Notes: generated by a model from the letters alone, not told the origin. A DNA stretch of 64,000 nucleotides from Candidatus Nanoarchaeia archaeon (GCA_035288965.1 DATDYQ010000104.1:10089-74088), one strand, 5' to 3'; shown: positions 1-64,000, numbered from the stretch's first letter. Program-made: numbers and translations.

Positions 1-13
1 CATTTTTGGCTTA

Positions 14-262
14 ATGACCACATTTATTTCATTAAGTTATTTAATAGCATATTACAACATCTCAATCAATAAGATAAGATTTTTAATAATCCTGTTTGTT
101 TTTGACATATTAGAAATACTCCTAATATGGTTCTTCCATAATAGCTTAGCTACAGTTATATACATATTATTATTCATGATGATTACATTATTTATTATCT
201 TATTTACATTATTTTATATATCAAAAGAGCGATATCACAAAACTACTATAAAAAATTATTAA
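14..262 (+). CDS. Hydrophobic small ORF. It is probably the 3' part of a membrane-protein gene that runs off the left edge, because the reading frame is open back to nt 2.
   Basis: All-hydrophobic translation with no stop upstream in frame. No recognisable family. Confidence 0.25.
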   Translation: MTTFISLSYLIAYYNISINKIRFLIILFVFDILEILLIWFFHNSLATVIYILLFMMITLFIILFTLFYISKERYHKTTIKNY

Positions 263-263
263 A

Positions 264-1004
264 TTATTTATATCCACCATTTCTTACAGCCTTTAAATGC
301 CAAGCCGTACTCATTCTCGGTCTTGTTGCCTGACTTCCTATACACACTGCCCAAGCTCCATATTTCATAGCCAAATAACATTGTTCAGGTTCTCTTATTC
401 TACCCTCTGCAATTATTGGAGTGTTATTAAATCTCCCGGTAAGTTTTTTTAAAAGATCAAAATCAGGTTCATATTCATACCATCTATGTACTTTAAGTTT
501 TTTTTCTGTATTTTGAGTGTATCCGGAAAGAGTTGTGCCAACAATATCAACATGCCCAATATTTATTGCTCGGTTAGCTTCTTCAAAAGTAGCTATGTCT
601 GCCATAAATATTTTATCTTGAAACAATTTTTTTGCAGTAAAATATAATTCTAAACTTAACATTCCATTTGGTCTTAATCTATCAGTCATATCTAATGACA
701 CAATATCTGCTCCTGCTTGAAAAATTCTTGAAATGTCGTCTATGCTCTCTGTAATCAATACCCTGTTATCAGCGTACTGTGATTTGGTAATACCAATAAT
801 TATACTTTCAGGATTTAGATATCTTGTTTGTGCAATGTTTTCAATGCCACAAATACGAACAGCACAAGCTCCTGCCTTTAAAACTTCTTTAGCCATTCTT
901 GATATATCTCTTGGTTCATAAAGTTGACTTCCCTTCTCTGGTTCTGCTTGACAAGATACGATTAATCCATCTTTAAGTTGCATTATCTTTTCTTCTTTGT
1001 TCAT
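264..1004 (-). CDS. nanE: N-acetylmannosamine-6-phosphate 2-epimerase (NanE family)
   Basis: Motifs GLIVSCQ, IIGI, GADIV, DxTxRxRP, GTTLSGYT, IAEGR and GAWAV..GS.ATRP align with E. coli NanE along the full length. Confidence 0.85.
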   Translation of the reverse strand: MNKEEKIMQLKDGLIVSCQAEPEKGSQLYEPRDISRMAKEVLKAGACAVRICGIENIAQTRYLNPESIIIGITKSQYADNRVLITESIDDISRIFQAGADIVSLDMTDRLRPNGMLSLELYFTAKKLFQDKIFMADIATFEEANRAINIGHVDIVGTTLSGYTQNTEKKLKVHRWYEYEPDFDLLKKLTGRFNNTPIIAEGRIREPEQCYLAMKYGAWAVCIGSQATRPRMSTAWHLKAVRNGGYK

Positions 1005-2332
1005 CTTTTGTCTATTTCTAATTTATGTTTATCATATTGTGCAACTATTTTTCCATAAGAAAATAAATCCACTTTAGGATTGTTTCTTGGTAATAAAATA
1101 CTTCTTGTTTCAGTATAATCTGTTATAAGAGCTATAGAAATTGGGGCATTTGTCCATCCAGTATACATACTACTAATTCCTCCTTCTACTCTATCTTCTC
1201 CACCCCAAGTTTTTCTTTTAGCATCATAAGATCCAAGCCAAGCGCCATCTGTCTTTGCGAAATCAGATTTATTTTGTATTGAAGTTAAGAACTCTAATGA
1301 TTTTTTTACAGATTCTCTTGCTTTTTTATCATCTGTAAATTGTGTATATGATTGTAAACCTAAAGTAGCCCAATTCTGTCCATAAACTAAATCAGCTATA
1401 TGTTCACCACTACTTCCTTCCCACCATTCACCAGGCCAATGTCCATCTTCACTTTGTCTTGAAATTAAATATTTAGCTACAATATCTAGACCCCTTATTA
1501 CCTTATCATCTTTAGTTACATCGGCAACAGTAGATGCTTCCATCACAAAATATCCACAATTTGAAAGATCATAAGGTTGTTCTCTTTTTCCTTTATCAAA
1601 ATCATCTATAGCTTCCAAATCTTTCTGAAGAGAATTTAATGATTCATCTTTAAACCTTTCATCTTCAGTTAAGCCGTAAACATATGCCAATGCCATAGCT
1701 CTCATTCCCCCCCAATGCGGCATCCCATCCATTTTATTTCTTGCATATTTATCTAATATCTCTCTTTTATCAAGCAAAGATTGAGCTGCAAGAAGTGAAT
1801 AATCTCTTAATTCATCTGAATATCCATTTGCCCATAATGCTAAAGGTAAGATTACAGCCCAGCTATTATCATCAGGCCATTTTTTATCCCAAAAATATTT
1901 ATTATCTTTATAATGTCTTACTGTGGGATTTTTTTCTACGATCATCTTAACTGGAAAAGCATAATCAAAAGTTAATCCATGAGCAAAAAGTCCAAATTCT
2001 GAATGATCTAATCTGTTTTCTTGAAAAGGAGTTTCTTTTATAAATTTTAACAAGTTATCTGATACATATTTATATCCCCTAGAAGGAAATAAATTATCTG
2101 CTAATGCAAATAATGTTGCTGTTTGCAATACACAATCTACCCTTACATATTTAAATAATCCATCTTGTTGAAGTCTATTTCCATTTACAATAGGATGTTC
2201 TCTATCCAGTAGTCTCGCTCTTTCACAAACACCCTCTAAACCATCTTTAAGTAAAACGCCAGAGTTTCTAAACCATCTTAAATTTCTATCTATCACTGCT
2301 AAGTTATCCATATAATTAATTATATCTCCCAA
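1001..2332 (-). CDS. (alpha/alpha)-toroid repeat protein with prenyltransferase/squalene-cyclase-like 'Q..DG.W' repeats. It could be N-acylglucosamine-2-epimerase-like. Function unknown.
   Basis: Repeated SRQSEDGHWPGEWWEGSSGE and KTDGAWLGSY type motifs. The 4-nt overlap with nanE suggests an operon. Confidence 0.4.
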   Translation of the reverse strand: MGDIINYMDNLAVIDRNLRWFRNSGVLLKDGLEGVCERARLLDREHPIVNGNRLQQDGLFKYVRVDCVLQTATLFALADNLFPSRGYKYVSDNLLKFIKETPFQENRLDHSEFGLFAHGLTFDYAFPVKMIVEKNPTVRHYKDNKYFWDKKWPDDNSWAVILPLALWANGYSDELRDYSLLAAQSLLDKREILDKYARNKMDGMPHWGGMRAMALAYVYGLTEDERFKDESLNSLQKDLEAIDDFDKGKREQPYDLSNCGYFVMEASTVADVTKDDKVIRGLDIVAKYLISRQSEDGHWPGEWWEGSSGEHIADLVYGQNWATLGLQSYTQFTDDKKARESVKKSLEFLTSIQNKSDFAKTDGAWLGSYDAKRKTWGGEDRVEGGISSMYTGWTNAPISIALITDYTETRSILLPRNNPKVDLFSYGKIVAQYDKHKLEIDKR

Positions 2333-2382
2333 AAATATATAAGCTTTCCCATACCATTATTAATAATGAGTAAAACTTAAAT

Positions 2383-3726
2383 ATGTCCTCAACTAAACAA
2401 TTGTTAAGAAAAATGAAGGTAAGTCTTGTTTTCCCTAGAATGAAATACCAAACTGGAGATCCTCCCCTAGGTATGGCTTTATTAGCAGGTAATTTAAGAA
2501 AAAATGGATTTGGAGTAGAAATAATAGATACAACTTTTCATCAATCTCTAGATTATGTTAAAGAAAGATTAACCTCGTTTAATCCAGACTGGGTTGCTAT
2601 TTATTCAGACACAATGATGTATAATGATTGTATTAAAATTTCTGAAATGGCAAAAGAAATGGGTAAAAAAGTTATTCTAGGTGGTCCACATCCTACTTTA
2701 AAACCAGAAACTCTAATTGATCATGGAGATTATCTAGTACAGGGAGAGGCAGAAGTTACAATAATAGATGTAATCAATGGAAAATTTAATGGTACAAAGA
2801 TAGTAAAGGGAGTTCCTGCAGATATAGAAACTTTGCCAATGGCAACATATGATTTACTAGAAATGAAGGAATATATTAAGAGATGGCATTTGCTAGATAG
2901 CATTAATCCTGATCTTCATGGCACTAGTATGTTTTCGGCTCGTGGTTGTTCTTTTAGATGCACATTTTGTCAACCAGTTTTAGATAAACTCTTTGGTAGA
3001 TTATTCAGAACAAGAAGTGTTGATAGTATAATTCAAGAACTAAAATATCTAAAAGAAAATGTTGGTATCAAAGCATTTTTCTTCCAAGATGATACATTTA
3101 CATTAAAAAAGATATGGATACGTGAATTTTGTAAAAGAATGATAGATGAAAAACTCGACTTATTGTGGGGTTGTAATTCCCGTATTGATTTAATTGATAA
3201 GGAAATAATGCAAACAATGTACAATGCTGGTCTAAGAGTCATGCACATGGGTCTTGAATCTGGAAGTCAAAGAGTTTTAGATGAAATATATCATAAAGAT
3301 ATCAAATTAGAAGGAATTCCTGAAAAAATAGCTTTGGCAGAAAAAATTGGCATTCATTGTTTATGCTTCTTTATGCTAGGTGCTCCAGGTGAAACAAGAG
3401 AAGAAATCGAAAAAACAATAAAATTTGCTGCCTCTCTTGATGCTACAGAAATAACCGCCACAATTGCAACTCCATTGCCTGGAACTTATCTATATGATGC
3501 AATAAAAGACAAATATAAAATTACTACAGATTTCGATAATTTTGATTATTATAAAAACAGCGCTTTCGAAAATCCTGATGTAAATTTCAAAGAGCTTAAA
3601 TGGTTACAGAAAAAATTATTATTTAAATTTTATACAAATCCAAAAAGGTGGGGTTATATTGGTAAGCATCTCACCCATCCAAGTGGATATGGAAAAATGG
3701 TAAAGAAAATTGCTAGATTCCTATAA
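2383..3726 (+). CDS. B12-binding (class B) radical SAM enzyme
   Basis: N-terminal cobalamin-binding-like domain, then CSFRCTFC (CxxxCxxC) and 'LGLESGS'. Confidence 0.8.
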   Translation: MSSTKQLLRKMKVSLVFPRMKYQTGDPPLGMALLAGNLRKNGFGVEIIDTTFHQSLDYVKERLTSFNPDWVAIYSDTMMYNDCIKISEMAKEMGKKVILGGPHPTLKPETLIDHGDYLVQGEAEVTIIDVINGKFNGTKIVKGVPADIETLPMATYDLLEMKEYIKRWHLLDSINPDLHGTSMFSARGCSFRCTFCQPVLDKLFGRLFRTRSVDSIIQELKYLKENVGIKAFFFQDDTFTLKKIWIREFCKRMIDEKLDLLWGCNSRIDLIDKEIMQTMYNAGLRVMHMGLESGSQRVLDEIYHKDIKLEGIPEKIALAEKIGIHCLCFFMLGAPGETREEIEKTIKFAASLDATEITATIATPLPGTYLYDAIKDKYKITTDFDNFDYYKNSAFENPDVNFKELKWLQKKLLFKFYTNPKRWGYIGKHLTHPSGYGKMVKKIARFL

Positions 3727-5181
3727 TTATCTAATAAACAACCAACTATTGCTTAGCACCCAAGGTACTGTAAATATTATATTTGATATTATCATTATCA
3801 AAAATACTTGCCTCGCTACATCTTTATTTACATAATTTAATAATACATAAGCACTTAAAATTCCATAGATAAATGCAGCCGGAGAAAATAAATCCCAGCC
3901 TAATTTTTCTTGATATTCTATATTCAATGTTATTGTAAATAAGAAAAAGAAGCTTAACATTATCAATAAAAACATAACCACATTATCTTTAAAATTGATT
4001 TTTTTCCTATGTGTTAGAAACAATAAAACAAACAGCAATAAACCCACCCCTGCAGCTAATATATTCTCATTAAAGGAATAAGTAAAATGTTCAAAAGATA
4101 TCATCATATACTTTTCCCATGGAGATTTATATTCAAATAAAGGTAAAAACATAATTCCATCTCCCCCACCAAATGTATTTCCCACTTTTACCTTTTCTAT
4201 ATCAGTAACATGAATCCCGAAACTTGTATATAGATTAAATTCTATATAAACAAAAAATAATATTGTTAAAATAACAAAAGGAGCTATAAATCTGATAAAT
4301 TTTATGTTAAATACTCCTTTAAAAAAATTATTAATATTTAATTTCTTAATTCCAGAATCTACGAAATAAAGGTATAACAACGATGGTAATATCCAAAATG
4401 CAGCCAAATGACTCCAGAAAGATAGCCACATTGCTATTGTAGGATATATTAATTTAGTATTTTTCTTAAGATAATAGATAGAAACTAAGATGTATAAAAA
4501 CATTGTAAATGCTAATCTAGAAGTTCCCTCCCACCATCCAAAGAAAAACTCTATTGTTCCCATACTTCCTATAAACATAAACACAAAAAATCTTTCTATT
4601 TTGTCTTTCCCTAAAAGATTAGATAATAAGAATAATAGAATAATAAAGAAAAACCCTATAATATTCACAAAGAAACTAGTTGATTTAACAGGTTCCCACC
4701 CAGCTATAGGACTTGTTACTTTGTAAAATAAATAATCGCTATAAGAACTTATTGGTGAACTCATAAAAAACCTAGATGCTGGAATCGTAAATGCCTCTTT
4801 AGGTAAAATGCCGGCATCCCCCAAACCATAATTAACGATTTGAAATAAAAAAAATATTATAAAAAACGTAAAAGCAACTAAAATGTATCCCTTAATGTTT
4901 CTTTTTGCAAATAAACTATCTATAATTCTACTGTTTTCCAATCCATTTAATATCTTCTTCTGAATCTTTGGGATTGCAATAATGATTAATATAATCAATC
5001 CAATTAATGTCCATAAAAATTCAATCCAAGCCGGAATTGTTAAATTCAAAAAACCCCAAATTAAATAATTAAATTTACTAACCCCAAATATATTTAATAA
5101 AGTTCCAATTAACTTAATCAAAACAATTATAATTGCTACGGTTAGTACACTATTTTTTAATTTACTCATGTTCCTTTCCAC
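3727..5181 (-). CDS. Polytopic integral membrane protein. It may be a glycan polymerase or a GT-C-like enzyme.
   Basis: At least 12 hydrophobic segments. No WWDYG (AglB) motif. Confidence 0.5.
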   Translation of the reverse strand: MERNMSKLKNSVLTVAIIIVLIKLIGTLLNIFGVSKFNYLIWGFLNLTIPAWIEFLWTLIGLIILIIIAIPKIQKKILNGLENSRIIDSLFAKRNIKGYILVAFTFFIIFFLFQIVNYGLGDAGILPKEAFTIPASRFFMSSPISSYSDYLFYKVTSPIAGWEPVKSTSFFVNIIGFFFIILLFLLSNLLGKDKIERFFVFMFIGSMGTIEFFFGWWEGTSRLAFTMFLYILVSIYYLKKNTKLIYPTIAMWLSFWSHLAAFWILPSLLYLYFVDSGIKKLNINNFFKGVFNIKFIRFIAPFVILTILFFVYIEFNLYTSFGIHVTDIEKVKVGNTFGGGDGIMFLPLFEYKSPWEKYMMISFEHFTYSFNENILAAGVGLLLFVLLFLTHRKKINFKDNVVMFLLIMLSFFFLFTITLNIEYQEKLGWDLFSPAAFIYGILSAYVLLNYVNKDVARQVFLIMIISNIIFTVPWVLSNSWLFIR

Positions 5182-5279
5182 TTAAAAAGAAAATATAAAA
5201 TAATATCAAGCATATTACTAATACAAACAATCCACTCTCATAATTCAAATTCCAATATTTTATTATATAGTTTGTTAGA

Positions 5280-6539
5280 CTACTCATCTTTTATCTTAGT
5301 TGTTTTTATTATTATATCAACAAGCCAGTGTATTTTTACACTTTCTATCTTAAATCCGTGTCTCTCTATATCTTCTAAAAATTTTTTCTTTGAGAATTTC
5401 TCATCATGTGTATCTTTCCACATATCACCTACACTTCTGGTCCATAACCACCAAAACATATTAAATAAGGTATTTTCATTTGGGACAGATATAACCAATG
5501 TTCCATCTTTTCTTAATACCCTATTGATATTGTTTAAAGCTAAATCTCTATCTTCTACATGCTCTAAAACTTCCATTGCTGTTATTGCATCAAAGCTATT
5601 TGGTTTAAATGGTATATCTGTTATACTTCCTCGTTTAAAATTAAATCCTTTGCAATCCTTAACATCCATTCCAATTCCATGACCTAAAAATCTAATAAAA
5701 CTCCCATCTTTCATTGAATTACAAGGCTTTCCGCATCCTATATCCAATAAATCCTTTTTATCAGGTAATAATCTTCTAACTTTTCTATATCTTGCATAAT
5801 GATAGCTTTCTCTTAATCTATTAAACATCGGATTAAATAATTTTTTTCTTATTTTATATAAATACAGATCTCCAAGTTGCGTTACATATTCCATATTTTG
5901 CTTCATTCCAAGTTTACTTTTTCCATCAGTCCTATTCTTAAACATATAGGGAATTTCGATTGCTTTGTTATAATTTCCTTTGGCCAATATTTCCAAGCCA
6001 ATCTTATAGCCTCTAGGAACCAATCTTGTTTCTTCTATAACCTCTCTTTTAAAGAAAAAAAATCCAGACATAGGATCTTTAATGTTTGTAACAGGTTTAG
6101 CTAAAATTGTGGCAATCCTTGATGTTAATCTTCTTTGTTCAGGCCAATTAGTTACTCCTCCTCCTTCTATTAGTCTACTTCCTATTGTAATCTCCGCCTC
6201 ATCATTTAATATCGGTTTAACCATATCAAAAATCTTTTCAGCAGGATGACTTAGATCAGCATCCATAAAACCTATAATCTCTCCCTTAGAAATATCAATC
6301 CCATCCAAAACAGCAGATGCTAATCCTTTCTTATCTTTTCTGCATATTGCATTAATGTTATATTTCTTATCTTTCTTTATTTTATTTACAATATCAAATG
6401 TTCCATCTCTGCTATTATCATCAATTATAACAACCTCAAGTTTAAGCTTGTTTTTTTTAGAAACTAAAAATATATCATCTAATAATCTTCCAATATTATC
6501 ACTCTCATTTAAGGTAGGTATAATCAAAGATATATTCAT
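5280..6539 (-). CDS. Fusion protein with an N-terminal GT2 (dolichyl-phosphate sugar synthase-like) domain and a C-terminal class I SAM methyltransferase domain.
   Basis: N-terminus IIPTLNESDNIGRLL...VIIDDNSRDGT...DADLSHP (DPM1-like). C-terminus LLDIGCGKP...VLEHVED...LRKDGTLVISVPN (MTase motifs I-III). Confidence 0.75.
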   Translation of the reverse strand: MNISLIIPTLNESDNIGRLLDDIFLVSKKNKLKLEVVIIDDNSRDGTFDIVNKIKKDKKYNINAICRKDKKGLASAVLDGIDISKGEIIGFMDADLSHPAEKIFDMVKPILNDEAEITIGSRLIEGGGVTNWPEQRRLTSRIATILAKPVTNIKDPMSGFFFFKREVIEETRLVPRGYKIGLEILAKGNYNKAIEIPYMFKNRTDGKSKLGMKQNMEYVTQLGDLYLYKIRKKLFNPMFNRLRESYHYARYRKVRRLLPDKKDLLDIGCGKPCNSMKDGSFIRFLGHGIGMDVKDCKGFNFKRGSITDIPFKPNSFDAITAMEVLEHVEDRDLALNNINRVLRKDGTLVISVPNENTLFNMFWWLWTRSVGDMWKDTHDEKFSKKKFLEDIERHGFKIESVKIHWLVDIIIKTTKIKDE

Positions 6540-6634
6540 TTTATCCCCTTACTTTAATTAAATTTAAAAAGCTTTCTGTAATATTATAATATAACTGTTG
6601 CATATTATATATCTATAAAAACAAGAATTGGGTT

Positions 6635-7177
6635 ATGCATAAAATGCGTTTAAAATGCTTAAATTTGGGTAGTGGGAAGAGTTATAAGAAAAGTAACGAA
6701 AAAGAAGAATGGGTAAACATTGATATTAATCCTGATTGGCATCCAGATATTTTACATGATTTAAGCAAATTTCCCTATCCATTTAAAGATAACACTTTTA
6801 ATTTGGTATTCGCAGATAATATCTTAGAACATTTTGACGGCTTACAACTAAAAAAAGTGCTTATTGAAATAGGAAGAATATTAAAAGAAGACGGAAAATT
6901 AAAAGCTATTGTCCCGCATTTTTCTAATGCTTCAGCTTACCAAATAAATCATAAAATGTTTTTCCAATCAAATTTTTTTCATGAAAGGAATATTTCAAAT
7001 GTTAAAGTATTAAGTGTTAGGTTAATGCTAACTCAAAATAAATTTCTTAGTTTTCTAAATTATATCGCAAATGTTAACCCATTTGTCTGGGAAAGATTTT
7101 TCTGCTATTATTATCCAATCCAAATGATTCATTTTGAATTAAAGATTATTAAAGATAAAGATAACAAGATAAGATAA
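6635..7177 (+). CDS. SAM-dependent methyltransferase (type 11-like)
   Basis: LNLGSGKSY, VFADNILEHF and EDGKLKAIVP motifs. Confidence 0.55.
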   Translation: MHKMRLKCLNLGSGKSYKKSNEKEEWVNIDINPDWHPDILHDLSKFPYPFKDNTFNLVFADNILEHFDGLQLKKVLIEIGRILKEDGKLKAIVPHFSNASAYQINHKMFFQSNFFHERNISNVKVLSVRLMLTQNKFLSFLNYIANVNPFVWERFFCYYYPIQMIHFELKIIKDKDNKIR

Positions 7178-7252
7178 CGCTAAAATATATATTTCACAAT
7201 AATAAATTTCTCATCAAATGATTTATAATACTTTTTATCATCTATTTTATCA

Positions 7253-8017
7253 ATGGAAACCTTATCTCTAATCATTCCTGCATATAATGAAGAACATAGA
7301 ATAGGAAAAACACTAGATTATTATTCATCTTATCTTTCTTCAAGGTTAAAAGATTTTGAAATTATCATAGTTTTAAATGGTTGCAAAGATAATACCTTAA
7401 GTGTTGTTTTAAATTATCAAAAAAAATATCCTAAAATAATTAAATATCTTAATTTTACTGATCCTATAGGAAAAGGCCCTGCAGTTATTGAAGGTTTTAA
7501 AGCAGCGAATAAGGAATTTATTGGTTTTGTTGATGCGGATATGTCAACACCGCCAGAAGCCTTCTATGATCTTGTTTTAAAGATGAATGGTTATGATGGT
7601 ATATTGGCCTCAAGATGGGTTAAAGGAGCTACAATCCCAATAAAGCAAAAAATTTCGCGTAGAATAGCTTCAAGGTCTTTTAACATTTTGGTAAGAATAT
7701 TATTTAACTTAAATGTAAATGATACTCAATGTGGTTGTAAGTTATTCAAAAAAGATGCAATCAAATCTATTGTTAATAATATCGGCAAAACAAAATGGGC
7801 TTTTGATATAGATGTTTTATATAAATTAAATAAAAAAGGTTATAAAGTGACCGAAATTCCAACATATTGGAGTGATGCAAAAGACTCTCATTTAAATGTC
7901 GCAAAAACAAGTATAGAGATGTTTTTGTCAATAATAAGACTAAGGTTAATTTACTCAAATCTTGAAGTAATAGTTAAATCATACAATAAAATCCATGATT
8001 TAATTTTAAAAAAATGA
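7253..8017 (+). CDS. GT2 glycosyltransferase (dolichyl-phosphate hexose synthase-like)
   Basis: LSLIIPAYNEEHRIGKTLD, VLNGCKDNT and VDADMSTPPE. Confidence 0.75.
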   Translation: METLSLIIPAYNEEHRIGKTLDYYSSYLSSRLKDFEIIIVLNGCKDNTLSVVLNYQKKYPKIIKYLNFTDPIGKGPAVIEGFKAANKEFIGFVDADMSTPPEAFYDLVLKMNGYDGILASRWVKGATIPIKQKISRRIASRSFNILVRILFNLNVNDTQCGCKLFKKDAIKSIVNNIGKTKWAFDIDVLYKLNKKGYKVTEIPTYWSDAKDSHLNVAKTSIEMFLSIIRLRLIYSNLEVIVKSYNKIHDLILKK

Positions 8018-9060
8018 AAATATTAACAATATTATTGCCTGGAATAGGAAATACCTTATTATTTACCCCAACATTAAGATCATTAAAGAAACATTTTCCC
8101 AATTCGGAAATCACAGCTTTGGTAATGTATAAAGGCTCACAAGAGATATTGGAAGGAAATCCATATGTTGATAAAATAATATTTTATCCATTCATGAAAA
8201 GGGGGCACATTAAATCACTATTTTTTGTGCTAAAACAAAGATTTCAAAACTATGATATATCCATTTTAGCTTATCCTGCCAATAGATTTCAATATTCTCT
8301 TATTGGATTTTTAATAGGGGCAAAAACTAAGATAACTCATTTATATGATCATAATAAATTATTCTCTGCAAGTTTCTTTTATTCTAAAAAACTTCCCTTG
8401 GATAAAAATTTACATGAAGTAGAAGAAAATTTAAACTTGTTAAAACTATTAAATATAAATGCTCTAGAAGAAGATAAGTCAATTTTTCTAAAGTTAGATA
8501 AAGAACATGAAAATTTTACATCAGATTTTATAAAAACGAATAAACTAAAGGGGAAAAAATTAGTTGGTATTCATGCTGGCTCTTCTGTTTTATCTGGAAT
8601 GATAAACAAAAGATGGCCAAAGGAAAGATTTATTTCGTTAATAGACAAACTATCAAATAAAAATACCATCTGCTTATTATTTGGTGGAAATGACGAAGCT
8701 GATTTAAAAGAATGGATATATAAAAACACAAAAAATAAACCTATATTGGTTAATACTCCTTCAGTAAAACATTCTGCATCTTTAATTAAGAAATGTAACC
8801 TGTTTATTTCAAATGATACTGCATTAATGCACATAGCAGGAGCATTAAATACCCCAACAATAATTCTTGTTGGCCCTGTTGCGAGGAAGACATTACCTCA
8901 GGGAGATATTCACACCGCAATATTTAAAAATCTACCCTGTCAGCCTTGTTACAGAATCGGGGACACAATGAAATGTGTCTTAAATATAAATTATAAATGT
9001 CTTAAAGATATAACAGTAGATGAGGTTTACAATATAGCATGGAAGAAATTAAGGGTATAA
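8014..9060 (+). CDS. GT9 family glycosyltransferase (heptosyltransferase-like)
   Basis: MKILTILLPGIGNTLLFTPTLRSLKKHFPNSEITALV at the N-terminus and SNDTALMHIAGALNTPTIILVGP at the C-terminus, the canonical GT9 signatures. Confidence 0.8.
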   Translation: MKILTILLPGIGNTLLFTPTLRSLKKHFPNSEITALVMYKGSQEILEGNPYVDKIIFYPFMKRGHIKSLFFVLKQRFQNYDISILAYPANRFQYSLIGFLIGAKTKITHLYDHNKLFSASFFYSKKLPLDKNLHEVEENLNLLKLLNINALEEDKSIFLKLDKEHENFTSDFIKTNKLKGKKLVGIHAGSSVLSGMINKRWPKERFISLIDKLSNKNTICLLFGGNDEADLKEWIYKNTKNKPILVNTPSVKHSASLIKKCNLFISNDTALMHIAGALNTPTIILVGPVARKTLPQGDIHTAIFKNLPCQPCYRIGDTMKCVLNINYKCLKDITVDEVYNIAWKKLRV

Positions 9061-9590
9061 CAACAATAGAAAAAGATTCTTTTTGTGTTCAACAGCAAAA
9101 TAGAATTATTAGGGACACAATAGAATTAATTAATAAAAAAGAGCTTAACATATTACAATTAGGTTGCAATTTTATTGAAAATTCATTATTACTAACAAAA
9201 AACGAAAAATATAAGATAATCTTAATCGATGATAAAAATGAAACAATTAATTCCGATAAATTAAACATTTCAAAATCATCATTAACAAAAACGAACTTTG
9301 AGGATAACACTTTTGATCTAACATTTAACATAGATATAATAAATAAAACCCAAGATCCATTAAATATAATTAAAGAAATGGTAAGGATAACAAGAAAATA
9401 TGGTATGATCTTATTAATATTTCCAGGTGATTTTGATATAAAAAAGGTAATAAAAGATATAAACATTAATTTAATAGATGTAAAAATTCCAAATTTAGAT
9501 GCAAAGCTAGCTGAATATGGGAACTTCAAAACTTCAAAAAATCCCTTAAGTAAAAGTGGGAAAAATTATTTAATAATGTTCAAGGTTTAG
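9039..9590 (+). CDS. Hypothetical protein with a degenerate Rossmann/methyltransferase-like fold
   Basis: ILQLGCN, FDLTF and RKYGMILLIFPGD. Weak. Confidence 0.35.
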   Translation: MEEIKGITTIEKDSFCVQQQNRIIRDTIELINKKELNILQLGCNFIENSLLLTKNEKYKIILIDDKNETINSDKLNISKSSLTKTNFEDNTFDLTFNIDIINKTQDPLNIIKEMVRITRKYGMILLIFPGDFDIKKVIKDININLIDVKIPNLDAKLAEYGNFKTSKNPLSKSGKNYLIMFKV

Positions 9591-11094
9591 GGAATTCATA
9601 AATTACTGCTAATGCTTGTTTTTGTTCCTGATCTGCGAAATATGCCTGCACAGGTTTTAATCCATGTTTCTCAGGATATTCAAAATAAGCCTGTCCGGAA
9701 TTCTCAAATATAGAAACAACAAAATATCTTGGTTTATATTTATTAATTTCATTTTCTTCATAAGCATATCTTGTCTCTCTTTCAGAATAATAAGTATTTT
9801 GCGGTATAGAATTGCTTATGACAATCTCTCCCTTATTTGAATTTTCTTTTATCCATATTCCAACCAATTTTATTGGTTCGTATGAGCTAACTTTATTTTT
9901 TATTAATGCATCACTATATCTTAATTGTTGGAAACCAACTATCAATATTATTAACACAACAAAACCAATTGCAATTCTCTTGTCAAATTTTTTAGTATAA
10001 TCAGATATCCACATTAATGCTTTCGCAGCTATAATAAACACTGCAGGAAAGACAACTATAAGATACCTATCTTCTCCTCGCCCGCTTGTATTTATAGCAA
10101 CATATGTTAATAATATTAAAGGTATTAATATCCATAATAACAAAAATAAATCCTTTTTCAATTCAATGTTTTTATCTTTTATCATTAAATCAAAGCCCAA
10201 AATAAGATTAATCAATAAATATAATAATCCTAATAAAAATGTGATAAGTAAAACTATTTGAAGATAAGTTGGAAACATTTTTAGATAAACATTCCAAGCA
10301 GAATAAACAGCTTTTGTTTCAGGATTTGCAATGCTTGCTTGTACCGCTGCCAATCTAGGTATCGGGGCTCCTAACGTAGCCATAGAATAAAAGATATAAG
10401 GCAACAATAATATTAATATTATTATCGCTGCTATCCATACTTTTCTATTCTTCAAGAATTTAAATTTATCTGTTATCAATAGATATATCAACATCACTAA
10501 TCCAATAAATCCAACAGCATAATAACTCAAAAATCCTATTAAAATAGATAATCCGGAAAATAAAAGGTATTTAAGATTTATTTCTTTCACATAACCCTTC
10601 CAAAAACAATAAACGGCAACTGTAACAAAAGCTAATGTTGGTGCTTCTGACATGAATCTTAAAGAATAAAATAAATGTAGATAAAAAACAGATAAAAATG
10701 CTGTTGCAATAATCCCGATTTTTTTATCAAAAATTTCTTTTCCTAAAAGATATGTAAAAATAACTGCCACTATTGAAAATAATGTTTCAATAAGTCTAAT
10801 AAAAAATTCAGAAGCTCCTATCTTAAATAATAATCCCCAAAATAAGGGTAATAAAGGTTCTCTATATGGAAACCATCCTGTATTTGGTGTATTAAAAGCA
10901 TAATGTTTTGCCTGCAACATCATCTCAGCTTCATCCCACCATAATGGTTGATGGGAAGCAACAAATAAATAATAAAGTCTTATTATAATCCCAATGCTAA
11001 TAACAACCAATGCTATTATGTTTAATTTATCACTAAAAAATCCTTTTTTCTGTTCTTTAGTTTCAATTTTAATCTCTGTAGGTTTAACTTCCAT
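9580..11094 (-). CDS. Membrane GT-C glycosyltransferase (ArnT/PMT-like, PF13231-type)
   Basis: Multi-TM protein with a WWDEAE loop, then 'REPLLPLFWGLLFKIG...' typical of the GT39/GT83 family. Confidence 0.55.
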   Translation of the reverse strand: MEVKPTEIKIETKEQKKGFFSDKLNIIALVVISIGIIIRLYYLFVASHQPLWWDEAEMMLQAKHYAFNTPNTGWFPYREPLLPLFWGLLFKIGASEFFIRLIETLFSIVAVIFTYLLGKEIFDKKIGIIATAFLSVFYLHLFYSLRFMSEAPTLAFVTVAVYCFWKGYVKEINLKYLLFSGLSILIGFLSYYAVGFIGLVMLIYLLITDKFKFLKNRKVWIAAIIILILLLPYIFYSMATLGAPIPRLAAVQASIANPETKAVYSAWNVYLKMFPTYLQIVLLITFLLGLLYLLINLILGFDLMIKDKNIELKKDLFLLLWILIPLILLTYVAINTSGRGEDRYLIVVFPAVFIIAAKALMWISDYTKKFDKRIAIGFVVLIILIVGFQQLRYSDALIKNKVSSYEPIKLVGIWIKENSNKGEIVISNSIPQNTYYSERETRYAYEENEINKYKPRYFVVSIFENSGQAYFEYPEKHGLKPVQAYFADQEQKQALAVIYEFPKP

Positions 11095-11163
11095 TTTTAT
11101 TTCTTTAATATTCTAACTTAAATATGTTTTTATTAATCTTAAATATAGAGAATTAAGAATATA

Positions 11164-12174
11164 TTATTTTTTATCTAAACTTGCTAACAATTCATCTAAA
11201 GTTAATGTTGCTGTTCCAACTTTGCCAATAACTACTGCTGCAGCATGGTTTGCAACAGACATAGAATCTTTAACTCCTAATTCAGAAGCTAATCCCAAGG
11301 AAAATATAGCTAATGCAGTATCTCCCGCTCCAGAAAGATCATATACTGGAACACTTTTTCCTTTAGAATGATGATAAAGCCCTTCTTGCCCAAAAAATTT
11401 CATTCCTTCTTTACCACAAGTAATAACGACCCCACCAGTCCAATATTTAGATATAAGCTTTCTACCAACATGATTTATATGCTTATTTTTGTCTAGTCCT
11501 GTTATCTCTCTTGCCTCTTTAGAATTTAACATTAAAAAATCCATATCATAATAAATACTAGCATTTATTGGTTTAGGTTCAACAATAAATAATTTCTTTC
11601 TTCTTTTAGCTTCCATTCTCAAAAATTTTACCAATGTTTTAGTAATAATCCCTTTACCATAATCTGATATTAAATATACATCTGCATCTAAATCAGATTC
11701 CCTAAAATGATTTATTAAAATATTAGTTTGATCTCTATTCAATCTTGTGTCCATTTCTTCATCGAATCTAGCAATTAAATCTTCATCATCTGCTATAAGC
11801 CTATTTTTTGTTGTGGTTATTCTATCCCTTAATGAAATGATTCTAGATTTAATTCCATTATAAGAAACTAAATCATAAACCACTTTCCCTGACTTATCAT
11901 TTCCCATAACACCATACAAATAAGCTGTAGCCCCAAGACTTGCAATATTACTTGCCGTATTCCCCGCACCCCCCAAAACATCAGAATGTCCTGTAACTTT
12001 TACTAGATTGGTTGCGCGTCTCTCTGGGTTTAATCTCTCTATCTCTCCTAAAATATAATGATCTAGCATTACATCTCCAACAATTAAAATTTTCCTTTCA
12101 GGGAATGTTCTGACAACTTCTTTTACTCTTTCTATGTTCATATTAATCACTTTGTACTTTCTACTCTTTCCCAA
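11164..12174 (-). CDS. hldA: D-glycero-beta-D-manno-heptose-7-phosphate kinase (HldE domain I / RfaE-I-like, PfkB family)
   Basis: VGDVMLDHY, GGAGNTASNIASLGA, DLSGAGDT and GKVGT match the HldE kinase domain motif-for-motif. There is no adenylyltransferase domain. Confidence 0.8.
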   Translation of the reverse strand: MGKSRKYKVINMNIERVKEVVRTFPERKILIVGDVMLDHYILGEIERLNPERRATNLVKVTGHSDVLGGAGNTASNIASLGATAYLYGVMGNDKSGKVVYDLVSYNGIKSRIISLRDRITTTKNRLIADDEDLIARFDEEMDTRLNRDQTNILINHFRESDLDADVYLISDYGKGIITKTLVKFLRMEAKRRKKLFIVEPKPINASIYYDMDFLMLNSKEAREITGLDKNKHINHVGRKLISKYWTGGVVITCGKEGMKFFGQEGLYHHSKGKSVPVYDLSGAGDTALAIFSLGLASELGVKDSMSVANHAAAVVIGKVGTATLTLDELLASLDKK

Positions 12175-14036
12175 GCATCATTATAATGTTTTCTTATTAA
12201 CCTAGTATCGTAATAAACACTAATCCACATATATAATCTAGCAAAGAATAGCCTTAGTGTCCACCAAAATTCTCTCAAATCTTGAGGGTAAGATAAGGCC
12301 CAAAATGTTCCAATAAATACTTCATTAAAAAAAGATTTAACTCTTGGAAAATCAGGAGCGTGTTTTGTTAATGTTTCATGTGCCTTCGCAGTTCTTTTTC
12401 TTTGTTTAAACCATTCATTAAAATTATCAGGGTTCTTAACAAACACTTTAGCCTCTTTTACATATTTAATTTTATATCCTCTTTTCCAAAAATAATAAGG
12501 GATTATACTATCTTCAGCTACATCTAATGGAATCTTGTTGATTATATTGTTTCTGAAAGCAAATAAATACCCAGAACATTCTAAAAATTTTCCTTGCTCA
12601 GATAATTTTTTCCTGATTTTATGAGCTCCTGCATCAGCCAATAAATGGCTCCAATATCCAAATATATCCTCTTTACTATTCGATGAAACAATTCTTCCCG
12701 TTACACATCCTGTTTTAAGGTCAAAAAAAGATCTAGCAATTTCATTAATTGAGTTTTCTCCCAGAACAACATCACCATCTGTAAAAATCAAGATATCTCC
12801 TTTTAATTCTTTAAATAATAAATTTATTGCATAACTTTTTCCTGTTCCAGGATCTTTAAAGTATTTTATATTCTGTTTTTTATTTAGTTTATTAAATAAT
12901 GTTTTAGCTTCTTCATCTGGACTTGCTATAATAATTTCATAGTCGTAATCTATTTGTTGTTTTATTATAGAATCAATAGCCTTTGGCAAATTAGGTTCTT
13001 TAAAAGAAGTAACAATAATTGATAATTTATTTTTTATTAACCTATTCGCAGCATTAACAATATTATCTACATTCATCTTATTCATACTTTGGCAGTCTGG
13101 TTTATAACAACATAAACAATTAGAATTTGGCGTTAATCTTATACCTTGTCCATACAAATCTAATTCGGCAGCAGAAGTTGGACCAACTAAAACGACAACT
13201 TTTCTTTTCAGAGCTACAGCTAAATGTAATCCTAAGCTGTCGCTGGTTACAAAAACATTACAAATAGCTATTAATGCTGGAAATTCAAAAAGATCATTGC
13301 CACATCCCGTATTTATTATAGGGACTTTGCTTAAAGAAATAATATTGTCATTTCTTTCTATCTCATCCTGCCCGCCAAACAGCAATATTTTATATTTATA
13401 ATTTTTATACAACATTTCAGCAAGTTTTGCTGTCTTTTCTATGCTTAATTTCTTTGATGGCCAAACTCCCCCCGATCCTGTATTAACCCCTATAACAATA
13501 TCATCCTCTCTTATATTATATCTTCTCTTAAAATCATTTAAAAATTTTCCTTGTTCCCTATTTAATTTTAAATTCATAAAAGTCTTATCGTAATCCACTC
13601 CAACCATATCGCTAATAATTTGTTGGTACGTTTTCTTATTTTTCTTTTTGAGAATATCATTTTGAGGTTTCTTGCCTAATTTGCTCATATCATACCATTC
13701 TTTTGCGCTCTCAGATGGGACAACTTTAAGATTTTTATCTAAATAGTTTCCAATGATTTTTCCAGTTTTAATCTTAGTAGCCAATGCACAAGCTTCAAAA
13801 TCTTCATCCAGATTAATAACAATATCAAAGTACATTCCTTCTAAATATCTTAAATTAATCTTGCTGTAATAAACTGCCTCATCAACAAATTTATTGTCTT
13901 TTATTAATGAATAAGCATTCTTCTTGGTAAGCCAATAAATCTCTGTGTATCTATATTTTTCTTTTAATGCTGGAAGTATTGTGGTTGTCCTTACAACATC
14001 TCCCATAGCTCCTAATTTAATTATAAGAATTTTCAT
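12147..14036 (-). CDS. Fusion of an N-terminal GT9 heptosyltransferase-like domain and a C-terminal GT2 domain
   Basis: MKILIIKLGAMGDVVRTTTILPALKEKY plus SDSLGLHLAVALKRKVVVLVGP (GT9). Then IIVTSFKEPN...DYEIIIASPDEE...FTDGDV (GT2). Confidence 0.7.
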   Translation of the reverse strand: MKILIIKLGAMGDVVRTTTILPALKEKYRYTEIYWLTKKNAYSLIKDNKFVDEAVYYSKINLRYLEGMYFDIVINLDEDFEACALATKIKTGKIIGNYLDKNLKVVPSESAKEWYDMSKLGKKPQNDILKKKNKKTYQQIISDMVGVDYDKTFMNLKLNREQGKFLNDFKRRYNIREDDIVIGVNTGSGGVWPSKKLSIEKTAKLAEMLYKNYKYKILLFGGQDEIERNDNIISLSKVPIINTGCGNDLFEFPALIAICNVFVTSDSLGLHLAVALKRKVVVLVGPTSAAELDLYGQGIRLTPNSNCLCCYKPDCQSMNKMNVDNIVNAANRLIKNKLSIIVTSFKEPNLPKAIDSIIKQQIDYDYEIIIASPDEEAKTLFNKLNKKQNIKYFKDPGTGKSYAINLLFKELKGDILIFTDGDVVLGENSINEIARSFFDLKTGCVTGRIVSSNSKEDIFGYWSHLLADAGAHKIRKKLSEQGKFLECSGYLFAFRNNIINKIPLDVAEDSIIPYYFWKRGYKIKYVKEAKVFVKNPDNFNEWFKQRKRTAKAHETLTKHAPDFPRVKSFFNEVFIGTFWALSYPQDLREFWWTLRLFFARLYMWISVYYDTRLIRKHYNDAWERVESTK

Positions 14037-14067
14037 GATAATGAGATATAGGAAAATTTAATAAACC

Positions 14068-15192
14068 TTACTCTAAATATATATTCATAACCCTTTTAGC
14101 TATTTTATCCCAATCATATTGCTTAGATTTATTAACATTATTCTTGCCTATTTTCTCTCTCAATTTCTTGTTATCAACTAACTTTATCACATTACCTTTT
14201 AAACAACTTATATCTCCATAATCACAAAAAAATCCATTTTCCTTATCTTTCATCTCATAAGGAATACCATTCACAGGACTTGCAACTACCGATAATCCAC
14301 AAGCAAAAGCTTCAAATAAAGTTAAAGGCAATCCCTCTCTAAAGCTAGGCATAACATAAACTTCACTTGCTTGATACATTTTAACAACTTCTTTTCTATC
14401 TCTTATCGCTCCCAAAATCTTTATCCTTTTGTCAGCTAATTTTTTAACTTCTTCTAACATTCCTTCATCAGGTCCAACAATAACAAAATCTAGATCTTTT
14501 CTTTCATTTAATAAGTCATTAGCCATTAAAACAAACTTATCTACACCTTTTGTTTTATTCAATCTTCCAAAAAATAATATCAATTTTCCTTTAATTCCAT
14601 ATTTCTTCTTGAAATCATTATTTTTTATTTTCTTAAAAAATTCCTTGCCCATTCCATTTGGTATAACTTCAATCTTTCCTTTTCCGCCGTATTTTTCAAT
14701 GAATTGTATTTCCCAAGGTGTTATCGCAATTATCTTATCAGTCCATCTAAAACTTAATCTCATAAAGGTATTATAAACAATTCCCAGTAATATTTTAGCA
14801 AAAAAACTTCTGTTTTCCGTAGTCCATGGGCAATGCGTAGTATGAATTAACTTTATTCCTCTAAATTTCGCGTTTAAAGCTCCGAAAAATTGATGAGCAT
14901 GTCCTGCAACATGTGTATGGATAATATCAAACTTTTCTTTATTGAGTTTAAATAAAACGCTTGGCCAAAAAGTAGAGAAATTAGCAACTTTAAACCAAGA
15001 ATAACATCTATGAAGATGAATTCCATCAATTATCTCTTCTTTAACCTTTAATCTTTCTTTCTTATCGGAATCAACAGTATAAACATGAACTTCATGTCCT
15101 TGCTTAATATATCTTTGAGCTAATTCATAAATTACTTGTGCTGGTCCATCCACAGCAGGAAAAAAATATGAGCATAAATAAGCTATTTTCAT
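14068..15192 (-). CDS. GT4 (group 1) glycosyltransferase
   Basis: GT-B architecture with 'GRLNKTKGVDKFV' and an E-x7-E-like region 'PSFREGLPLTLFEAFACGL'. Confidence 0.75.
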   Translation of the reverse strand: MKIAYLCSYFFPAVDGPAQVIYELAQRYIKQGHEVHVYTVDSDKKERLKVKEEIIDGIHLHRCYSWFKVANFSTFWPSVLFKLNKEKFDIIHTHVAGHAHQFFGALNAKFRGIKLIHTTHCPWTTENRSFFAKILLGIVYNTFMRLSFRWTDKIIAITPWEIQFIEKYGGKGKIEVIPNGMGKEFFKKIKNNDFKKKYGIKGKLILFFGRLNKTKGVDKFVLMANDLLNERKDLDFVIVGPDEGMLEEVKKLADKRIKILGAIRDRKEVVKMYQASEVYVMPSFREGLPLTLFEAFACGLSVVASPVNGIPYEMKDKENGFFCDYGDISCLKGNVIKLVDNKKLREKIGKNNVNKSKQYDWDKIAKRVMNIYLE

Positions 15193-15193
15193 T

Positions 15194-16066
15194 TCAATAC
15201 TTCCTGAAAGCTTCTTTCACTCCATCCCGACTTCCTTTGTAAACTGATTTTATTAAATTGAATTGTCTTCTAAAAATAAATAATATAGCTTGAACTTGAA
15301 TTATCACAATAAAATGTATTAATAAAAATAATAAAAACCTGAATAATTTCAAATGTTTCTTTAATAATATTATCCTATTTCGATATAAATAATAAACAAC
15401 AAATTTATTCTTCTTTCCACCCGAGCTTCCGTAAACTTTATGATAAACTTTGGCATTCGGATTGATATAAGCCTTAAATCCCCTTTCATACGCCTTAAAA
15501 ATTAAATCTTCTGTCTCACAATACATAAAGAAATTCTCGTCATACATTCCAACTTCCTTTATGATTTTATTACTTATTAACAAAGCACATGCGTCCAAAT
15601 ATTCATTCTTCTTTAGTTCAGCTGGAGCATAATAATCTTTTATCGGTTTAGCAATCCCTGTTATAAAATCTAATTTTCCACCTAATGAATCTAAATCCTT
15701 TGAATAATAATTAAATATCGCACTTCCCACAAACCCGATTCTTTCATCTTTAATTGCAACATTAACTAACTCTTTTAATAAAAATCTATCGACAACTGCA
15801 TCGCTGTTTAATAATAAGTAATAATCATAGTTTTTATTCTCTCTTATCGCTAAATTAACAGCTCCTGTAATTCCTGAATTTACTTTATTTTTCATTAATT
15901 TAACATTTTTAATCTTCTTTAGTTTTTCTATGCTTTTACTAGCATTATCTACAATTAATATTTCATAATTTTTATATTCTAATCTTCTTATGCTCTCAAT
16001 TAATTCAATCGTATCATCTTCTGTATTATAATTTACAATTATTATCAAAACTTCAGGTTCTTTCAT
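15194..16066 (-). CDS. GT2 glycosyltransferase
   Basis: LIIIVNYNTEDDTIE, ILIVDNASK and LLLNSDAV. Confidence 0.7.
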   Translation of the reverse strand: MKEPEVLIIIVNYNTEDDTIELIESIRRLEYKNYEILIVDNASKSIEKLKKIKNVKLMKNKVNSGITGAVNLAIRENKNYDYYLLLNSDAVVDRFLLKELVNVAIKDERIGFVGSAIFNYYSKDLDSLGGKLDFITGIAKPIKDYYAPAELKKNEYLDACALLISNKIIKEVGMYDENFFMYCETEDLIFKAYERGFKAYINPNAKVYHKVYGSSGGKKNKFVVYYLYRNRIILLKKHLKLFRFLLFLLIHFIVIIQVQAILFIFRRQFNLIKSVYKGSRDGVKEAFRKY

Positions 16067-16100
16067 AAAAATATTAAGAACAATAAGCTTTTAAAACTAA

Positions 16101-16970
16101 TTATCCGATTGCAATTAATACTGTTCCAAAAATCATAATTAAAGCAGCTACAACATTCTTTATTATTCCTTTTTCTTTAAAGAAAATATATCCATAAATT
16201 ATGCTAAAAACAATGCTTAATCTTTTTACAGATATCATATAAGCATTTAATGTTAAACTCTGCGCTTTGAAAGAAGCTAAGCTCATTAAAGCACTCAAGG
16301 TTCCTATTATTAATAATATCCATATGTTAGTTTTACTAGCTGTCCTTATTGGATTTTCTTTAAATCTTATCATTATATATAATGTAGATACAATGCAGAT
16401 TGAAATTATAGCCAATCCAGAAACAGCTAATGGGTTTTTTGTTTGATTTATTAAAATTTTATATAATGGGGTTACAACAGCATATAAAAAAGCAGCTATC
16501 AACATGTAAATTGATCCCTTATCTCTAAATAAACTTCTAATCGGTTGAAATGAAATAAATCCCCCTTCTGTTTTTATTATATAAGATCCAAGAAATATTA
16601 AAAAAATTCCGCTAGCTCCCAGTAAGGATGGTATTTCATTCAAAAAAATCCATGATATTATTGTTAAAAAAACAGGTGTAAAACTCAAAAAAGGAACGGT
16701 TATAGCTAATCCGGATATCTTAATCGCCTTTACATATAATATTATAGCTATCATCTCTAAAATTCCTGTAATAAAAAGCAAGAAAATTGATAATAAGTTT
16801 AAATTAGGAATCTTTACAATAAACAAGGTAATTATAATGATCGGTAAAGAAAAAAACCATACTGCCCATGAAACGATATAATCATTATATTTATTTAAAG
16901 CTAGTTTCTGAACTAGATTATTCGTAGCGGTACTTAGTGCTGCAAATAAGGATAGTATTAGCCATAGCAT
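16101..16970 (-). CDS. EamA/DMT-superfamily transporter
   Basis: About 10 TM segments in two EamA-like halves. Confidence 0.6.
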   Translation of the reverse strand: MLWLILSLFAALSTATNNLVQKLALNKYNDYIVSWAVWFFSLPIIIITLFIVKIPNLNLLSIFLLFITGILEMIAIILYVKAIKISGLAITVPFLSFTPVFLTIISWIFLNEIPSLLGASGIFLIFLGSYIIKTEGGFISFQPIRSLFRDKGSIYMLIAAFLYAVVTPLYKILINQTKNPLAVSGLAIISICIVSTLYIMIRFKENPIRTASKTNIWILLIIGTLSALMSLASFKAQSLTLNAYMISVKRLSIVFSIIYGYIFFKEKGIIKNVVAALIMIFGTVLIAIG

Positions 16971-17054
16971 AAAGTTTTATTTTATATAATATTTATATAC
17001 TTTATCTTTTTATTACCAAAAATATAATAACAAATCCATTAAAAAATTGATAAT

Positions 17055-17726
17055 CTAAATGATTAAACCAAATTTTCCCAAAACATCTTCTAGCGTATTT
17101 CTTCTATAATCAAATTGTACAGAATTTATTCCTAATTTTCTGGCCCCTTTTACATATTCTTTATTATCATCAATAAAAAGAGTTTCTTCTGGTTTGCTTC
17201 CCAATCTTTGTAATGCATTTTTATATATTATAGGATCTGGTTTTGCACATCTATCTTCAGAAGAAAATGTCAAATAATCTGAATTAAATCCATTAAAGAA
17301 TTCAACATCTTTATAATAATTAAGAATAGATTCTGTTATGTTCGATAATATTCCTACTTTTATCCCACCTTTAGCTATTTTTTTTGCTATTTCTACATTG
17401 TTTCCTATAACTAATCTTTCTCTACCTTGAATATAAAATGGCTTACTAAATAAATCCACACTATCACCTCTTAATAATATATTATCAGAAACTCCATTTC
17501 TCCTTCTTTGTTCGCCAAATGCTCTTTCTAGCCTGCTAACAGCTTCTTCATAAGTAATTCGACCCCTATTTAGATCTACAAGAACTGTATCTTTCAAAAC
17601 TTTAGCCATTTCTTGTTGTGGAACATTATACAAAGAGCTAAGATGATTTAGTATTAAATCATATCCTTCAATAACTAACACATTAGCCATATCAAAGAGC
17701 ACTGTTGTTATTTTTGTTTTAAACAT
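17055..17726 (-). CDS. HAD-superfamily hydrolase (phosphatase-like)
   Basis: N-terminal 'VLFDMANVLV' and C-terminal 'LFIDDNKEYVKGARKLG' HAD motifs. Confidence 0.5.
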   Translation of the reverse strand: MFKTKITTVLFDMANVLVIEGYDLILNHLSSLYNVPQQEMAKVLKDTVLVDLNRGRITYEEAVSRLERAFGEQRRRNGVSDNILLRGDSVDLFSKPFYIQGRERLVIGNNVEIAKKIAKGGIKVGILSNITESILNYYKDVEFFNGFNSDYLTFSSEDRCAKPDPIIYKNALQRLGSKPEETLFIDDNKEYVKGARKLGINSVQFDYRRNTLEDVLGKFGLII

Positions 17727-17805
17727 ATTATTTTTTAATAAGAAAGATTTATAAAAGTTGTTAAATCGAAGGAAGGTTTAAATATTTTTCTCTATTTTCA
17801 GTAAA

Positions 17806-18870
17806 GTGGTACATGCAAAATTTGATGAAACAGAAAAAGAACAAGAATATATAAACACAGTAAAAAGGCTACTTAATCCGCATCGCCCTTATTTAAAAAT
17901 AGGTAAAGTAAAACTTGGAGCTGGAAGAACAAATGATAATCTTCTTGTTTATGATACTGATAGTAAACCAGTTTGTGTTGTAAGAAAATCAAGACTAGAT
18001 AGAACTAATATGGCTCATTTTTATTTTCTTCAAATACAATCATTAGAAAGAGAAAAATTTCTTCTTGAATATATTGGCAAACATGCTCCAAAGGTTCCTA
18101 TCCCAAGACTTATTGCAGCAGATCAAGATCCAGAAGATGGACTAGATTATCTTGTAGTATCCCATATTAGTGGAATAAATTTTGCTGATATTGCAGGATC
18201 TTTAACTCCAAATCAATATAATAATTATATGAGAAATTTAGGAGAAACCATCGCTCCTGTAAGTAATTTAACATTCGGATCATTCGGTATTATCGGACCT
18301 GATGGAATTATAATTAATCCATTCCAAAGATGGAGTGATAGAATTGCCTTCTCAATATATGGAAAATTAAAAGATCCTGCTTCAACCGAATATTTTACAC
18401 ATGAATTATTATTTGAAAAAATTCCTGAATTTATTGAAAAACATAGAGAAGCTCTAGATAAAAATAGAAGACCTACAGCTGTTTTATATGATCTGCATTC
18501 AAAAAATTTTAATGTAGATCCAACAACAGAAAAAATCACTGGTTTCTTTGATATCGGTTTAGGACTTATTGCTAATAGAACATTGGAATTCGTTCCCATT
18601 GAACTTAATACAGTAAACTTTGGAAAAACAGAACGTCCGGCTGCATTAGAAGCATTTTTTGAGGGGTATGGACTATCTCTAAAAGATAGAGCAGATTATG
18701 AAGCTGCAAAACCAGTCTATGCACTAAATCATTCACTGGGGGCGGTTTTAGCCTATCATAATAATCCTGTAGATGATCTAAGAAGAGATCTTTGGAGTAG
18801 AGAAGTCTTCAAACCAAGAGTTGAAGAAATAGTAGAAAAAGGAATAGTAAATATGGTAAGATGGTTCTGA
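17806..18870 (+). CDS. APH-fold phosphotransferase (aminoglycoside/choline-kinase-like). It may be a sugar kinase.
   Basis: 'LYDLHSKNFNVD' (HxDxxxxN-like) and 'FFDIGLG'. Confidence 0.5.
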   Translation: MVHAKFDETEKEQEYINTVKRLLNPHRPYLKIGKVKLGAGRTNDNLLVYDTDSKPVCVVRKSRLDRTNMAHFYFLQIQSLEREKFLLEYIGKHAPKVPIPRLIAADQDPEDGLDYLVVSHISGINFADIAGSLTPNQYNNYMRNLGETIAPVSNLTFGSFGIIGPDGIIINPFQRWSDRIAFSIYGKLKDPASTEYFTHELLFEKIPEFIEKHREALDKNRRPTAVLYDLHSKNFNVDPTTEKITGFFDIGLGLIANRTLEFVPIELNTVNFGKTERPAALEAFFEGYGLSLKDRADYEAAKPVYALNHSLGAVLAYHNNPVDDLRRDLWSREVFKPRVEEIVEKGIVNMVRWF

Positions 18871-19748
18871 ACAAATTACACGGCATTATAGTACCCTTAT
18901 CGACACCAATTAAAGAGGATCAATCAATAGATTTTCCTGCAACTAAAAATCTAGTGGATAAATTAATTGAAAATGGTGTTGATGGACTTTTTCCCTTAAG
19001 TGGTACTGGAGAGTTTCCGATGCTTTCTTTAAGAGAATCTAAACAGTTTATAAATTTTGTAATGAGATCTTCTAGTGGAAGAGTTCCAGTTTACCCTGGA
19101 GCTTTTAGAGACAATTTAGGTGACACTTTAGAATTGGCTTTTGCTGCAGAAATATCTGGTGCTGAAGGAATTGTTTTAATGCCACCTTATTTTTATGGTC
19201 GTATTAAGAGTGAAGATATCGTAGACCAAGTTAGAAGAATAAAATGTAATATAAATTTACCTGTTATTTTTTATAATACAAATTCAAAATTAAGATTAGA
19301 TGAAGCTAGTATGCTTAGATTACATCAAGAAGGTTTAGTTATTGGAGCAAAAGAGGGAAGTAAAGATTTAGACTATCTAAAAAGATTAGCAGAATCTGGC
19401 ATGTCTGTTCTTCCAGGTAGCGATAAACTTCTTTATGCTGCATCTCAATTTGGTTGTGTGGGTGGTTTTCCTGGAAGTGCTAATGTATTAACGAAAGGGT
19501 TTGTAACCTTGTGGAAATTTATTCAAGAAGAAAAATTACAAGAAGCTGAGGCATTGCAATCTAGAATTAGTAGTGTTGTTGAAGTTATGTATAAAACAAA
19601 CCCCTATAGCGCCCAAACAGGTGTTAAGATTGGTTTAGAATATCTAGGTATCTGCCTTTCAAGAATGAAATATCCAATGCCTCAAGCAACTACAGAAGAA
19701 AAAAGAATTATTTTCGAAACATTAGATAAAAACAAGGATTTACTTTAA
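18861..19748 (+). CDS. DapA/NanA-family class I aldolase (N-acetylneuraminate-lyase / DHDPS-like)
   Basis: 'GIIVPLSTP...VDGLFPLSGTGEFPMLSLRE' at the N-terminus matches the family pattern. Confidence 0.65.
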   Translation: MVLNKLHGIIVPLSTPIKEDQSIDFPATKNLVDKLIENGVDGLFPLSGTGEFPMLSLRESKQFINFVMRSSSGRVPVYPGAFRDNLGDTLELAFAAEISGAEGIVLMPPYFYGRIKSEDIVDQVRRIKCNINLPVIFYNTNSKLRLDEASMLRLHQEGLVIGAKEGSKDLDYLKRLAESGMSVLPGSDKLLYAASQFGCVGGFPGSANVLTKGFVTLWKFIQEEKLQEAEALQSRISSVVEVMYKTNPYSAQTGVKIGLEYLGICLSRMKYPMPQATTEEKRIIFETLDKNKDLL

Positions 19749-19784
19749 CAAAACATTTATAACTTTTTCCACCATTTCATATTT

Positions 19785-21548
19785 ATGAAAGATGTAAAGA
19801 TCGGTGACAAGATAATTGGTAAAGGCCACCCTGTCTTTGTTATAGCAGAAACAGCCTCCAGCCATGTAGGAAATAAAGAAAAACTTAAACAGCTAATTAA
19901 AGCTGCTATAGATTCAAATGCAGACGCTATCAACTTACAAAAATTCTATGCAAATGAGCTTGCTGTTCCTCAAAATCCGCAACATAAGGATTTGGCAATC
20001 ATCGAACTTAAAGATCCAGATTGGAAAGAAGTTCTAGATTATGCTAAAACTTTAAACACAATTATTATTGGAAATCCTTTTGATGAATCTAGTGTAGACT
20101 TCTTTGATCCTTATGTGGATGCTTTCAAGATTCATTCTACTGATATTAATAATCCTGAAATGTTAATGAAAGTAGCAAAAAAGAATAAGCCAATGTTTCT
20201 TGGTATTGGCGGAGCAAAACCTTTTGAAATAAAAAGGGCAATTAAAATTCTTCAATCAACTGGTAATGATCAAATTGTTTTAATGCATGGTTTTCAGGCT
20301 TTCCCAACAAGATTAGAGGATAGTAATCTAAAGTTAATTCCAACAGTAGAAAAAGAATATAATCTTCCAACTGGATTTCTTGATCATATCGATGCTGAAA
20401 CAAAAATGGCAATGATTCTTCCATTACTCTCAGTAGTCCAAGGAGCTGTTTTGATTGAAAAACATATAACATTAGATAGAAAATTAAAAGAATATGATTA
20501 TTTTTCAGCTTTACATCCATCTGAATTCAAAGAAATGATGTTCTTGATTAGAGAAACAGAAAAAGCAATTGGTCATGGACAATTTATTCAATCAGAAGGT
20601 GAAATTGGATATAACACTATGATGAAAAAGAATTTAGTTGCTAAAGTTCCCATAAAAAAAGATACAATTTTAACAAAAGATATGATAACTTTCAAAAGAG
20701 CTCGAGTAAATCCTGGTCCTTCTCCAATTGATGTTGAAAAATTTATTGGAAAATCAGTTAATAAAGATTTAAATGAAAATGATCCAATCACATTAGATGA
20801 CTTAAATCTTAAATCAATTATTACATTAGCTGTAAGAATGAAATCATCTAGATTGCCAAGAAAAGCGTTAGCTGTTGTTGAAGATCAAACAGTTATAGAA
20901 CATTTAATAGATAGAATGCAATTATGTAAGGTTCCATCTGATTTAATCTTATGTACATCCACTCATCCAGATGACGCTGTTTTAATAGACATAGCAAAGA
21001 AAAAAGGTATAAAATATTTCGCAGGTTCAGAAGATGATGTTATGGATCGTTTCATCAAAGCAGCATTGCCTGAAAAAGCAGATATCATTGTAAGAGTTAC
21101 AGGGGATAATATATTTACAGATCCTGAATTCCTAGATGAAACAATAAAATTTCATATAAAAAATAATCTGGATTATTCATTACAAGAAGGATTACCAATT
21201 GGATGTATTTCAGAAGTTATTACCTTACATAATTTAATAAAAGCTCATGAAGCAACTCTTGATCCTGAAAACACAGAATATATGACATATTATTTGAGAA
21301 ATGAAGATTACTTTAAAGGTAACTCCTTGAAGGTCTCAAGTGAATTTAACTTCCCTAACTACAGATTGACAATAGATAATCCTGAAGATTTACAACTTAT
21401 CCAAGAAATATTTAAAGAACTTTATGTTCCTGGAAAAGTAATTCCATTAAGAGATATTTTAAATTTATTAAATAAAAAGCCTGAACTATTAAATATAAAT
21501 AAGAATGTTCAAGGAATACAATTTACAGTTAAAGGTTTGAAAAGTTAG
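19785..21548 (+). CDS. Fusion of a NeuB-type nonulosonic-acid synthase (with SAF domain) and a C-terminal CMP-sugar cytidylyltransferase (NeuA/SpsF-like)
   Basis: 'GKGHPVFVIAETASSHVGNKEKLKQLIKAAIDSNADAINLQKF' (NeuB). 'ITLAVRMKSSRLPRKAL...VRVTGDNIFTDPEFLD' (CTP_transf_3-like). Confidence 0.75.
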   Translation: MKDVKIGDKIIGKGHPVFVIAETASSHVGNKEKLKQLIKAAIDSNADAINLQKFYANELAVPQNPQHKDLAIIELKDPDWKEVLDYAKTLNTIIIGNPFDESSVDFFDPYVDAFKIHSTDINNPEMLMKVAKKNKPMFLGIGGAKPFEIKRAIKILQSTGNDQIVLMHGFQAFPTRLEDSNLKLIPTVEKEYNLPTGFLDHIDAETKMAMILPLLSVVQGAVLIEKHITLDRKLKEYDYFSALHPSEFKEMMFLIRETEKAIGHGQFIQSEGEIGYNTMMKKNLVAKVPIKKDTILTKDMITFKRARVNPGPSPIDVEKFIGKSVNKDLNENDPITLDDLNLKSIITLAVRMKSSRLPRKALAVVEDQTVIEHLIDRMQLCKVPSDLILCTSTHPDDAVLIDIAKKKGIKYFAGSEDDVMDRFIKAALPEKADIIVRVTGDNIFTDPEFLDETIKFHIKNNLDYSLQEGLPIGCISEVITLHNLIKAHEATLDPENTEYMTYYLRNEDYFKGNSLKVSSEFNFPNYRLTIDNPEDLQLIQEIFKELYVPGKVIPLRDILNLLNKKPELLNINKNVQGIQFTVKGLKS

Positions 21549-21585
21549 TTTTATAAGGTTTTCTATATTCTATAAAATATATATT

Positions 21586-21849
21586 ATGGGGGTTAACAAA
21601 ATGGTAGAAAAGCAAGCTAAAACATTAGATGAAAGATTACAATTTGAAGAAGGAGATTTACACTTAGAAGGTAATTTTGCGATTAGCCTTGGTTTAGGGA
21701 AGTCTCTTGCAGATGATGAAATAAAGAAAATTGTAATTGGTAAGTATAATGGCGTATTAAAATATGTCGATAAAAAAGGACAATTAAAAATCGTAGGCAA
21801 TGGGTTATACAGCATAATAGGTTTAGGAAAATATGCCGGCGCAATTTAA
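21586..21849 (+). CDS. Hypothetical small protein
   Basis: 87-aa ORF with no recognised motif. Confidence 0.35.
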   Translation: MGVNKMVEKQAKTLDERLQFEEGDLHLEGNFAISLGLGKSLADDEIKKIVIGKYNGVLKYVDKKGQLKIVGNGLYSIIGLGKYAGAI

Positions 21850-21910
21850 TTTATTAATCTCAAGATCTATAAATAATATAATAAATAGAAAAAAGTAGAT
21901 AAACAATAAA

Positions 21911-22393
21911 ATGCCAATTGATGATGCATTAAATGATTTGCCAAGATCAAAAGAAGCGTCAAAACAAATAGTTGCACCTCCAGAACCAGAGCAAGCAAAT
22001 AAAGTAATTTTCACTGATGCCGTACAACAATTTAGAAATAGTTTACAATATTATCTTCCTTATCAATTGGCAACAATTATAAAAAGTAAAGGACTAAATG
22101 TAACCTGGGATAACGGCAATATAGTTTCTTTTTTAGATAATGAAATTTTTTTAAAATTTACGTCTATTGGAATTGCAGCCCATAAAAGATTTTGGTTCGG
22201 TCATGATTGGATAGGTTATTTATATTTTAATGATCCTAATAAATGGAAATTGGAAGTTTATGGAAGAAAAAATATAGATAGATTAAAAAATCTTGCTGAC
22301 GAAATATCAAAACAATATTCAAAAGATATAGAGCTTATATTAGAATTAGAATATCCAAAATCAAAGTCAGTAGAATATGCTGGTTTTATCTAA
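21911..22393 (+). CDS. Hypothetical protein whose N-terminal 'MPIDDALNDLPRS' motif is shared with the ORF at 55209
   Basis: ORF. The N-terminal paralogy is seen directly. Confidence 0.45.
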   Translation: MPIDDALNDLPRSKEASKQIVAPPEPEQANKVIFTDAVQQFRNSLQYYLPYQLATIIKSKGLNVTWDNGNIVSFLDNEIFLKFTSIGIAAHKRFWFGHDWIGYLYFNDPNKWKLEVYGRKNIDRLKNLADEISKQYSKDIELILELEYPKSKSVEYAGFI

Positions 22394-23535
22394 ATCTTTA
22401 ATTCTTCATAGATTAACTTAACAACCCTTTCAGTTGCTTTCCCGTCATTACCTTCAACAAAGCTTTCCCTTCTTTGCTTTAATTCTTCTCTAAATTCTCC
22501 ATTATATAAAATTTTCATTAAATTAGGAACCAACTCTCTTGTATTATAAACACCAAGAGAATAACCATTTTTGTTGGTAATCAAAGGATCCTCTGTTTTT
22601 AATCCAACTTGTAAACTTAAAACATCAGTATCTAATAAACAAGCTTCCATTAATGAAGTTGACATCATTCCAACTACCAAATTAGAAGCTTTCATTGTCT
22701 CTCTTGTATTATAATTATTATTATACTCTCTTTTTGTTGCGTCTTCCTTCCCACTCATGACTAAATTCATATCTTTTAATAATAATGTTCTTTCTACAAT
22801 ATCCTCAAATGTCTCTCTAGGATGAAATTTAATAACAAATGTCCCATGATATCCCATGTCATTCAATCCATTAGATAATATTTTAAAAATTGTTTCTTCA
22901 TTATAACCCCAATCAGTAGTTTTATTCGCTTTAAGATCTCCTTTAATTGGTTGTGAAATAAAGGTTATCAAACTTCCTTCTGGATGTACCCCAAAATATT
23001 CTCTTATCTCTTTTCTTTTATCAATTGTAAATTTAGCATTTAATTCTCCTATATCATCAAAGTAAGGGTTTCCTGTAATCTTTAATCTTTCTCTAGGTAA
23101 ACCTTCTTTAACCATTTTTTCCAAACTTTCTGCATCTAATGCCGTATGAATATCAGGCATGCATCCTAAGTTATCTCCTGTTTTGTCATTTCTAACCCTT
23201 ACAATATAATTGACTGGTAAATCTATAACAGAAATGCTTCTTACCCCTCTTTTCCTAGCTTCCAATATTAATTTTTTTTCAACACACCATCCACCGCTAC
23301 TTCCCGTGACTAGAAGGTTTGGTTTTTCTTCGTCTTCAAATTCAACTTCGGCAGATGTATAATCATTCAATATAGAATGAGATAAACCAGCTTGTGTAAA
23401 TGAACTAATAGCAGGTCCGTTAGCTATTAATGTCAAATCCACTTTATCATCTTCTTGCAATCTTCTTGCAACAGGAATAACAGAATTCGCACTTCCAGTA
23501 TACTGCGCTGCCACCATTACTTTAGATTTTGTCAC
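22390..23535 (-). CDS. TagB/TagF-like GT-B protein (CDP-glycerol glycerophosphotransferase-family fold, PF04464-like)
   Basis: 'IKFHPRE' and a C-terminal 'MMSTSLMEACLLDTDVLSL' GT-B donor-site-like region. Confidence 0.45.
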   Translation of the reverse strand: MTKSKVMVAAQYTGSANSVIPVARRLQEDDKVDLTLIANGPAISSFTQAGLSHSILNDYTSAEVEFEDEEKPNLLVTGSSGGWCVEKKLILEARKRGVRSISVIDLPVNYIVRVRNDKTGDNLGCMPDIHTALDAESLEKMVKEGLPRERLKITGNPYFDDIGELNAKFTIDKRKEIREYFGVHPEGSLITFISQPIKGDLKANKTTDWGYNEETIFKILSNGLNDMGYHGTFVIKFHPRETFEDIVERTLLLKDMNLVMSGKEDATKREYNNNYNTRETMKASNLVVGMMSTSLMEACLLDTDVLSLQVGLKTEDPLITNKNGYSLGVYNTRELVPNLMKILYNGEFREELKQRRESFVEGNDGKATERVVKLIYEELKI

Positions 23536-23574
23536 TTTTTATCACAAAATAAAGGTGTAGAAAAATATATAAAT

Positions 23575-25359
23575 CTATTTCTGATATATTTCATCAATAA
23601 GATTTATAACTCTTTCGGTGCTTTTTCCATCAATTTTATAAGCATAATCCTTAATAAATTTCTCCATGTTTTTTTCTAATTTTTCTTTAATCTTTTTATT
23701 ATTAAAAACATCATTTATTGCATTTTTTAATTCTTTTTCTTCTTTGACATCAATTACACATCCATAATCATTGTAATCAATCATCTCATTGCTTCCTTTG
23801 ATATTAGCTAAATTTAAAGTAATAACAGGAACATTAAATAACATAGATTCAATAACAACAGTAGACGAGGCTCTGCTTATAGTTAAATCTGCAATATTCA
23901 AAAAGTTATAAATATCATAATCTTTAACAACAACAACTTTATTTTTAATATTATTTAATCTGCTATTATAAAAATCAACATCATCTTTTGGGTGTAATTT
24001 TATTATTAGTTGTTCATCTTGCAAGGAATTAATAACTGCCTTGAACATTTCCTCCTTCTCTGGAACAGTCTGTGTTCCGAATAATATTATCTTCTTATCT
24101 TTATCCAAATTAAATTGTTTATATACTTCTTCTTTATCATACTCTTTATTTTTAATAATATCAAACTTACTGGCTCCAGTTATAACTATTTTCTCTTCAT
24201 TAACATTATTTTGCAATAAAAATTTCTTCGTAGATTCTCCCCAAACAGCTATTTTTGTGCTTGTTACAGGAACAAATCCCAATCTTCCAGCAACTCCATG
24301 TTGTAAAACTAAAGATTTTATTTCTAATTTATTCCCGACAAATGCAATTGTTTTTCCAAATCTATGAACGTCACTACCCATAACAATAATATTTATCTCT
24401 TCTTTTTTGATAACAATTTTAATTCCTTCTATCAATCTAACAACTTCATAAAAATGTTTAAACACAGTATAATGCAATTCATCTTCTAAAATTTCCCATA
24501 AATTAATATTATCATACATAAATCTCCTATCTTGGTATAAAATCTCCCATATTTGATCAAGCTCTTTTTTCTTTTTATCAAGAACTTTGTTTATTTCACT
24601 TAAATCATAATCTGCAAATGTATTAAATTTTATTCCTTTTTTCGCAAATGCCTCCTGAACATCTAAAGCCAAAGCGAATATTAAATAATTTTTATTCTGT
24701 TTTTTCATCTCTTCTATAATAGGAAGCATTATCTGCGGATCTAAATTTAAATAACTAAAAAACATCACTTTCTTATCGCCATAATTTTTATTTTTATAAT
24801 TAAAACTTTTTAGTTTCACATAATTATCCAAAACAACTGGTTTTATGTATCTTCCAGCAATAAATTTTGTTTTTTCTCTAAATATATTAATAAGATTAAC
24901 ATTCCTATCGCTAACAATCTCATATTTAGCATTCAGTTCTTTCAAACTAGTAATTATTGTTTTGCTTAGAAAATCTTTTCCATCAATTACCAAAAACATA
25001 TCTGGCTTCTCTTTCTCAATAACCTTCTTTATTAATTCTATATTTGCAATCAAGCTTCTTAAAACAAGTTCAAAATGTAAGCTTGTACATTCATATAATG
25101 GAATTCCATCATGCTTTGCTAATTTTTTTGCTTCAGGAAAACTAATCATATTCCAATTAATGCTTATATTCCTTATTTTGTCAGCAAGTTCATTAATTAA
25201 TTTGGTTTCATTGATATAATCACTCTTAGTTTTAACATTAGCAAAATTAACTTTTTTGTTAGAAAGATTTAGTATTATTCCATCCCCTAAATCTTTTAAT
25301 CTTTTATTGATCTTATCTAGTTCTTTCTCGTCTTTTACTATTCCTATAATCCTTGTCAT
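23575..25359 (-). CDS. TagF-like GT-B protein (CDP-alcohol phosphotransferase or a possible CMP-sugar transferase)
   Basis: 'IKLHPKDD', 'ISRASSTVVIESMLFNVPVI' and an 'IIVMGSDVHRFGKTIAFVGNK' region. Confidence 0.5.
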   Translation of the reverse strand: MTRIIGIVKDEKELDKINKRLKDLGDGIILNLSNKKVNFANVKTKSDYINETKLINELADKIRNISINWNMISFPEAKKLAKHDGIPLYECTSLHFELVLRSLIANIELIKKVIEKEKPDMFLVIDGKDFLSKTIITSLKELNAKYEIVSDRNVNLINIFREKTKFIAGRYIKPVVLDNYVKLKSFNYKNKNYGDKKVMFFSYLNLDPQIMLPIIEEMKKQNKNYLIFALALDVQEAFAKKGIKFNTFADYDLSEINKVLDKKKKELDQIWEILYQDRRFMYDNINLWEILEDELHYTVFKHFYEVVRLIEGIKIVIKKEEINIIVMGSDVHRFGKTIAFVGNKLEIKSLVLQHGVAGRLGFVPVTSTKIAVWGESTKKFLLQNNVNEEKIVITGASKFDIIKNKEYDKEEVYKQFNLDKDKKIILFGTQTVPEKEEMFKAVINSLQDEQLIIKLHPKDDVDFYNSRLNNIKNKVVVVKDYDIYNFLNIADLTISRASSTVVIESMLFNVPVITLNLANIKGSNEMIDYNDYGCVIDVKEEKELKNAINDVFNNKKIKEKLEKNMEKFIKDYAYKIDGKSTERVINLIDEIYQK

Positions 25360-25371
25360 ACTCTATCATAA

Positions 25372-26442
25372 CTATTTCTTTAATTCTCCCACGTGTTCCC
25401 AATCCAATATATCATCCTCTTTCATATCTTTTAATACCCTTCTTCCTATAATCTCGCTAAAGAATCTTGGATTAATTCCTGTTCCAGGTCTTTTTGATGT
25501 TATATTTTTAACATCAAATATTTCCCCTGCCCTAATATCCCTATTTGCTACAATGCTCCTTCTTGCTAATCTTTGAGCAGGCTCTTCAACTTTAATTGGT
25601 CGTCTTGCTAATGTACTTCCTAATGCACTTTCTATCTGTTTTATATTTGTGACCATCTCTTTCAGTTCTTTAGGATCAACAGATAACCAATGATCGGCAC
25701 TTCCCTTCAATGTTTTATCTATAGTATAATGCTTCTCTATCATCTTTGCTCCCAGACTAACAGCTCCGATCGGCACCAAAGTTCCCAAACTATGGTCACT
25801 TAATCCGATTAAATAATCCGGAAATATTTTCTTTAAAGTTGGAATCATATTCAAATTCATATCTTTCGTAGGTGTCGGATAAGATAAAATGCAATGCAAT
25901 AATATTATCTGATTATTTCCTTGCTCTTCAATAACGCTTACAGCTTCTTCTATCTCTCCAATTGTAGCTGCTCCTGTAGATAATGCCATCGGCAATCCTT
26001 TTTTTGCTATATGTTTTAAAAGATTTAAGTGAGTTATATCTGCACTTGCAATTTTATACATTGGCACTCCAATCTTTTCCAAGAAATCAGCGCTTTCTTC
26101 ATCAAATGGTGTTGAAAAAAATATTATTCCTAATTCTTCAGCATATTTCTGCATTTTAATAAAATCTTCTTCACTAAGATAATCGAAGTTCTTGTATTCA
26201 TCATATTGTGTTTCATCACTTTCTGTCCAATATTTAGGAGAATTTTTTATTGCTATTTTTTCAGCTTTATATGTTTGGAATTTTATTGCATCTGCCCCGT
26301 TTTCTTTTGCTTTTTTTATTAATTCATAACCTCTTTCCAACATACAATCATGATTTACTCCAGCTTCAGCTACAACAAAACAAGGCTCATCATCCCCTAC
26401 ATATCTATTTCCTATCTTTATTCTTGTCACCATTTCAACCAC
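25372..26442 (-). CDS. neuB: NeuB-family nonulosonic-acid synthase (second copy, with SAF domain)
   Basis: 'CFVVAEAGVNHDCMLERGYELIKKAKENGADAIKFQTYKAEKI' and a C-terminal SAF-like domain. Confidence 0.8.
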   Translation of the reverse strand: MVEMVTRIKIGNRYVGDDEPCFVVAEAGVNHDCMLERGYELIKKAKENGADAIKFQTYKAEKIAIKNSPKYWTESDETQYDEYKNFDYLSEEDFIKMQKYAEELGIIFFSTPFDEESADFLEKIGVPMYKIASADITHLNLLKHIAKKGLPMALSTGAATIGEIEEAVSVIEEQGNNQIILLHCILSYPTPTKDMNLNMIPTLKKIFPDYLIGLSDHSLGTLVPIGAVSLGAKMIEKHYTIDKTLKGSADHWLSVDPKELKEMVTNIKQIESALGSTLARRPIKVEEPAQRLARRSIVANRDIRAGEIFDVKNITSKRPGTGINPRFFSEIIGRRVLKDMKEDDILDWEHVGELKK

Positions 26443-27826
26443 CCTTATAATTTTTTATTATCTGTTCAGCAAGCCATAAATCATATTCATTATATATCCT
26501 TACAGCTTCGTTCGGCATCATCTCAACATAAGCTACACTATTCCCGATAATCCCATTATTGTTTAAATTCTCTAAAGTTGTAATATAAAATGCTCCATTT
26601 TCTTCTAGTATAGTATCTTTTTCATCTCTCAATAATCTTTTATTAAATAATGGCTCGATTCCATATCTTCCTGGTTTCCAATGAAAATTAAGATTTGCAC
26701 AAACAGAGACTATGCTATCTGTTTTAAATATTAATTGAGTAAAAATTCCTTCTTTTATATGCTCACTTGTTTTAAAAGGGCTTATCAAATGTAAAACAGC
26801 AATTAAATCAGGAACATAATCATCATTCTTCTTCAAATAATCAACAACATGTCTTACAACATCATCAACATGAACTGTTTTTTTTGCTAAATCAATTGGT
26901 CTTTTGATAACATAAGCTCCTAATTTTTCAGCAGCACTTGCAATATCGTAATCTTCAGTAGAAACAACAATTTTATTAAACAATTCAGTTTTTTTCGCTT
27001 CATCTATTGTATAAGATAATAAAGGTTTTCCATTTAAATTTGCAATTGGAATTTTAATCCCATTAATCATGTCGCCTCTAGCAGGAATAACAGCTAATAT
27101 TTTCAAATTTTTTAACTTTCCATCATAATGTCTTTTAACAAATTCTTCCTTTACAATTCTTTTAGAATGTAAAATCCCTTTCATATTCTTAGTCATATTT
27201 GCACCATGTCTTCTATAATAAAACAAAGGCAGATTAATATTTCTAACTTTAAATTTAGTAATAAACTTCATCCAAAAATCATAATCTTCTCCAATCTTTA
27301 AATTTTCATTATATCCCCCAATTTCATCATAGCATATTCTCTTGTACATCGCTCCAGCAGCTAAAGGACTTCTTTGCAGTAAATCAACTTCTTCATTAAC
27401 TTTCATCAATCTATTATGCTCCAATATCTTTCCATCTTCGTCTATAGTATAATAATCTGAATAAACCAAATCAACATCTTTATTTTCATACAAAAATCTT
27501 TCTTCTACTAATAGCAAATTATCATCAAAATAATCATCAGCATCTAATCTTATTATAAAATCCCCTTGAGACATACTAATTCCTTTATTACAGGCTGCGC
27601 TTAATCCAACATTATCTACCCTTATTACTTTCAAATTATTTGGAAATTTTGATTTATAACTTTGAATTACATCTTGAGTATTATCTGTACTTCCATCATC
27701 AACTAAGACAATTTCAAAATCTTTATAAGTTTGCTTGGTCAAGCTATCTAAACATTTATCTAAAAATCTCCCATAATTGTGCGCGGTTATTATAACGCTT
27801 ACTTTTGGTTTATTAATAGCTTCCAT
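26435..27826 (-). CDS. Fusion of an N-terminal GT2 domain and a C-terminal CMP-sugar cytidylyltransferase (NeuA-like)
   Basis: 'VSVIITAHNYGRFLDKCLDSLTKQTYKDFEIVLVDDGSTDNT' (GT2). 'ILAVIPARGDMINGIKIPIANLNGKPLLSYTIDEAKK' (NeuA/KdsB-like). Confidence 0.7.
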   Translation of the reverse strand: MEAINKPKVSVIITAHNYGRFLDKCLDSLTKQTYKDFEIVLVDDGSTDNTQDVIQSYKSKFPNNLKVIRVDNVGLSAACNKGISMSQGDFIIRLDADDYFDDNLLLVEERFLYENKDVDLVYSDYYTIDEDGKILEHNRLMKVNEEVDLLQRSPLAAGAMYKRICYDEIGGYNENLKIGEDYDFWMKFITKFKVRNINLPLFYYRRHGANMTKNMKGILHSKRIVKEEFVKRHYDGKLKNLKILAVIPARGDMINGIKIPIANLNGKPLLSYTIDEAKKTELFNKIVVSTEDYDIASAAEKLGAYVIKRPIDLAKKTVHVDDVVRHVVDYLKKNDDYVPDLIAVLHLISPFKTSEHIKEGIFTQLIFKTDSIVSVCANLNFHWKPGRYGIEPLFNKRLLRDEKDTILEENGAFYITTLENLNNNGIIGNSVAYVEMMPNEAVRIYNEYDLWLAEQIIKNYKGG

Positions 27827-27856
27827 TTAGTCACCTTTTCTTTAATCCGTAGTTGT

Positions 27857-28933
27857 CTATGCAGTAGCCTTTACTTCAGAAGGTTTAGCATATCTATATC
27901 CTTCATGTAAATTACAAGTTCTGCAAGCAGGCATAACATCTAATTTATTTTGTTTATGCAACTCTCTTAATTGACTTAATATCGCTCCGTTCCATATTTC
28001 TTTTAATGTTTGCTTAGTAACATCCCCAACTACATTCTTCCTAAACCAATCTCCACAGCACATCATAACTTTTCCATCCCACGCTACCATCAATCTTTGG
28101 AATGGTTGTGGACAGGTTTTTCTTCCTAAAGTAATTTGATCATAATTAATTGATCTATCATTTTCTTCTCCTTCTCCTCTATTACTGTAATCATTTGTTG
28201 CGACATGGTCTACTATCCCTTCCCACATTTTAATAAATTGGTCAACTTCATGAACATTATCTTTCATCCTAACCATCTGTATTCTGATAAATGGTTTTTT
28301 CTTTCCCATTTCATTTCTTATTCTTACAAAATCTTTAATATTTTTCATTAAAATATCATATTTTGCTCTCACTCTTATTTTTTCATAAGTTTCTTTAGTA
28401 GCCCCATCCATAGAAAATATTATTCCATCTAATCCTGCTTCTATCAATCCCCTAATTTTATTTTCATTTAATAAAGTTCCATTAGAATTTGTTTGTAATT
28501 CTTTAATCCCTTTATCTTTTGCATATTTCACCATTTCAATAAACTTGGGATGAATTAACGGTTCACCTCTCCAATTAAGTTTCATAGAATATAATCCTTC
28601 TTTTGCGCATTCGTCTACAATTTTATGAAATAAATCCATTGTAATAAATCCATCTTGAATTCCACTTCTATCAAAACTTTGTGGGCACATAACGCATCTC
28701 AAATTACATGCATCGCTCGGTTCAATGTCCACATGTGTTGGAAATTTAGGAATTAATCCAAATCTTGCTGTTCTAGGGCTCCAGTTCCATTTAGCTCTAT
28801 ACCATAAATATTTTGGATCTTTCTTATTCATGAACTTTTTAAATTTAGCTTTAAATCCACCTTGTATATGATGTCCACTCCCACCATAGAAGTGTTGTTT
28901 CTCGTTTGTTTCATTACTTTGTTCAGTTGACAT
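27857..28933 (-). CDS. Radical SAM enzyme with a C-terminal Cys-rich SPASM/twitch-like domain
   Basis: 'SDACNLRCVMCP' (CxxxCxxC), then 'CPQPF...CCGDW...CRTCN'. Confidence 0.7.
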   Translation of the reverse strand: MSTEQSNETNEKQHFYGGSGHHIQGGFKAKFKKFMNKKDPKYLWYRAKWNWSPRTARFGLIPKFPTHVDIEPSDACNLRCVMCPQSFDRSGIQDGFITMDLFHKIVDECAKEGLYSMKLNWRGEPLIHPKFIEMVKYAKDKGIKELQTNSNGTLLNENKIRGLIEAGLDGIIFSMDGATKETYEKIRVRAKYDILMKNIKDFVRIRNEMGKKKPFIRIQMVRMKDNVHEVDQFIKMWEGIVDHVATNDYSNRGEGEENDRSINYDQITLGRKTCPQPFQRLMVAWDGKVMMCCGDWFRKNVVGDVTKQTLKEIWNGAILSQLRELHKQNKLDVMPACRTCNLHEGYRYAKPSEVKATA

Positions 28934-28940
28934 ATTGATC

Positions 28941-30395
28941 TTAAACCGTAGCTTCTCCGCTTTTTCCTGTTATTAAATTTAAAGCACCTAAAGCTCCTCT
29001 CGCATAATATTTTACTTGTTCAAATGATTTAATTCCAACAAACATTTTCCATAAATAGCTTGGTCTCATATAAAATTCTTTGTAAGCTTTCTTTCTTAAC
29101 TCTTGTAGTTGATCTGTTGTTAACTCTCTAGATCTTATTAATGGATCTTCAGCTATTTGCACCCAATTATCCCAATTTGGATCTGAAATTAAGTTTTCTT
29201 TTACAGTAATATCATACAATCCGGTTCCAACAATCGGGATTGCTAAAAAGAAATAAGCTAACTGAGGGTTAATTTCTTTAGCTAATTTTATTGTTTCTTC
29301 AAATGTTTCTTTTGTTTCACCTGGATATCCTAAAATAAAAGATGCTGATGCCGGAATTCCAACTTCGTGTATTAACTTGAAAGCTGCTTTTATTTGTGCA
29401 GGAGTTTGATCTTTTTCCATTGCATCCAATATTTTTTGACTTCCTGATTCAACCCCAAATCTAACAAAATAACATCCTGATCTTTTCATCTTTTCTAAGC
29501 TTTCCCTATCACAATGATTAACTCTAGTTAAACAGTTCCAATGCAAATCATAATCTCTTTTTATTAATCCATCTAAAATTGGGTTCATTCTACTTTTATT
29601 AATAACAAAAATTTCGTCATTAAATTCTAAGCAATGAATATTAAATTTATCAACTAAATAATCTATTTCTTCCAATGTTCTTTCAACACTCCAATATCTA
29701 ACTTTTCTTGTCCACATAACTTTAGAAGCGCAAAAGTTACATCTATAAGGACAACCTCTCAAAGAAAAGAATATGGAAAACGGTTGTAATTTAACTCCGC
29801 TAACTTGGAAAGAGCTATGATGCGCAGGTGGTCTATATAATTCCATTGGTAATAAATCATAAGCTGGCATTGGCAACATATCTAAGTTTTCAATTAAAGG
29901 ACGAGGAGCAGTCATTCTTATCTGTCCATTATCTCTATAAATCATTCCATTAACTTTAGATAAATCTTTTTTTCCTCTTTTCTCTAATTTATCCAATAAT
30001 TCAACTGTTGTTAACTCTCCCTCGCTAATAACTCCATAATCAACAATTGGAAATTCCTTCATTGTCTCAAATGGCAATGCAGTCATGTGATCTCCGCCTA
30101 AGAAAGTCTTGACATTAGGATTAACATTTCTAGCTATTTGTAAAACATCACAAGCTTTTTTTACTGTAGGCGTAACAGCTCCAACCCCAACAACATCAAC
30201 ATCTTTAGGTATATGTTTATGTAATTCCTTCATCGGAATTTGCAACGCTACTGCATCTAAAATGCTTACTTTATGTCCCTTTTCTCTCATGTAAGCAGCA
30301 AGATAAGCTAGCCCCATTGGTTGATTAATTCCTGCAACTGTTGGAACCTTTTTATATACTTCTTGATAACTTGGATTTATTAGCTGAACTTTCAT
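28941..30395 (-). CDS. B12-binding radical SAM enzyme
   Basis: N-terminal B12-binding-like domain, 'CPYRCNFC', 'FGVESGS'. Confidence 0.8.
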   Translation of the reverse strand: MKVQLINPSYQEVYKKVPTVAGINQPMGLAYLAAYMREKGHKVSILDAVALQIPMKELHKHIPKDVDVVGVGAVTPTVKKACDVLQIARNVNPNVKTFLGGDHMTALPFETMKEFPIVDYGVISEGELTTVELLDKLEKRGKKDLSKVNGMIYRDNGQIRMTAPRPLIENLDMLPMPAYDLLPMELYRPPAHHSSFQVSGVKLQPFSIFFSLRGCPYRCNFCASKVMWTRKVRYWSVERTLEEIDYLVDKFNIHCLEFNDEIFVINKSRMNPILDGLIKRDYDLHWNCLTRVNHCDRESLEKMKRSGCYFVRFGVESGSQKILDAMEKDQTPAQIKAAFKLIHEVGIPASASFILGYPGETKETFEETIKLAKEINPQLAYFFLAIPIVGTGLYDITVKENLISDPNWDNWVQIAEDPLIRSRELTTDQLQELRKKAYKEFYMRPSYLWKMFVGIKSFEQVKYYARGALGALNLITGKSGEATV

Positions 30396-30544
30396 TTTAA
30401 TCCCTCAGAATCGTGCCTCTTTTTGTATATATATCTTTCTTAGAATTTTGATTTTTAAGCATTATTGTGATATAATATATAGTTAACAATAGTTAATTAA
30501 ACCCAAACTAAAGCTTTTTAAATAATTCAATCAGAATAATAAAA

Positions 30545-32047
30545 ATGAATAAAAAACATTTGAATATTATAGCAGGTGGAGCTTTAATCACTCTAATTGG
30601 AATTCTAATCTCTAAATTATTCAGTTATTTTTATAGATTAATTGTTTCAAGATTGGGAAGTGAAAATTATGGATTAATATCATTAGCTTTCGCTGTTGTT
30701 GGAATACTTTCAATATTCACTTCCATTGGTTTAGATTTTGGTATTACTAGATATATCTCTTATTATAAAAACAAAAATGATCTTCCAAGATTAAAAGGAA
30801 CTTTTTTTTCAGCTTTTAAGATTAGTTTTGTTTTAAGTATAATATTTAGTATGATTTTATTCTTTTCTTCTAATTTCATTTCTATAAATCTGTTTCATAA
30901 TCAAAATCTTTCCATTTTATTAAAAGTATTTTCTCTTGTTTTAATATTCCAATCAGTAAGAAAGATAATAACAGAAACTATAAGGGCATTCCAAAAGATA
31001 AATTATTATGTAATCTCATTAAATATAGTTGAGCCTGTTGTAAATCTTTTATTAACTTTAATTTTTATCTATCTTGGTTATAGCCTTACAGGCATTAGTA
31101 TTGCTTATGTATCTGCTGTATTTATCAGTCTTGCAATTTCTATTTATTTTTTAGAAAAAAAAGTATTTCCGATATTTACTAGTAAAATTGCTTCTATTTA
31201 TGAAAATAAGGAATTAATATCATATTCATGGCCGTTAATGTTTAGTACAGCTTTAGCAAGATTTATTGTCTGGACAGATATATTATTCCTAGGATTTTAT
31301 AAAACCGCTTCTGACGTTGGAATCTATAATACTGCAATACCTACTGCACAATTGCTTTTAATAGCACCAACAGCTATTCTAAACCTATTTGTTCCGATAA
31401 TAACTGAATTAATAGCAAAAAATAATCCAGATGAAATTAAAGGTATTTATCAAACAACAACAAAATGGATTTTCTTCATTAACTTTCCAATATTTCTGAT
31501 ATTTATAATGAATTCTAATCCAATATTAAAAGTATTATTTGGTTCAGAATATTCTATTGGTTTTATGGCTTTAATCGTTTTGTCTGTTGGTTATTTTATT
31601 AATTCAATATTATTTGCGTCAAGATACATGCTTGATTCTCTAAAGAAAACAAAATTTATTTTACTAAATACAATCATAGTCACATTGTTAAATATCATTC
31701 TCAACTTAATCTTAATTCCAAAATATGGAATTTTAGGAGCAGCGATAGCAACCGCATTAACAATTTCATTATTTGGAATAATAAACTGGATTAAAGTTTA
31801 TAATATAAATAAAATAAATGTTTTCAAATTAAGTTATGTAAAATCTATATTTGCTAGCATAATCGCAGTAGTGCCAGTATATTTATTCTTAAAAATTACT
31901 AACCTTACAACCTTCTTCCTTTCATTTATCCTATCTGGAGCAATTTACGGTTTCTTAATGTGGAAAACAAAAGCCTTATCTAAAGAAGACGGTGAAGTGC
32001 TTGATAGTTTAATAAAATTTAAAAAAGTAAAAGATATAGGATCATAA
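30545..32047 (+). CDS. Wzx-like oligosaccharide flippase (polysaccharide biosynthesis protein, MOP superfamily)
   Basis: About 12-14 TM segments in the typical Wzx arrangement. Confidence 0.65.
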   Translation: MNKKHLNIIAGGALITLIGILISKLFSYFYRLIVSRLGSENYGLISLAFAVVGILSIFTSIGLDFGITRYISYYKNKNDLPRLKGTFFSAFKISFVLSIIFSMILFFSSNFISINLFHNQNLSILLKVFSLVLIFQSVRKIITETIRAFQKINYYVISLNIVEPVVNLLLTLIFIYLGYSLTGISIAYVSAVFISLAISIYFLEKKVFPIFTSKIASIYENKELISYSWPLMFSTALARFIVWTDILFLGFYKTASDVGIYNTAIPTAQLLLIAPTAILNLFVPIITELIAKNNPDEIKGIYQTTTKWIFFINFPIFLIFIMNSNPILKVLFGSEYSIGFMALIVLSVGYFINSILFASRYMLDSLKKTKFILLNTIIVTLLNIILNLILIPKYGILGAAIATALTISLFGIINWIKVYNINKINVFKLSYVKSIFASIIAVVPVYLFLKITNLTTFFLSFILSGAIYGFLMWKTKALSKEDGEVLDSLIKFKKVKDIGS

Positions 32048-33592
32048 AGCATATAATTTAAATTTCTTGTTTTCATATAATAATCTAAAATTCATTTCTT
32101 TTTCAACGACAATATAATCTACCCCATATTTTCTCTTTAAAACTAAAAAATCGTCTTCATTTAATTTATTATATCCTTCATCACATTTTTCAATAAATAT
32201 TACCGCATCAACTTTAAAATCCTTTGTCTTACAAACATCTTTAATTCTTTCAATAGCTGTTTTAACTAGTGAAGGATTATACAAAAAATTTCCTGCCGTC
32301 TTCCAGTCAATTAAATTACTCCTTTTAGAAAAAGCATTAAATCCAGTATACAATGGGGGGGTTATAAATAAAGAATCTTTATCTGTGTTTTTTTCAGCCC
32401 AATAAGATATATCTTGGAATTCATCTGATTGTTTATCTCCAGGATATTCAATATTGTAAATAAATCCTTTTTCTACTCCAACAAAAGCAGGAACTAAAAT
32501 TATGATTAACAAAAATATGATTGTAAAATAAAATATAAATGATTGTAAACTTATTATCTTTCTAAAATCTTTCCTATAAAAATTGATCAAATAATTCGCA
32601 ATATAAATTAAAACAAATATCTTAAAAAATATGAAACTCCTAAACAATATTGCAGTCATAAGAATAGGGACTGGAAAAACTTCGCTAAAAATTAACCCAA
32701 ATATCCCCATTATTCCAATTGCAACTAAAAATAAAATAATTTTTCTATTCAATCTTTCTTCTGGTTTATATCTTAAAGAAACTCCAAATAAGTATAATAA
32801 AACTCCAAATAAAACAAATTGATAAATAGGCCACAAACTTGGAAATATATGATGACTTAATCTCAATTTAAGAAAATCCAGCCATAATCCTTTATCAACA
32901 CTTAATTTTTGTATTCCTAAACTTCCAATAATAATTGGTAAACTTAAAACAAAAAAGAAAATATAAGATAATATAACTTCTTTCATTTTTCTTTTCTCAA
33001 GTATCTTGCTTTTCTGAATATAACTAACTAAAAGATAAAAAGAATACATCGCAATTACATATAAAGAAACTAATAAATTAAGGTAATTAATAATTACCAA
33101 TAATAAAAAAGCTATAATATAATTTTTCTTTAAAAAGAAAAAAATTGAAAATAAAGCTATCGGTAAAGAAAAAAACCATGGACTTATCGTACTATCGATT
33201 AGTTTTATATTACCCAATGTTAACAAAGTTCCTTTTACCCCTATTAATAAAATAACGCTCAAAATTCCAACTAATTTATCTTTAAATAAATAATAAGCCA
33301 ATAAAAATATAGAAAAAACTAATAATAATCTTGAAAATAAAAATCCTAAAAAGAAAAACCATTCAACATTAATATCTTTAAAAAACTCTCCAAAAGTTAG
33401 TTCTATCGGTGCATATATTATCCTTAAATTATCAACTAATATATCTTTATCATATAAGCTATTATCTTTATAGTAATTTATCAAAGGAACATAAACAACA
33501 CTATCATTAGAATTAAAATTATATCCTGTATAAAATATTGAAGCTATAGCTAATAATATTAATATTATTACTGTAAATGTCCATCTTTTCAT
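32042..33592 (-). CDS. Integral membrane protein with a C-terminal soluble domain. It may be a GT-C or polymerase type.
   Basis: Hydrophobicity pattern only. Confidence 0.45.
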   Translation of the reverse strand: MKRWTFTVIILILLAIASIFYTGYNFNSNDSVVYVPLINYYKDNSLYDKDILVDNLRIIYAPIELTFGEFFKDINVEWFFFLGFLFSRLLLVFSIFLLAYYLFKDKLVGILSVILLIGVKGTLLTLGNIKLIDSTISPWFFSLPIALFSIFFFLKKNYIIAFLLLVIINYLNLLVSLYVIAMYSFYLLVSYIQKSKILEKRKMKEVILSYIFFFVLSLPIIIGSLGIQKLSVDKGLWLDFLKLRLSHHIFPSLWPIYQFVLFGVLLYLFGVSLRYKPEERLNRKIILFLVAIGIMGIFGLIFSEVFPVPILMTAILFRSFIFFKIFVLIYIANYLINFYRKDFRKIISLQSFIFYFTIIFLLIIILVPAFVGVEKGFIYNIEYPGDKQSDEFQDISYWAEKNTDKDSLFITPPLYTGFNAFSKRSNLIDWKTAGNFLYNPSLVKTAIERIKDVCKTKDFKVDAVIFIEKCDEGYNKLNEDDFLVLKRKYGVDYIVVEKEMNFRLLYENKKFKLYAL

Positions 33593-33651
33593 GAAATAAA
33601 TATAGATAAAAAGATTTTTAAATTGTATTATCTTATCATTTTATTATAAAA

Positions 33652-34617
33652 ATGAGTCTTGAAAAATTAGTTAAGGGTTTAGGAATTACTTTAGGTGTAG
33701 GTTTTGGAATTTTAGGATTTAACAGAAGTTTAGAAGCCAGAACTTTAAGAGTTCCTTCAGTTGAATATTTAACAATACAATCTGGTGTAGATGCTGCTAC
33801 AGATGATGATACTGTCTTAGTTGCTTCTGGAATTTATAATGAACAATTAGGAATAATAGATAAATCAATTACTCTTAAAAGCGAATCTGGATATGATTTA
33901 ACTACAATAGATGGCGGTTCTACAGGATGGACTATAAATATTCCACCCAGTCTTTCTAATCTCATGGATGTTATTGAAGGCTTTACAATTAAAGGAGAAA
34001 ATGGAATTGCTGCTTCTCCATATCAATCTACTATAAGAATAGAAAATAATAAATTTAAAACAATAAGTGGGGCAATAGGAGTTGGTAGAGGTATCGTAGT
34101 TATATTAAGAAATTTTATAGATAATAGTGGAGGTCCTGCTATCGGAGTAACTAACGGAACAGCAAATATATTTTATAATGTTATAATAGATAACACTAAT
34201 CAAGTTAGTACTGGGGGGATAGAATTAGAACCTGGAGTAGTATATCTTAGTAGAAATACACTCATAGGACGTTCTAAAATAGAAATTATTGGATCCGGTT
34301 CTCTAACATATTCTAATAATGTATTTTATACCCTTGGAAATAAACCTTCACAAATTAACAGTAACACGATGTATAATGAAGGCTGTAATGATTTCTTTAT
34401 AAACGGTTATCTACCGAATGTAGTTCACCCTACAGATATTTCTACAAATCCTATGTTTTGTGACGAAGTGAATAATGATTTTTATCTTGATTCTGATTCA
34501 CCATGCTTACCTCAAAACAGTAATGGTTGTGGTTTAATTGGAGCTTTAGGAATGGGTTGTGGAGCAGTTCCAACAATTTCAAAAACATGGGGAAGAATAA
34601 AAGCAATGTATAAATAA
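33652..34617 (+). CDS. Secreted right-handed parallel beta-helix repeat protein
   Basis: N-terminal signal or anchor, then repeated 'N..I.DN' beta-helix rungs (NNKFKTISGAIGVG, NFIDNSGGPAIGVTNG, NVIIDNTN). Confidence 0.55.
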   Translation: MSLEKLVKGLGITLGVGFGILGFNRSLEARTLRVPSVEYLTIQSGVDAATDDDTVLVASGIYNEQLGIIDKSITLKSESGYDLTTIDGGSTGWTINIPPSLSNLMDVIEGFTIKGENGIAASPYQSTIRIENNKFKTISGAIGVGRGIVVILRNFIDNSGGPAIGVTNGTANIFYNVIIDNTNQVSTGGIELEPGVVYLSRNTLIGRSKIEIIGSGSLTYSNNVFYTLGNKPSQINSNTMYNEGCNDFFINGYLPNVVHPTDISTNPMFCDEVNNDFYLDSDSPCLPQNSNGCGLIGALGMGCGAVPTISKTWGRIKAMYK

Positions 34618-34868
34618 TGGGCATAAAGAACTTTTTTGTTGAGGAAATAGAAGAAGGTAAAAAGAGAAAAAGAGACTGGCCATTAATAATATTTGTTTCT
34701 ATATTCTTGCTATTAATACTTTCTGGAATTTTTAATGATAATCTTGGATTTGCTGGACAATTGGGCGGATATTTTCTATGGATCTGGATAATCTTTTGGT
34801 TAATATTCTGGTTGACAAAATGTGTGGTAAAAAAGACTAAAAAAGAAAAGAATGTAAAACAAAAATGA
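34617..34868 (+). CDS. Small two-TM membrane protein
   Basis: ORF with hydrophobic segments. Confidence 0.35.
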   Translation: MGIKNFFVEEIEEGKKRKRDWPLIIFVSIFLLLILSGIFNDNLGFAGQLGGYFLWIWIIFWLIFWLTKCVVKKTKKEKNVKQK

Positions 34869-35578
34869 CTGAAAAAAATAATAAAGAATTGTTCAAATCA
34901 TTTTTTATATTAGGACTTGTTTCTATATCTATTTTATTTATATTTGTTTATTGTGATTATTTTTATAATTACACCAATAAAGATGGTGCACTCCAATTTT
35001 CTTATATAGCTCTATTCATATCGATATTAACTTTATTTGCATTAGGCACATTTGAGTTTTATACTAAATATTATGAAACTAACAAGTCTTTAAAAATTAA
35101 TAGATACAAATTGGAAATGTTAATGCAAGAAATTGCTACTAACCAAGATATTTTAAATAATGTATTTTTAAAAAATAAAGAAGTGACATTAAAAAATAAA
35201 ATTAAAGAGAAAAAGAGTGTGTATAGTATTTTAGCTTCTGGATTTCTAACTACCTCTTTAAAAGACATACTTGAAAATATTTATCTAGAAAATCAATTTT
35301 TAAGAGCGAAAATTACCTTTTATCACTTCAGAATCGATTCTATAAATTCAATGATAAATATACAAGCTTATAGAAATTTTGATGTAGAAAGTCAGTTATT
35401 AAACTATAAAAATATTTACATGCTTATGGAAAAAAAGGTCGTTATGACTTTCTTTGAGAAATCTGACAAGGATATTGATAAAAATTTAAAATATATATAT
35501 GCAGAACCCATTGACTTAAATGAACTTTTTGATAAATTAATAAATGATGTTAAAGATTATATTAAGAATTATTGTTAA
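34865..35578 (+). CDS. Hypothetical membrane-anchored protein
   Basis: ORF with two N-terminal TM segments. Confidence 0.4.
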   Translation: MTEKNNKELFKSFFILGLVSISILFIFVYCDYFYNYTNKDGALQFSYIALFISILTLFALGTFEFYTKYYETNKSLKINRYKLEMLMQEIATNQDILNNVFLKNKEVTLKNKIKEKKSVYSILASGFLTTSLKDILENIYLENQFLRAKITFYHFRIDSINSMINIQAYRNFDVESQLLNYKNIYMLMEKKVVMTFFEKSDKDIDKNLKYIYAEPIDLNELFDKLINDVKDYIKNYC

Positions 35579-35642
35579 ATGAAAAAGAAAAAAGTTTATA
35601 TACTAATTTCTCTATATGAAATGTACAAAAAGAGGTTTTGAC

Positions 35643-35659
35643 CTCAAGATTTTCTTGAG
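35643..35659. other. Tight inverted repeat (7-bp stem CTCAAGA/TCTTGAG, 3-nt loop)
   Basis: Read directly from the sequence. It lies between the 34865 gene's 3' end and the small ORF at 35701. Confidence 0.4.
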
Positions 35660-35700
35660 ACCCTATATCAAATAAAAATTAATAATGGGGGTGATTTAAA

Positions 35701-35823
35701 ATGGGAAATGCTTTAGCCTGGTTTGTTTTGGCAATATTATTAGCAATAATAATATTAACAATAGCACCAAGTCTTAAGGTAACGGCCTTAGATGTAATCA
35801 GGGCTGCACGTGGAGGAACGTAA
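35701..35823 (+). CDS. Candidate small hydrophobic peptide (about 40 aa). It is not in the supplied ORF track.
   Basis: ATG at 35701 is preceded by GGGGGTGA (SD-like) at an appropriate spacing. The translation MGNALAWFVLAILLAIIILTIAPSLKVTALDVIRAARGGT is a single TM helix. Confidence 0.3.
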   Translation: MGNALAWFVLAILLAIIILTIAPSLKVTALDVIRAARGGT

Positions 35824-35841
35824 ATCCTTTACTATCCATAA

Positions 35842-37455
35842 TTGTATTCTTTACTGATTTCCATAAATAAAAGACTAAGAAAAGGTTTAAATATCTTTAA
35901 ATTTTTCATTATTATGCTGAAAAGAGGTGTAGGAGTATCTATGAATAAAAGTGTTAGGATTAGAAAGAAAAAGATCATTTTAATCTATCCTAATCTAGGT
36001 ATTTATGGAAAGATTATTCAAGATTTACCATTAGCTTTACTACAAACAGCAAGAATTGTTTATGACAAAGGCTATGACATATTAATTCTCGATCAAAGAT
36101 TAGATGATAATTGGAAAGATACATTAAAAAAAGAGATTAACAAAGACACTTTATTTGTAGCCTTATCTGCAATGATAGGAGAACCAATAAACTATGCTTT
36201 AGAAATTGCAAAGTTCATGAAAGATAACTATCCTGAAATGCCTGTTCTCTGGGGCGGTATTCATCCAACATTATTGCCTTTACAAACTTTAGAACATCCA
36301 TTAGTCGATATTGTAATTAAAGGAGATGGAGAAGAAACAATCTATGATGTTGCTCAAGCATTGGAAAAAGGTAAATCATTAAAAGGAATTCCAGGTGTTT
36401 TTTATAAAGAAAAAGATGGAACTATAGTTTCAAATCCAGTAAGAGCTCCATCTAATCTAGATGTTTTGCCTCCAATTCCATATAACCTAGTTAATATAGA
36501 AGCTTATGAAAGGCAAGGATTCAAAGAAAAAACATTTACAATATTTACCTCAGCTTCCTGCCCTCATCGATGTGCATTCTGCCATGTTCCAGGTGAAAAA
36601 AGCACTTGGCGTCCAGAAAGTGTAGATAGAACAATGAAACATCTAAGATTTATCTATGATACTTATCATCCCCAATATATTTACTTTGGTGATAATGATT
36701 TCTTTGTAAGAATGGATAGAGCTAAAGAAATTTTCGCAAGAATAAAAGAAGAAAAATTTGAAGGAGTAACTTTCGGTTTCAGAGGAACAAGAATAGATGA
36801 ACTAGATAGAATGGATGATACAATGTTATCTCTAATGGAAGAAATCAATCTAACATATTTACACATTGGAGCTGAATCAGGATCTCAAAGAATTTTAGAT
36901 TTTATCTGGAAAGATATCAAAGTAGAACAAACAATAAGAGTAAACCAAAAACTTGCCCATCATCCAAAACTTCATCCATCTTATAATTTCTTCTGCGGAG
37001 TTCCTACAGAAACTAAAGCTGATCTTAAAGCAACAACTGATCTAATTTTAAGATTATTAAAAGATAATCCAAATTCTCAAATTAGCAGCGCAACTCAATT
37101 CACTCCTTATCCTGGAACAAGATTATTTGACATCGCTATTCAATATGGATTTCAACCTCCAACCTCTCTAGAAGGATGGGCAAAATTTGATCCAAGTGAT
37201 TTCGCAAAAAGACTTCCATGGTTAAGTAAAGAAAGACAAAGATTATTAGATTTAATTTACATAACAGCCTGGTTTGTAGATAAGAAAGTAAACTGGAACT
37301 TTACATCAGATGAAATGTTTTGGAAAGTTTTCCGTACATTATCATCAGCTTATCGTCCAATAGCAAAGTTTAGATTAAAACATCATTTTACAGGTCTTCC
37401 ATTTGAATATCCAGCAAGAAAAATATTCTTTAACATATTAGAAAATAGAAACTAA
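35842..37455 (+). CDS. B12-binding radical SAM enzyme. The true start is probably the ATG at 35941.
   Basis: 'KIILIYPNLG' B12-domain start, 'CPHRCAFC', 'IGAESGS'. GAGGTG lies upstream of the ATG at 35941. Confidence 0.8.
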   Translation: MYSLLISINKRLRKGLNIFKFFIIMLKRGVGVSMNKSVRIRKKKIILIYPNLGIYGKIIQDLPLALLQTARIVYDKGYDILILDQRLDDNWKDTLKKEINKDTLFVALSAMIGEPINYALEIAKFMKDNYPEMPVLWGGIHPTLLPLQTLEHPLVDIVIKGDGEETIYDVAQALEKGKSLKGIPGVFYKEKDGTIVSNPVRAPSNLDVLPPIPYNLVNIEAYERQGFKEKTFTIFTSASCPHRCAFCHVPGEKSTWRPESVDRTMKHLRFIYDTYHPQYIYFGDNDFFVRMDRAKEIFARIKEEKFEGVTFGFRGTRIDELDRMDDTMLSLMEEINLTYLHIGAESGSQRILDFIWKDIKVEQTIRVNQKLAHHPKLHPSYNFFCGVPTETKADLKATTDLILRLLKDNPNSQISSATQFTPYPGTRLFDIAIQYGFQPPTSLEGWAKFDPSDFAKRLPWLSKERQRLLDLIYITAWFVDKKVNWNFTSDEMFWKVFRTLSSAYRPIAKFRLKHHFTGLPFEYPARKIFFNILENRN

Positions 37456-37457
37456 AC

Positions 37458-38087
37458 ATGAACATTGACGACTATTTTAAGTATAGGTTACCCTATGATA
37501 AAAATAGGGAAATAGTATGGAAAGAAATAGCTAAATATCTGCAAAAATTTATTCCAAAAACATCTAAAATTCTTGAGCTGGGAGCTGGTTATTGTGAATT
37601 TATCAATAATATTCAAGGACAAGAAAAACATGCTCTTGATGTTTACCAAGAGATTAAGAATTTCGCAAAACAAGATGTAATAACTCACGTTTCTTCCTGC
37701 ACTAAAATAAAACTAGATAAAGAATCTTTTGACATTGTATTTGCTAGTAATTTGCTTGAACATCTGAATAAAGAGGATATAGACAAAACATTAAATGAAA
37801 TTTACAGAATATTAAAGAAAGAAGGTAAATTAATCTTAATTCAGCCAAATTTTAAGTATGCTTACAAAGAATATTTCGATGATTACACTCATCAAACAAT
37901 TTTTACTGATCTAAGTTTAAATGACTTATTATTATCAAAAAACTTCACAATCCTAAAATTAATGCCAAAATTCCTTCCAATATCGCTTAAATCTAAACTT
38001 CCAAAAAATTCGTTACTAATAAAAACTTATCTGCATTCTCCTATTAAACCATTCGGCAAGCAAATGTTAGTAATAGCAAAGAAATAG
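37458..38087 (+). CDS. Class I SAM-dependent methyltransferase
   Basis: 'ILELGAGYCEF', 'FDIVFASNLLEHL' and 'KEGKLILIQPN'. Confidence 0.65.
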   Translation: MNIDDYFKYRLPYDKNREIVWKEIAKYLQKFIPKTSKILELGAGYCEFINNIQGQEKHALDVYQEIKNFAKQDVITHVSSCTKIKLDKESFDIVFASNLLEHLNKEDIDKTLNEIYRILKKEGKLILIQPNFKYAYKEYFDDYTHQTIFTDLSLNDLLLSKNFTILKLMPKFLPISLKSKLPKNSLLIKTYLHSPIKPFGKQMLVIAKK

Positions 38088-38806
38088 TGATAAAGATGTG
38101 GCAAAAACAAAAAGTATCTGTAATCTTTCCTACATATAATGAAAAAGATTCTATATATTCTTCAATCCAGGATTTTTTCGCATCAAAATATGTAGATGAA
38201 ATTATAGTTGTTAATAACAATGCAGCTTCTGGAACTAAAGAAGAAGTAGATAAGACAAAAGCAATCCAAGTATTTGAAACAAAACAAGGTTATGGTCATG
38301 CTATTAGGCGTGGATTTAAAGAAGTTAAAGGAGATATAATAATTATATCTGAGCCAGATGGAACATTTTCGGGAAAAGATATTCTTAAATTATTATCATA
38401 CTCAGATAATTTTGATGTTGTTTTCGGTTCTAGAACCTGGAGTATAATGATACAACAAGGAGCTAACATGGGATTTTTCTTAAAGTGGGGCAATTGGTTT
38501 TTAGCAAAACTGATGCAATTCTCATTTAACACAACAAGATTAACAGATATTGGCTGCACAATGAGATTAATAAAAAAAGATGCTCTAAATAAAATAGAAA
38601 AAGATTTTACAGTAGGATCTTCTCATTTTGGAGTTGAAATGATGCTCTTAATAATGAGCAATAAAATAAGATTCATCGAAGTTCCTGTTTCTTATCATCC
38701 AAGAGTTGGTCAATCTTCAGTTACAGGAAGTAAAATAAAAGCATTTTTTCTCGGTTTAGATATGTTAAGCTTGGTAATAAAACATAGAATTAAAAGTTTA
38801 TTTTAG
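38087..38806 (+). CDS. GT2 glycosyltransferase (DPM1-like)
   Basis: 'VSVIFPTYNEKDSI' and 'IIIISEPDGT'. Confidence 0.7.
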   Translation: MIKMWQKQKVSVIFPTYNEKDSIYSSIQDFFASKYVDEIIVVNNNAASGTKEEVDKTKAIQVFETKQGYGHAIRRGFKEVKGDIIIISEPDGTFSGKDILKLLSYSDNFDVVFGSRTWSIMIQQGANMGFFLKWGNWFLAKLMQFSFNTTRLTDIGCTMRLIKKDALNKIEKDFTVGSSHFGVEMMLLIMSNKIRFIEVPVSYHPRVGQSSVTGSKIKAFFLGLDMLSLVIKHRIKSLF

Positions 38807-40474
38807 TTTCTTTTTTTCTAATAAAAAGTTTCCAACAGCCAAATAATCTAGTCCCGTACTATAAAATGTTTTTATTGCTTCTTTTGGTCCAAGAACAATA
38901 GGATCTCCTGCATCATTAAATGATGTATTTAATACAGCGGGTATTCCGGTTTCATCTTCAAAAGCTTCTATCATTTTATAATATCTCGGATTAATTCTTT
39001 TAACAACAGTCTGTATTCTTGCTGTTCCATCAATATGTATTGCAGCAGCTAATTCTTTCTGTTTTTTCTTTTTTGTATCAAAAGTTAACAACATAAATGG
39101 ACTATTATAATAATTTTCAAAATATTCATCACATGCTCTATCTAAAACACTTGGCGCAAATGGTCTCCAATTCTCTCTATGCTTTACTTCTTTATTCACT
39201 TTATCTTTCATCTCTGCTATACTTGGATTTGCTAATATGCTTCTATTCCCCAATGCTCTCGGCCCAAGCTCTAATTTTCCTTGACACCATCCGACAATAA
39301 ATCCTTTAGCTAACTTTTCAGCAACCACTCCTTCAATATCTTTTTGATAACTATAAATTGCTTTAGATTCTTTTAACACTTTTTCAATCTCTTCATCACT
39401 AAATTCTGGTCCATAATAAGCATGCTCCATTACAAAATTTGTTTTATATCCAAGTTGACTGTAAAGTTCAAATGCAGCCCCTAAAGCAGTTCCAGCATCA
39501 TGTGAAGCAGGTTGAATAAATATGTCTTTAGTAAATGGCATTCCAAGTATCTTAGCATTCATATCACAATTTAGCGCAACCCCACCAGCCAAACAGAAAT
39601 TCGGAATTCCTGTTTTATCATACATCACTTCAGCCAATTTTTTTCCAACCTGTTCTAATTTATATTGTACAGAAGCAGCCAAATTTTTATGGTGTTCATT
39701 AATTTCCTCTTCAGGTTTTCTTTGCCTTCCAACTATATTTGCTACAGTGCTAAACCAATTCTTATCAAATTTGTACCCCTTCCTTGTTATCTGTACAACA
39801 TCATCTAAATCAAATACGGGCTTCCCATAAGTAGCCAATCCCATTATTTTTCCTTCATCTCTATGACTTCCAAATCCAAGCAAATGTGTAAATGAAGAAT
39901 ATAAATTTCCTAAAGAATTATGCACATCATATGTTTCCATTTGATTTATCCTTCCATTTTCTCCAACACCTAAGAATGTGGATTCGCTCTCTCCCCTTCC
40001 ATCCAAGGTTATTATATTTGCTTTATTCATTCCAGAAACGAAAAATGTGCTTGCTGCATGTGCTCTATGATGTGGAATAAATTTAATCTCCTTTTTTCTT
40101 CCTTTCATCATCTCATTTAATTTTCTCATCTCCTTAAGATAGGTAAAATATGCATCAATTCCTGCAAATGGATCCGAAACATAATTATTCTGTTTAATAA
40201 AAGGCCTAAATCTAAATTTTAATAAATAACTTGCATAACTTGCATATAAAAATTTATTCGGAGTTCCAAAACCAACAGCAATATAATCTATATTATCAAA
40301 TGTAATATTAGCTTCTTTTAAACAGAATTTAATTGCATTTCTAGGAAACATTCTTGGAGAATATTTAATTCCATTAAATCTTTCTTCTTCAGCAGTTGCA
40401 ATCAATCTTCCATCTTTTATTATAGCTGCTGCATTATTCCAAGATATTGGTCCAGTTATCCCTAAAATGTACAT
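38798..40474 (-). CDS. NodU/CmcH-family O-carbamoyltransferase
   Basis: N-terminal 'ILGITGPISWNNAAAIIKDGRLIATAEEERF' (Kae1/YgjD-like). Protein length and C-terminal domain fit the family. Confidence 0.8.
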   Translation of the reverse strand: MYILGITGPISWNNAAAIIKDGRLIATAEEERFNGIKYSPRMFPRNAIKFCLKEANITFDNIDYIAVGFGTPNKFLYASYASYLLKFRFRPFIKQNNYVSDPFAGIDAYFTYLKEMRKLNEMMKGRKKEIKFIPHHRAHAASTFFVSGMNKANIITLDGRGESESTFLGVGENGRINQMETYDVHNSLGNLYSSFTHLLGFGSHRDEGKIMGLATYGKPVFDLDDVVQITRKGYKFDKNWFSTVANIVGRQRKPEEEINEHHKNLAASVQYKLEQVGKKLAEVMYDKTGIPNFCLAGGVALNCDMNAKILGMPFTKDIFIQPASHDAGTALGAAFELYSQLGYKTNFVMEHAYYGPEFSDEEIEKVLKESKAIYSYQKDIEGVVAEKLAKGFIVGWCQGKLELGPRALGNRSILANPSIAEMKDKVNKEVKHRENWRPFAPSVLDRACDEYFENYYNSPFMLLTFDTKKKKQKELAAAIHIDGTARIQTVVKRINPRYYKMIEAFEDETGIPAVLNTSFNDAGDPIVLGPKEAIKTFYSTGLDYLAVGNFLLEKKKLK

Positions 40475-40534
40475 TTTAGTTAAATCATTGCGAAAAACTT
40501 ATATAACTTTCTTTTTTATTATCTATATCCTCTA

Positions 40535-42205
40535 TTATCCACTATCATAAACATATATAGTTTGCTCTCTATTTTCACTTTTTAATATTATAGGATAATC
40601 TAATTCATAAGTAGAAATAATATAATCTGGTTTTACTTTTGTTTCATTTAAGTATTCTGAAACAGTATTTTTGTTCATCCAATATCCCATAACTAAAACT
40701 GATCTGTCTTTCTTTCCAAAAACATCTGTTCCTCTTCTAAAATCTTCATCTTCATTTCTTCTATCAAACATAATTAATGAATCTTCCTTGACATTTTTAT
40801 CCATCCATTTTCCCATCCAAGTTTGATCTTGCAAATACCAGTTTTCATAGGAATTATAAATTGCAATAGAACTTCCAAATAAGGTTATCAAAAAGAAAAA
40901 TACCATATAAATCTTTAATATTCTCTCTAATCTATAATTATAAATTTTCATAATCAAAAAAGGAATAAAAAACATGATTATCGCCAAGATTAAGACATTA
41001 TGTTTTGTAATCAATCCTAAAAATATTGTAAAAACTCCGATATAACTTAAAGATGAACTATTTATTGGTAATAAGCTTCTAAATGTTATCGTTGTTGTTA
41101 TCACAACCAAAATGCTCATTAACAATATCAAGATTTTTTTATTTGTTTTCTGTAGAATATTTTTCTCTATACTCACTGCACCTAAAATAATAATTAAAGG
41201 CAAAACTCCTTCTAAATATCTTCCTAAAACTCTTCCATTAAATATATTTTCTTTAGTTAACGGGAAACTACTGCTATGTGTAGCTGCTATAAAAATTAAA
41301 AATAATGAAGATAATATTGTTATTGCATTTAATAAATTTATTTTTTTATCTTGCTGTTTTTTTATATTTATTAAAAATCCTATAAAGAATAATATTCCGC
41401 TAGCTAATAAGATATATCCTACATCAATAATAATCCAATAAAAGAATTGTAACGGTGTAAAATTATTTTGTACAGCTGTTATATTTTCTCCATATCCAAA
41501 TAAACCACTTATAGAAAATCCAAATATGCTTAAATTTCTTATCAGCCAAGGTAAAACAACGATAAATGCAATCAAAAATAGTATAATCTTCTTCTTTATT
41601 TGACTATAATCCTTATCTCTAAAGAGTTTTATAAACAATATTATTACAATTGTTGGAATTAAAGATAAAGCTAATATTCTGGTTAAGTAGCTTAATCCTA
41701 AGAATATCCCTGCTAATACATCCCACCTTATTTTATTATCATTAAAAGATTTGTAAATAAAATAAATAGTAAATAAGAATAAAGGAAAAAATAAATTTTC
41801 ACTTAATATATAAGAAGAAAAAACAAAAAATGGCGGCATTATTCCGATTAAACTAGCAATCAAAAAAGATTTCTTCTTGTCAAAAAATTCCTTAGCAATC
41901 AACCAAGCTGGAAATATTATTAAACTAGATAATATCGCATTAATTATCTTAAAAATAAAATAGATTATTTCCATATTTTTAAAAATATAAGATATTGAAA
42001 TTACAATCGGATACAAGGGAGGATAAAGATAACTTGCTCTTCCATCAACAGTAAAACTTCCATCATGAAAAAAACTTCTAGCCATCTTCATATAATGGTA
42101 ATCATCAGCAAACGTGCTCGGAGATAAAACAAAAAAAGCAATAGCTATCTTTAACAAAACTAAAACAATAAATACAATCATTAACTTTTTAAAAAACCTA
42201 TCCAT
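40535..42205 (-). CDS. Membrane GT-C glycosyltransferase (ArnT/PMT-like)
   Basis: Multi-TM protein with the PF13231-like pattern 'YLYPPLYPIVISI...'. Confidence 0.5.
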   Translation of the reverse strand: MDRFFKKLMIVFIVLVLLKIAIAFFVLSPSTFADDYHYMKMARSFFHDGSFTVDGRASYLYPPLYPIVISISYIFKNMEIIYFIFKIINAILSSLIIFPAWLIAKEFFDKKKSFLIASLIGIMPPFFVFSSYILSENLFFPLFLFTIYFIYKSFNDNKIRWDVLAGIFLGLSYLTRILALSLIPTIVIILFIKLFRDKDYSQIKKKIILFLIAFIVVLPWLIRNLSIFGFSISGLFGYGENITAVQNNFTPLQFFYWIIIDVGYILLASGILFFIGFLINIKKQQDKKINLLNAITILSSLFLIFIAATHSSSFPLTKENIFNGRVLGRYLEGVLPLIIILGAVSIEKNILQKTNKKILILLMSILVVITTTITFRSLLPINSSSLSYIGVFTIFLGLITKHNVLILAIIMFFIPFLIMKIYNYRLERILKIYMVFFFLITLFGSSIAIYNSYENWYLQDQTWMGKWMDKNVKEDSLIMFDRRNEDEDFRRGTDVFGKKDRSVLVMGYWMNKNTVSEYLNETKVKPDYIISTYELDYPIILKSENREQTIYVYDSG

Positions 42206-42235
42206 AAAACTAAAGAATTATAAAAATTTATAAAG

Positions 42236-42874
42236 CTATTTGTAAGCTTTCTCGCCAGTTTTATACTGTAAATCATCAACTTTTTTAATTATTTTTGCAG
42301 GATTCCCGACAACTACTGTATTTTCAGGAACATCTTTTGTTACCACGCTCCCCGCCCCAACTAAAGCATTTTTTCCTATATTTAATCCAGGAAGTAAAGT
42401 AGAATTTGCTCCTATCTTTGCATCTTCTCCGATAATAGATCCAGCCAATTTATCTTTTGCTAATTCTGATAATGGAAATGGTGCATTTGTTAAAACAACA
42501 TTTGGACCAATCCAACTTCCTTTTTTTAGTTCACAATATTCAGGAACAAAAGCTTGAGTATGTATTCTTACATTATCTTCAATCTTAACATGATGCTCAA
42601 CCACACTTAAAGTTCCTATAGCAACATTATTCCCAATTTCATTTTCTTCCCTTATATTTACTTTGTTTCCTGTTTGAAAATTATCTCCTATTTTATTTCC
42701 AGAATAGATTACTGTATGACTCCTTATATAGCAATTATTTCCAAGAATAGTTTTTAATTCACCTTCTTTCTTTCCTCTAGGTGCTGCTCCAATAATAACA
42801 TAATCTTCTATAACACAATTGTCCCCCATAGTAACATTTTCATGTATTCTTGCTGTAGGTGCTATTTTATTCAT
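42236..42874 (-). CDS. Hexapeptide-repeat (left-handed beta-helix) sugar N-acetyltransferase (WbpD/PglD/NeuD-like)
   Basis: Repeated [LIV]G-x4 hexapeptides throughout. Confidence 0.75.
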
Positions 42875-42927
42875 AATAAGTAATAAATTCCAAAAGCTTA
42901 TATAACTTTCTCCTTATGTTTTTATAG

Positions 42928-44037
42928 GTGATAGTAATGATAGAAAAAGAGATACCACAAGTTGATTTGAAAAGGCAATATCATTCTATTAAAAAAGAAA
43001 TAGATGAAGCTATATTTAACATAATTGAAAACACTTCTTTTATTAATGGAAAAGCAGTACAAGAATTTGAAGAGGATTTTGCCAAATTTTGTAATGCTAA
43101 ATATTGTATTGGTGTTAGTTCAGGAACAAGTGCAGTAGAAGTTGCATTACAAGCATCTGGAATTAAAGCAGGAGATGAAGTTATCACAGTTCCTAATACA
43201 TTTATTGCTACAACAGAAGCAATAACAAGATTGGGAGCTAAATTTAAATTTGTTGATATTGATGAAAAAACTTATACTATAGATATTAATCAAATTGAAA
43301 AGGCAATAACATCAAAAACAAAAGCGATCTTACCTGTTCAATTATATGGACAATCAAGTGAAATGGATAAAATAAAAGAGATAGCTGAAATTTTTAATTT
43401 AAAAGTTATAGAAGATTGCGCACAGGCTCATGGAGCTGAATATAATAATAAAAGATTGCCTTATTCTTTAGTTGGAACCTTTAGTTTTTTCCCAGCTAAA
43501 AATCTTGGAAGTTTTGGTGATGCAGGAGCTGTTGTTACAAATGATGAAGAGATAGCAAATAAAGCTAGATTATTAAAAGATCATGGTAGAACAGGAAAGT
43601 ATGTTCATGAAATTGAAGGTTATAATCATAGATTAGATACATTACAAGCAGCAATATTAAAAGTTAAGTTAAAGAAATTGGATGAATGGATTGAGAAAAG
43701 AAGAGAAAATGTTGCATTATATAATGAATTATTAAGTGATAATATAATAAAACCGATAGAAAGAGAAAACTCTAAGCATGTTTATTATGTTTATACGATA
43801 AGGGTAAAAAATAGAGATGGATTACAAAAATATTTGAAAGAAAATAAGATATCTTCTCAGATTTATTATCCTATACCATTACATTTACAACCAGCTTATT
43901 CTCATCTTGGTTATAAAAAAGGAGATTTTCCAGTAACAGAAAAAGTTTGTGATGAAATCTTATCATTACCTTTATTTCCCGAGTTAACTAAAGAAGAGAT
44001 TGAATATATTAGTGAGAAAGTTAATTCATTTATTTAA
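42928..44037 (+). CDS. DegT/DnrJ/EryC1-family PLP-dependent sugar aminotransferase
   Basis: 'DLKRQYHSIKKEIDEAI', 'GVSSGTSAVEVAL' and 'EDCAQAHGA'. Confidence 0.85.
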   Translation: MIVMIEKEIPQVDLKRQYHSIKKEIDEAIFNIIENTSFINGKAVQEFEEDFAKFCNAKYCIGVSSGTSAVEVALQASGIKAGDEVITVPNTFIATTEAITRLGAKFKFVDIDEKTYTIDINQIEKAITSKTKAILPVQLYGQSSEMDKIKEIAEIFNLKVIEDCAQAHGAEYNNKRLPYSLVGTFSFFPAKNLGSFGDAGAVVTNDEEIANKARLLKDHGRTGKYVHEIEGYNHRLDTLQAAILKVKLKKLDEWIEKRRENVALYNELLSDNIIKPIERENSKHVYYVYTIRVKNRDGLQKYLKENKISSQIYYPIPLHLQPAYSHLGYKKGDFPVTEKVCDEILSLPLFPELTKEEIEYISEKVNSFI

Positions 44038-44476
44038 TCATATCTATAAATTTTTTTCTATATATCTTAATATCTTCGTTATTTATTTTTGAAATAAAAT
44101 TAATTAATTTACTATTAAAAATTTCAGCTTTTCTTATGGTATCTTTTACATCTTCTTTAGTTACCACAAAATCAACATAATATTGTTTGTCTATTCTTTC
44201 TTTTTTAGCATCAAAAATTATAGAAGCAGAATGATTTTCAGATTTAATCCCAATTTTAAATAATAACGCAGTTAATAGATGATACATGCTATAATAGGCA
44301 AGTCCGACAGATTCTTCAAATTTATCATTATTCAGAAGAATTTTTGCAGAGATAAGATTGCTTTCAGATTTTATAATATAAGATTGTTTTAATTCTTCAC
44401 TTGATTCAACTAATTCTAATTTTCCTTGCTTACGAAGTTTCTTCAAAAAATTTATTTTTTTCATAATATGCTTCAA
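44030..44476 (-). CDS. HEPN-domain protein (toxin-like partner of the adjacent nucleotidyltransferase)
   Basis: Helical HEPN-like N-terminal region. It overlaps the upstream MNT gene by about 47 nt. Confidence 0.5.
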   Translation of the reverse strand: MKHIMKKINFLKKLRKQGKLELVESSEELKQSYIIKSESNLISAKILLNNDKFEESVGLAYYSMYHLLTALLFKIGIKSENHSASIIFDAKKERIDKQYYVDFVVTKEDVKDTIRKAEIFNSKLINFISKINNEDIKIYRKKFIDMIK

Positions 44477-44987
44477 TGCCTTTTATTACTACATGATTTT
44501 TTTCTATTTCTTTTATTAACAAATTAGATTTATCATATTTTCCTATTTTCACACTTAATTTTGAATCTATTGAATTAATATCTTCCCTTATTTTTTTGCT
44601 ATCTGTTTCAATATAAACATCAATATCGCTATTTACTTTAGCAATTTCCTTTGCATATGAACCAAATAAGATAGCAAGTTTTATATCTTTATTGGTTTGA
44701 ATTTTTTCTATTATTCTCCTTAAGCTTGGATATTTTTTTAATAATTTATTTAACTTATAATTTTCAGCAGAAAAAGCAAAACTTTTAGCTTCTATTGTTT
44801 TCTTTAAAAAATATTTATTGTTTTTTCCTTCTCTTTTGTAGTCTACAATATTTTCTTTATATAATTCTTTTATCTTTCTTACTATTATCATATGATTAGT
44901 ATTTAATCTTCTAGCAAGCTCCCTTATATGATATTCTGCATTAAGTAATTCATTTACGATTTCTAATTTGTAACTCTTTTGTTCCAT
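44430..44987 (-). CDS. Minimal nucleotidyltransferase (MNT) with an N-terminal wHTH
   Basis: 'LAILFGSYAKEIAKVNSDIDVYIETD' (GS-x9-DxD). Confidence 0.65.
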   Translation of the reverse strand: MEQKSYKLEIVNELLNAEYHIRELARRLNTNHMIIVRKIKELYKENIVDYKREGKNNKYFLKKTIEAKSFAFSAENYKLNKLLKKYPSLRRIIEKIQTNKDIKLAILFGSYAKEIAKVNSDIDVYIETDSKKIREDINSIDSKLSVKIGKYDKSNLLIKEIEKNHVVIKGIEAYYEKNKFFEETS

Positions 44988-45052
44988 ATGTAATATTTAT
45001 GTTACAATAGTATTTAAAGCTTTCGATTAACTATTTTGTTGAGAAGGTTAAT

Positions 45053-46012
45053 TTATTTTTGTAACTTCGCATTAGCTTGCATATCAAACAACATTGCAAA
45101 CAAGAAAAATTGCAATCCCGTTATTATAAACAAAGCAGATAATATTGTCTCATTTGTTGGTGCAGTTGATATAATTGCAAAATATAATGCCCTTATTCCT
45201 AAAATAATTCCTATTGGGATAAATAGTATTCCGAAGAAATAAAAAAATACCAAGGGATGGAATTCTTGAAATAAATATTTATTTTTTAAACGCCAAAAAA
45301 ATCTTTTAATCAATAAAGGGGCCATCCTCCTTATATATTTTCCAATTTTGATCTGTGATTGTCTTTCTCCAGGCAAATAAATTGCTCTTCTAGGAACATC
45401 TTTTACTCTTAAATTATATCTATTAAAAACAACTAAAAAATCAGAAACATATCCATAGCCCCCCCAAACTTCTTTCCAGTCTATTAAATCAATTGCTTTT
45501 TTTGATATAGCAGTATATCCATCTTGGGTATCAAATATTCCCCAATAACCAGAAGCAAATTTTGTCATGAAAGATAACATGGAATTTCCGAAAAATCTTT
45601 TTCCAGGCATTACATTAAAAGCACTGGCATTAACTCCAAGAAATCTATTCCCTTTAACATAATCTGCTTCATCTTTAACAAAAGGTTCAAGAAAATTAGG
45701 TAAATCAGCTAAATCCATTTGATTATCTCCACCTATAACAACGACTGCATCATATCCATATCTTGAAGCTTTTTGATATCCTGCTATAATTCCATGTCCC
45801 GGACCTCTAGGATTTTTTTTATCATGAAACTTTACTAACTCCACCCTCTTATCTTTCCAGTTTTTTACAATTTCGGCTGTTTTATCTGTAGAAGCATCAT
45901 CCATAACATAAACTTTATCTATTGTTTTAGGAACATTTTCTAAAGTTGGAACTATTAATCTTTCTTCATTATGTGCTGGAATTACTAATGCTACTTTTAG
46001 TTTTTTGTACAT
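45053..46012 (-). CDS. GT2 dolichyl-phosphate sugar synthase-like glycosyltransferase with C-terminal TM helices
   Basis: 'VALVIPAHNEERLIVPTLENV...VMDDASTDKT' plus two C-terminal TM segments. Confidence 0.75.
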   Translation of the reverse strand: MYKKLKVALVIPAHNEERLIVPTLENVPKTIDKVYVMDDASTDKTAEIVKNWKDKRVELVKFHDKKNPRGPGHGIIAGYQKASRYGYDAVVVIGGDNQMDLADLPNFLEPFVKDEADYVKGNRFLGVNASAFNVMPGKRFFGNSMLSFMTKFASGYWGIFDTQDGYTAISKKAIDLIDWKEVWGGYGYVSDFLVVFNRYNLRVKDVPRRAIYLPGERQSQIKIGKYIRRMAPLLIKRFFWRLKNKYLFQEFHPLVFFYFFGILFIPIGIILGIRALYFAIISTAPTNETILSALFIITGLQFFLFAMLFDMQANAKLQK

Positions 46013-46074
46013 TAATAATAAAATATGAGAAAAATTTATAAATGTAACTAATTAAACTATTAATTAAAAATAAA

Positions 46075-46527
46075 TTAGATTTTATGTTCTTTAAAAGTTC
46101 CATGCGGAGCTTCACGAATAAAATTCAAGATTGCTGTTTGTAAAGAGCTTCCATTTATTATTTTTAAATTATTATAAAGATTTGTTCTAAGTTCCCTACC
46201 AATTTCCCTTAAAAATCCAGGTCTAATATCTTCATAACCTGGCCAATAAACAAAAAATCCATTTCCATCTAATTTTAACGTAGCATATGGATCAAGAGAA
46301 TGAAAAGGTATGCCAATCATTCTGTCACCTTGTGAGTATTTACTTTCGCATGCCAATCTAGCTAAAGCTAAAATCTCTTTGTCATTATTAACTAATTCTA
46401 CTAATCCTGTAACTTCTTCAATACCATGAAGCCCTTTTTCTCTATGTAAATCAACTCTTTCATATCTATCATAAACATTTTTTAACATAGGTAAAACTTC
46501 TCTTTCAGTTGTAACTTCAGTTGTCAT
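46075..46527 (-). CDS. Hypothetical protein
   Basis: ORF only. Confidence 0.4.
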   Translation of the reverse strand: MTTEVTTEREVLPMLKNVYDRYERVDLHREKGLHGIEEVTGLVELVNNDKEILALARLACESKYSQGDRMIGIPFHSLDPYATLKLDGNGFFVYWPGYEDIRPGFLREIGRELRTNLYNNLKIINGSSLQTAILNFIREAPHGTFKEHKI

Positions 46528-46615
46528 TTTATACCTCCAAAATATATAATAAATAATATAATAAAAAAGCTTAAAAAGCTATCTAAATAAAAAAATAAAA
46601 GTTAAATCAAATAAA

Positions 46616-47536
46616 TTATTGTTTTTTTGCTAACTTTTCATATGCAACAGTATAGCTAGAAACATTTACTCCATGTTTAGCAAAATGGTCTAACAATTTT
46701 TTATGGAAATCTAAGTTTGGGTCATAAACATCTATAGCTTGTGGATGTAAACAAAGTCCCAAGAAAACTTCTTTTCCAGTATCTTCTGCTAGTTCTTTTC
46801 CTTGAATCATTAAACTATTAAAATATTCAAATATTCCTGCCGCAGTCGTAGGATAACCAGCTGTTCCAATAGTTTTTGATTTACCTGTGAATGCTGTATC
46901 TTGCCACCCGTGACTCGGAATTTCTAGTAAATTTCCTAGTTCTGTAGAATAAAATCTTGGTTGTCTTGGTTTTCCATCTTCAACCAATGGCGGTTCAATT
47001 CCCCAATCTTTACTTCTTAAATCAGAACTAATATATTTTACTCCTGCATTTAATAAAGCATTAACAACTTCTTCATTATCTAAACCACCTGCATAACCCA
47101 ATGGAGCTCTTACACCGATAACAGCCCTACCAAATATTCTATAAATTAAACTGGAAGCTTTTCTTACATCTTGTTCTATTTGAGACGGTAGCATTGGATC
47201 TTTATCTGGACGAGTTGCAATTCTTCTAAATGGCACATGGGAATAAGAATGTTGTTGTATGTCTACCAATGGATCATCAGAAGAAAATATTGTTCTTAGT
47301 TCAGTATTCCCCATAAAATGTTCTGAAGTGCTCTCTAAGAAACTTCCCAAAATAAAAAATGTTCTACCAAATCCTGAGTACTCTTCAAATAAAGAATTTA
47401 ATTTATCTACAGTCCTTAAAGTTACTTCTCTCTCTCTAGCCCCTTCTTCTGTAGAAGCTTTATCTCCGTAAGGTGATTCTGTATCATATCCGAATAATAA
47501 ATTTACATTTGTCATTTTTATTCCCCTATTGTCCAT
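46616..47536 (-). CDS. Polysaccharide deacetylase (CE4 / NodB-homology domain-like)
   Basis: 'FGYDTESPYG' and the 'QQHSYSH' His motif. Confidence 0.55.
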   Translation of the reverse strand: MDNRGIKMTNVNLLFGYDTESPYGDKASTEEGAREREVTLRTVDKLNSLFEEYSGFGRTFFILGSFLESTSEHFMGNTELRTIFSSDDPLVDIQQHSYSHVPFRRIATRPDKDPMLPSQIEQDVRKASSLIYRIFGRAVIGVRAPLGYAGGLDNEEVVNALLNAGVKYISSDLRSKDWGIEPPLVEDGKPRQPRFYSTELGNLLEIPSHGWQDTAFTGKSKTIGTAGYPTTAAGIFEYFNSLMIQGKELAEDTGKEVFLGLCLHPQAIDVYDPNLDFHKKLLDHFAKHGVNVSSYTVAYEKLAKKQ

Positions 47537-48542
47537 TCAAAACAATTTCTTTCCCACTAACAGCACTTTTATTAGCAGCTTCAATTATTCTCACACTTTC
47601 TTTTGCATCTTCTCCGATAACATCAGCTCTTCTTCTTTTCTTTAAAACATCAATAACATTATTTACAACCATTTCATGATTGCTTGGATTATGTGCTTCA
47701 GGAATTTCAGGAACAATTTGCCCTTCAACATCAAACAATTCCATTTTATTCAGATAAGTTCCTCCAATCTTAATATGTCCCTTTGTTCCAAAAACAGATA
47801 TTGATCCTTCAAGATTTTTATTGTAAATATTTGTTGTGTAATTCATAGTTCCCAGAATTCCTTTCTTAAATTTCATTATCATTGTTCCAGTATCTTCTGT
47901 TTCAATTTCATGATTAAAATTTTCCATTTTTGCATAAACACTTTTCACAGGACCAAACAACCAATACATCAAATCAATAAAATGAGAAGCTAAAGTAAAT
48001 AAAGCTCCGCCATCTAATCCTTTAGTTCCACGCCAAGGTTCACTTGTATAATATTCAACATTTCTGTTCCATAAAACTTTAGCATCAACTAAATATATTT
48101 TTCCTAATTTTTTCTTATCTAATAATTCTTTTAATTTCATTACCGGAGGATTATATCTATTTTGCTTGACAACAAATAAATTAACTCCACTTCTTCTGCA
48201 ACTTTCCATCATCCTATCACAATCTTTTATTGAAAGTGCCATTGGTTTTTCACATAATACATGTTTAAAATTATTTGCTGCTTCCATAGTATGTTTAGCA
48301 TGCAATCCTGATGGAGTGCATATTGTTATAACATCAATATTTCCTTGTTTTAACATTTCATCATAATTAGAAAAAGCTTTACAATTAAACTTATCAGCCA
48401 AAGATCTTGCTCTCTCTTTATTTACATCACTAACTCCAATTAGTTCAGCTTCCGGATTATTAAAAAGAATGTTAGCGTGTTTTTCACCAACTTTCCCGCA
48501 TCCAACAATTCCAAATGTCACCTTTTCCATAATTGTCACCAT
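47526..48542 (-). CDS. Gfo/Idh/MocA-family NAD-dependent sugar oxidoreductase (WbpB-like)
   Basis: 'FGIVGCGKVGEKHA' Rossmann start and 'EKPMAL'. Confidence 0.85.
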   Translation of the reverse strand: MVTIMEKVTFGIVGCGKVGEKHANILFNNPEAELIGVSDVNKERARSLADKFNCKAFSNYDEMLKQGNIDVITICTPSGLHAKHTMEAANNFKHVLCEKPMALSIKDCDRMMESCRRSGVNLFVVKQNRYNPPVMKLKELLDKKKLGKIYLVDAKVLWNRNVEYYTSEPWRGTKGLDGGALFTLASHFIDLMYWLFGPVKSVYAKMENFNHEIETEDTGTMIMKFKKGILGTMNYTTNIYNKNLEGSISVFGTKGHIKIGGTYLNKMELFDVEGQIVPEIPEAHNPSNHEMVVNNVIDVLKKRRRADVIGEDAKESVRIIEAANKSAVSGKEIVLNGQ

Positions 48543-48692
48543 TAATATTATTAAAATTAAAATGTTAGTAAAGTTTTAAAATACTTTCTAATATATAAAT
48601 AATGCTCTAAATAATAGAAAAGTTTAAATACCAGTTGGAATTATACTGCTCTAATACTATTAATCATAAAAAACAGAAAAAGGGGTAGATTA

Positions 48693-50594
48693 ATGAATCA
48701 AAACAAAAAAAGAAGGATTTTTTTCTCACTAACAATATTTATTGTTTTTTTAGCAGCTTTATTCTTAGTACAAAAATTTAGTTTAGCAACAGTTACAATG
48801 GGAGCATTCCCAACATACAGTAATATTTCAACAAATAATACTAATTACAGAGGTACTGGTGGGGTAATGTACAACTTATCAAAAAACGGTGAACAACCAC
48901 TATTTAACATAACTATAATGAATAATGGTCCTGATCCAGTATATCAAATTTATATTAGGGTTCCTACAGACTATCTTATCACTCCCGGTACAAACATTAC
49001 TTTTTATAATACCAACCTGGCTATAGCTGGTGCAAGACTAAATGATAGTAATGTATCCATATCAAGTAATGCAACCGATATTAATATTTCATTTGTTAAA
49101 AGTCTACCAAATGCAATGAACTTAACTTCTGGAAGTAATCTTACATTTAACACAGTTATCAATGTAACTCAAATAACAGCAACAGAAAATGCATATATTT
49201 GGCAGGTAATTTTAATAGATAATGCATCTACCACTACTGATAGAACTATGAGAACTTTAATTGATGGATTAGCACCAAGAGTTTCAAATGTTAATGCAAC
49301 TGATGGTACTTATACAAAAAATTCAGGAGATTTGAATAATCGATCTCATCTTAAAGGACATGGTGGTTATGCTAATATTTCTATAACTGCCACAATAGCA
49401 GATATGAACTTAAATCCAATAAGAAACTCCAGTGTTAGACTTGTAATGGCAATCAATCATTCAGGAGCTGGGTCACTTCCAATAATAAGTAACGGAAATG
49501 GTTATCAAGGAACATTCTTTAAAGTATATAATATGAGTACTGTTTCAACACACTCACCTTATATCTATAATGTTACTATACCAACTGGACTATTAAACGG
49601 AACAAATCACACAAGCTTCTTTATAGTTGTGAATGACAGCTTAGGATATCAAACAAATGAAACAAATGGTGGAATTTACTATAATTTCACTATTGATGAC
49701 GATAATCCAAACACCCCAACAGTAACGCCAACACCTTCATCAACAACTACAAATAATGCAGTTTCAGTTGCATGCAGTGGTGGTGGAGATCCAACATCTA
49801 ATACAGTTACATATTCAATATCAGTAACTAAACCTAGTGGAGGAGTTTTAATATCAGCAATAAACCCATATCAATTCACAGATACTTCAGCAACAGGAAC
49901 ATATACAATTACATGTACAGCAGCAGACTCAACAGGACACTCAACAACCTCAAGCTCAGGTTCATTCACCGTTACTTATGATGGTGGTGGAGGCGGCGGT
50001 GGAGGGGGCGGAGGTTCTGGAGGAAGTTCAGGTTCAAGAGGAACAGTTCCATCACTAGCAGAATCAAGCACTGCTCAATTAACATTAAACACAGGTGAAG
50101 CTAAGATACTTGAACTAGGAAATAGTTTAGTACAAAGTGTAACATTAGCAGCAGGACAAAAAATAGCTACCTCAATTAAAGTAGAAGGTATACCTGCACC
50201 ATCTGTAGCTGGTTACAAGATAATTCAGGCATTCAAACTAGAAACATCAATAACAAGGTCGATGTTAAGTAGCAACCCTACAATTACATTTACCTGTCCA
50301 GAAAATGGTAAAAAGATATCTCTCTTAAGAGAAGAAAGTACAGGAAAGTGGAATAGTTATCCTGCTACAAGACTTGGATCTGGTAAATGTCAAGCTACAG
50401 TTCCAGGATTCTCAAACTTTGCAGTAGCAGAAGAAGCAACACCAGTAACTCAACCTACTAAAGCTCCAACAACACAACCTGCACCTGTACAAAAAGCGCC
50501 AGCAGCAACAACAGCAATAATTATAGTGATTATTATAATAGTCATTATAATCTTATTAATTGTAGCAATGACAAAGAAAAAAGGAAAGAAATAA
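48693..50594 (+). CDS. Surface glycoprotein candidate with a signal/anchor, dense N-x-S/T sequons, a poly-Gly linker and a C-terminal TM with a KKKGKK tail
   Basis: N-terminal hydrophobic segment, many NxS/T sequons, GGGGGGGGGGGSGGSSGS, and a C-terminal 'IIIVIIIIVIIILLIVAMTKKKGKK'. Confidence 0.6.
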   Translation: MNQNKKRRIFFSLTIFIVFLAALFLVQKFSLATVTMGAFPTYSNISTNNTNYRGTGGVMYNLSKNGEQPLFNITIMNNGPDPVYQIYIRVPTDYLITPGTNITFYNTNLAIAGARLNDSNVSISSNATDINISFVKSLPNAMNLTSGSNLTFNTVINVTQITATENAYIWQVILIDNASTTTDRTMRTLIDGLAPRVSNVNATDGTYTKNSGDLNNRSHLKGHGGYANISITATIADMNLNPIRNSSVRLVMAINHSGAGSLPIISNGNGYQGTFFKVYNMSTVSTHSPYIYNVTIPTGLLNGTNHTSFFIVVNDSLGYQTNETNGGIYYNFTIDDDNPNTPTVTPTPSSTTTNNAVSVACSGGGDPTSNTVTYSISVTKPSGGVLISAINPYQFTDTSATGTYTITCTAADSTGHSTTSSSGSFTVTYDGGGGGGGGGGGSGGSSGSRGTVPSLAESSTAQLTLNTGEAKILELGNSLVQSVTLAAGQKIATSIKVEGIPAPSVAGYKIIQAFKLETSITRSMLSSNPTITFTCPENGKKISLLREESTGKWNSYPATRLGSGKCQATVPGFSNFAVAEEATPVTQPTKAPTTQPAPVQKAPAATTAIIIVIIIIVIIILLIVAMTKKKGKK

Positions 50595-50621
50595 ATACTT
50601 TTTCTTTATCTCTTTTTTTAT

Positions 50622-51170
50622 ATGAAAACAATAATCACAATATTAATCTTATTATTAATATCTATAAACATCGTTTCTGCAAATAAAGTTATCGAACTTA
50701 ATGATATCTCTAATGGAACATTAAATAATCTTTATGTTAAACAAAGTGATGCTATCTTATTTACTCTTTTTGATCATGAACATGCAATTGTAATAAAGAA
50801 AATACAATACAAAGGTGTAGATATAGCAATTTTTCCATATAGAAATAATACGGTTTACACAACATTAAAAGAAAATGCTCGAACTTATATAGATCTAAAC
50901 AAGGATGAAGTAGATGATATATCTATTAGACTAATAAATTACAAAAATGGAACTGATGGTAATGCAATGATAAGATTTGCTGTTCTTAAGAATACAGAAA
51001 AAGAAAATACTGAAGATAACTCTTCATCAAGTGTTACTGGAAATGTTGTGAATAATGATATCAAAAAACCTAATAACAATCTTTTATTTATCTTTATACC
51101 AATGGTTATAATATTACTAGCATCATTAATATTCTTATTAAGAAAGAAAAATTTAAATACTAAGGAATAA
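50622..51170 (+). CDS. Small secreted, membrane-anchored protein
   Basis: N-terminal signal-like segment and a C-terminal TM with a basic tail. Confidence 0.45.
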   Translation: MKTIITILILLLISINIVSANKVIELNDISNGTLNNLYVKQSDAILFTLFDHEHAIVIKKIQYKGVDIAIFPYRNNTVYTTLKENARTYIDLNKDEVDDISIRLINYKNGTDGNAMIRFAVLKNTEKENTEDNSSSSVTGNVVNNDIKKPNNNLLFIFIPMVIILLASLIFLLRKKNLNTKE

Positions 51171-51186
51171 TTCAATTCTTAGGTGA

Positions 51187-53751
51187 ATGATGAATAAAAA
51201 GAGGATATTACTAAATATAGTGTTGTTGTCTATTTTATTTCTAGCAATTAAAGAAGTATCTGCGGTACAACTCAATATAACTTTTATTAATGGAACAACA
51301 TATCCAAGTTTTCAAATAGGAAATTTCTCAAGAAATTACACAATAACAATAAATGTTTCCAATGTAGGAATAAGTAACGCTACTCAACCATTAAATGTAA
51401 CTTTATTCATGCCTCGTGGTATTCAAAACAGTACGGCTGCTGATTGCGGTTTAGACTTCAGGATTATAAATGATACCACTTCTTCATGTACCCTTAATAT
51501 AACAAGAATGGGAGCAGGAGTTATGGACGTTGTTCCATCAAACGCAACAATAATTGCTATAAATGTTACAACCTCTGTTTCAGCATTTACAAATTATACA
51601 TCAATGATATTCACAGCTAAAGCTTATTGTGGAAATTGTACTGGAACAGCTAATGTAACACAAACAGTAAGCTTATCTGGGAATCCTTATTATAAAAATC
51701 CTCGTCCATATGTACGTGATTATTCTTCATTCGAAAACGCAACGTTCATCTTTGATTCATGGAGTCAAATTCGTCCTTACTATGAAGTTTGGGCTCCAAT
51801 GATGACATTTAACACAACATCAAATAAGACTCAACTTGCAAACTTATCATTTGCTGATATAATCTATGCAGATCTTCCATTTATACAGGGTCCAAACTAC
51901 ATGGAAATGTGGGGTTATAGATTAAATTTCACAATTAATTTTAATAACACTGGTGGTTTAGGAAATACAACATTTAGAGTTTATACTCCTATTGTTGATC
52001 CAACCTATCAAATACTTTTCCCATTGCTGTCAATGAATGTTTCAGCTCCAGGATTACAGGCAACCCGTTCATTTATAATGGCAGTTCCAAGCGCTTCTTC
52101 ATTTTCAGTTTGGTATAATGGAACAGAATATACATCTCAATCATTAAATGCAAATTTCTCTATTAATGTTGCTTACAATACAGGATATGGACAAGGTGCT
52201 GACTCAAACCCAGAAAAATATTTATTATTAAATGTATCCTCCCCATCAACTCGTGGAAATGTAAGTCTTTCAGTTATGTTCACATTATTCTCTAATGAAA
52301 CAGCTGCAAGAACAGTCTCTCCATTATATGTTCAAAGTCAGGTAGGTTCAGGATTTATGGGTGGCGATGCCCCTCCTGTAATTGGTGGAAATGTAAGTCT
52401 TAATTATTCATTATACGCAGTAAACCTACTTCCAAATTATACTTTAGATGATCTAAGGTTAAAATTCTTATCTCCCACTTCAGTTACAATAGTTAATACA
52501 AGTGCTACCTATAATCTAACAGATAACTTAAACGTTTCATGGCGCAACAGTAAAATAACTACCCGTTCATCTTGGGAGAGCATAATGAATATAATTACTA
52601 GTAATATATCATTTAGTCTTGTAGATAATCTTGCTGGCTCTCCGAATATTGGAAGAAATATAACTCTAAATTTCACATATTTCGAAATTAATCTAACAAA
52701 CAATACATTTAATAATTGGCTTCCAAATTCATCTTTATCAAATATAACTGTAAACATGTCTGGAATACTTAGATTCCCAACTTTAAATAAAACAGTATCA
52801 ATCCCATGTACTTCAGGTGCCCACAATCTATATAATCTTTCAGTTTCTATAAGTCAACAAGGTGCATTAAATTTAACAGATGATATAGGATCTTGCTTTA
52901 ATGCAACAGTTACAGATGTTATACTTAGAATAGATAATACAGTAATGACAAATGCAAGTAATTTTACTGTAGGCAGTTTGGTTGTGAATAGTATCGGTCA
53001 AGGAACTCATACTGTTTCGGTTTCATGGAAATCTCCAGCAGCAGCATCCTCTTCAACATCATCTACTTCATCAGCAACATCATCAGGCGGAACAACATCC
53101 TCTGCAGCTGCTCCAACCGAAAAAGAACATACAATTGTAATTACTGAATTTAAACCAAATGTTCCAGTAACAATAGCACAAGATTATCCTGAACTTCCAT
53201 TAAAAGAATTAGTAATAACAACAAATGATAAGGCATCAAGTGTTAAAATAACAACTAAAAATCTTGAAGCTCTTCCAAAAGATACATCTGCTCCAGAAGG
53301 AGTCTTTATTAATTCATATTTCAGTGTAGAAAAATCCAATTTAGATAATGCAAAAATTAAGTCCGTTGATCTTAAATTCCAAGTTACAAAAGCTTGGTTA
53401 ACAGAAAATATCGTCGATAAAAACGATATTATATTACAACACTTTACTGAAGGTTCATGGAAGAAATTATCTACAAAACTTATTAGCGAAACAGCAGATT
53501 ATGGGTTGTATGAAGCTACAACAGATGGTCTATCAACATTTGCTATAACTAGTAATAAAGCAGCTCCATCAGTTCCAGAAACAACTGGAGAAGTAACTAA
53601 AGATACAGAAAAAACGCAACCTCCAGCAACAATTAAAAAATCTCCAAGTTCTTCTACAATTATAATAATAACTCTTCTAGCAATAATTGCAATAATGTTA
53701 ATTGTTTATTTTATCCGAGTAGGTAAAAAACAACATAAAAATTATTTATAA
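51187..53751 (+). CDS. Large surface glycoprotein candidate (sequon-saturated, Ser/Thr-rich, C-terminal TM anchor)
   Basis: Signal-like N-terminus. About 15 N-x-S/T sequons in the first ~160 residues. A poly-Ser/Thr stretch. C-terminal 'IIIITLLAIIAIMLIVYFIRVGKKQHKNYL'. Confidence 0.6.
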   Translation: MMNKKRILLNIVLLSILFLAIKEVSAVQLNITFINGTTYPSFQIGNFSRNYTITINVSNVGISNATQPLNVTLFMPRGIQNSTAADCGLDFRIINDTTSSCTLNITRMGAGVMDVVPSNATIIAINVTTSVSAFTNYTSMIFTAKAYCGNCTGTANVTQTVSLSGNPYYKNPRPYVRDYSSFENATFIFDSWSQIRPYYEVWAPMMTFNTTSNKTQLANLSFADIIYADLPFIQGPNYMEMWGYRLNFTINFNNTGGLGNTTFRVYTPIVDPTYQILFPLLSMNVSAPGLQATRSFIMAVPSASSFSVWYNGTEYTSQSLNANFSINVAYNTGYGQGADSNPEKYLLLNVSSPSTRGNVSLSVMFTLFSNETAARTVSPLYVQSQVGSGFMGGDAPPVIGGNVSLNYSLYAVNLLPNYTLDDLRLKFLSPTSVTIVNTSATYNLTDNLNVSWRNSKITTRSSWESIMNIITSNISFSLVDNLAGSPNIGRNITLNFTYFEINLTNNTFNNWLPNSSLSNITVNMSGILRFPTLNKTVSIPCTSGAHNLYNLSVSISQQGALNLTDDIGSCFNATVTDVILRIDNTVMTNASNFTVGSLVVNSIGQGTHTVSVSWKSPAAASSSTSSTSSATSSGGTTSSAAAPTEKEHTIVITEFKPNVPVTIAQDYPELPLKELVITTNDKASSVKITTKNLEALPKDTSAPEGVFINSYFSVEKSNLDNAKIKSVDLKFQVTKAWLTENIVDKNDIILQHFTEGSWKKLSTKLISETADYGLYEATTDGLSTFAITSNKAAPSVPETTGEVTKDTEKTQPPATIKKSPSSSTIIIITLLAIIAIMLIVYFIRVGKKQHKNYL

Positions 53752-53756
53752 AAAAA
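53751..53756 (-). terminator. Oligo-T (T6 on the minus strand) immediately 3' of the tRNA
   Basis: A6 on the plus strand, directly after the tRNA discriminator base and abutting the TAA stop of the convergent gene. Confidence 0.35.
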
Positions 53757-53853
53757 CGCCGCAGCCAGGATTTGAACCTGGACATCCTTTCGGAAACCAG
53801 CTATCTTTCTCAAGACTCAAGGCTGGCGCCATACCAGATTAGGCGACTGCGGC
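53757..53853 (-). tRNA. tRNA-Ser (anticodon UGA) with a ~13-nt intron in the anticodon loop. No encoded CCA.
   Basis: The reverse complement folds as a 7-bp acceptor stem GCCGCAG/CTGCGGC plus discriminator G. D-arm is GCC-TAATCTGGTAT-GGC. Anticodon stem is CCAGC/GCTGG, with 20 nt between the halves (loop CTTGAG|A plus intron). There is a long variable arm (TCC-GAAA-GGA hairpin). T-arm is CCAGG-TTCAAAT-CCTGG. Confidence 0.75.
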
Positions 53854-53861
53854 ACAAAAAA

Positions 53862-53886
53862 TTAACGAATTTAACCTTTTTTAAAT
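53862..53886 (-). promoter_or_regulatory. Candidate BRE/TATA-like element about 15-30 nt upstream of the tRNA 5' end
   Basis: The minus-strand sequence reads ...AAAAAGGTTAAATTCGTTAATTTTTTGT|GCC. AT-rich background makes this weak. Confidence 0.25.
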
Positions 53887-53890
53887 CTTT

Positions 53891-54529
53891 TTAAAACACA
53901 GTCAACAAGTGCATTACTAATTTATCTGTAACTCTAAATAAATCTTTCCCGTCTTTTCCCTCTACAATAACACAATTTCCGTCAACTGTTATCTTGCTTT
54001 CATCTCCTAAAGTTAAAAGAATCACAGATTCTTCATTATTTGCATCTTTACATGTTTTCACAGGCAGCTCAAGTTCCTTTCCCCTATCTGTTTCCCTTGT
54101 TAATGCACTTATAGTATCAATTTTAAATACCCCATAATACGCCATTCCCGTTACTCTATTAGTTTCAACTATTGCCAAGACGCTCTCACTATCAGTTAAC
54201 TTTGGTAAATCAGGATCCTGAGTGATATAGATTTTTTCCTTTGCTTTATTTTCATTATATAAAATTACCTCTCTTGCTTTTTCATCCAATTTAATATCCT
54301 CTAGTTCTTTCGGGCTATGTCTGAATGGTATTAAGAATTTATTATTTCCAGAATAAGCTTCTAAAACATAATTTAATTCATTATCTGTTTTAACAACGTT
54401 AAATCTAAATTTTTCTCCTTGATCATTCTCCCAAGTAATCACACTCTTCTTATAATTAAAATAAAATATACTAGAAAAAAAAACTATACTAAAAATTAAC
54501 AACAATATCAAAAATGTTTTCGTTTTCAT
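53891..54529 (-). CDS. Hypothetical N-terminally anchored protein, paralogous to the next gene
   Basis: N-terminal TM. The C-terminal 'DGNCVIVEGKDGK' resembles 'EGNCFKIEGSIF' in the neighbour. Confidence 0.45.
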   Translation of the reverse strand: MKTKTFLILLLIFSIVFFSSIFYFNYKKSVITWENDQGEKFRFNVVKTDNELNYVLEAYSGNNKFLIPFRHSPKELEDIKLDEKAREVILYNENKAKEKIYITQDPDLPKLTDSESVLAIVETNRVTGMAYYGVFKIDTISALTRETDRGKELELPVKTCKDANNEESVILLTLGDESKITVDGNCVIVEGKDGKDLFRVTDKLVMHLLTVF

Positions 54530-55086
54530 ATTACACCTAATATTTTATAATTTATATAATCTATGTTGTTAGATATCTGAAATATGCTTCCTTCAATTTT
54601 AAAACAATTTCCTTCTTTACTAATAATATTCTTTTCATCATTAATTTTAAAATAAAATCCATTAACTTTGCTACAATCAACTATGGGCAATTCATTATCG
54701 CATTCTTTTTCATTCAAACAGGCTCTTAATCCTCCCTTTCCGGTCAATCTTAAAACTAATTCAAGTTTAGCTAGGCTATCTTCTATATCATTTTTACTAA
54801 AATCATATATAATGTAATTATTTCCAGTTAAACTTAAATCATTAACCTCATAACCTTTCAATTGATCTGGTAAATTATCGAAAACAAATTGTTGCCCGTT
54901 TATGCTCGTTACCCATCTTCCATTTACTAAATCAAATTTATATCCATTAATCTTTTTTGTTGTAGCCAAATTACTATTACTGTTTCCCTGTAAGGCAATA
55001 AATCCAAGTACGCTAGTTATCATAATTATCACTAAGAATAAAGTGATTAAAATCTTTGCAGTTTTTTTGTTATCTCTCATAATCAA
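54526..55086 (-). CDS. Hypothetical N-terminally anchored protein (paralogue)
   Basis: As above. The two genes overlap by 4 nt. Confidence 0.45.
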   Translation of the reverse strand: MIMRDNKKTAKILITLFLVIIMITSVLGFIALQGNSNSNLATTKKINGYKFDLVNGRWVTSINGQQFVFDNLPDQLKGYEVNDLSLTGNNYIIYDFSKNDIEDSLAKLELVLRLTGKGGLRACLNEKECDNELPIVDCSKVNGFYFKINDEKNIISKEGNCFKIEGSIFQISNNIDYINYKILGVI

Positions 55087-55208
55087 TAGGAAAAATTAAA
55101 CGATTATATAACTTTCTATTCATTAAAAATTTATAAAATGGAACATATATTATATAATAGTATTAATCAAAAGATAGCTTTATAAATTTTGTTATTTTTA
55201 ATAAGATA

Positions 55209-55772
55209 ATGGGAACATTAGATGATGCATTGTCAAGTCTACCTGATAGTAATATAACTTCTGGACAGGTTGTATATCCTGAATTTAATGAAGATATTGA
55301 AGCAATATATGATGATATTAAAAGGGAGTATGAATATGATGCTGCTGTATTCCCAAAGGTTTCAAAACGTTTCCTATTCTGGAATATAAAACGTGTTACA
55401 AGGGACAAAAAAGCTCTTGTTGCTTCAACTACGATGCAAAGAGTTAAAGTTACTGACAATGTTATTAATCTTTTAGAAAAAACTTTAGAAAGGAAAATTG
55501 ATTTTGGCACGATAAAAAGACCTGATTTAGAAAAATTTCTTGCATTTGAAGATTTAGATTTAACATATGATAATCTTGATTTAGAATTGATAGACGAAAA
55601 ATTAAAAAAAATTGGTTCGATCTTTTATATCTTCCCACATATTCAACCTGGATATGGTGGAGGTTATTTGGTTAATGGTGGCATTCATCTTAAAATATTG
55701 GGTTCTGCAATAAAAAACGGAGCTCAATATAATTATCTTAAATCAGAATTATCCAAAACATTAAAAATTTAA
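55209..55772 (+). CDS. Hypothetical protein whose N-terminal 'MGTLDDALSSLPDS' motif is shared with the ORF at 21911
   Basis: ORF. The shared N-terminal motif is seen directly. Confidence 0.45.
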   Translation: MGTLDDALSSLPDSNITSGQVVYPEFNEDIEAIYDDIKREYEYDAAVFPKVSKRFLFWNIKRVTRDKKALVASTTMQRVKVTDNVINLLEKTLERKIDFGTIKRPDLEKFLAFEDLDLTYDNLDLELIDEKLKKIGSIFYIFPHIQPGYGGGYLVNGGIHLKILGSAIKNGAQYNYLKSELSKTLKI

Positions 55773-55773
55773 T

Positions 55774-56463
55774 ATGGAAGATTTTTTAAAAAATTGCATA
55801 GATAATCTGCTAAAGGATTATTCTTCCATTGAAGCACTATATCTCTATGGTTCTTATATTAATGGTTATTATAAAAAAGACTCTGATATTGATTTAGTCG
55901 CTTTAACAAAGATTCATGCAAAAAATGATCCAATAAACTTTCCACCAAATATCAGTGTGCATATGGTAAATCCATCAGTAGTAGAATTTTTTGAATCTGG
56001 GATACCATACACTCATTTGAGAATGATTCCTGTTTACAACAAAGAGAAATGTGAAGAAATATCTGAAAGATTAAAATCAGAGTTAGTTAGACGAGAATTA
56101 ATAAGATTTAAAAGAAAGGGAATTTCTGATTTTTCAACATTAGACCCCATATATAACTACCTTCTTGGTTATGCCATTAAAAGACCTTGGCGCATAAAAC
56201 CTATAAAGAGAATATTCAAATCAGAAGAAACTAAACAAATTTTACATGCGGAATATAAAAATATTATGAATAAACTAGAAAAAAGGGGAATGATAAAACA
56301 TTCTGGAGATATTTATACCATAAACAAGAATTTTGTTTTTGATGGGGAATCAGCTACAGAATTAAAAGATTCTTTCCAATATAAGGTAAAGAACTCAGAT
56401 TATGGTATTTATTATTTACTTTGTTTACCTTCTATGTTAGAATTTTCGCTAAAACGAATTTGA
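55774..56463 (+). CDS. Pol-beta-superfamily nucleotidyltransferase-domain protein
   Basis: 'LYLYGSYINGYYKKDSDIDLV' (GS-x9-DxD). Confidence 0.55.
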   Translation: MEDFLKNCIDNLLKDYSSIEALYLYGSYINGYYKKDSDIDLVALTKIHAKNDPINFPPNISVHMVNPSVVEFFESGIPYTHLRMIPVYNKEKCEEISERLKSELVRRELIRFKRKGISDFSTLDPIYNYLLGYAIKRPWRIKPIKRIFKSEETKQILHAEYKNIMNKLEKRGMIKHSGDIYTINKNFVFDGESATELKDSFQYKVKNSDYGIYYLLCLPSMLEFSLKRI

Positions 56464-56466
56464 TTA

Positions 56467-56655
56467 TTGATAGATAGTTTTATAAATCTTTTAATAATTA
56501 AAAATAACATGGCATTGAAATTCAAAACAGATCCCAAACCAGGAAAATGCTGGATAGAGAGTTGCGAAGAAGAAACTTATGCCGTACTAGCAGGTAGAAG
56601 ACTTTGTTCTAAACATACAAAAGAATTTCAAGCAGAAGTTTTCGCAATAAAATAG
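56467..56655 (+). CDS. Small Cys/His-containing protein (possible zinc ribbon)
   Basis: CWIESC...C..H spacing. Only 62 aa. Confidence 0.3.
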   Translation: MIDSFINLLIIKNNMALKFKTDPKPGKCWIESCEEETYAVLAGRRLCSKHTKEFQAEVFAIK

Positions 56656-56704
56656 ATTTCTAATAAAAATTTAAAATTAAATATAAAAAAGAAAAAATAG
56701 TTGC

Positions 56705-59047
56705 TTAAGCAACTGTTATTCCGCTAAGGTCTAATGAAGTTCCTGTTACGGTAACTGATGTCTTTCCAGACAATAAGGCTTTTATGTTTGCATCATCGTA
56801 GTTAGCTAACACTACACCAGCTCTTCTAGTGTCTGCTGCTTCCCAGCCTGCTGCAACCAATGCCCAGTTTGCTCCATTAGCTTTCAACTGGATAACTGCT
56901 GTGTCCTGTGCTATTCCAGATGCTGCTCCACATGATCCAGCTGCAACTCCAAGTAAACTTGCTGTTACACTGTTAACACATGGTCCACCAACTGAGATTA
57001 CATTCCAAGAAGCTATGTTTGTTACTTGACTTGCTTTCTTTGGTGTTGGTGCTGTTGTTGTTACACTTGGTGTTTCATCTCCAGAAACTTCTGTTCTAGT
57101 TCCACCGACCTTTGCGATTCCCTGTACTAAATCGCTTGGTATCATTAAGTGTACTCTATCACTTGAACCTTGGCTATCTGGGTTTTCGATGATAACTCCA
57201 AATTTTGTTCTATGGTTTTCATCCTTTGCACCAAGAAGAGTACAAGTAACTCCTGTTGGGCACCAAGATACATCTATTCCCTCAGCTGTACTTCCGCCAG
57301 CAGTTGCTCCAAGTGTTCTAAATTTACCCCCACTTAAAGCCCAAGTTGTGGTTATATTTTCTGTTTCAGCAAAGTCTGTTGTTTCTAACAATCTTAATGT
57401 AATATTGTAGTGCCCTGTTGTTGTTTGGTTTACTGCATTTAAATGCAATTGTGCGTTATTGTTCTTTGTATCTCCAAAGTTTACGTGTGCAAACTTAGTA
57501 GACATATTTCCTTGAACTCCTTCACCACCTTCTGGATCACTTATATTACCTGCATACACTATATCTTTTACATCGTTATCATAGTAAAACAACATAGTTG
57601 CGTTGTGTCTTGCATCAAGTACATCTGTGTAGAAATAAATATCTTTAGTCTTCTTTTCTGTAGTTACATTATTGTCTGCCCAGTTTCTAGAAGTTCCATC
57701 GCTATCTGCATCTACCACTAAACCTTCTGATTGGTCTGTGTAAATGTGTACAGCTTGTGCACTAGAAGGTACTCCTGCGATACCTGCAACAGATAAATCT
57801 GCACTAGATAGATATTCAAACCACAAATCCATGTAATCATCATCTGCTACATTTAATTTATCATAACAGACGCTTACATAATTTTCTGGGTATGAAATAC
57901 ATTCTCCAGCTGCAACAGCTCCTCTAGCTTTAGTATCTCTTAAGAAGTTATTTCTAACTCCAAATTTAATACCTCCAACATAGATTCCTGAGTTGTTGTT
58001 TACAATGCTTGTAGCCGAATTACTCGTTAATGCACCGATGTCCCATTTCCAATCTGGACTTTGTTCTGGTTCTCCAATATAAGAGTCTCCATTTTTATAG
58101 GTCTTTGTAGCTTCTTTTCCAACAATAAGTGTAGCTGATCTTTCAGCTGTTGTATCAGAATAGAATGTTTCATCTACTTTGACGTCAAGTCCGTTTACGG
58201 TTTCTGTACTTCCACCGCTTACAGATTCTTGAACACCATCGACACTTAAGATTACAGATTGTGGGCTTGTTCCAGATGCTACATTGTTTAATGTAACTGT
58301 CTTTCCATCAACTACAATACTTTCTCCAACTTTTAAGAAGTATTCAGCTCCTACATTTGCTGTAAATTGTGTTGCAGATATGGTTGTTATCTTTAATTTT
58401 CTTCCCAAGAAATTTAATTCTAATGGGTAGTTTGTATTTACTGGATTTGCTGAGTCGCTTAAGTTAATGGCTTCATCAAATGCATAGTAGTAATACAATC
58501 CATTTCTTGGTATTTCTAAGAAAATTCCATCTTTATAATCGTCTTCGCCACTTGTCAAGCTTGTCTGGAATGCTGTTCCATTACTTAGGGCATTTATCAC
58601 AACATGTTCGCTAATATCATATTGTGAACTTCTCCAGTTCATTTCTGTGTCAAGTAAGCTTTTTATATCTCCATCGTCTAAGTCTGCATCTATCTGGTTT
58701 GTAGTTGTTAAAGCAACTCCAAGAGGAATATCTTCTTCAACACCACCTGTTATTGTGGTTTTTGTTACAGTTCCTCCGCCTCCACCGCTTCCAGAAGTTA
58801 CAGATCCAGCAATTTTATTAGAAATAGCTGTTAAAGCTACATTATCTTCTGATGCTGCTGTATCACCAAAGACATAAGCTAAATTTTGGTATTTCCCATC
58901 CATAACAAATGGTTTTGGGTAATCACCTAATGTGTAACTTGCTGCTAAAGCTCCGCTCATCGTAGCTCCGAGCATTGCTACACCTGCTCCGACAGCTGCT
59001 ATTTTTCTAATTGCTGTCTTCGCTTTTATCGCAAAGTTTTCTTGCAT
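56705..59047 (-). CDS. S-layer-like major surface protein. The likely start is the ATG at 59047, whereas the ORF track begins at a GTG at 59059.
   Basis: Signal peptide MQENFAIKAKTAIRKIAAVGAGVAMLGATMSGALAA. 'VMDGKYQNLAYVFGDTAASEDNVALTAISNKIAGS' resembles the Methanococcales S_layer_N pattern. C-terminal Cys-containing domain. Markedly GC-richer codon usage. SD GGAGGTG sits 9 nt upstream. Confidence 0.7.
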   Translation of the reverse strand: MQENFAIKAKTAIRKIAAVGAGVAMLGATMSGALAASYTLGDYPKPFVMDGKYQNLAYVFGDTAASEDNVALTAISNKIAGSVTSGSGGGGGTVTKTTITGGVEEDIPLGVALTTTNQIDADLDDGDIKSLLDTEMNWRSSQYDISEHVVINALSNGTAFQTSLTSGEDDYKDGIFLEIPRNGLYYYYAFDEAINLSDSANPVNTNYPLELNFLGRKLKITTISATQFTANVGAEYFLKVGESIVVDGKTVTLNNVASGTSPQSVILSVDGVQESVSGGSTETVNGLDVKVDETFYSDTTAERSATLIVGKEATKTYKNGDSYIGEPEQSPDWKWDIGALTSNSATSIVNNNSGIYVGGIKFGVRNNFLRDTKARGAVAAGECISYPENYVSVCYDKLNVADDDYMDLWFEYLSSADLSVAGIAGVPSSAQAVHIYTDQSEGLVVDADSDGTSRNWADNNVTTEKKTKDIYFYTDVLDARHNATMLFYYDNDVKDIVYAGNISDPEGGEGVQGNMSTKFAHVNFGDTKNNNAQLHLNAVNQTTTGHYNITLRLLETTDFAETENITTTWALSGGKFRTLGATAGGSTAEGIDVSWCPTGVTCTLLGAKDENHRTKFGVIIENPDSQGSSDRVHLMIPSDLVQGIAKVGGTRTEVSGDETPSVTTTAPTPKKASQVTNIASWNVISVGGPCVNSVTASLLGVAAGSCGAASGIAQDTAVIQLKANGANWALVAAGWEAADTRRAGVVLANYDDANIKALLSGKTSVTVTGTSLDLSGITVA

Positions 59048-59059
59048 TTTATAAAACAC

Positions 59060-59066
59060 CTCCGTG
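59060..59066 (-). promoter_or_regulatory. Shine-Dalgarno GGAGGTG for the S-layer-like gene
   Basis: The minus strand reads cacGGAGGTGttttataaaATG. Confidence 0.6.
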
Positions 59067-59104
59067 TTTATATTTTTGTATTTATATCTTGGATCATTAA
59101 TTGC

Positions 59105-59292
59105 ATTTCACGAAGAAGACATCTCCATCTTTTTTTTGGCGTCCTCTCTTTTAGCAATATATCCATAAATCAAAAACTAATGTTTGTTTATAAACATTTA
59201 TCTACTCTAGAATATATTAAAATCCCAATTCATCAAAATTTGGTGTTTATAGACGCTATAACCTAAGATTATCAAAAAAATTTCACGAAGAA
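59105..59292. repeat. Two identical 13-mers, ATTTCACGAAGAA, at 59105-59117 and 59280-59292, in the S-layer/pilin intergenic region
   Basis: Exact GC-containing 13-nt direct repeat, 175 bp apart, in a 263-bp AT-rich spacer. It also contains the palindrome GTTTATAAAC (~59195). Confidence 0.5.
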
Positions 59293-59322
59293 AAGTTCTA
59301 ACTTTTGAGTAAAAATTATCTT

Positions 59323-59757
59323 TCATTTTTCGCAGATTTTTAGTTTGATTTCTAGCTCATTAACAAAGTAAGGACTAGAACTTATTCCTTGCTCACATTT
59401 CCCGAGATTAAAGCAACTTTTATCTTCATTTTTGATTTCTAGCAAATAATTGCTTGTTATTGTTTTATCAAAGATTGATTTAGCTTCTTTTTCTAAAAAA
59501 TCGCAAGCATTCTGTCCGCAAAAATCGCTATTTTCACAACAATTTTTCATAGCTTCTTTTAAATTACTATCACAACTGCTAGCTTTAACTAAAGCATTAA
59601 CTAGATTATTTGCTTTTATGCTATTCAATGTATTATCCTGATTACTTTCAACTTTAGTTATGCTAAATCTTAAAGCAACAATTCCTATTATAATTATGAG
59701 TAATAATACAACTGTTATTCCAATCATATCAATCTGCCCTTTACCCATACCATTCAA
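59323..59757 (-). CDS. Prepilin-like protein with a class III (type IV pilin-like) signal peptide
   Basis: MNGMGKGQ|IDMIGITVVLLLIIIIGIVA. Confidence 0.5.
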   Translation of the reverse strand: MNGMGKGQIDMIGITVVLLLIIIIGIVALRFSITKVESNQDNTLNSIKANNLVNALVKASSCDSNLKEAMKNCCENSDFCGQNACDFLEKEAKSIFDKTITSNYLLEIKNEDKSCFNLGKCEQGISSSPYFVNELEIKLKICEK

Positions 59758-60250
59758 CCTCTAAAACACCTATTTTATACAAATTATCATTAGGATAAAA
59801 TATAGATATTGGAGTACTTACTTTCTTAACACTATCTGCATTAATTGATCCTGCTTCATATAAATCAAATATTCCACAATCTCTTATGTTTCCTTTTTGA
59901 CATATCTCTTCATTAGTTTCAGGGTAGATAACTTTAACAGTTAATTTACTCGCTCCAAATTCTTTTTTATACTCGCTAGAAACTTGGCTAAAAGCTACTA
60001 ATTTTAAAGCATCCAAACAATCTTCTTCTTGTTTATTACTCGTACATTTAAATTCAGCCATGTTTGGCAAATTATTTGTTAGTAAACTAAATCTTTCATC
60101 ATTAAATTTAACATTTTCATTCTTTATGCTTTCTGTAGTAAATCTGTAATAGAAAATAAAAGCTATCATGAAAATAACTACAAAAACAATTAAAACTAGC
60201 ATCGTTTCCTGAATCTGCAATTGTCCTCTTTTTAGTAAATTGTTATGCAT
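59741..60250 (-). CDS. Prepilin-like protein with a class III signal peptide
   Basis: MHNNLLKRGQ|LQIQETMLVLIVFVVIFMIAFIF. Confidence 0.6.
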   Translation of the reverse strand: MHNNLLKRGQLQIQETMLVLIVFVVIFMIAFIFYYRFTTESIKNENVKFNDERFSLLTNNLPNMAEFKCTSNKQEEDCLDALKLVAFSQVSSEYKKEFGASKLTVKVIYPETNEEICQKGNIRDCGIFDLYEAGSINADSVKKVSTPISIFYPNDNLYKIGVLEVEWYG

Positions 60251-61161
60251 CCCTCTCTCCCCAATCTATTATTCTGTTCATCAAGCTCTTTTTCATATAA
60301 ACTCAACAAATCATATTTTTTTTCTTCTATATCATCATTAATTTGATAAAATATGTTACTTGGATAACTACATTTTTTGTCAATCAAATTTGTCCTTTCA
60401 AGATAAATTTTGTTAATTAATCTTATTTTATTGATAGCTTCATTAAATCCGCAATTATAATTATCATTGTTGCTAAATATTGCTGCATATAAAAATTCTT
60501 CATTAAGGTAGGCTATTTCTTCAGATTCTAGAGGATAATTTTCACTTTCTTTAGGCACTGTTGGCATTTTTTGTCCAAAAGAAATTGTTTCTTTATCTAA
60601 ATTAATCACAATATGTTCATAATTCCATAGTGATTGTCGATTTATATTAAAAAAAGCTATAATCTTTGCATCTTCACCAATATCAACTAAACTCTCTGTT
60701 TTTATTACATTAATCTGTTTAGGAATGTCATCTATCAGTTTATCAACAAAATCTTCACTTTTTTTATTATAAAGAAAAACATATTCTTTATCTAAATCAG
60801 CAAAGTAAATAAGATTAGTAATAGGATAAGGGAAATTTAATCTTTTTACCCAAACAAATGCCTTCTCATTAACAGTATCTGCAAATAATATTTTATCATC
60901 AAAGCTTTGACTAAACTCTCCCAAACTTATTTCATTGCAATTAATTTCAACATCTTTACTTCCGATATTTATTTCAGTATACAAATTATTATTATTTAAT
61001 CCATTAATGCCATTATTCAAGCTTCTCACAATATTGGCTTGCTCTCTTTTATCTTGTAATGATTTATATCTTATTCCAAATCCAGCAAAAAATATTAATA
61101 ATATAATTCCAGCAACTAAAATAAAAATCCAGTTAAACTGATAATCTTGTCCTTTTTTCAT
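60232..61161 (-). CDS. Prepilin-like protein with a class III signal peptide
   Basis: MKKGQ|DYQFNWIFILVAGIILLIFFAGF. Confidence 0.6.
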   Translation of the reverse strand: MKKGQDYQFNWIFILVAGIILLIFFAGFGIRYKSLQDKREQANIVRSLNNGINGLNNNNLYTEINIGSKDVEINCNEISLGEFSQSFDDKILFADTVNEKAFVWVKRLNFPYPITNLIYFADLDKEYVFLYNKKSEDFVDKLIDDIPKQINVIKTESLVDIGEDAKIIAFFNINRQSLWNYEHIVINLDKETISFGQKMPTVPKESENYPLESEEIAYLNEEFLYAAIFSNNDNYNCGFNEAINKIRLINKIYLERTNLIDKKCSYPSNIFYQINDDIEEKKYDLLSLYEKELDEQNNRLGREGCITIY

Positions 61162-61640
61162 CTACTAACACTTACATAATCTCCCTTATTCTCTAAAGTT
61201 ATTCTCATATCAGTTACACATAATGGATTTTCTATTGGTTTAATATGTTCAACAAAAAATCTAACTTTACTCAAGCTTTGTCCTCTCTGTGGAACAAAAA
61301 ATAAATTATTTTGGCTTCCCGAATCTAAAGAATCTCTAACAACTTGATCTATTAATTCATCATCAATTATATCATTTAATGGCATATCAACATCAACAAA
61401 ACAAATCTCTCGAACTTTGCTTGGTAATATTATATCATCTAATTTTATTGAACTTCCTTTATCTAAACTATAAACATCATTAACTTTATTTTTAATGCCA
61501 TCAATAAATAAAACAATCTGCCCTTCATCACCCAAATCTTTAAAATTTTTTATTGCTCTATATCCAAATATTACTATCAAACCAATAACAACAATCGCAA
61601 AGATATAAATAAAAATTAACTGATTCTGCCCCTTTTTCAT
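61158..61640 (-). CDS. Prepilin-like protein with a class III signal peptide
   Basis: MKKGQ|NQLIFIYIFAIVVIGLIVIFGY. Confidence 0.6.
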   Translation of the reverse strand: MKKGQNQLIFIYIFAIVVIGLIVIFGYRAIKNFKDLGDEGQIVLFIDGIKNKVNDVYSLDKGSSIKLDDIILPSKVREICFVDVDMPLNDIIDDELIDQVVRDSLDSGSQNNLFFVPQRGQSLSKVRFFVEHIKPIENPLCVTDMRITLENKGDYVSVSR

Positions 61641-61680
61641 ATTTTAAAAAGATTAAACTTTAAATATAAAACTTTCTATC

Positions 61681-62049
61681 TTACAAAGCATCTCTTATCC
61701 TATATCTACCAACCTCCAATACAACGATTTTACCGATTAAATTATTTTCTCCAATATTAACTAAGAAATTTTTTAATATTTTTAAAACTTTATCTGGGGT
61801 AAAATTATTAGGTAATCTTATTATAATCAATCCATAGTGTGTTCCTTTAGGATATAAAATGAAACTACCAAATTCTAGATCTTTAGTGATCAAGATAGAT
61901 TTTTGTTTCTTGGCATAGGTTGCTATATCTTTATCGGTTGCTCCTGTTAAACCAACATTCGCAACATGTTGGGTTTCAAATCCAATATTTCTAAGTTCTA
62001 TAGCAAATGATCTTGGAATATTTTCATCTAAAAAAATTTTCATGTTCAC
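61681..62049 (-). CDS. DUF5615-family PIN-like (Mut7-C-type) putative toxin
   Basis: 'MKIFLDENIPRSFAIELRNIGFETQHVANVGLTGATDKDI...ILITKDLEFG' matches the DUF5615 consensus pattern. Confidence 0.75.
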   Translation of the reverse strand: MNMKIFLDENIPRSFAIELRNIGFETQHVANVGLTGATDKDIATYAKKQKSILITKDLEFGSFILYPKGTHYGLIIIRLPNNFTPDKVLKILKNFLVNIGENNLIGKIVVLEVGRYRIRDAL

Positions 62050-62264
62050 GCATGTATCCGACTTATCTTCTCACCTTTAATCATAGAAGAAGCATATTTA
62101 ATAACTGTAAGTACTTGTTCTTTTGTAATCCCATATTCTTTTTTTATTTCATCATAATCCATACCACTTTCTAGCATCCCGAGTACTTCATCTACTGTTA
62201 TTCTAGTTCCTTTTATTATAGGTTTTCCATGACGTATATTTTTATCAATTGTAATTTTTGCCAT
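62046..62264 (-). CDS. DUF433-domain putative antitoxin. The likely start is the internal ATG giving MAKITID, whereas the ORF track extends to 62303.
   Basis: 'RHGKPIIKGTRITVDEVLGMLESGMDYDEIKKEYGITKEQVLTVIKYA' is the classical DUF433 motif. It overlaps the DUF5615 gene by 4 nt. Confidence 0.7.
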   Translation of the reverse strand: MAKITIDKNIRHGKPIIKGTRITVDEVLGMLESGMDYDEIKKEYGITKEQVLTVIKYASSMIKGEKISRIHA

Positions 62265-62443
62265 ATTTATTAAAAGGTAAGTTAAATATATAAGCTTTAT
62301 CATTCATAAAAATTATATGTTAGAAAAGAAGAAAACAGGTGAAGGACTAGAAAAATATTTTGGACTAATAAAAGATGATAAAGAATCTGTTAAGTTAACG
62401 GAAGAATTAAAAAAAGGTTGGAAAAGATGGACCAAAAGATATT

Positions 62444-64000
62444 CTAAGGATAAACAGTAAAGCTAGCTTCATTTTCAAATCTATCTCTGCATATTATATA
62501 ATAAGCATTATTTTCGTCTAAGGCAGCCTTATGTAACTTGCTATCATCATCTGGCATTCTATTTCCATTTCCAAAACTAAATGGTAAATTATTATATTCG
62601 CAAATTGAATCTTCATCCATCTCAACATATAATCTAGTTGAATCAGTATAAATCTTCTTAACACTTGGTGGAATTTCATCAATTTCTACGGTAAAATTAG
62701 TCCTTCCTATAGCTTCATTTCCCGCTATATCTCTACACCAAACTTTAGGATCATAATATCCTTTTTGTAATCCAACAAATTCATAACTATGTTCAGTTGA
62801 ATTTGTTGCATCAAACTTAGTACTTCCAGGGTCAAAATAATCATTAAATGTCCAATAACAATTTGCTCTTCCTTCTTCCGCCCCTCTTACTGTAGTTGTA
62901 GTTAAATTAAATCTCTTGTCAAATATTGTTCCACTAGGTTCAACATTAGTAATGTTTAATGCTCTTGAAACAAATAAATGCAATCCTCCTGCAGGATAAC
63001 TTGCATCTCTATTTACATTTCCATTAATGTCTTGACATCTGAAATAATAAACATTATCTTGTTCATTCTGTAATCCGCCTAATATTCCACCACAAGCATA
63101 TAATCTTCCATAAATTGTATCTATTCTTGAATCTCCGCAACTTAAATTGTTCAACATCTTTTGATAACTTTCATCTTTACTTGAATATTTACATCCGCCA
63201 TTCGCAATTAATTCACTTTCATCATCAACATAAGCAGCTATTGTAATATTCTTGGTATTAAATTTCAACTTGGCATTATTTATGATATTAAATCCTTTCA
63301 CAATTGGACTTCCTGTATCTGGACCTTTAGCAATTGTAAATCCAATTTTATAATCACTTCCTGTAACAATCTCCCTATTATTTTCATCTGTATTTGCACT
63401 TTTACATCTAACATATAAATCATAATCTCCTGAATCACTTATTGCAATTATATCATCTTCAGCCTCATTTATTATCGGAACTGTAAATATATGTTCTTTT
63501 TTGTATTGATTATCTCCAAAGAAATCGCTCATTCTATTATATTCAACAACAGAATCACTTCCTAAACTTCTTTCTTTGCTTACCTTACATTGACTTATTT
63601 TATCTGTTTTAATTCCAATCTGTAAATCTCTATATTCTTGTTCTCCACTTATAACATACCCATTAGCTTGTGTTTGAATATCCTCATTTGTTATAGGATC
63701 AACAGCCAATGGGTTTATTACAGGAGCAATAACATCTCCTTTGTTTACCCAAGTACAAGTTTCATTTCCACTTCCTTTATTTAATAATTGACAACTTTGT
63801 CCTAAACTAGTGCATTTATAATCATCACATTTTTCATAATCAGTATTGCATTTTTCGCAATCATTTCCGCCAGCAGGAGCAACATAAGGATCACAGCTTA
63901 TTGTGTAAGTTAATGTTTTTGTAGCTGAGAAAAAATATGTAATCAAGAAATATACAGCAAATGCAGATAATACAACTATAACAATTGGATTAGAAAGGAA
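62444..64000 (-). CDS. Partial (5' end beyond the window) large Cys-rich extracellular protein with an N-terminal hydrophobic segment
   Basis: The frame is open to the window edge (…FLSNPIVIVVLSAFAVYFLITYFF…). The 'M' in the ORF track is a TTG. Numerous Cys pairs (CDPYVAPAGGNDCEKCNTDYEKCDDYKC). Confidence 0.5.
   Translation of the reverse strand, partial: FLSNPIVIVVLSAFAVYFLITYFFSATKTLTYTISCDPYVAPAGGNDCEKCNTDYEKCDDYKCTSLGQSCQLLNKGSGNETCTWVNKGDVIAPVINPLAVDPITNEDIQTQANGYVISGEQEYRDLQIGIKTDKISQCKVSKERSLGSDSVVEYNRMSDFFGDNQYKKEHIFTVPIINEAEDDIIAISDSGDYDLYVRCKSANTDENNREIVTGSDYKIGFTIAKGPDTGSPIVKGFNIINNAKLKFNTKNITIAAYVDDESELIANGGCKYSSKDESYQKMLNNLSCGDSRIDTIYGRLYACGGILGGLQNEQDNVYYFRCQDINGNVNRDASYPAGGLHLFVSRALNITNVEPSGTIFDKRFNLTTTTVRGAEEGRANCYWTFNDYFDPGSTKFDATNSTEHSYEFVGLQKGYYDPKVWCRDIAGNEAIGRTNFTVEIDEIPPSVKKIYTDSTRLYVEMDEDSICEYNNLPFSFGNGNRMPDDDSKLHKAALDENNAYYIICRDRFENEASFTVYP

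Follow-up and report, generated by a model that had tools for sequence, protein, structure and literature searches.

The closest described counterparts of the locus analyzed here are the Epd pilins of Methanococcus maripaludis (EpdA-E), which carry a leader plus a K/R-[G/A]-Q processing motif. Epd pilins are processed at KGQ/RAQ, and glutamine at position +1 is required by the peptidase EppA (PMC4371748). Archaeal clade 1 systems have at least five minor pilins and large adhesins; their major pilins are small (about 70 amino acids), stand-alone, and often multi-copy, as paralogs (PMC4858521). System 1 occurs in some DPANN archaea (bioRxiv 10.64898/2026.04.22.720090). S-layer-like proteins are also found in archaeal type IV pilus (T4P) loci.

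We analyzed a 64-kb stretch of DNA (64,000 nucleotides; the window) from a Nanoarchaeia/Woesearchaeota metagenome-assembled genome. Four successive, overlapping minus-strand genes, A to D, each encode a short basic leader, K/R-G-Q, and ~20 hydrophobic residues (Table 1), as a sequence-only reading of the same DNA had proposed at the same coordinates. Successive genes overlap by 4, 19, and 8–17 nt. The likeliest start of gene D is the ATG at 59748 (141 amino acids), which GAGGT precedes by 10 nt and which agrees with public gene calls of 141 amino acids; the TTG at 59757 (144 amino acids) is less likely. Among all window ORFs of at least 60 amino acids, a regular-expression search detected a clean N-terminal motif in a single ORF beyond A–D (33652-34617), with two further matches internal to annotated genes. 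A fifth pilin-like gene, P259 (259 amino acids, MNKRGQ), is located past the window end, upstream of the gene for a giant Cys-rich protein, BIG.

Table 1. Features of the locus, in window coordinates.
Feature	Coordinates	Strand	Product	Remarks
Two paralogous N-terminally anchored proteins	53891-55086	-	186 and 212 aa	After the S-layer gene in the same clade
S-layer protein gene	56705-59047	-	780 aa from ATG 59047	PF05124 S_layer_C, E 1.3e-9
Pilin-like gene D	59323-59748	-	141 aa	MGKGQ-IDMIGITVVLLLIIIIGIV; predicted leader MGKG, then Q
Pilin-like gene C	59741-60250	-	169 aa	MHNNLLKRGQ-LQIQETMLVLIVFVVIFMIAF; predicted leader MHNNLLKRG, then Q
Pilin-like gene B	60232-61161	-	309 aa	MKKGQ-DYQFNWIFILVAGIILLIFF; predicted leader MKKG, then Q
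Pilin-like gene A	61158-61640	-	160 aa	MKKGQ-NQLIFIYIFAIVVIGLIVIF; leader MKKG, predicted cleavage between G and Q
DUF5615/PIN-like toxin gene	61681-62049	-		Pfam E 6.1e-25
DUF433 antitoxin-like gene	62046-62303 or 62264	-		Pfam E 2.4e-20
BIG	62444-64000	-	C-terminal 518 residues	ORF cut by window end; full length 1193-1201 aa

The [K/R]-[G/A/S]-Q motif is kept before the hydrophobic segment in ~65–79 orthologs per family while the remaining sequence diverges, with head identity among orthologs of the four families as low as 22–35%. G, A, and S share position –1 about equally, and Q occupies +1 in 92–97% of members within families A, C, D, and P259 (54 of 59 in A, 64 of 68 in C, and 60 of 62 in D). 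The leader and hydrophobic segment occur in all four window proteins and, once Ser is allowed at –1, in 85–96% of orthologs. All four window proteins and P259 have G followed by Q at the predicted site, and thus the +1 Gln expected of EppA substrates. The 186- and 212-amino acid anchored paralogs lack a class III motif; as control families from the same loci, they carry it in just 4 of 26 members. We also applied our own re-implementation of the FlaFind 1.2 motif ([KRDE][GA][ALIFQMVED][ILMVTAS] plus H-domain, as quoted in PMC4307647) in place of the original program. This FlaFind check, which the earlier reading had proposed, was passed by C, D, and P259 and failed, at +2 only, by A (KGQN, with N at that position) and B (KGQD); in the same re-implementation, the pass rate among family members is 30%–63% for the strict motif. 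The conserved motif, the match to the Epd sites (PMC4371748), and a predicted helix and head support the EppA/Epd-type class III (prepilin-type) signal peptides that had been assigned to A–D, as pilin-like proteins.

Proteins A–D belong to distinct families, of which only C and D are related, over their N-terminal ~65 residues (hhalign probability 95%). Family A is present in 66 loci, every time directly upstream of B; 204 species genomes contain relatives of B, and family C has 1379 representatives at 50% identity. Class_IIIsignal (DUF361), archaeal Pilin_N, and, in NCBIfam, the TIGR02537-type N-terminal domain are models for such signals. The proposed search with DUF361 and TIGR02537-type models came out negative: scanned against all of Pfam-A and NCBIfam, A–D matched neither a pilin family nor a class III signal family at E≤1. 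The 110 family C members scanned had no meaningful Pfam match and none to a pilin or class III signal model at E≤0.01. None of A–D matched any pilin family among PDB sequences, and protein A had no hit of any kind in Pfam, NCBIfam, or PDB. The proteins are in this respect unlike Epd pilins, with no match to DUF361/Class_IIIsignal or other Epd pilin models.

Conserved Cys occur in the head of each protein in family alignments. Protein A has a hydrophobic alpha1-N and two near-invariant Cys. Protein B has the largest head of the four, three invariant Cys, and a highly conserved QFNWIFILVAG segment. Acidic residues are kept within the hydrophobic helix of C (Glu, invariant at mature +6, with two conserved Cys) and of D (E/D, conserved at +3, with six conserved Cys). 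AlphaFold2 models of B (pLDDT 76.9, pTM 0.73) and C (110 sequences, pLDDT 87.2) have an N-terminal helix of 52–60 residues and a beta-rich head. Helix 5–56 of B is followed by beta strands and a C-terminal helical bundle, and helix 4–63 of C is accompanied by a second helix (81–98) and four main beta strands. Foldseek found no PDB match to the B model better than E=0.2. We conclude that A–D are previously unnamed families of a known kind, pilin-like.

The order P259-BIG-A-B-C-D recurs in about 65–83 of 83 species-level loci, with median intergenic gaps of –4 to +3 nt, and families A to D keep their order in about 80 Woesearchaeota/Nanoarchaeota species; AR20 (CP010426) is one complete Woesearchaeota genome with the operon. 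Judged from this order and spacing, P259-BIG-A-B-C-D is one ancestral six-gene, translationally coupled operon. The BIG stop is ≤20 nt from the start of gene A, or overlaps it, in 39 of 52 genomes. At this junction in the window lie the DUF433 and DUF5615/PIN-like genes, a type II toxin-antitoxin (TA) pair with a 4-nt overlap. The same pair occupies the same junction in locus L070, and is missing from it in L010, L017, L019, L047, and L064; in L014, L036, L062, and L055 its place is taken by another TA or by small genes of other kinds. The earlier identification of the pair holds; by these comparisons, the pair is a later, secondary insertion into the operon and not part of the pilin system.

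As noted in the earlier reading, the Cys-rich ORF is 5'-truncated and exceeds 500 amino acids in the window. Full-length BIG, read from locus L001, contains 62 Cys. Its computed hydropathy indicates a Sec-type signal, a ~650-amino acid Cys-rich ectodomain, a membrane segment (~689–707), and a ~490-amino acid Cys-rich domain with weak Ig-like matches; the full protein has only sub-threshold Y_Y_Y and Big_13 matches. The idea that BIG is a fifth pilin-like protein was rejected, as its hydrophobic segment is internal (within 1201 amino acids) and its N-terminus is a Sec-type signal; the real fifth is P259. The 88 homologs of BIG are all unnamed, and several have Ig-like PF19077, PF15418, or PF07495. 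No DUF2341 or PilY1 beta-propeller domain was detected in the full-length protein, and the homologs carry Ig-like domains only.

The window contains no PilB, PilC, or peptidase gene, consistent with the reported absence of an assembly ATPase, platform protein, and peptidase, and the suggested upstream search for eppA and pilB/pilC homologs found none in the 15 kb past its end. Among about 1450 ORFs of 80 related neighborhoods, there was no assembly ATPase, TadC, or A24 peptidase, and no PilB-type Walker A motif. In sister lineages, gene D is followed by arrays of ~92-amino acid KKGQ proteins (family c7; 30 loci), which are tandemly duplicated and fit the published description of major pilins. 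The window has no c7-type small pilin, nor does the vicinity of the operon in the clade that has the S-layer gene. All four of A–D look like minor pilins, with c7 the candidate major pilin.

The explanation we favor, with moderate confidence, is that A–D and P259 are the accessory/priming minor-pilin set of an Epd-like (clade 1/system 1) filament, with BIG as adhesin; put more generally, A–D, P259, and BIG probably supply an adhesive filament with its accessory or tip components. Each pilin-like protein would be made with a short basic leader, which an EppA-kind class III signal peptidase would cut between G/A/S and Gln. The remaining N-terminal helix, modeled at ~55 residues, would be embedded in the membrane by its hydrophobic half, with a beta-rich, disulfide-bonded head on the outside. 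As products of one operon with the membrane-anchored, Cys-rich BIG (1200 amino acids), A–D and P259 may form a heteromeric accessory/priming set of a type IV filament. BIG would be presented as an adhesin, by analogy with bacterial minor-pilin/PilY1 and proposed archaeal clade 1 arrangements. In this explanation, the ATPase, platform protein, and peptidase must be encoded elsewhere in the genome, as probably is the major pilin; the link to this machinery is one we infer.

The operon resembles Epd and archaeal clade 1 systems in the leader, motif, and +1 Gln, in encoding five accessory pilin-like proteins of unequal size and a large putative adhesin, in the small (~70–90 amino acids) multi-copy putative major pilins of related loci, and in its occurrence in DPANN archaea, reported for clade 1/system 1. 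However, Ser is frequent at –1, and BIG has no DUF2341/PilY-like domain. The Epd genes form an 11-gene cluster, whereas the operon is never beside an ATPase, two platform genes, or eppA in 80 neighborhoods. EpdE is glycosylated, whereas N-glycosylation sequons are depleted here, unlike in characterized glycosylated archaeal pilins. By analogy, from established knowledge and PMC4858521, the operon also resembles the bacterial priming or tip complexes of minor pilins (FimU-PilVWXE with PilY1, T2SS GspHIJK, and ComGD-GG) in having four to five pilin-like genes in overlapping frames. As in bacterial minor-pilin operons, a non-pilin surface protein of >1000 amino acids is encoded alongside, and the acidic residue of the helix is absent in some proteins (A and B) and kept in others (C and D). 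Unlike bacterial minor pilins, A–D follow archaeal leader rules with Q and not F/M at +1 and have no detectable sequence or Foldseek similarity to them, and BIG, unlike in the PilY1-type arrangement, has its own Sec signal and membrane segment. Sulfolobus bindosome sugar-binding proteins, which are not subunits of a pilus, likewise have class III-type leaders and sizeable globular domains and are encoded apart from the assembly ATPase, but the operon encodes no substrate-binding-protein domain and has no ABC transporter in its vicinity, and its +1 Gln signature is EppA-like and not PibD-like.

The S-layer gene, with GGAGGTG 12 nt upstream of its ATG, adjoins gene D in 15 loci. It is a lineage-specific neighbor, conserved downstream in this one clade, and is probably transcribed on its own, given the median gap of 218 nt from D. 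A, B, c6, and c7 are depleted of N-glycosylation sequons, whereas the S-layer protein and BIG show no depletion and the anchored paralogs are at expectation (ratio 1.08). An unlikely alternative is that A–D, whether processed or not, stay anchored by their N-terminal helices and build with BIG an envelope complex that is not a filament but a short pseudopilus or scaffold under the S-layer, with possible roles in S-layer anchoring, local opening, or bindosome-like assembly. Such a complex would agree with the operon lying immediately before the S-layer gene and the two anchored proteins in 15 species, with the S-layer-like proteins of archaeal T4P loci, with an assembly ATPase being linked in no genome examined, and with sequon depletion, as expected of buried or tightly packed proteins. 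Packed filament subunits would show the same depletion, however, and most loci have small pilin-like arrays in place of the S-layer gene, from which D is probably transcribed separately.

That A–D are instead a self-contained pilin set, with a major subunit among them (A or D, the small ones, being likeliest) and the others as minor pilins or adhesins, is quite unlikely. Their sizes differ (141–309 amino acids), and the major subunit needs a source where c7 is missing. However, each of A–D occurs in single copy, their order is fixed, and their translation is coupled, all of which implies a similar dosage; apart from the N-terminal region common to C and D they are separate families; and in most lineages the tandem c7 family is the better fit to a major pilin. 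The earlier suggestion of a major pilin plus minor pilins among A–D is unlikely on the same grounds. It is highly improbable that A–D are ordinary signal-anchor or Sec-signal proteins whose K/R-G-Q is a positive-inside flank left uncut by class III peptidase: the lack of a pilin HMM match, the failure of A and B in the strict FlaFind motif, and the lack of a nearby peptidase fit this, but a flank does not account for the small –1 residue and +1 Q shared by about 80 species and by five or six head families that are unrelated, control families mostly lack the motif, the conserved motif precedes the hydrophobic core and does not follow it, the models extend the hydrophobic segment into a ~55-residue helix, and the sites match experimentally verified Epd sites.

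A bolder and rather doubtful proposal is that P259-BIG-A-B-C-D is a Woesearchaeota-wide, self-contained host-contact module, in which five distinct unglycosylated pilin-like proteins would form a fixed-stoichiometry stalk or tip, and the stalk would display a giant disulfide-rich adhesin through or at the S-layer. If true, this would be a pilin-based attachment or uptake device and not a conventional long pilus, and the conserved organelle with which these episymbiotic archaea contact partner cells. Like related DPANN archaea, Woesearchaeota have not been cultivated, are ultra-small, and are presumed to be host-dependent. The conserved operon encodes a giant surface protein and pilin-like proteins of five unnamed families, none of which has a Pfam model, and several large families of "hypothetical proteins" can now be labeled as class III signal-bearing and pilin-like. 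It extends the Gln+1 (EppA-type) pilin signature well outside methanogens and Thermococci, and provides concrete candidates for the attachment apparatus of DPANN archaea.

Four consecutive minus-strand ORFs (genes A–D, window 59323–61640) with K/R-G-Q leaders, proposed in a sequence-only reading of this DNA, were borne out by ORF reading (see table), and overlap by 4 nt (A/B), 19 nt (B/C), and 8–17 nt (C/D). The start of gene D is most likely the ATG at 59748 and not the TTG at 59757, since the ATG is preceded 10 nt upstream by GAGGT and public gene calls give the shorter protein. A regular-expression scan covering each ORF of 60 amino acids or more in the 64 kb found one further clean N-terminal motif, in a 321-amino acid protein of the glycan island that also weakly matches a right-handed beta-helix (E 0.0016); two other matches fall within annotated genes. 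The G+C content is 24–35% per 2-kb window, mostly 27–33%. Identical proteins in public records are hypothetical proteins of 'Candidatus Nanoarchaeia archaeon', relatives come from Woesearchaeota/Nanoarchaeota MAGs, and the host is a DPANN archaeon.

Coordinates of the pilin-like cassette and its surroundings
Feature	Window position	Strand	Length	Remarks
Glycan and nonulosonic-acid biosynthesis island	1–48 kb			
Protein within glycan island	33652–34617	+	321 aa	class III-like N-terminus MSLEKLVKG-LGITLGVGFGILGF
Nucleotidyltransferase-type pair	44030–44987	-		
Secreted/anchored proteins	48693–53751	+		unannotated
tRNA	53757–53853	-	97 nt	Rfam 47.8 bits
Secreted/anchored proteins	53891–55086	-		unannotated
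Nucleotidyltransferase-type pair	55209–56463	+		
S-layer protein gene	downstream of D			PF05124, E 1.3e-9
Pilin-like gene D	59748–59323	-	141 aa (144 from TTG)	N-terminus MGKGQ-IDMIGITVVLLLIIIIGIV
Pilin-like gene C	60250–59741	-	169 aa	N-terminus MHNNLLKRGQ-LQIQETMLVLIVFVVIFMIAF
Pilin-like gene B	61161–60232	-	309 aa	N-terminus MKKGQ-DYQFNWIFILVAGIILLIFF
Pilin-like gene A	61640–61158	-	160 aa	N-terminus MKKGQ-NQLIFIYIFAIVVIGLIVIF
BIG–A junction	61641–62443			DUF433 + DUF5615 insert

Sequence beyond the window edge was taken from public contigs carrying identical genes (L001/L096). The truncated Cys-rich ORF in the window covers the last 518 residues of a 1193–1201-amino acid protein (BIG) with 62 cysteines. 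It had been suggested as a fifth pilin-like protein on account of an N-terminal hydrophobic segment; that segment is the single strong internal one of BIG (residues 689–707), and the true N-terminus is a Sec-type signal (MKKIKAIFMIVILLVATIFGASLFSNNVEAQ), which rules BIG out as a pilin. Its 88 homologues are all unnamed, and several have Ig-like domains (PF19077, PF15418, and PF07495), which fits a surface location. BIG is a giant extracytoplasmic, Cys-rich partner protein in the operon. The real fifth pilin-like gene, P259, lies directly upstream of BIG outside the window and encodes 259 amino acids starting MNKRGQ-VTIFILLGLLIIAIIGLVYF.

One genome per species was scanned for relatives of the 309-amino acid protein B; 204 genomes had them, and 80 retrieved loci went into our own ORF calling and clustering. 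The order P259-BIG-A-B-C-D recurs. Among 83 non-redundant B-containing loci, C was found in 72, BIG in 72, D in 68, A in 66, and P259 in 36, the last count being held down by contig ends. Median intergenic distances of −4 (P259 to BIG), −4 (BIG to A), +3 (A to B), +1 (B to C), and −4 nt (C to D) indicate a single conserved, translationally coupled six-gene operon. Orthologues are mostly 22–35% identical to the window proteins, and family C alone has 1379 representatives at 50% identity. In a Pacearchaeote (L095:9231–14873), a P259-like protein (257 aa), a giant protein (1306 aa), and a second P259-like protein (263 aa) adjoin PCNA and the A–D cassette is absent; the operon therefore appears to combine two sub-modules that can occur apart. 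PCNA recurs as an upstream neighbor. We found no earlier description of the cassette in Woesearchaeota in the literature.

The toxin-antitoxin pair noted upstream of A was confirmed (DUF433 and DUF5615/PIN-like; Pfam E 2.4e-20 and 6.1e-25). We compared its position, the BIG–A junction, with ten other loci (L010, L014, L017, L019, L036, L047, L055, L062, L064, and L070). The junction is empty in L010, L017, L019, L047, and L064, where BIG and A touch or overlap with a gap of −8 to +8 nt. The window and L070 have DUF433 and DUF5615 at the junction, an 85%-identical relative (L014) has VapB and PIN on the opposite strand, AR20 (the complete Woesearchaeota genome CP010426) has a 77-amino acid gene and PIN, L062 has PIN_2, and L055 has Bro-N. 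The pair is an insertion in the operon, at a repeated landing site of small mobile gene pairs, and its variable presence among genomes led us to reject a functional role for it in the locus. Downstream of the insertion, ~25–30 nt before the ATG of gene A, lies AAAGTTTTATATTT, which may be a TATA-type promoter.

The leader motif is kept despite the low identity elsewhere. At −1, G, A, and S are about equally frequent, and +1 is Q in 54 of 59 members of family A, 64 of 68 of C, 60 of 62 of D, and 31 of 32 of P259, and Q or F in B. Glu at +6 is invariant in family C, an acidic residue at +3 is near-invariant in D, and every head of families A–D has conserved Cys residues. C and D are related over their N-terminal ~65 residues (hhalign, probability 95%); in the two other hhalign pairs, A with C and A with D, only the KK[G/A/S]Q leader is common. 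In Methanococcus maripaludis, Epd pilins are processed at KGQV, KGQL, KGQI, and RAQI, and the peptidase EppA needs Gln at +1, where FlaK refuses it (PMC4371748). The FlaFind 1.2 motif, [KRDE][GA][ALIFQMVED][ILMVTAS] (PMC4307647), was applied through our own re-implementation. Among the window proteins C and D pass, as does P259 beyond it; A (KGQN) and B (KGQD) fail, at +2 only. The strict motif is passed by 30–63% of family members and a relaxed one (Ser allowed at −1, +2 free) by 85–96%. The analysis shows that an EppA-type class III motif is conserved in five families. The HMM check proposed for these proteins gave no pilin or class III signal family at E≤1 in all of Pfam-A and NCBIfam, scans which we take to include DUF361 and TIGR02537-type models. 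Family C had no meaningful Pfam match in 110 members scanned, and among all locus proteins these databases matched only the toxin-antitoxin pair and the S-layer protein, and no pilin family. The families are therefore new, outside curated pilin families.

Predicted structures of B (alignment of 8 sequences; pLDDT 76.9, pTM 0.73) and C (alignment of 110 sequences; pLDDT 87.2, pTM 0.70) show a lollipop layout, as type IV pilins are expected to have. B consists of helix 5–56, a beta-rich domain, and a C-terminal helical bundle, and C of helix 4–63, helix 81–98, and four main strands. With Foldseek, neither model had a significant match in the PDB (nothing below E~0.1), and the top matches (BRCT domains and RNA polymerase II) were dismissed as noise; fold membership therefore rests on topology. 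Profiles of families A–D matched no PDB sequence below E=0.07. The predicted architecture is pilin-like.

T2SSE/PilB, TadC, and A24 peptidase domains were recorded neither in the 64-kb window nor in the 15 kb past its end at 64000, where eppA and pilB/pilC homologues had been thought worth seeking; that region has only housekeeping genes (PCNA, TFIIS-like, CTP synthase, and RNA polymerase subunit L), along with TrmB. PilB-type Walker A and A24 GxGD motifs were likewise absent from ~1450 ORFs of 80 related neighborhoods; Walker-A matches in L034 and L059 look MCM-like by eye, and the remaining ones were set aside by length alone. The main weakness of a filament interpretation is the lack of a linked assembly gene throughout the 80 neighborhoods examined. 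Bacterial minor-pilin/PilY1 operons offer an analogy. In published clade 1 models, five or more minor pilins occur together with large adhesins (PMC4858521), and system 1 has been reported in DPANN archaea (bioRxiv 10.64898/2026.04.22.720090). On these grounds, the five pilin-like proteins would be the minor-pilin/priming set of an Epd-like (clade 1/system 1) type IV filament, with BIG as its adhesin. Their leaders would be cleaved by an A24 peptidase, and this enzyme, the motor, and probably the major pilin would be encoded elsewhere.

The proteins might instead build a short pseudopilus that stays in the membrane, or an envelope scaffold, with a link to the S-layer; we assign this a rather low probability. 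In 15 loci, including the window and AR20, D is followed by a ~218-nt gap, the S-layer gene, and two anchored paralogues; as it adjoins the cassette in only these 15 of 83 loci, the S-layer gene was rejected as a core part of the module. The majority layout has other genes after D: arrays of a ~92-amino acid family (c7), plus further class III families. The c7 proteins occur in 30 loci, often two or three in tandem, with the consensus start MKKKAQ-GLSINVIIIAAIALIVLVVL and a Cys-rich tail; arrays lie among L020–L094, an example being L065:12146–12421 (start MNKKGQ-SISINTIIIAAIGLAVLVVL). Being small, multi-copy, and stand-alone, they agree with clade 1 major pilins as described (PMC4858521), and are likely the major pilins that the system uses in sister lineages. 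A c7 profile run against all six frames of the window found no homologue. That one of the four window proteins is itself the major pilin has a low probability. Uncleaved signal anchors are unlikely, since the motif conserved in the cassette families occurs in just 4 of 26 members of N-anchored control families (186/212-amino acid proteins) from the same loci, so that the positive-inside rule does not account for it.

Counted against shuffled sequences in L010–L094, N-X-S/T sequons are strongly depleted in A (observed/expected 0.18), B (0.33), c6 (another pilin-like family of these loci; 0.09), and c7 (0, with 22 expected), as compared with the S-layer protein (1.16), BIG (0.89), and the anchored 186/212-amino acid paralogues (1.08). 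Window proteins A–D have none, despite 6–11% Asn (joint shuffle probability ~3e-4). This depletion suggests selection against N-glycosylation of the pilin-like subunits, whereas characterized Epd pilins are glycosylated.

The cell-surface glycan island, very large for so small a genome, has two NeuB and two CMP-sugar transferase domains, NanE, a UDP-GlcNAc 2-epimerase-like gene, a DHDPS-like lyase, many GT2/GT4/GT9 glycosyltransferases, two PMT_2 proteins, three B12-binding radical SAM enzymes, and flippases. The secreted or anchored proteins (633, 182, 854, 212, and 186 amino acids) are conserved S-layer gene neighbors in the clade. Their block has the opposite orientation in other genomes (e.g., L027 and L035) and therefore appears inverted here, with the tRNA at its boundary. 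This tRNA, missed by ARAGORN, probably contains an intron, as it exceeds the 71-position model. One nucleotidyltransferase-type pair is HEPN and MNT. The other, a 187-amino acid gene and a 229-amino acid NTP_transf_2/Polbeta gene, is an insertion that separates the S-layer gene from its conserved downstream partners; L010 and L014 lack it at this place.

The class III, pilin-like core of the original operon interpretation stands, and several of its details, among them those on BIG, the toxin-antitoxin pair, and the start of D, call for correction. The families are new and widespread, yet belong to a known kind, that of archaeal class III signal/type IV pilin-like proteins of Epd/EppA type. The finding is of moderate interest and not categorically new, and is of use for annotating DPANN surface biology and for framing hypotheses on host attachment.
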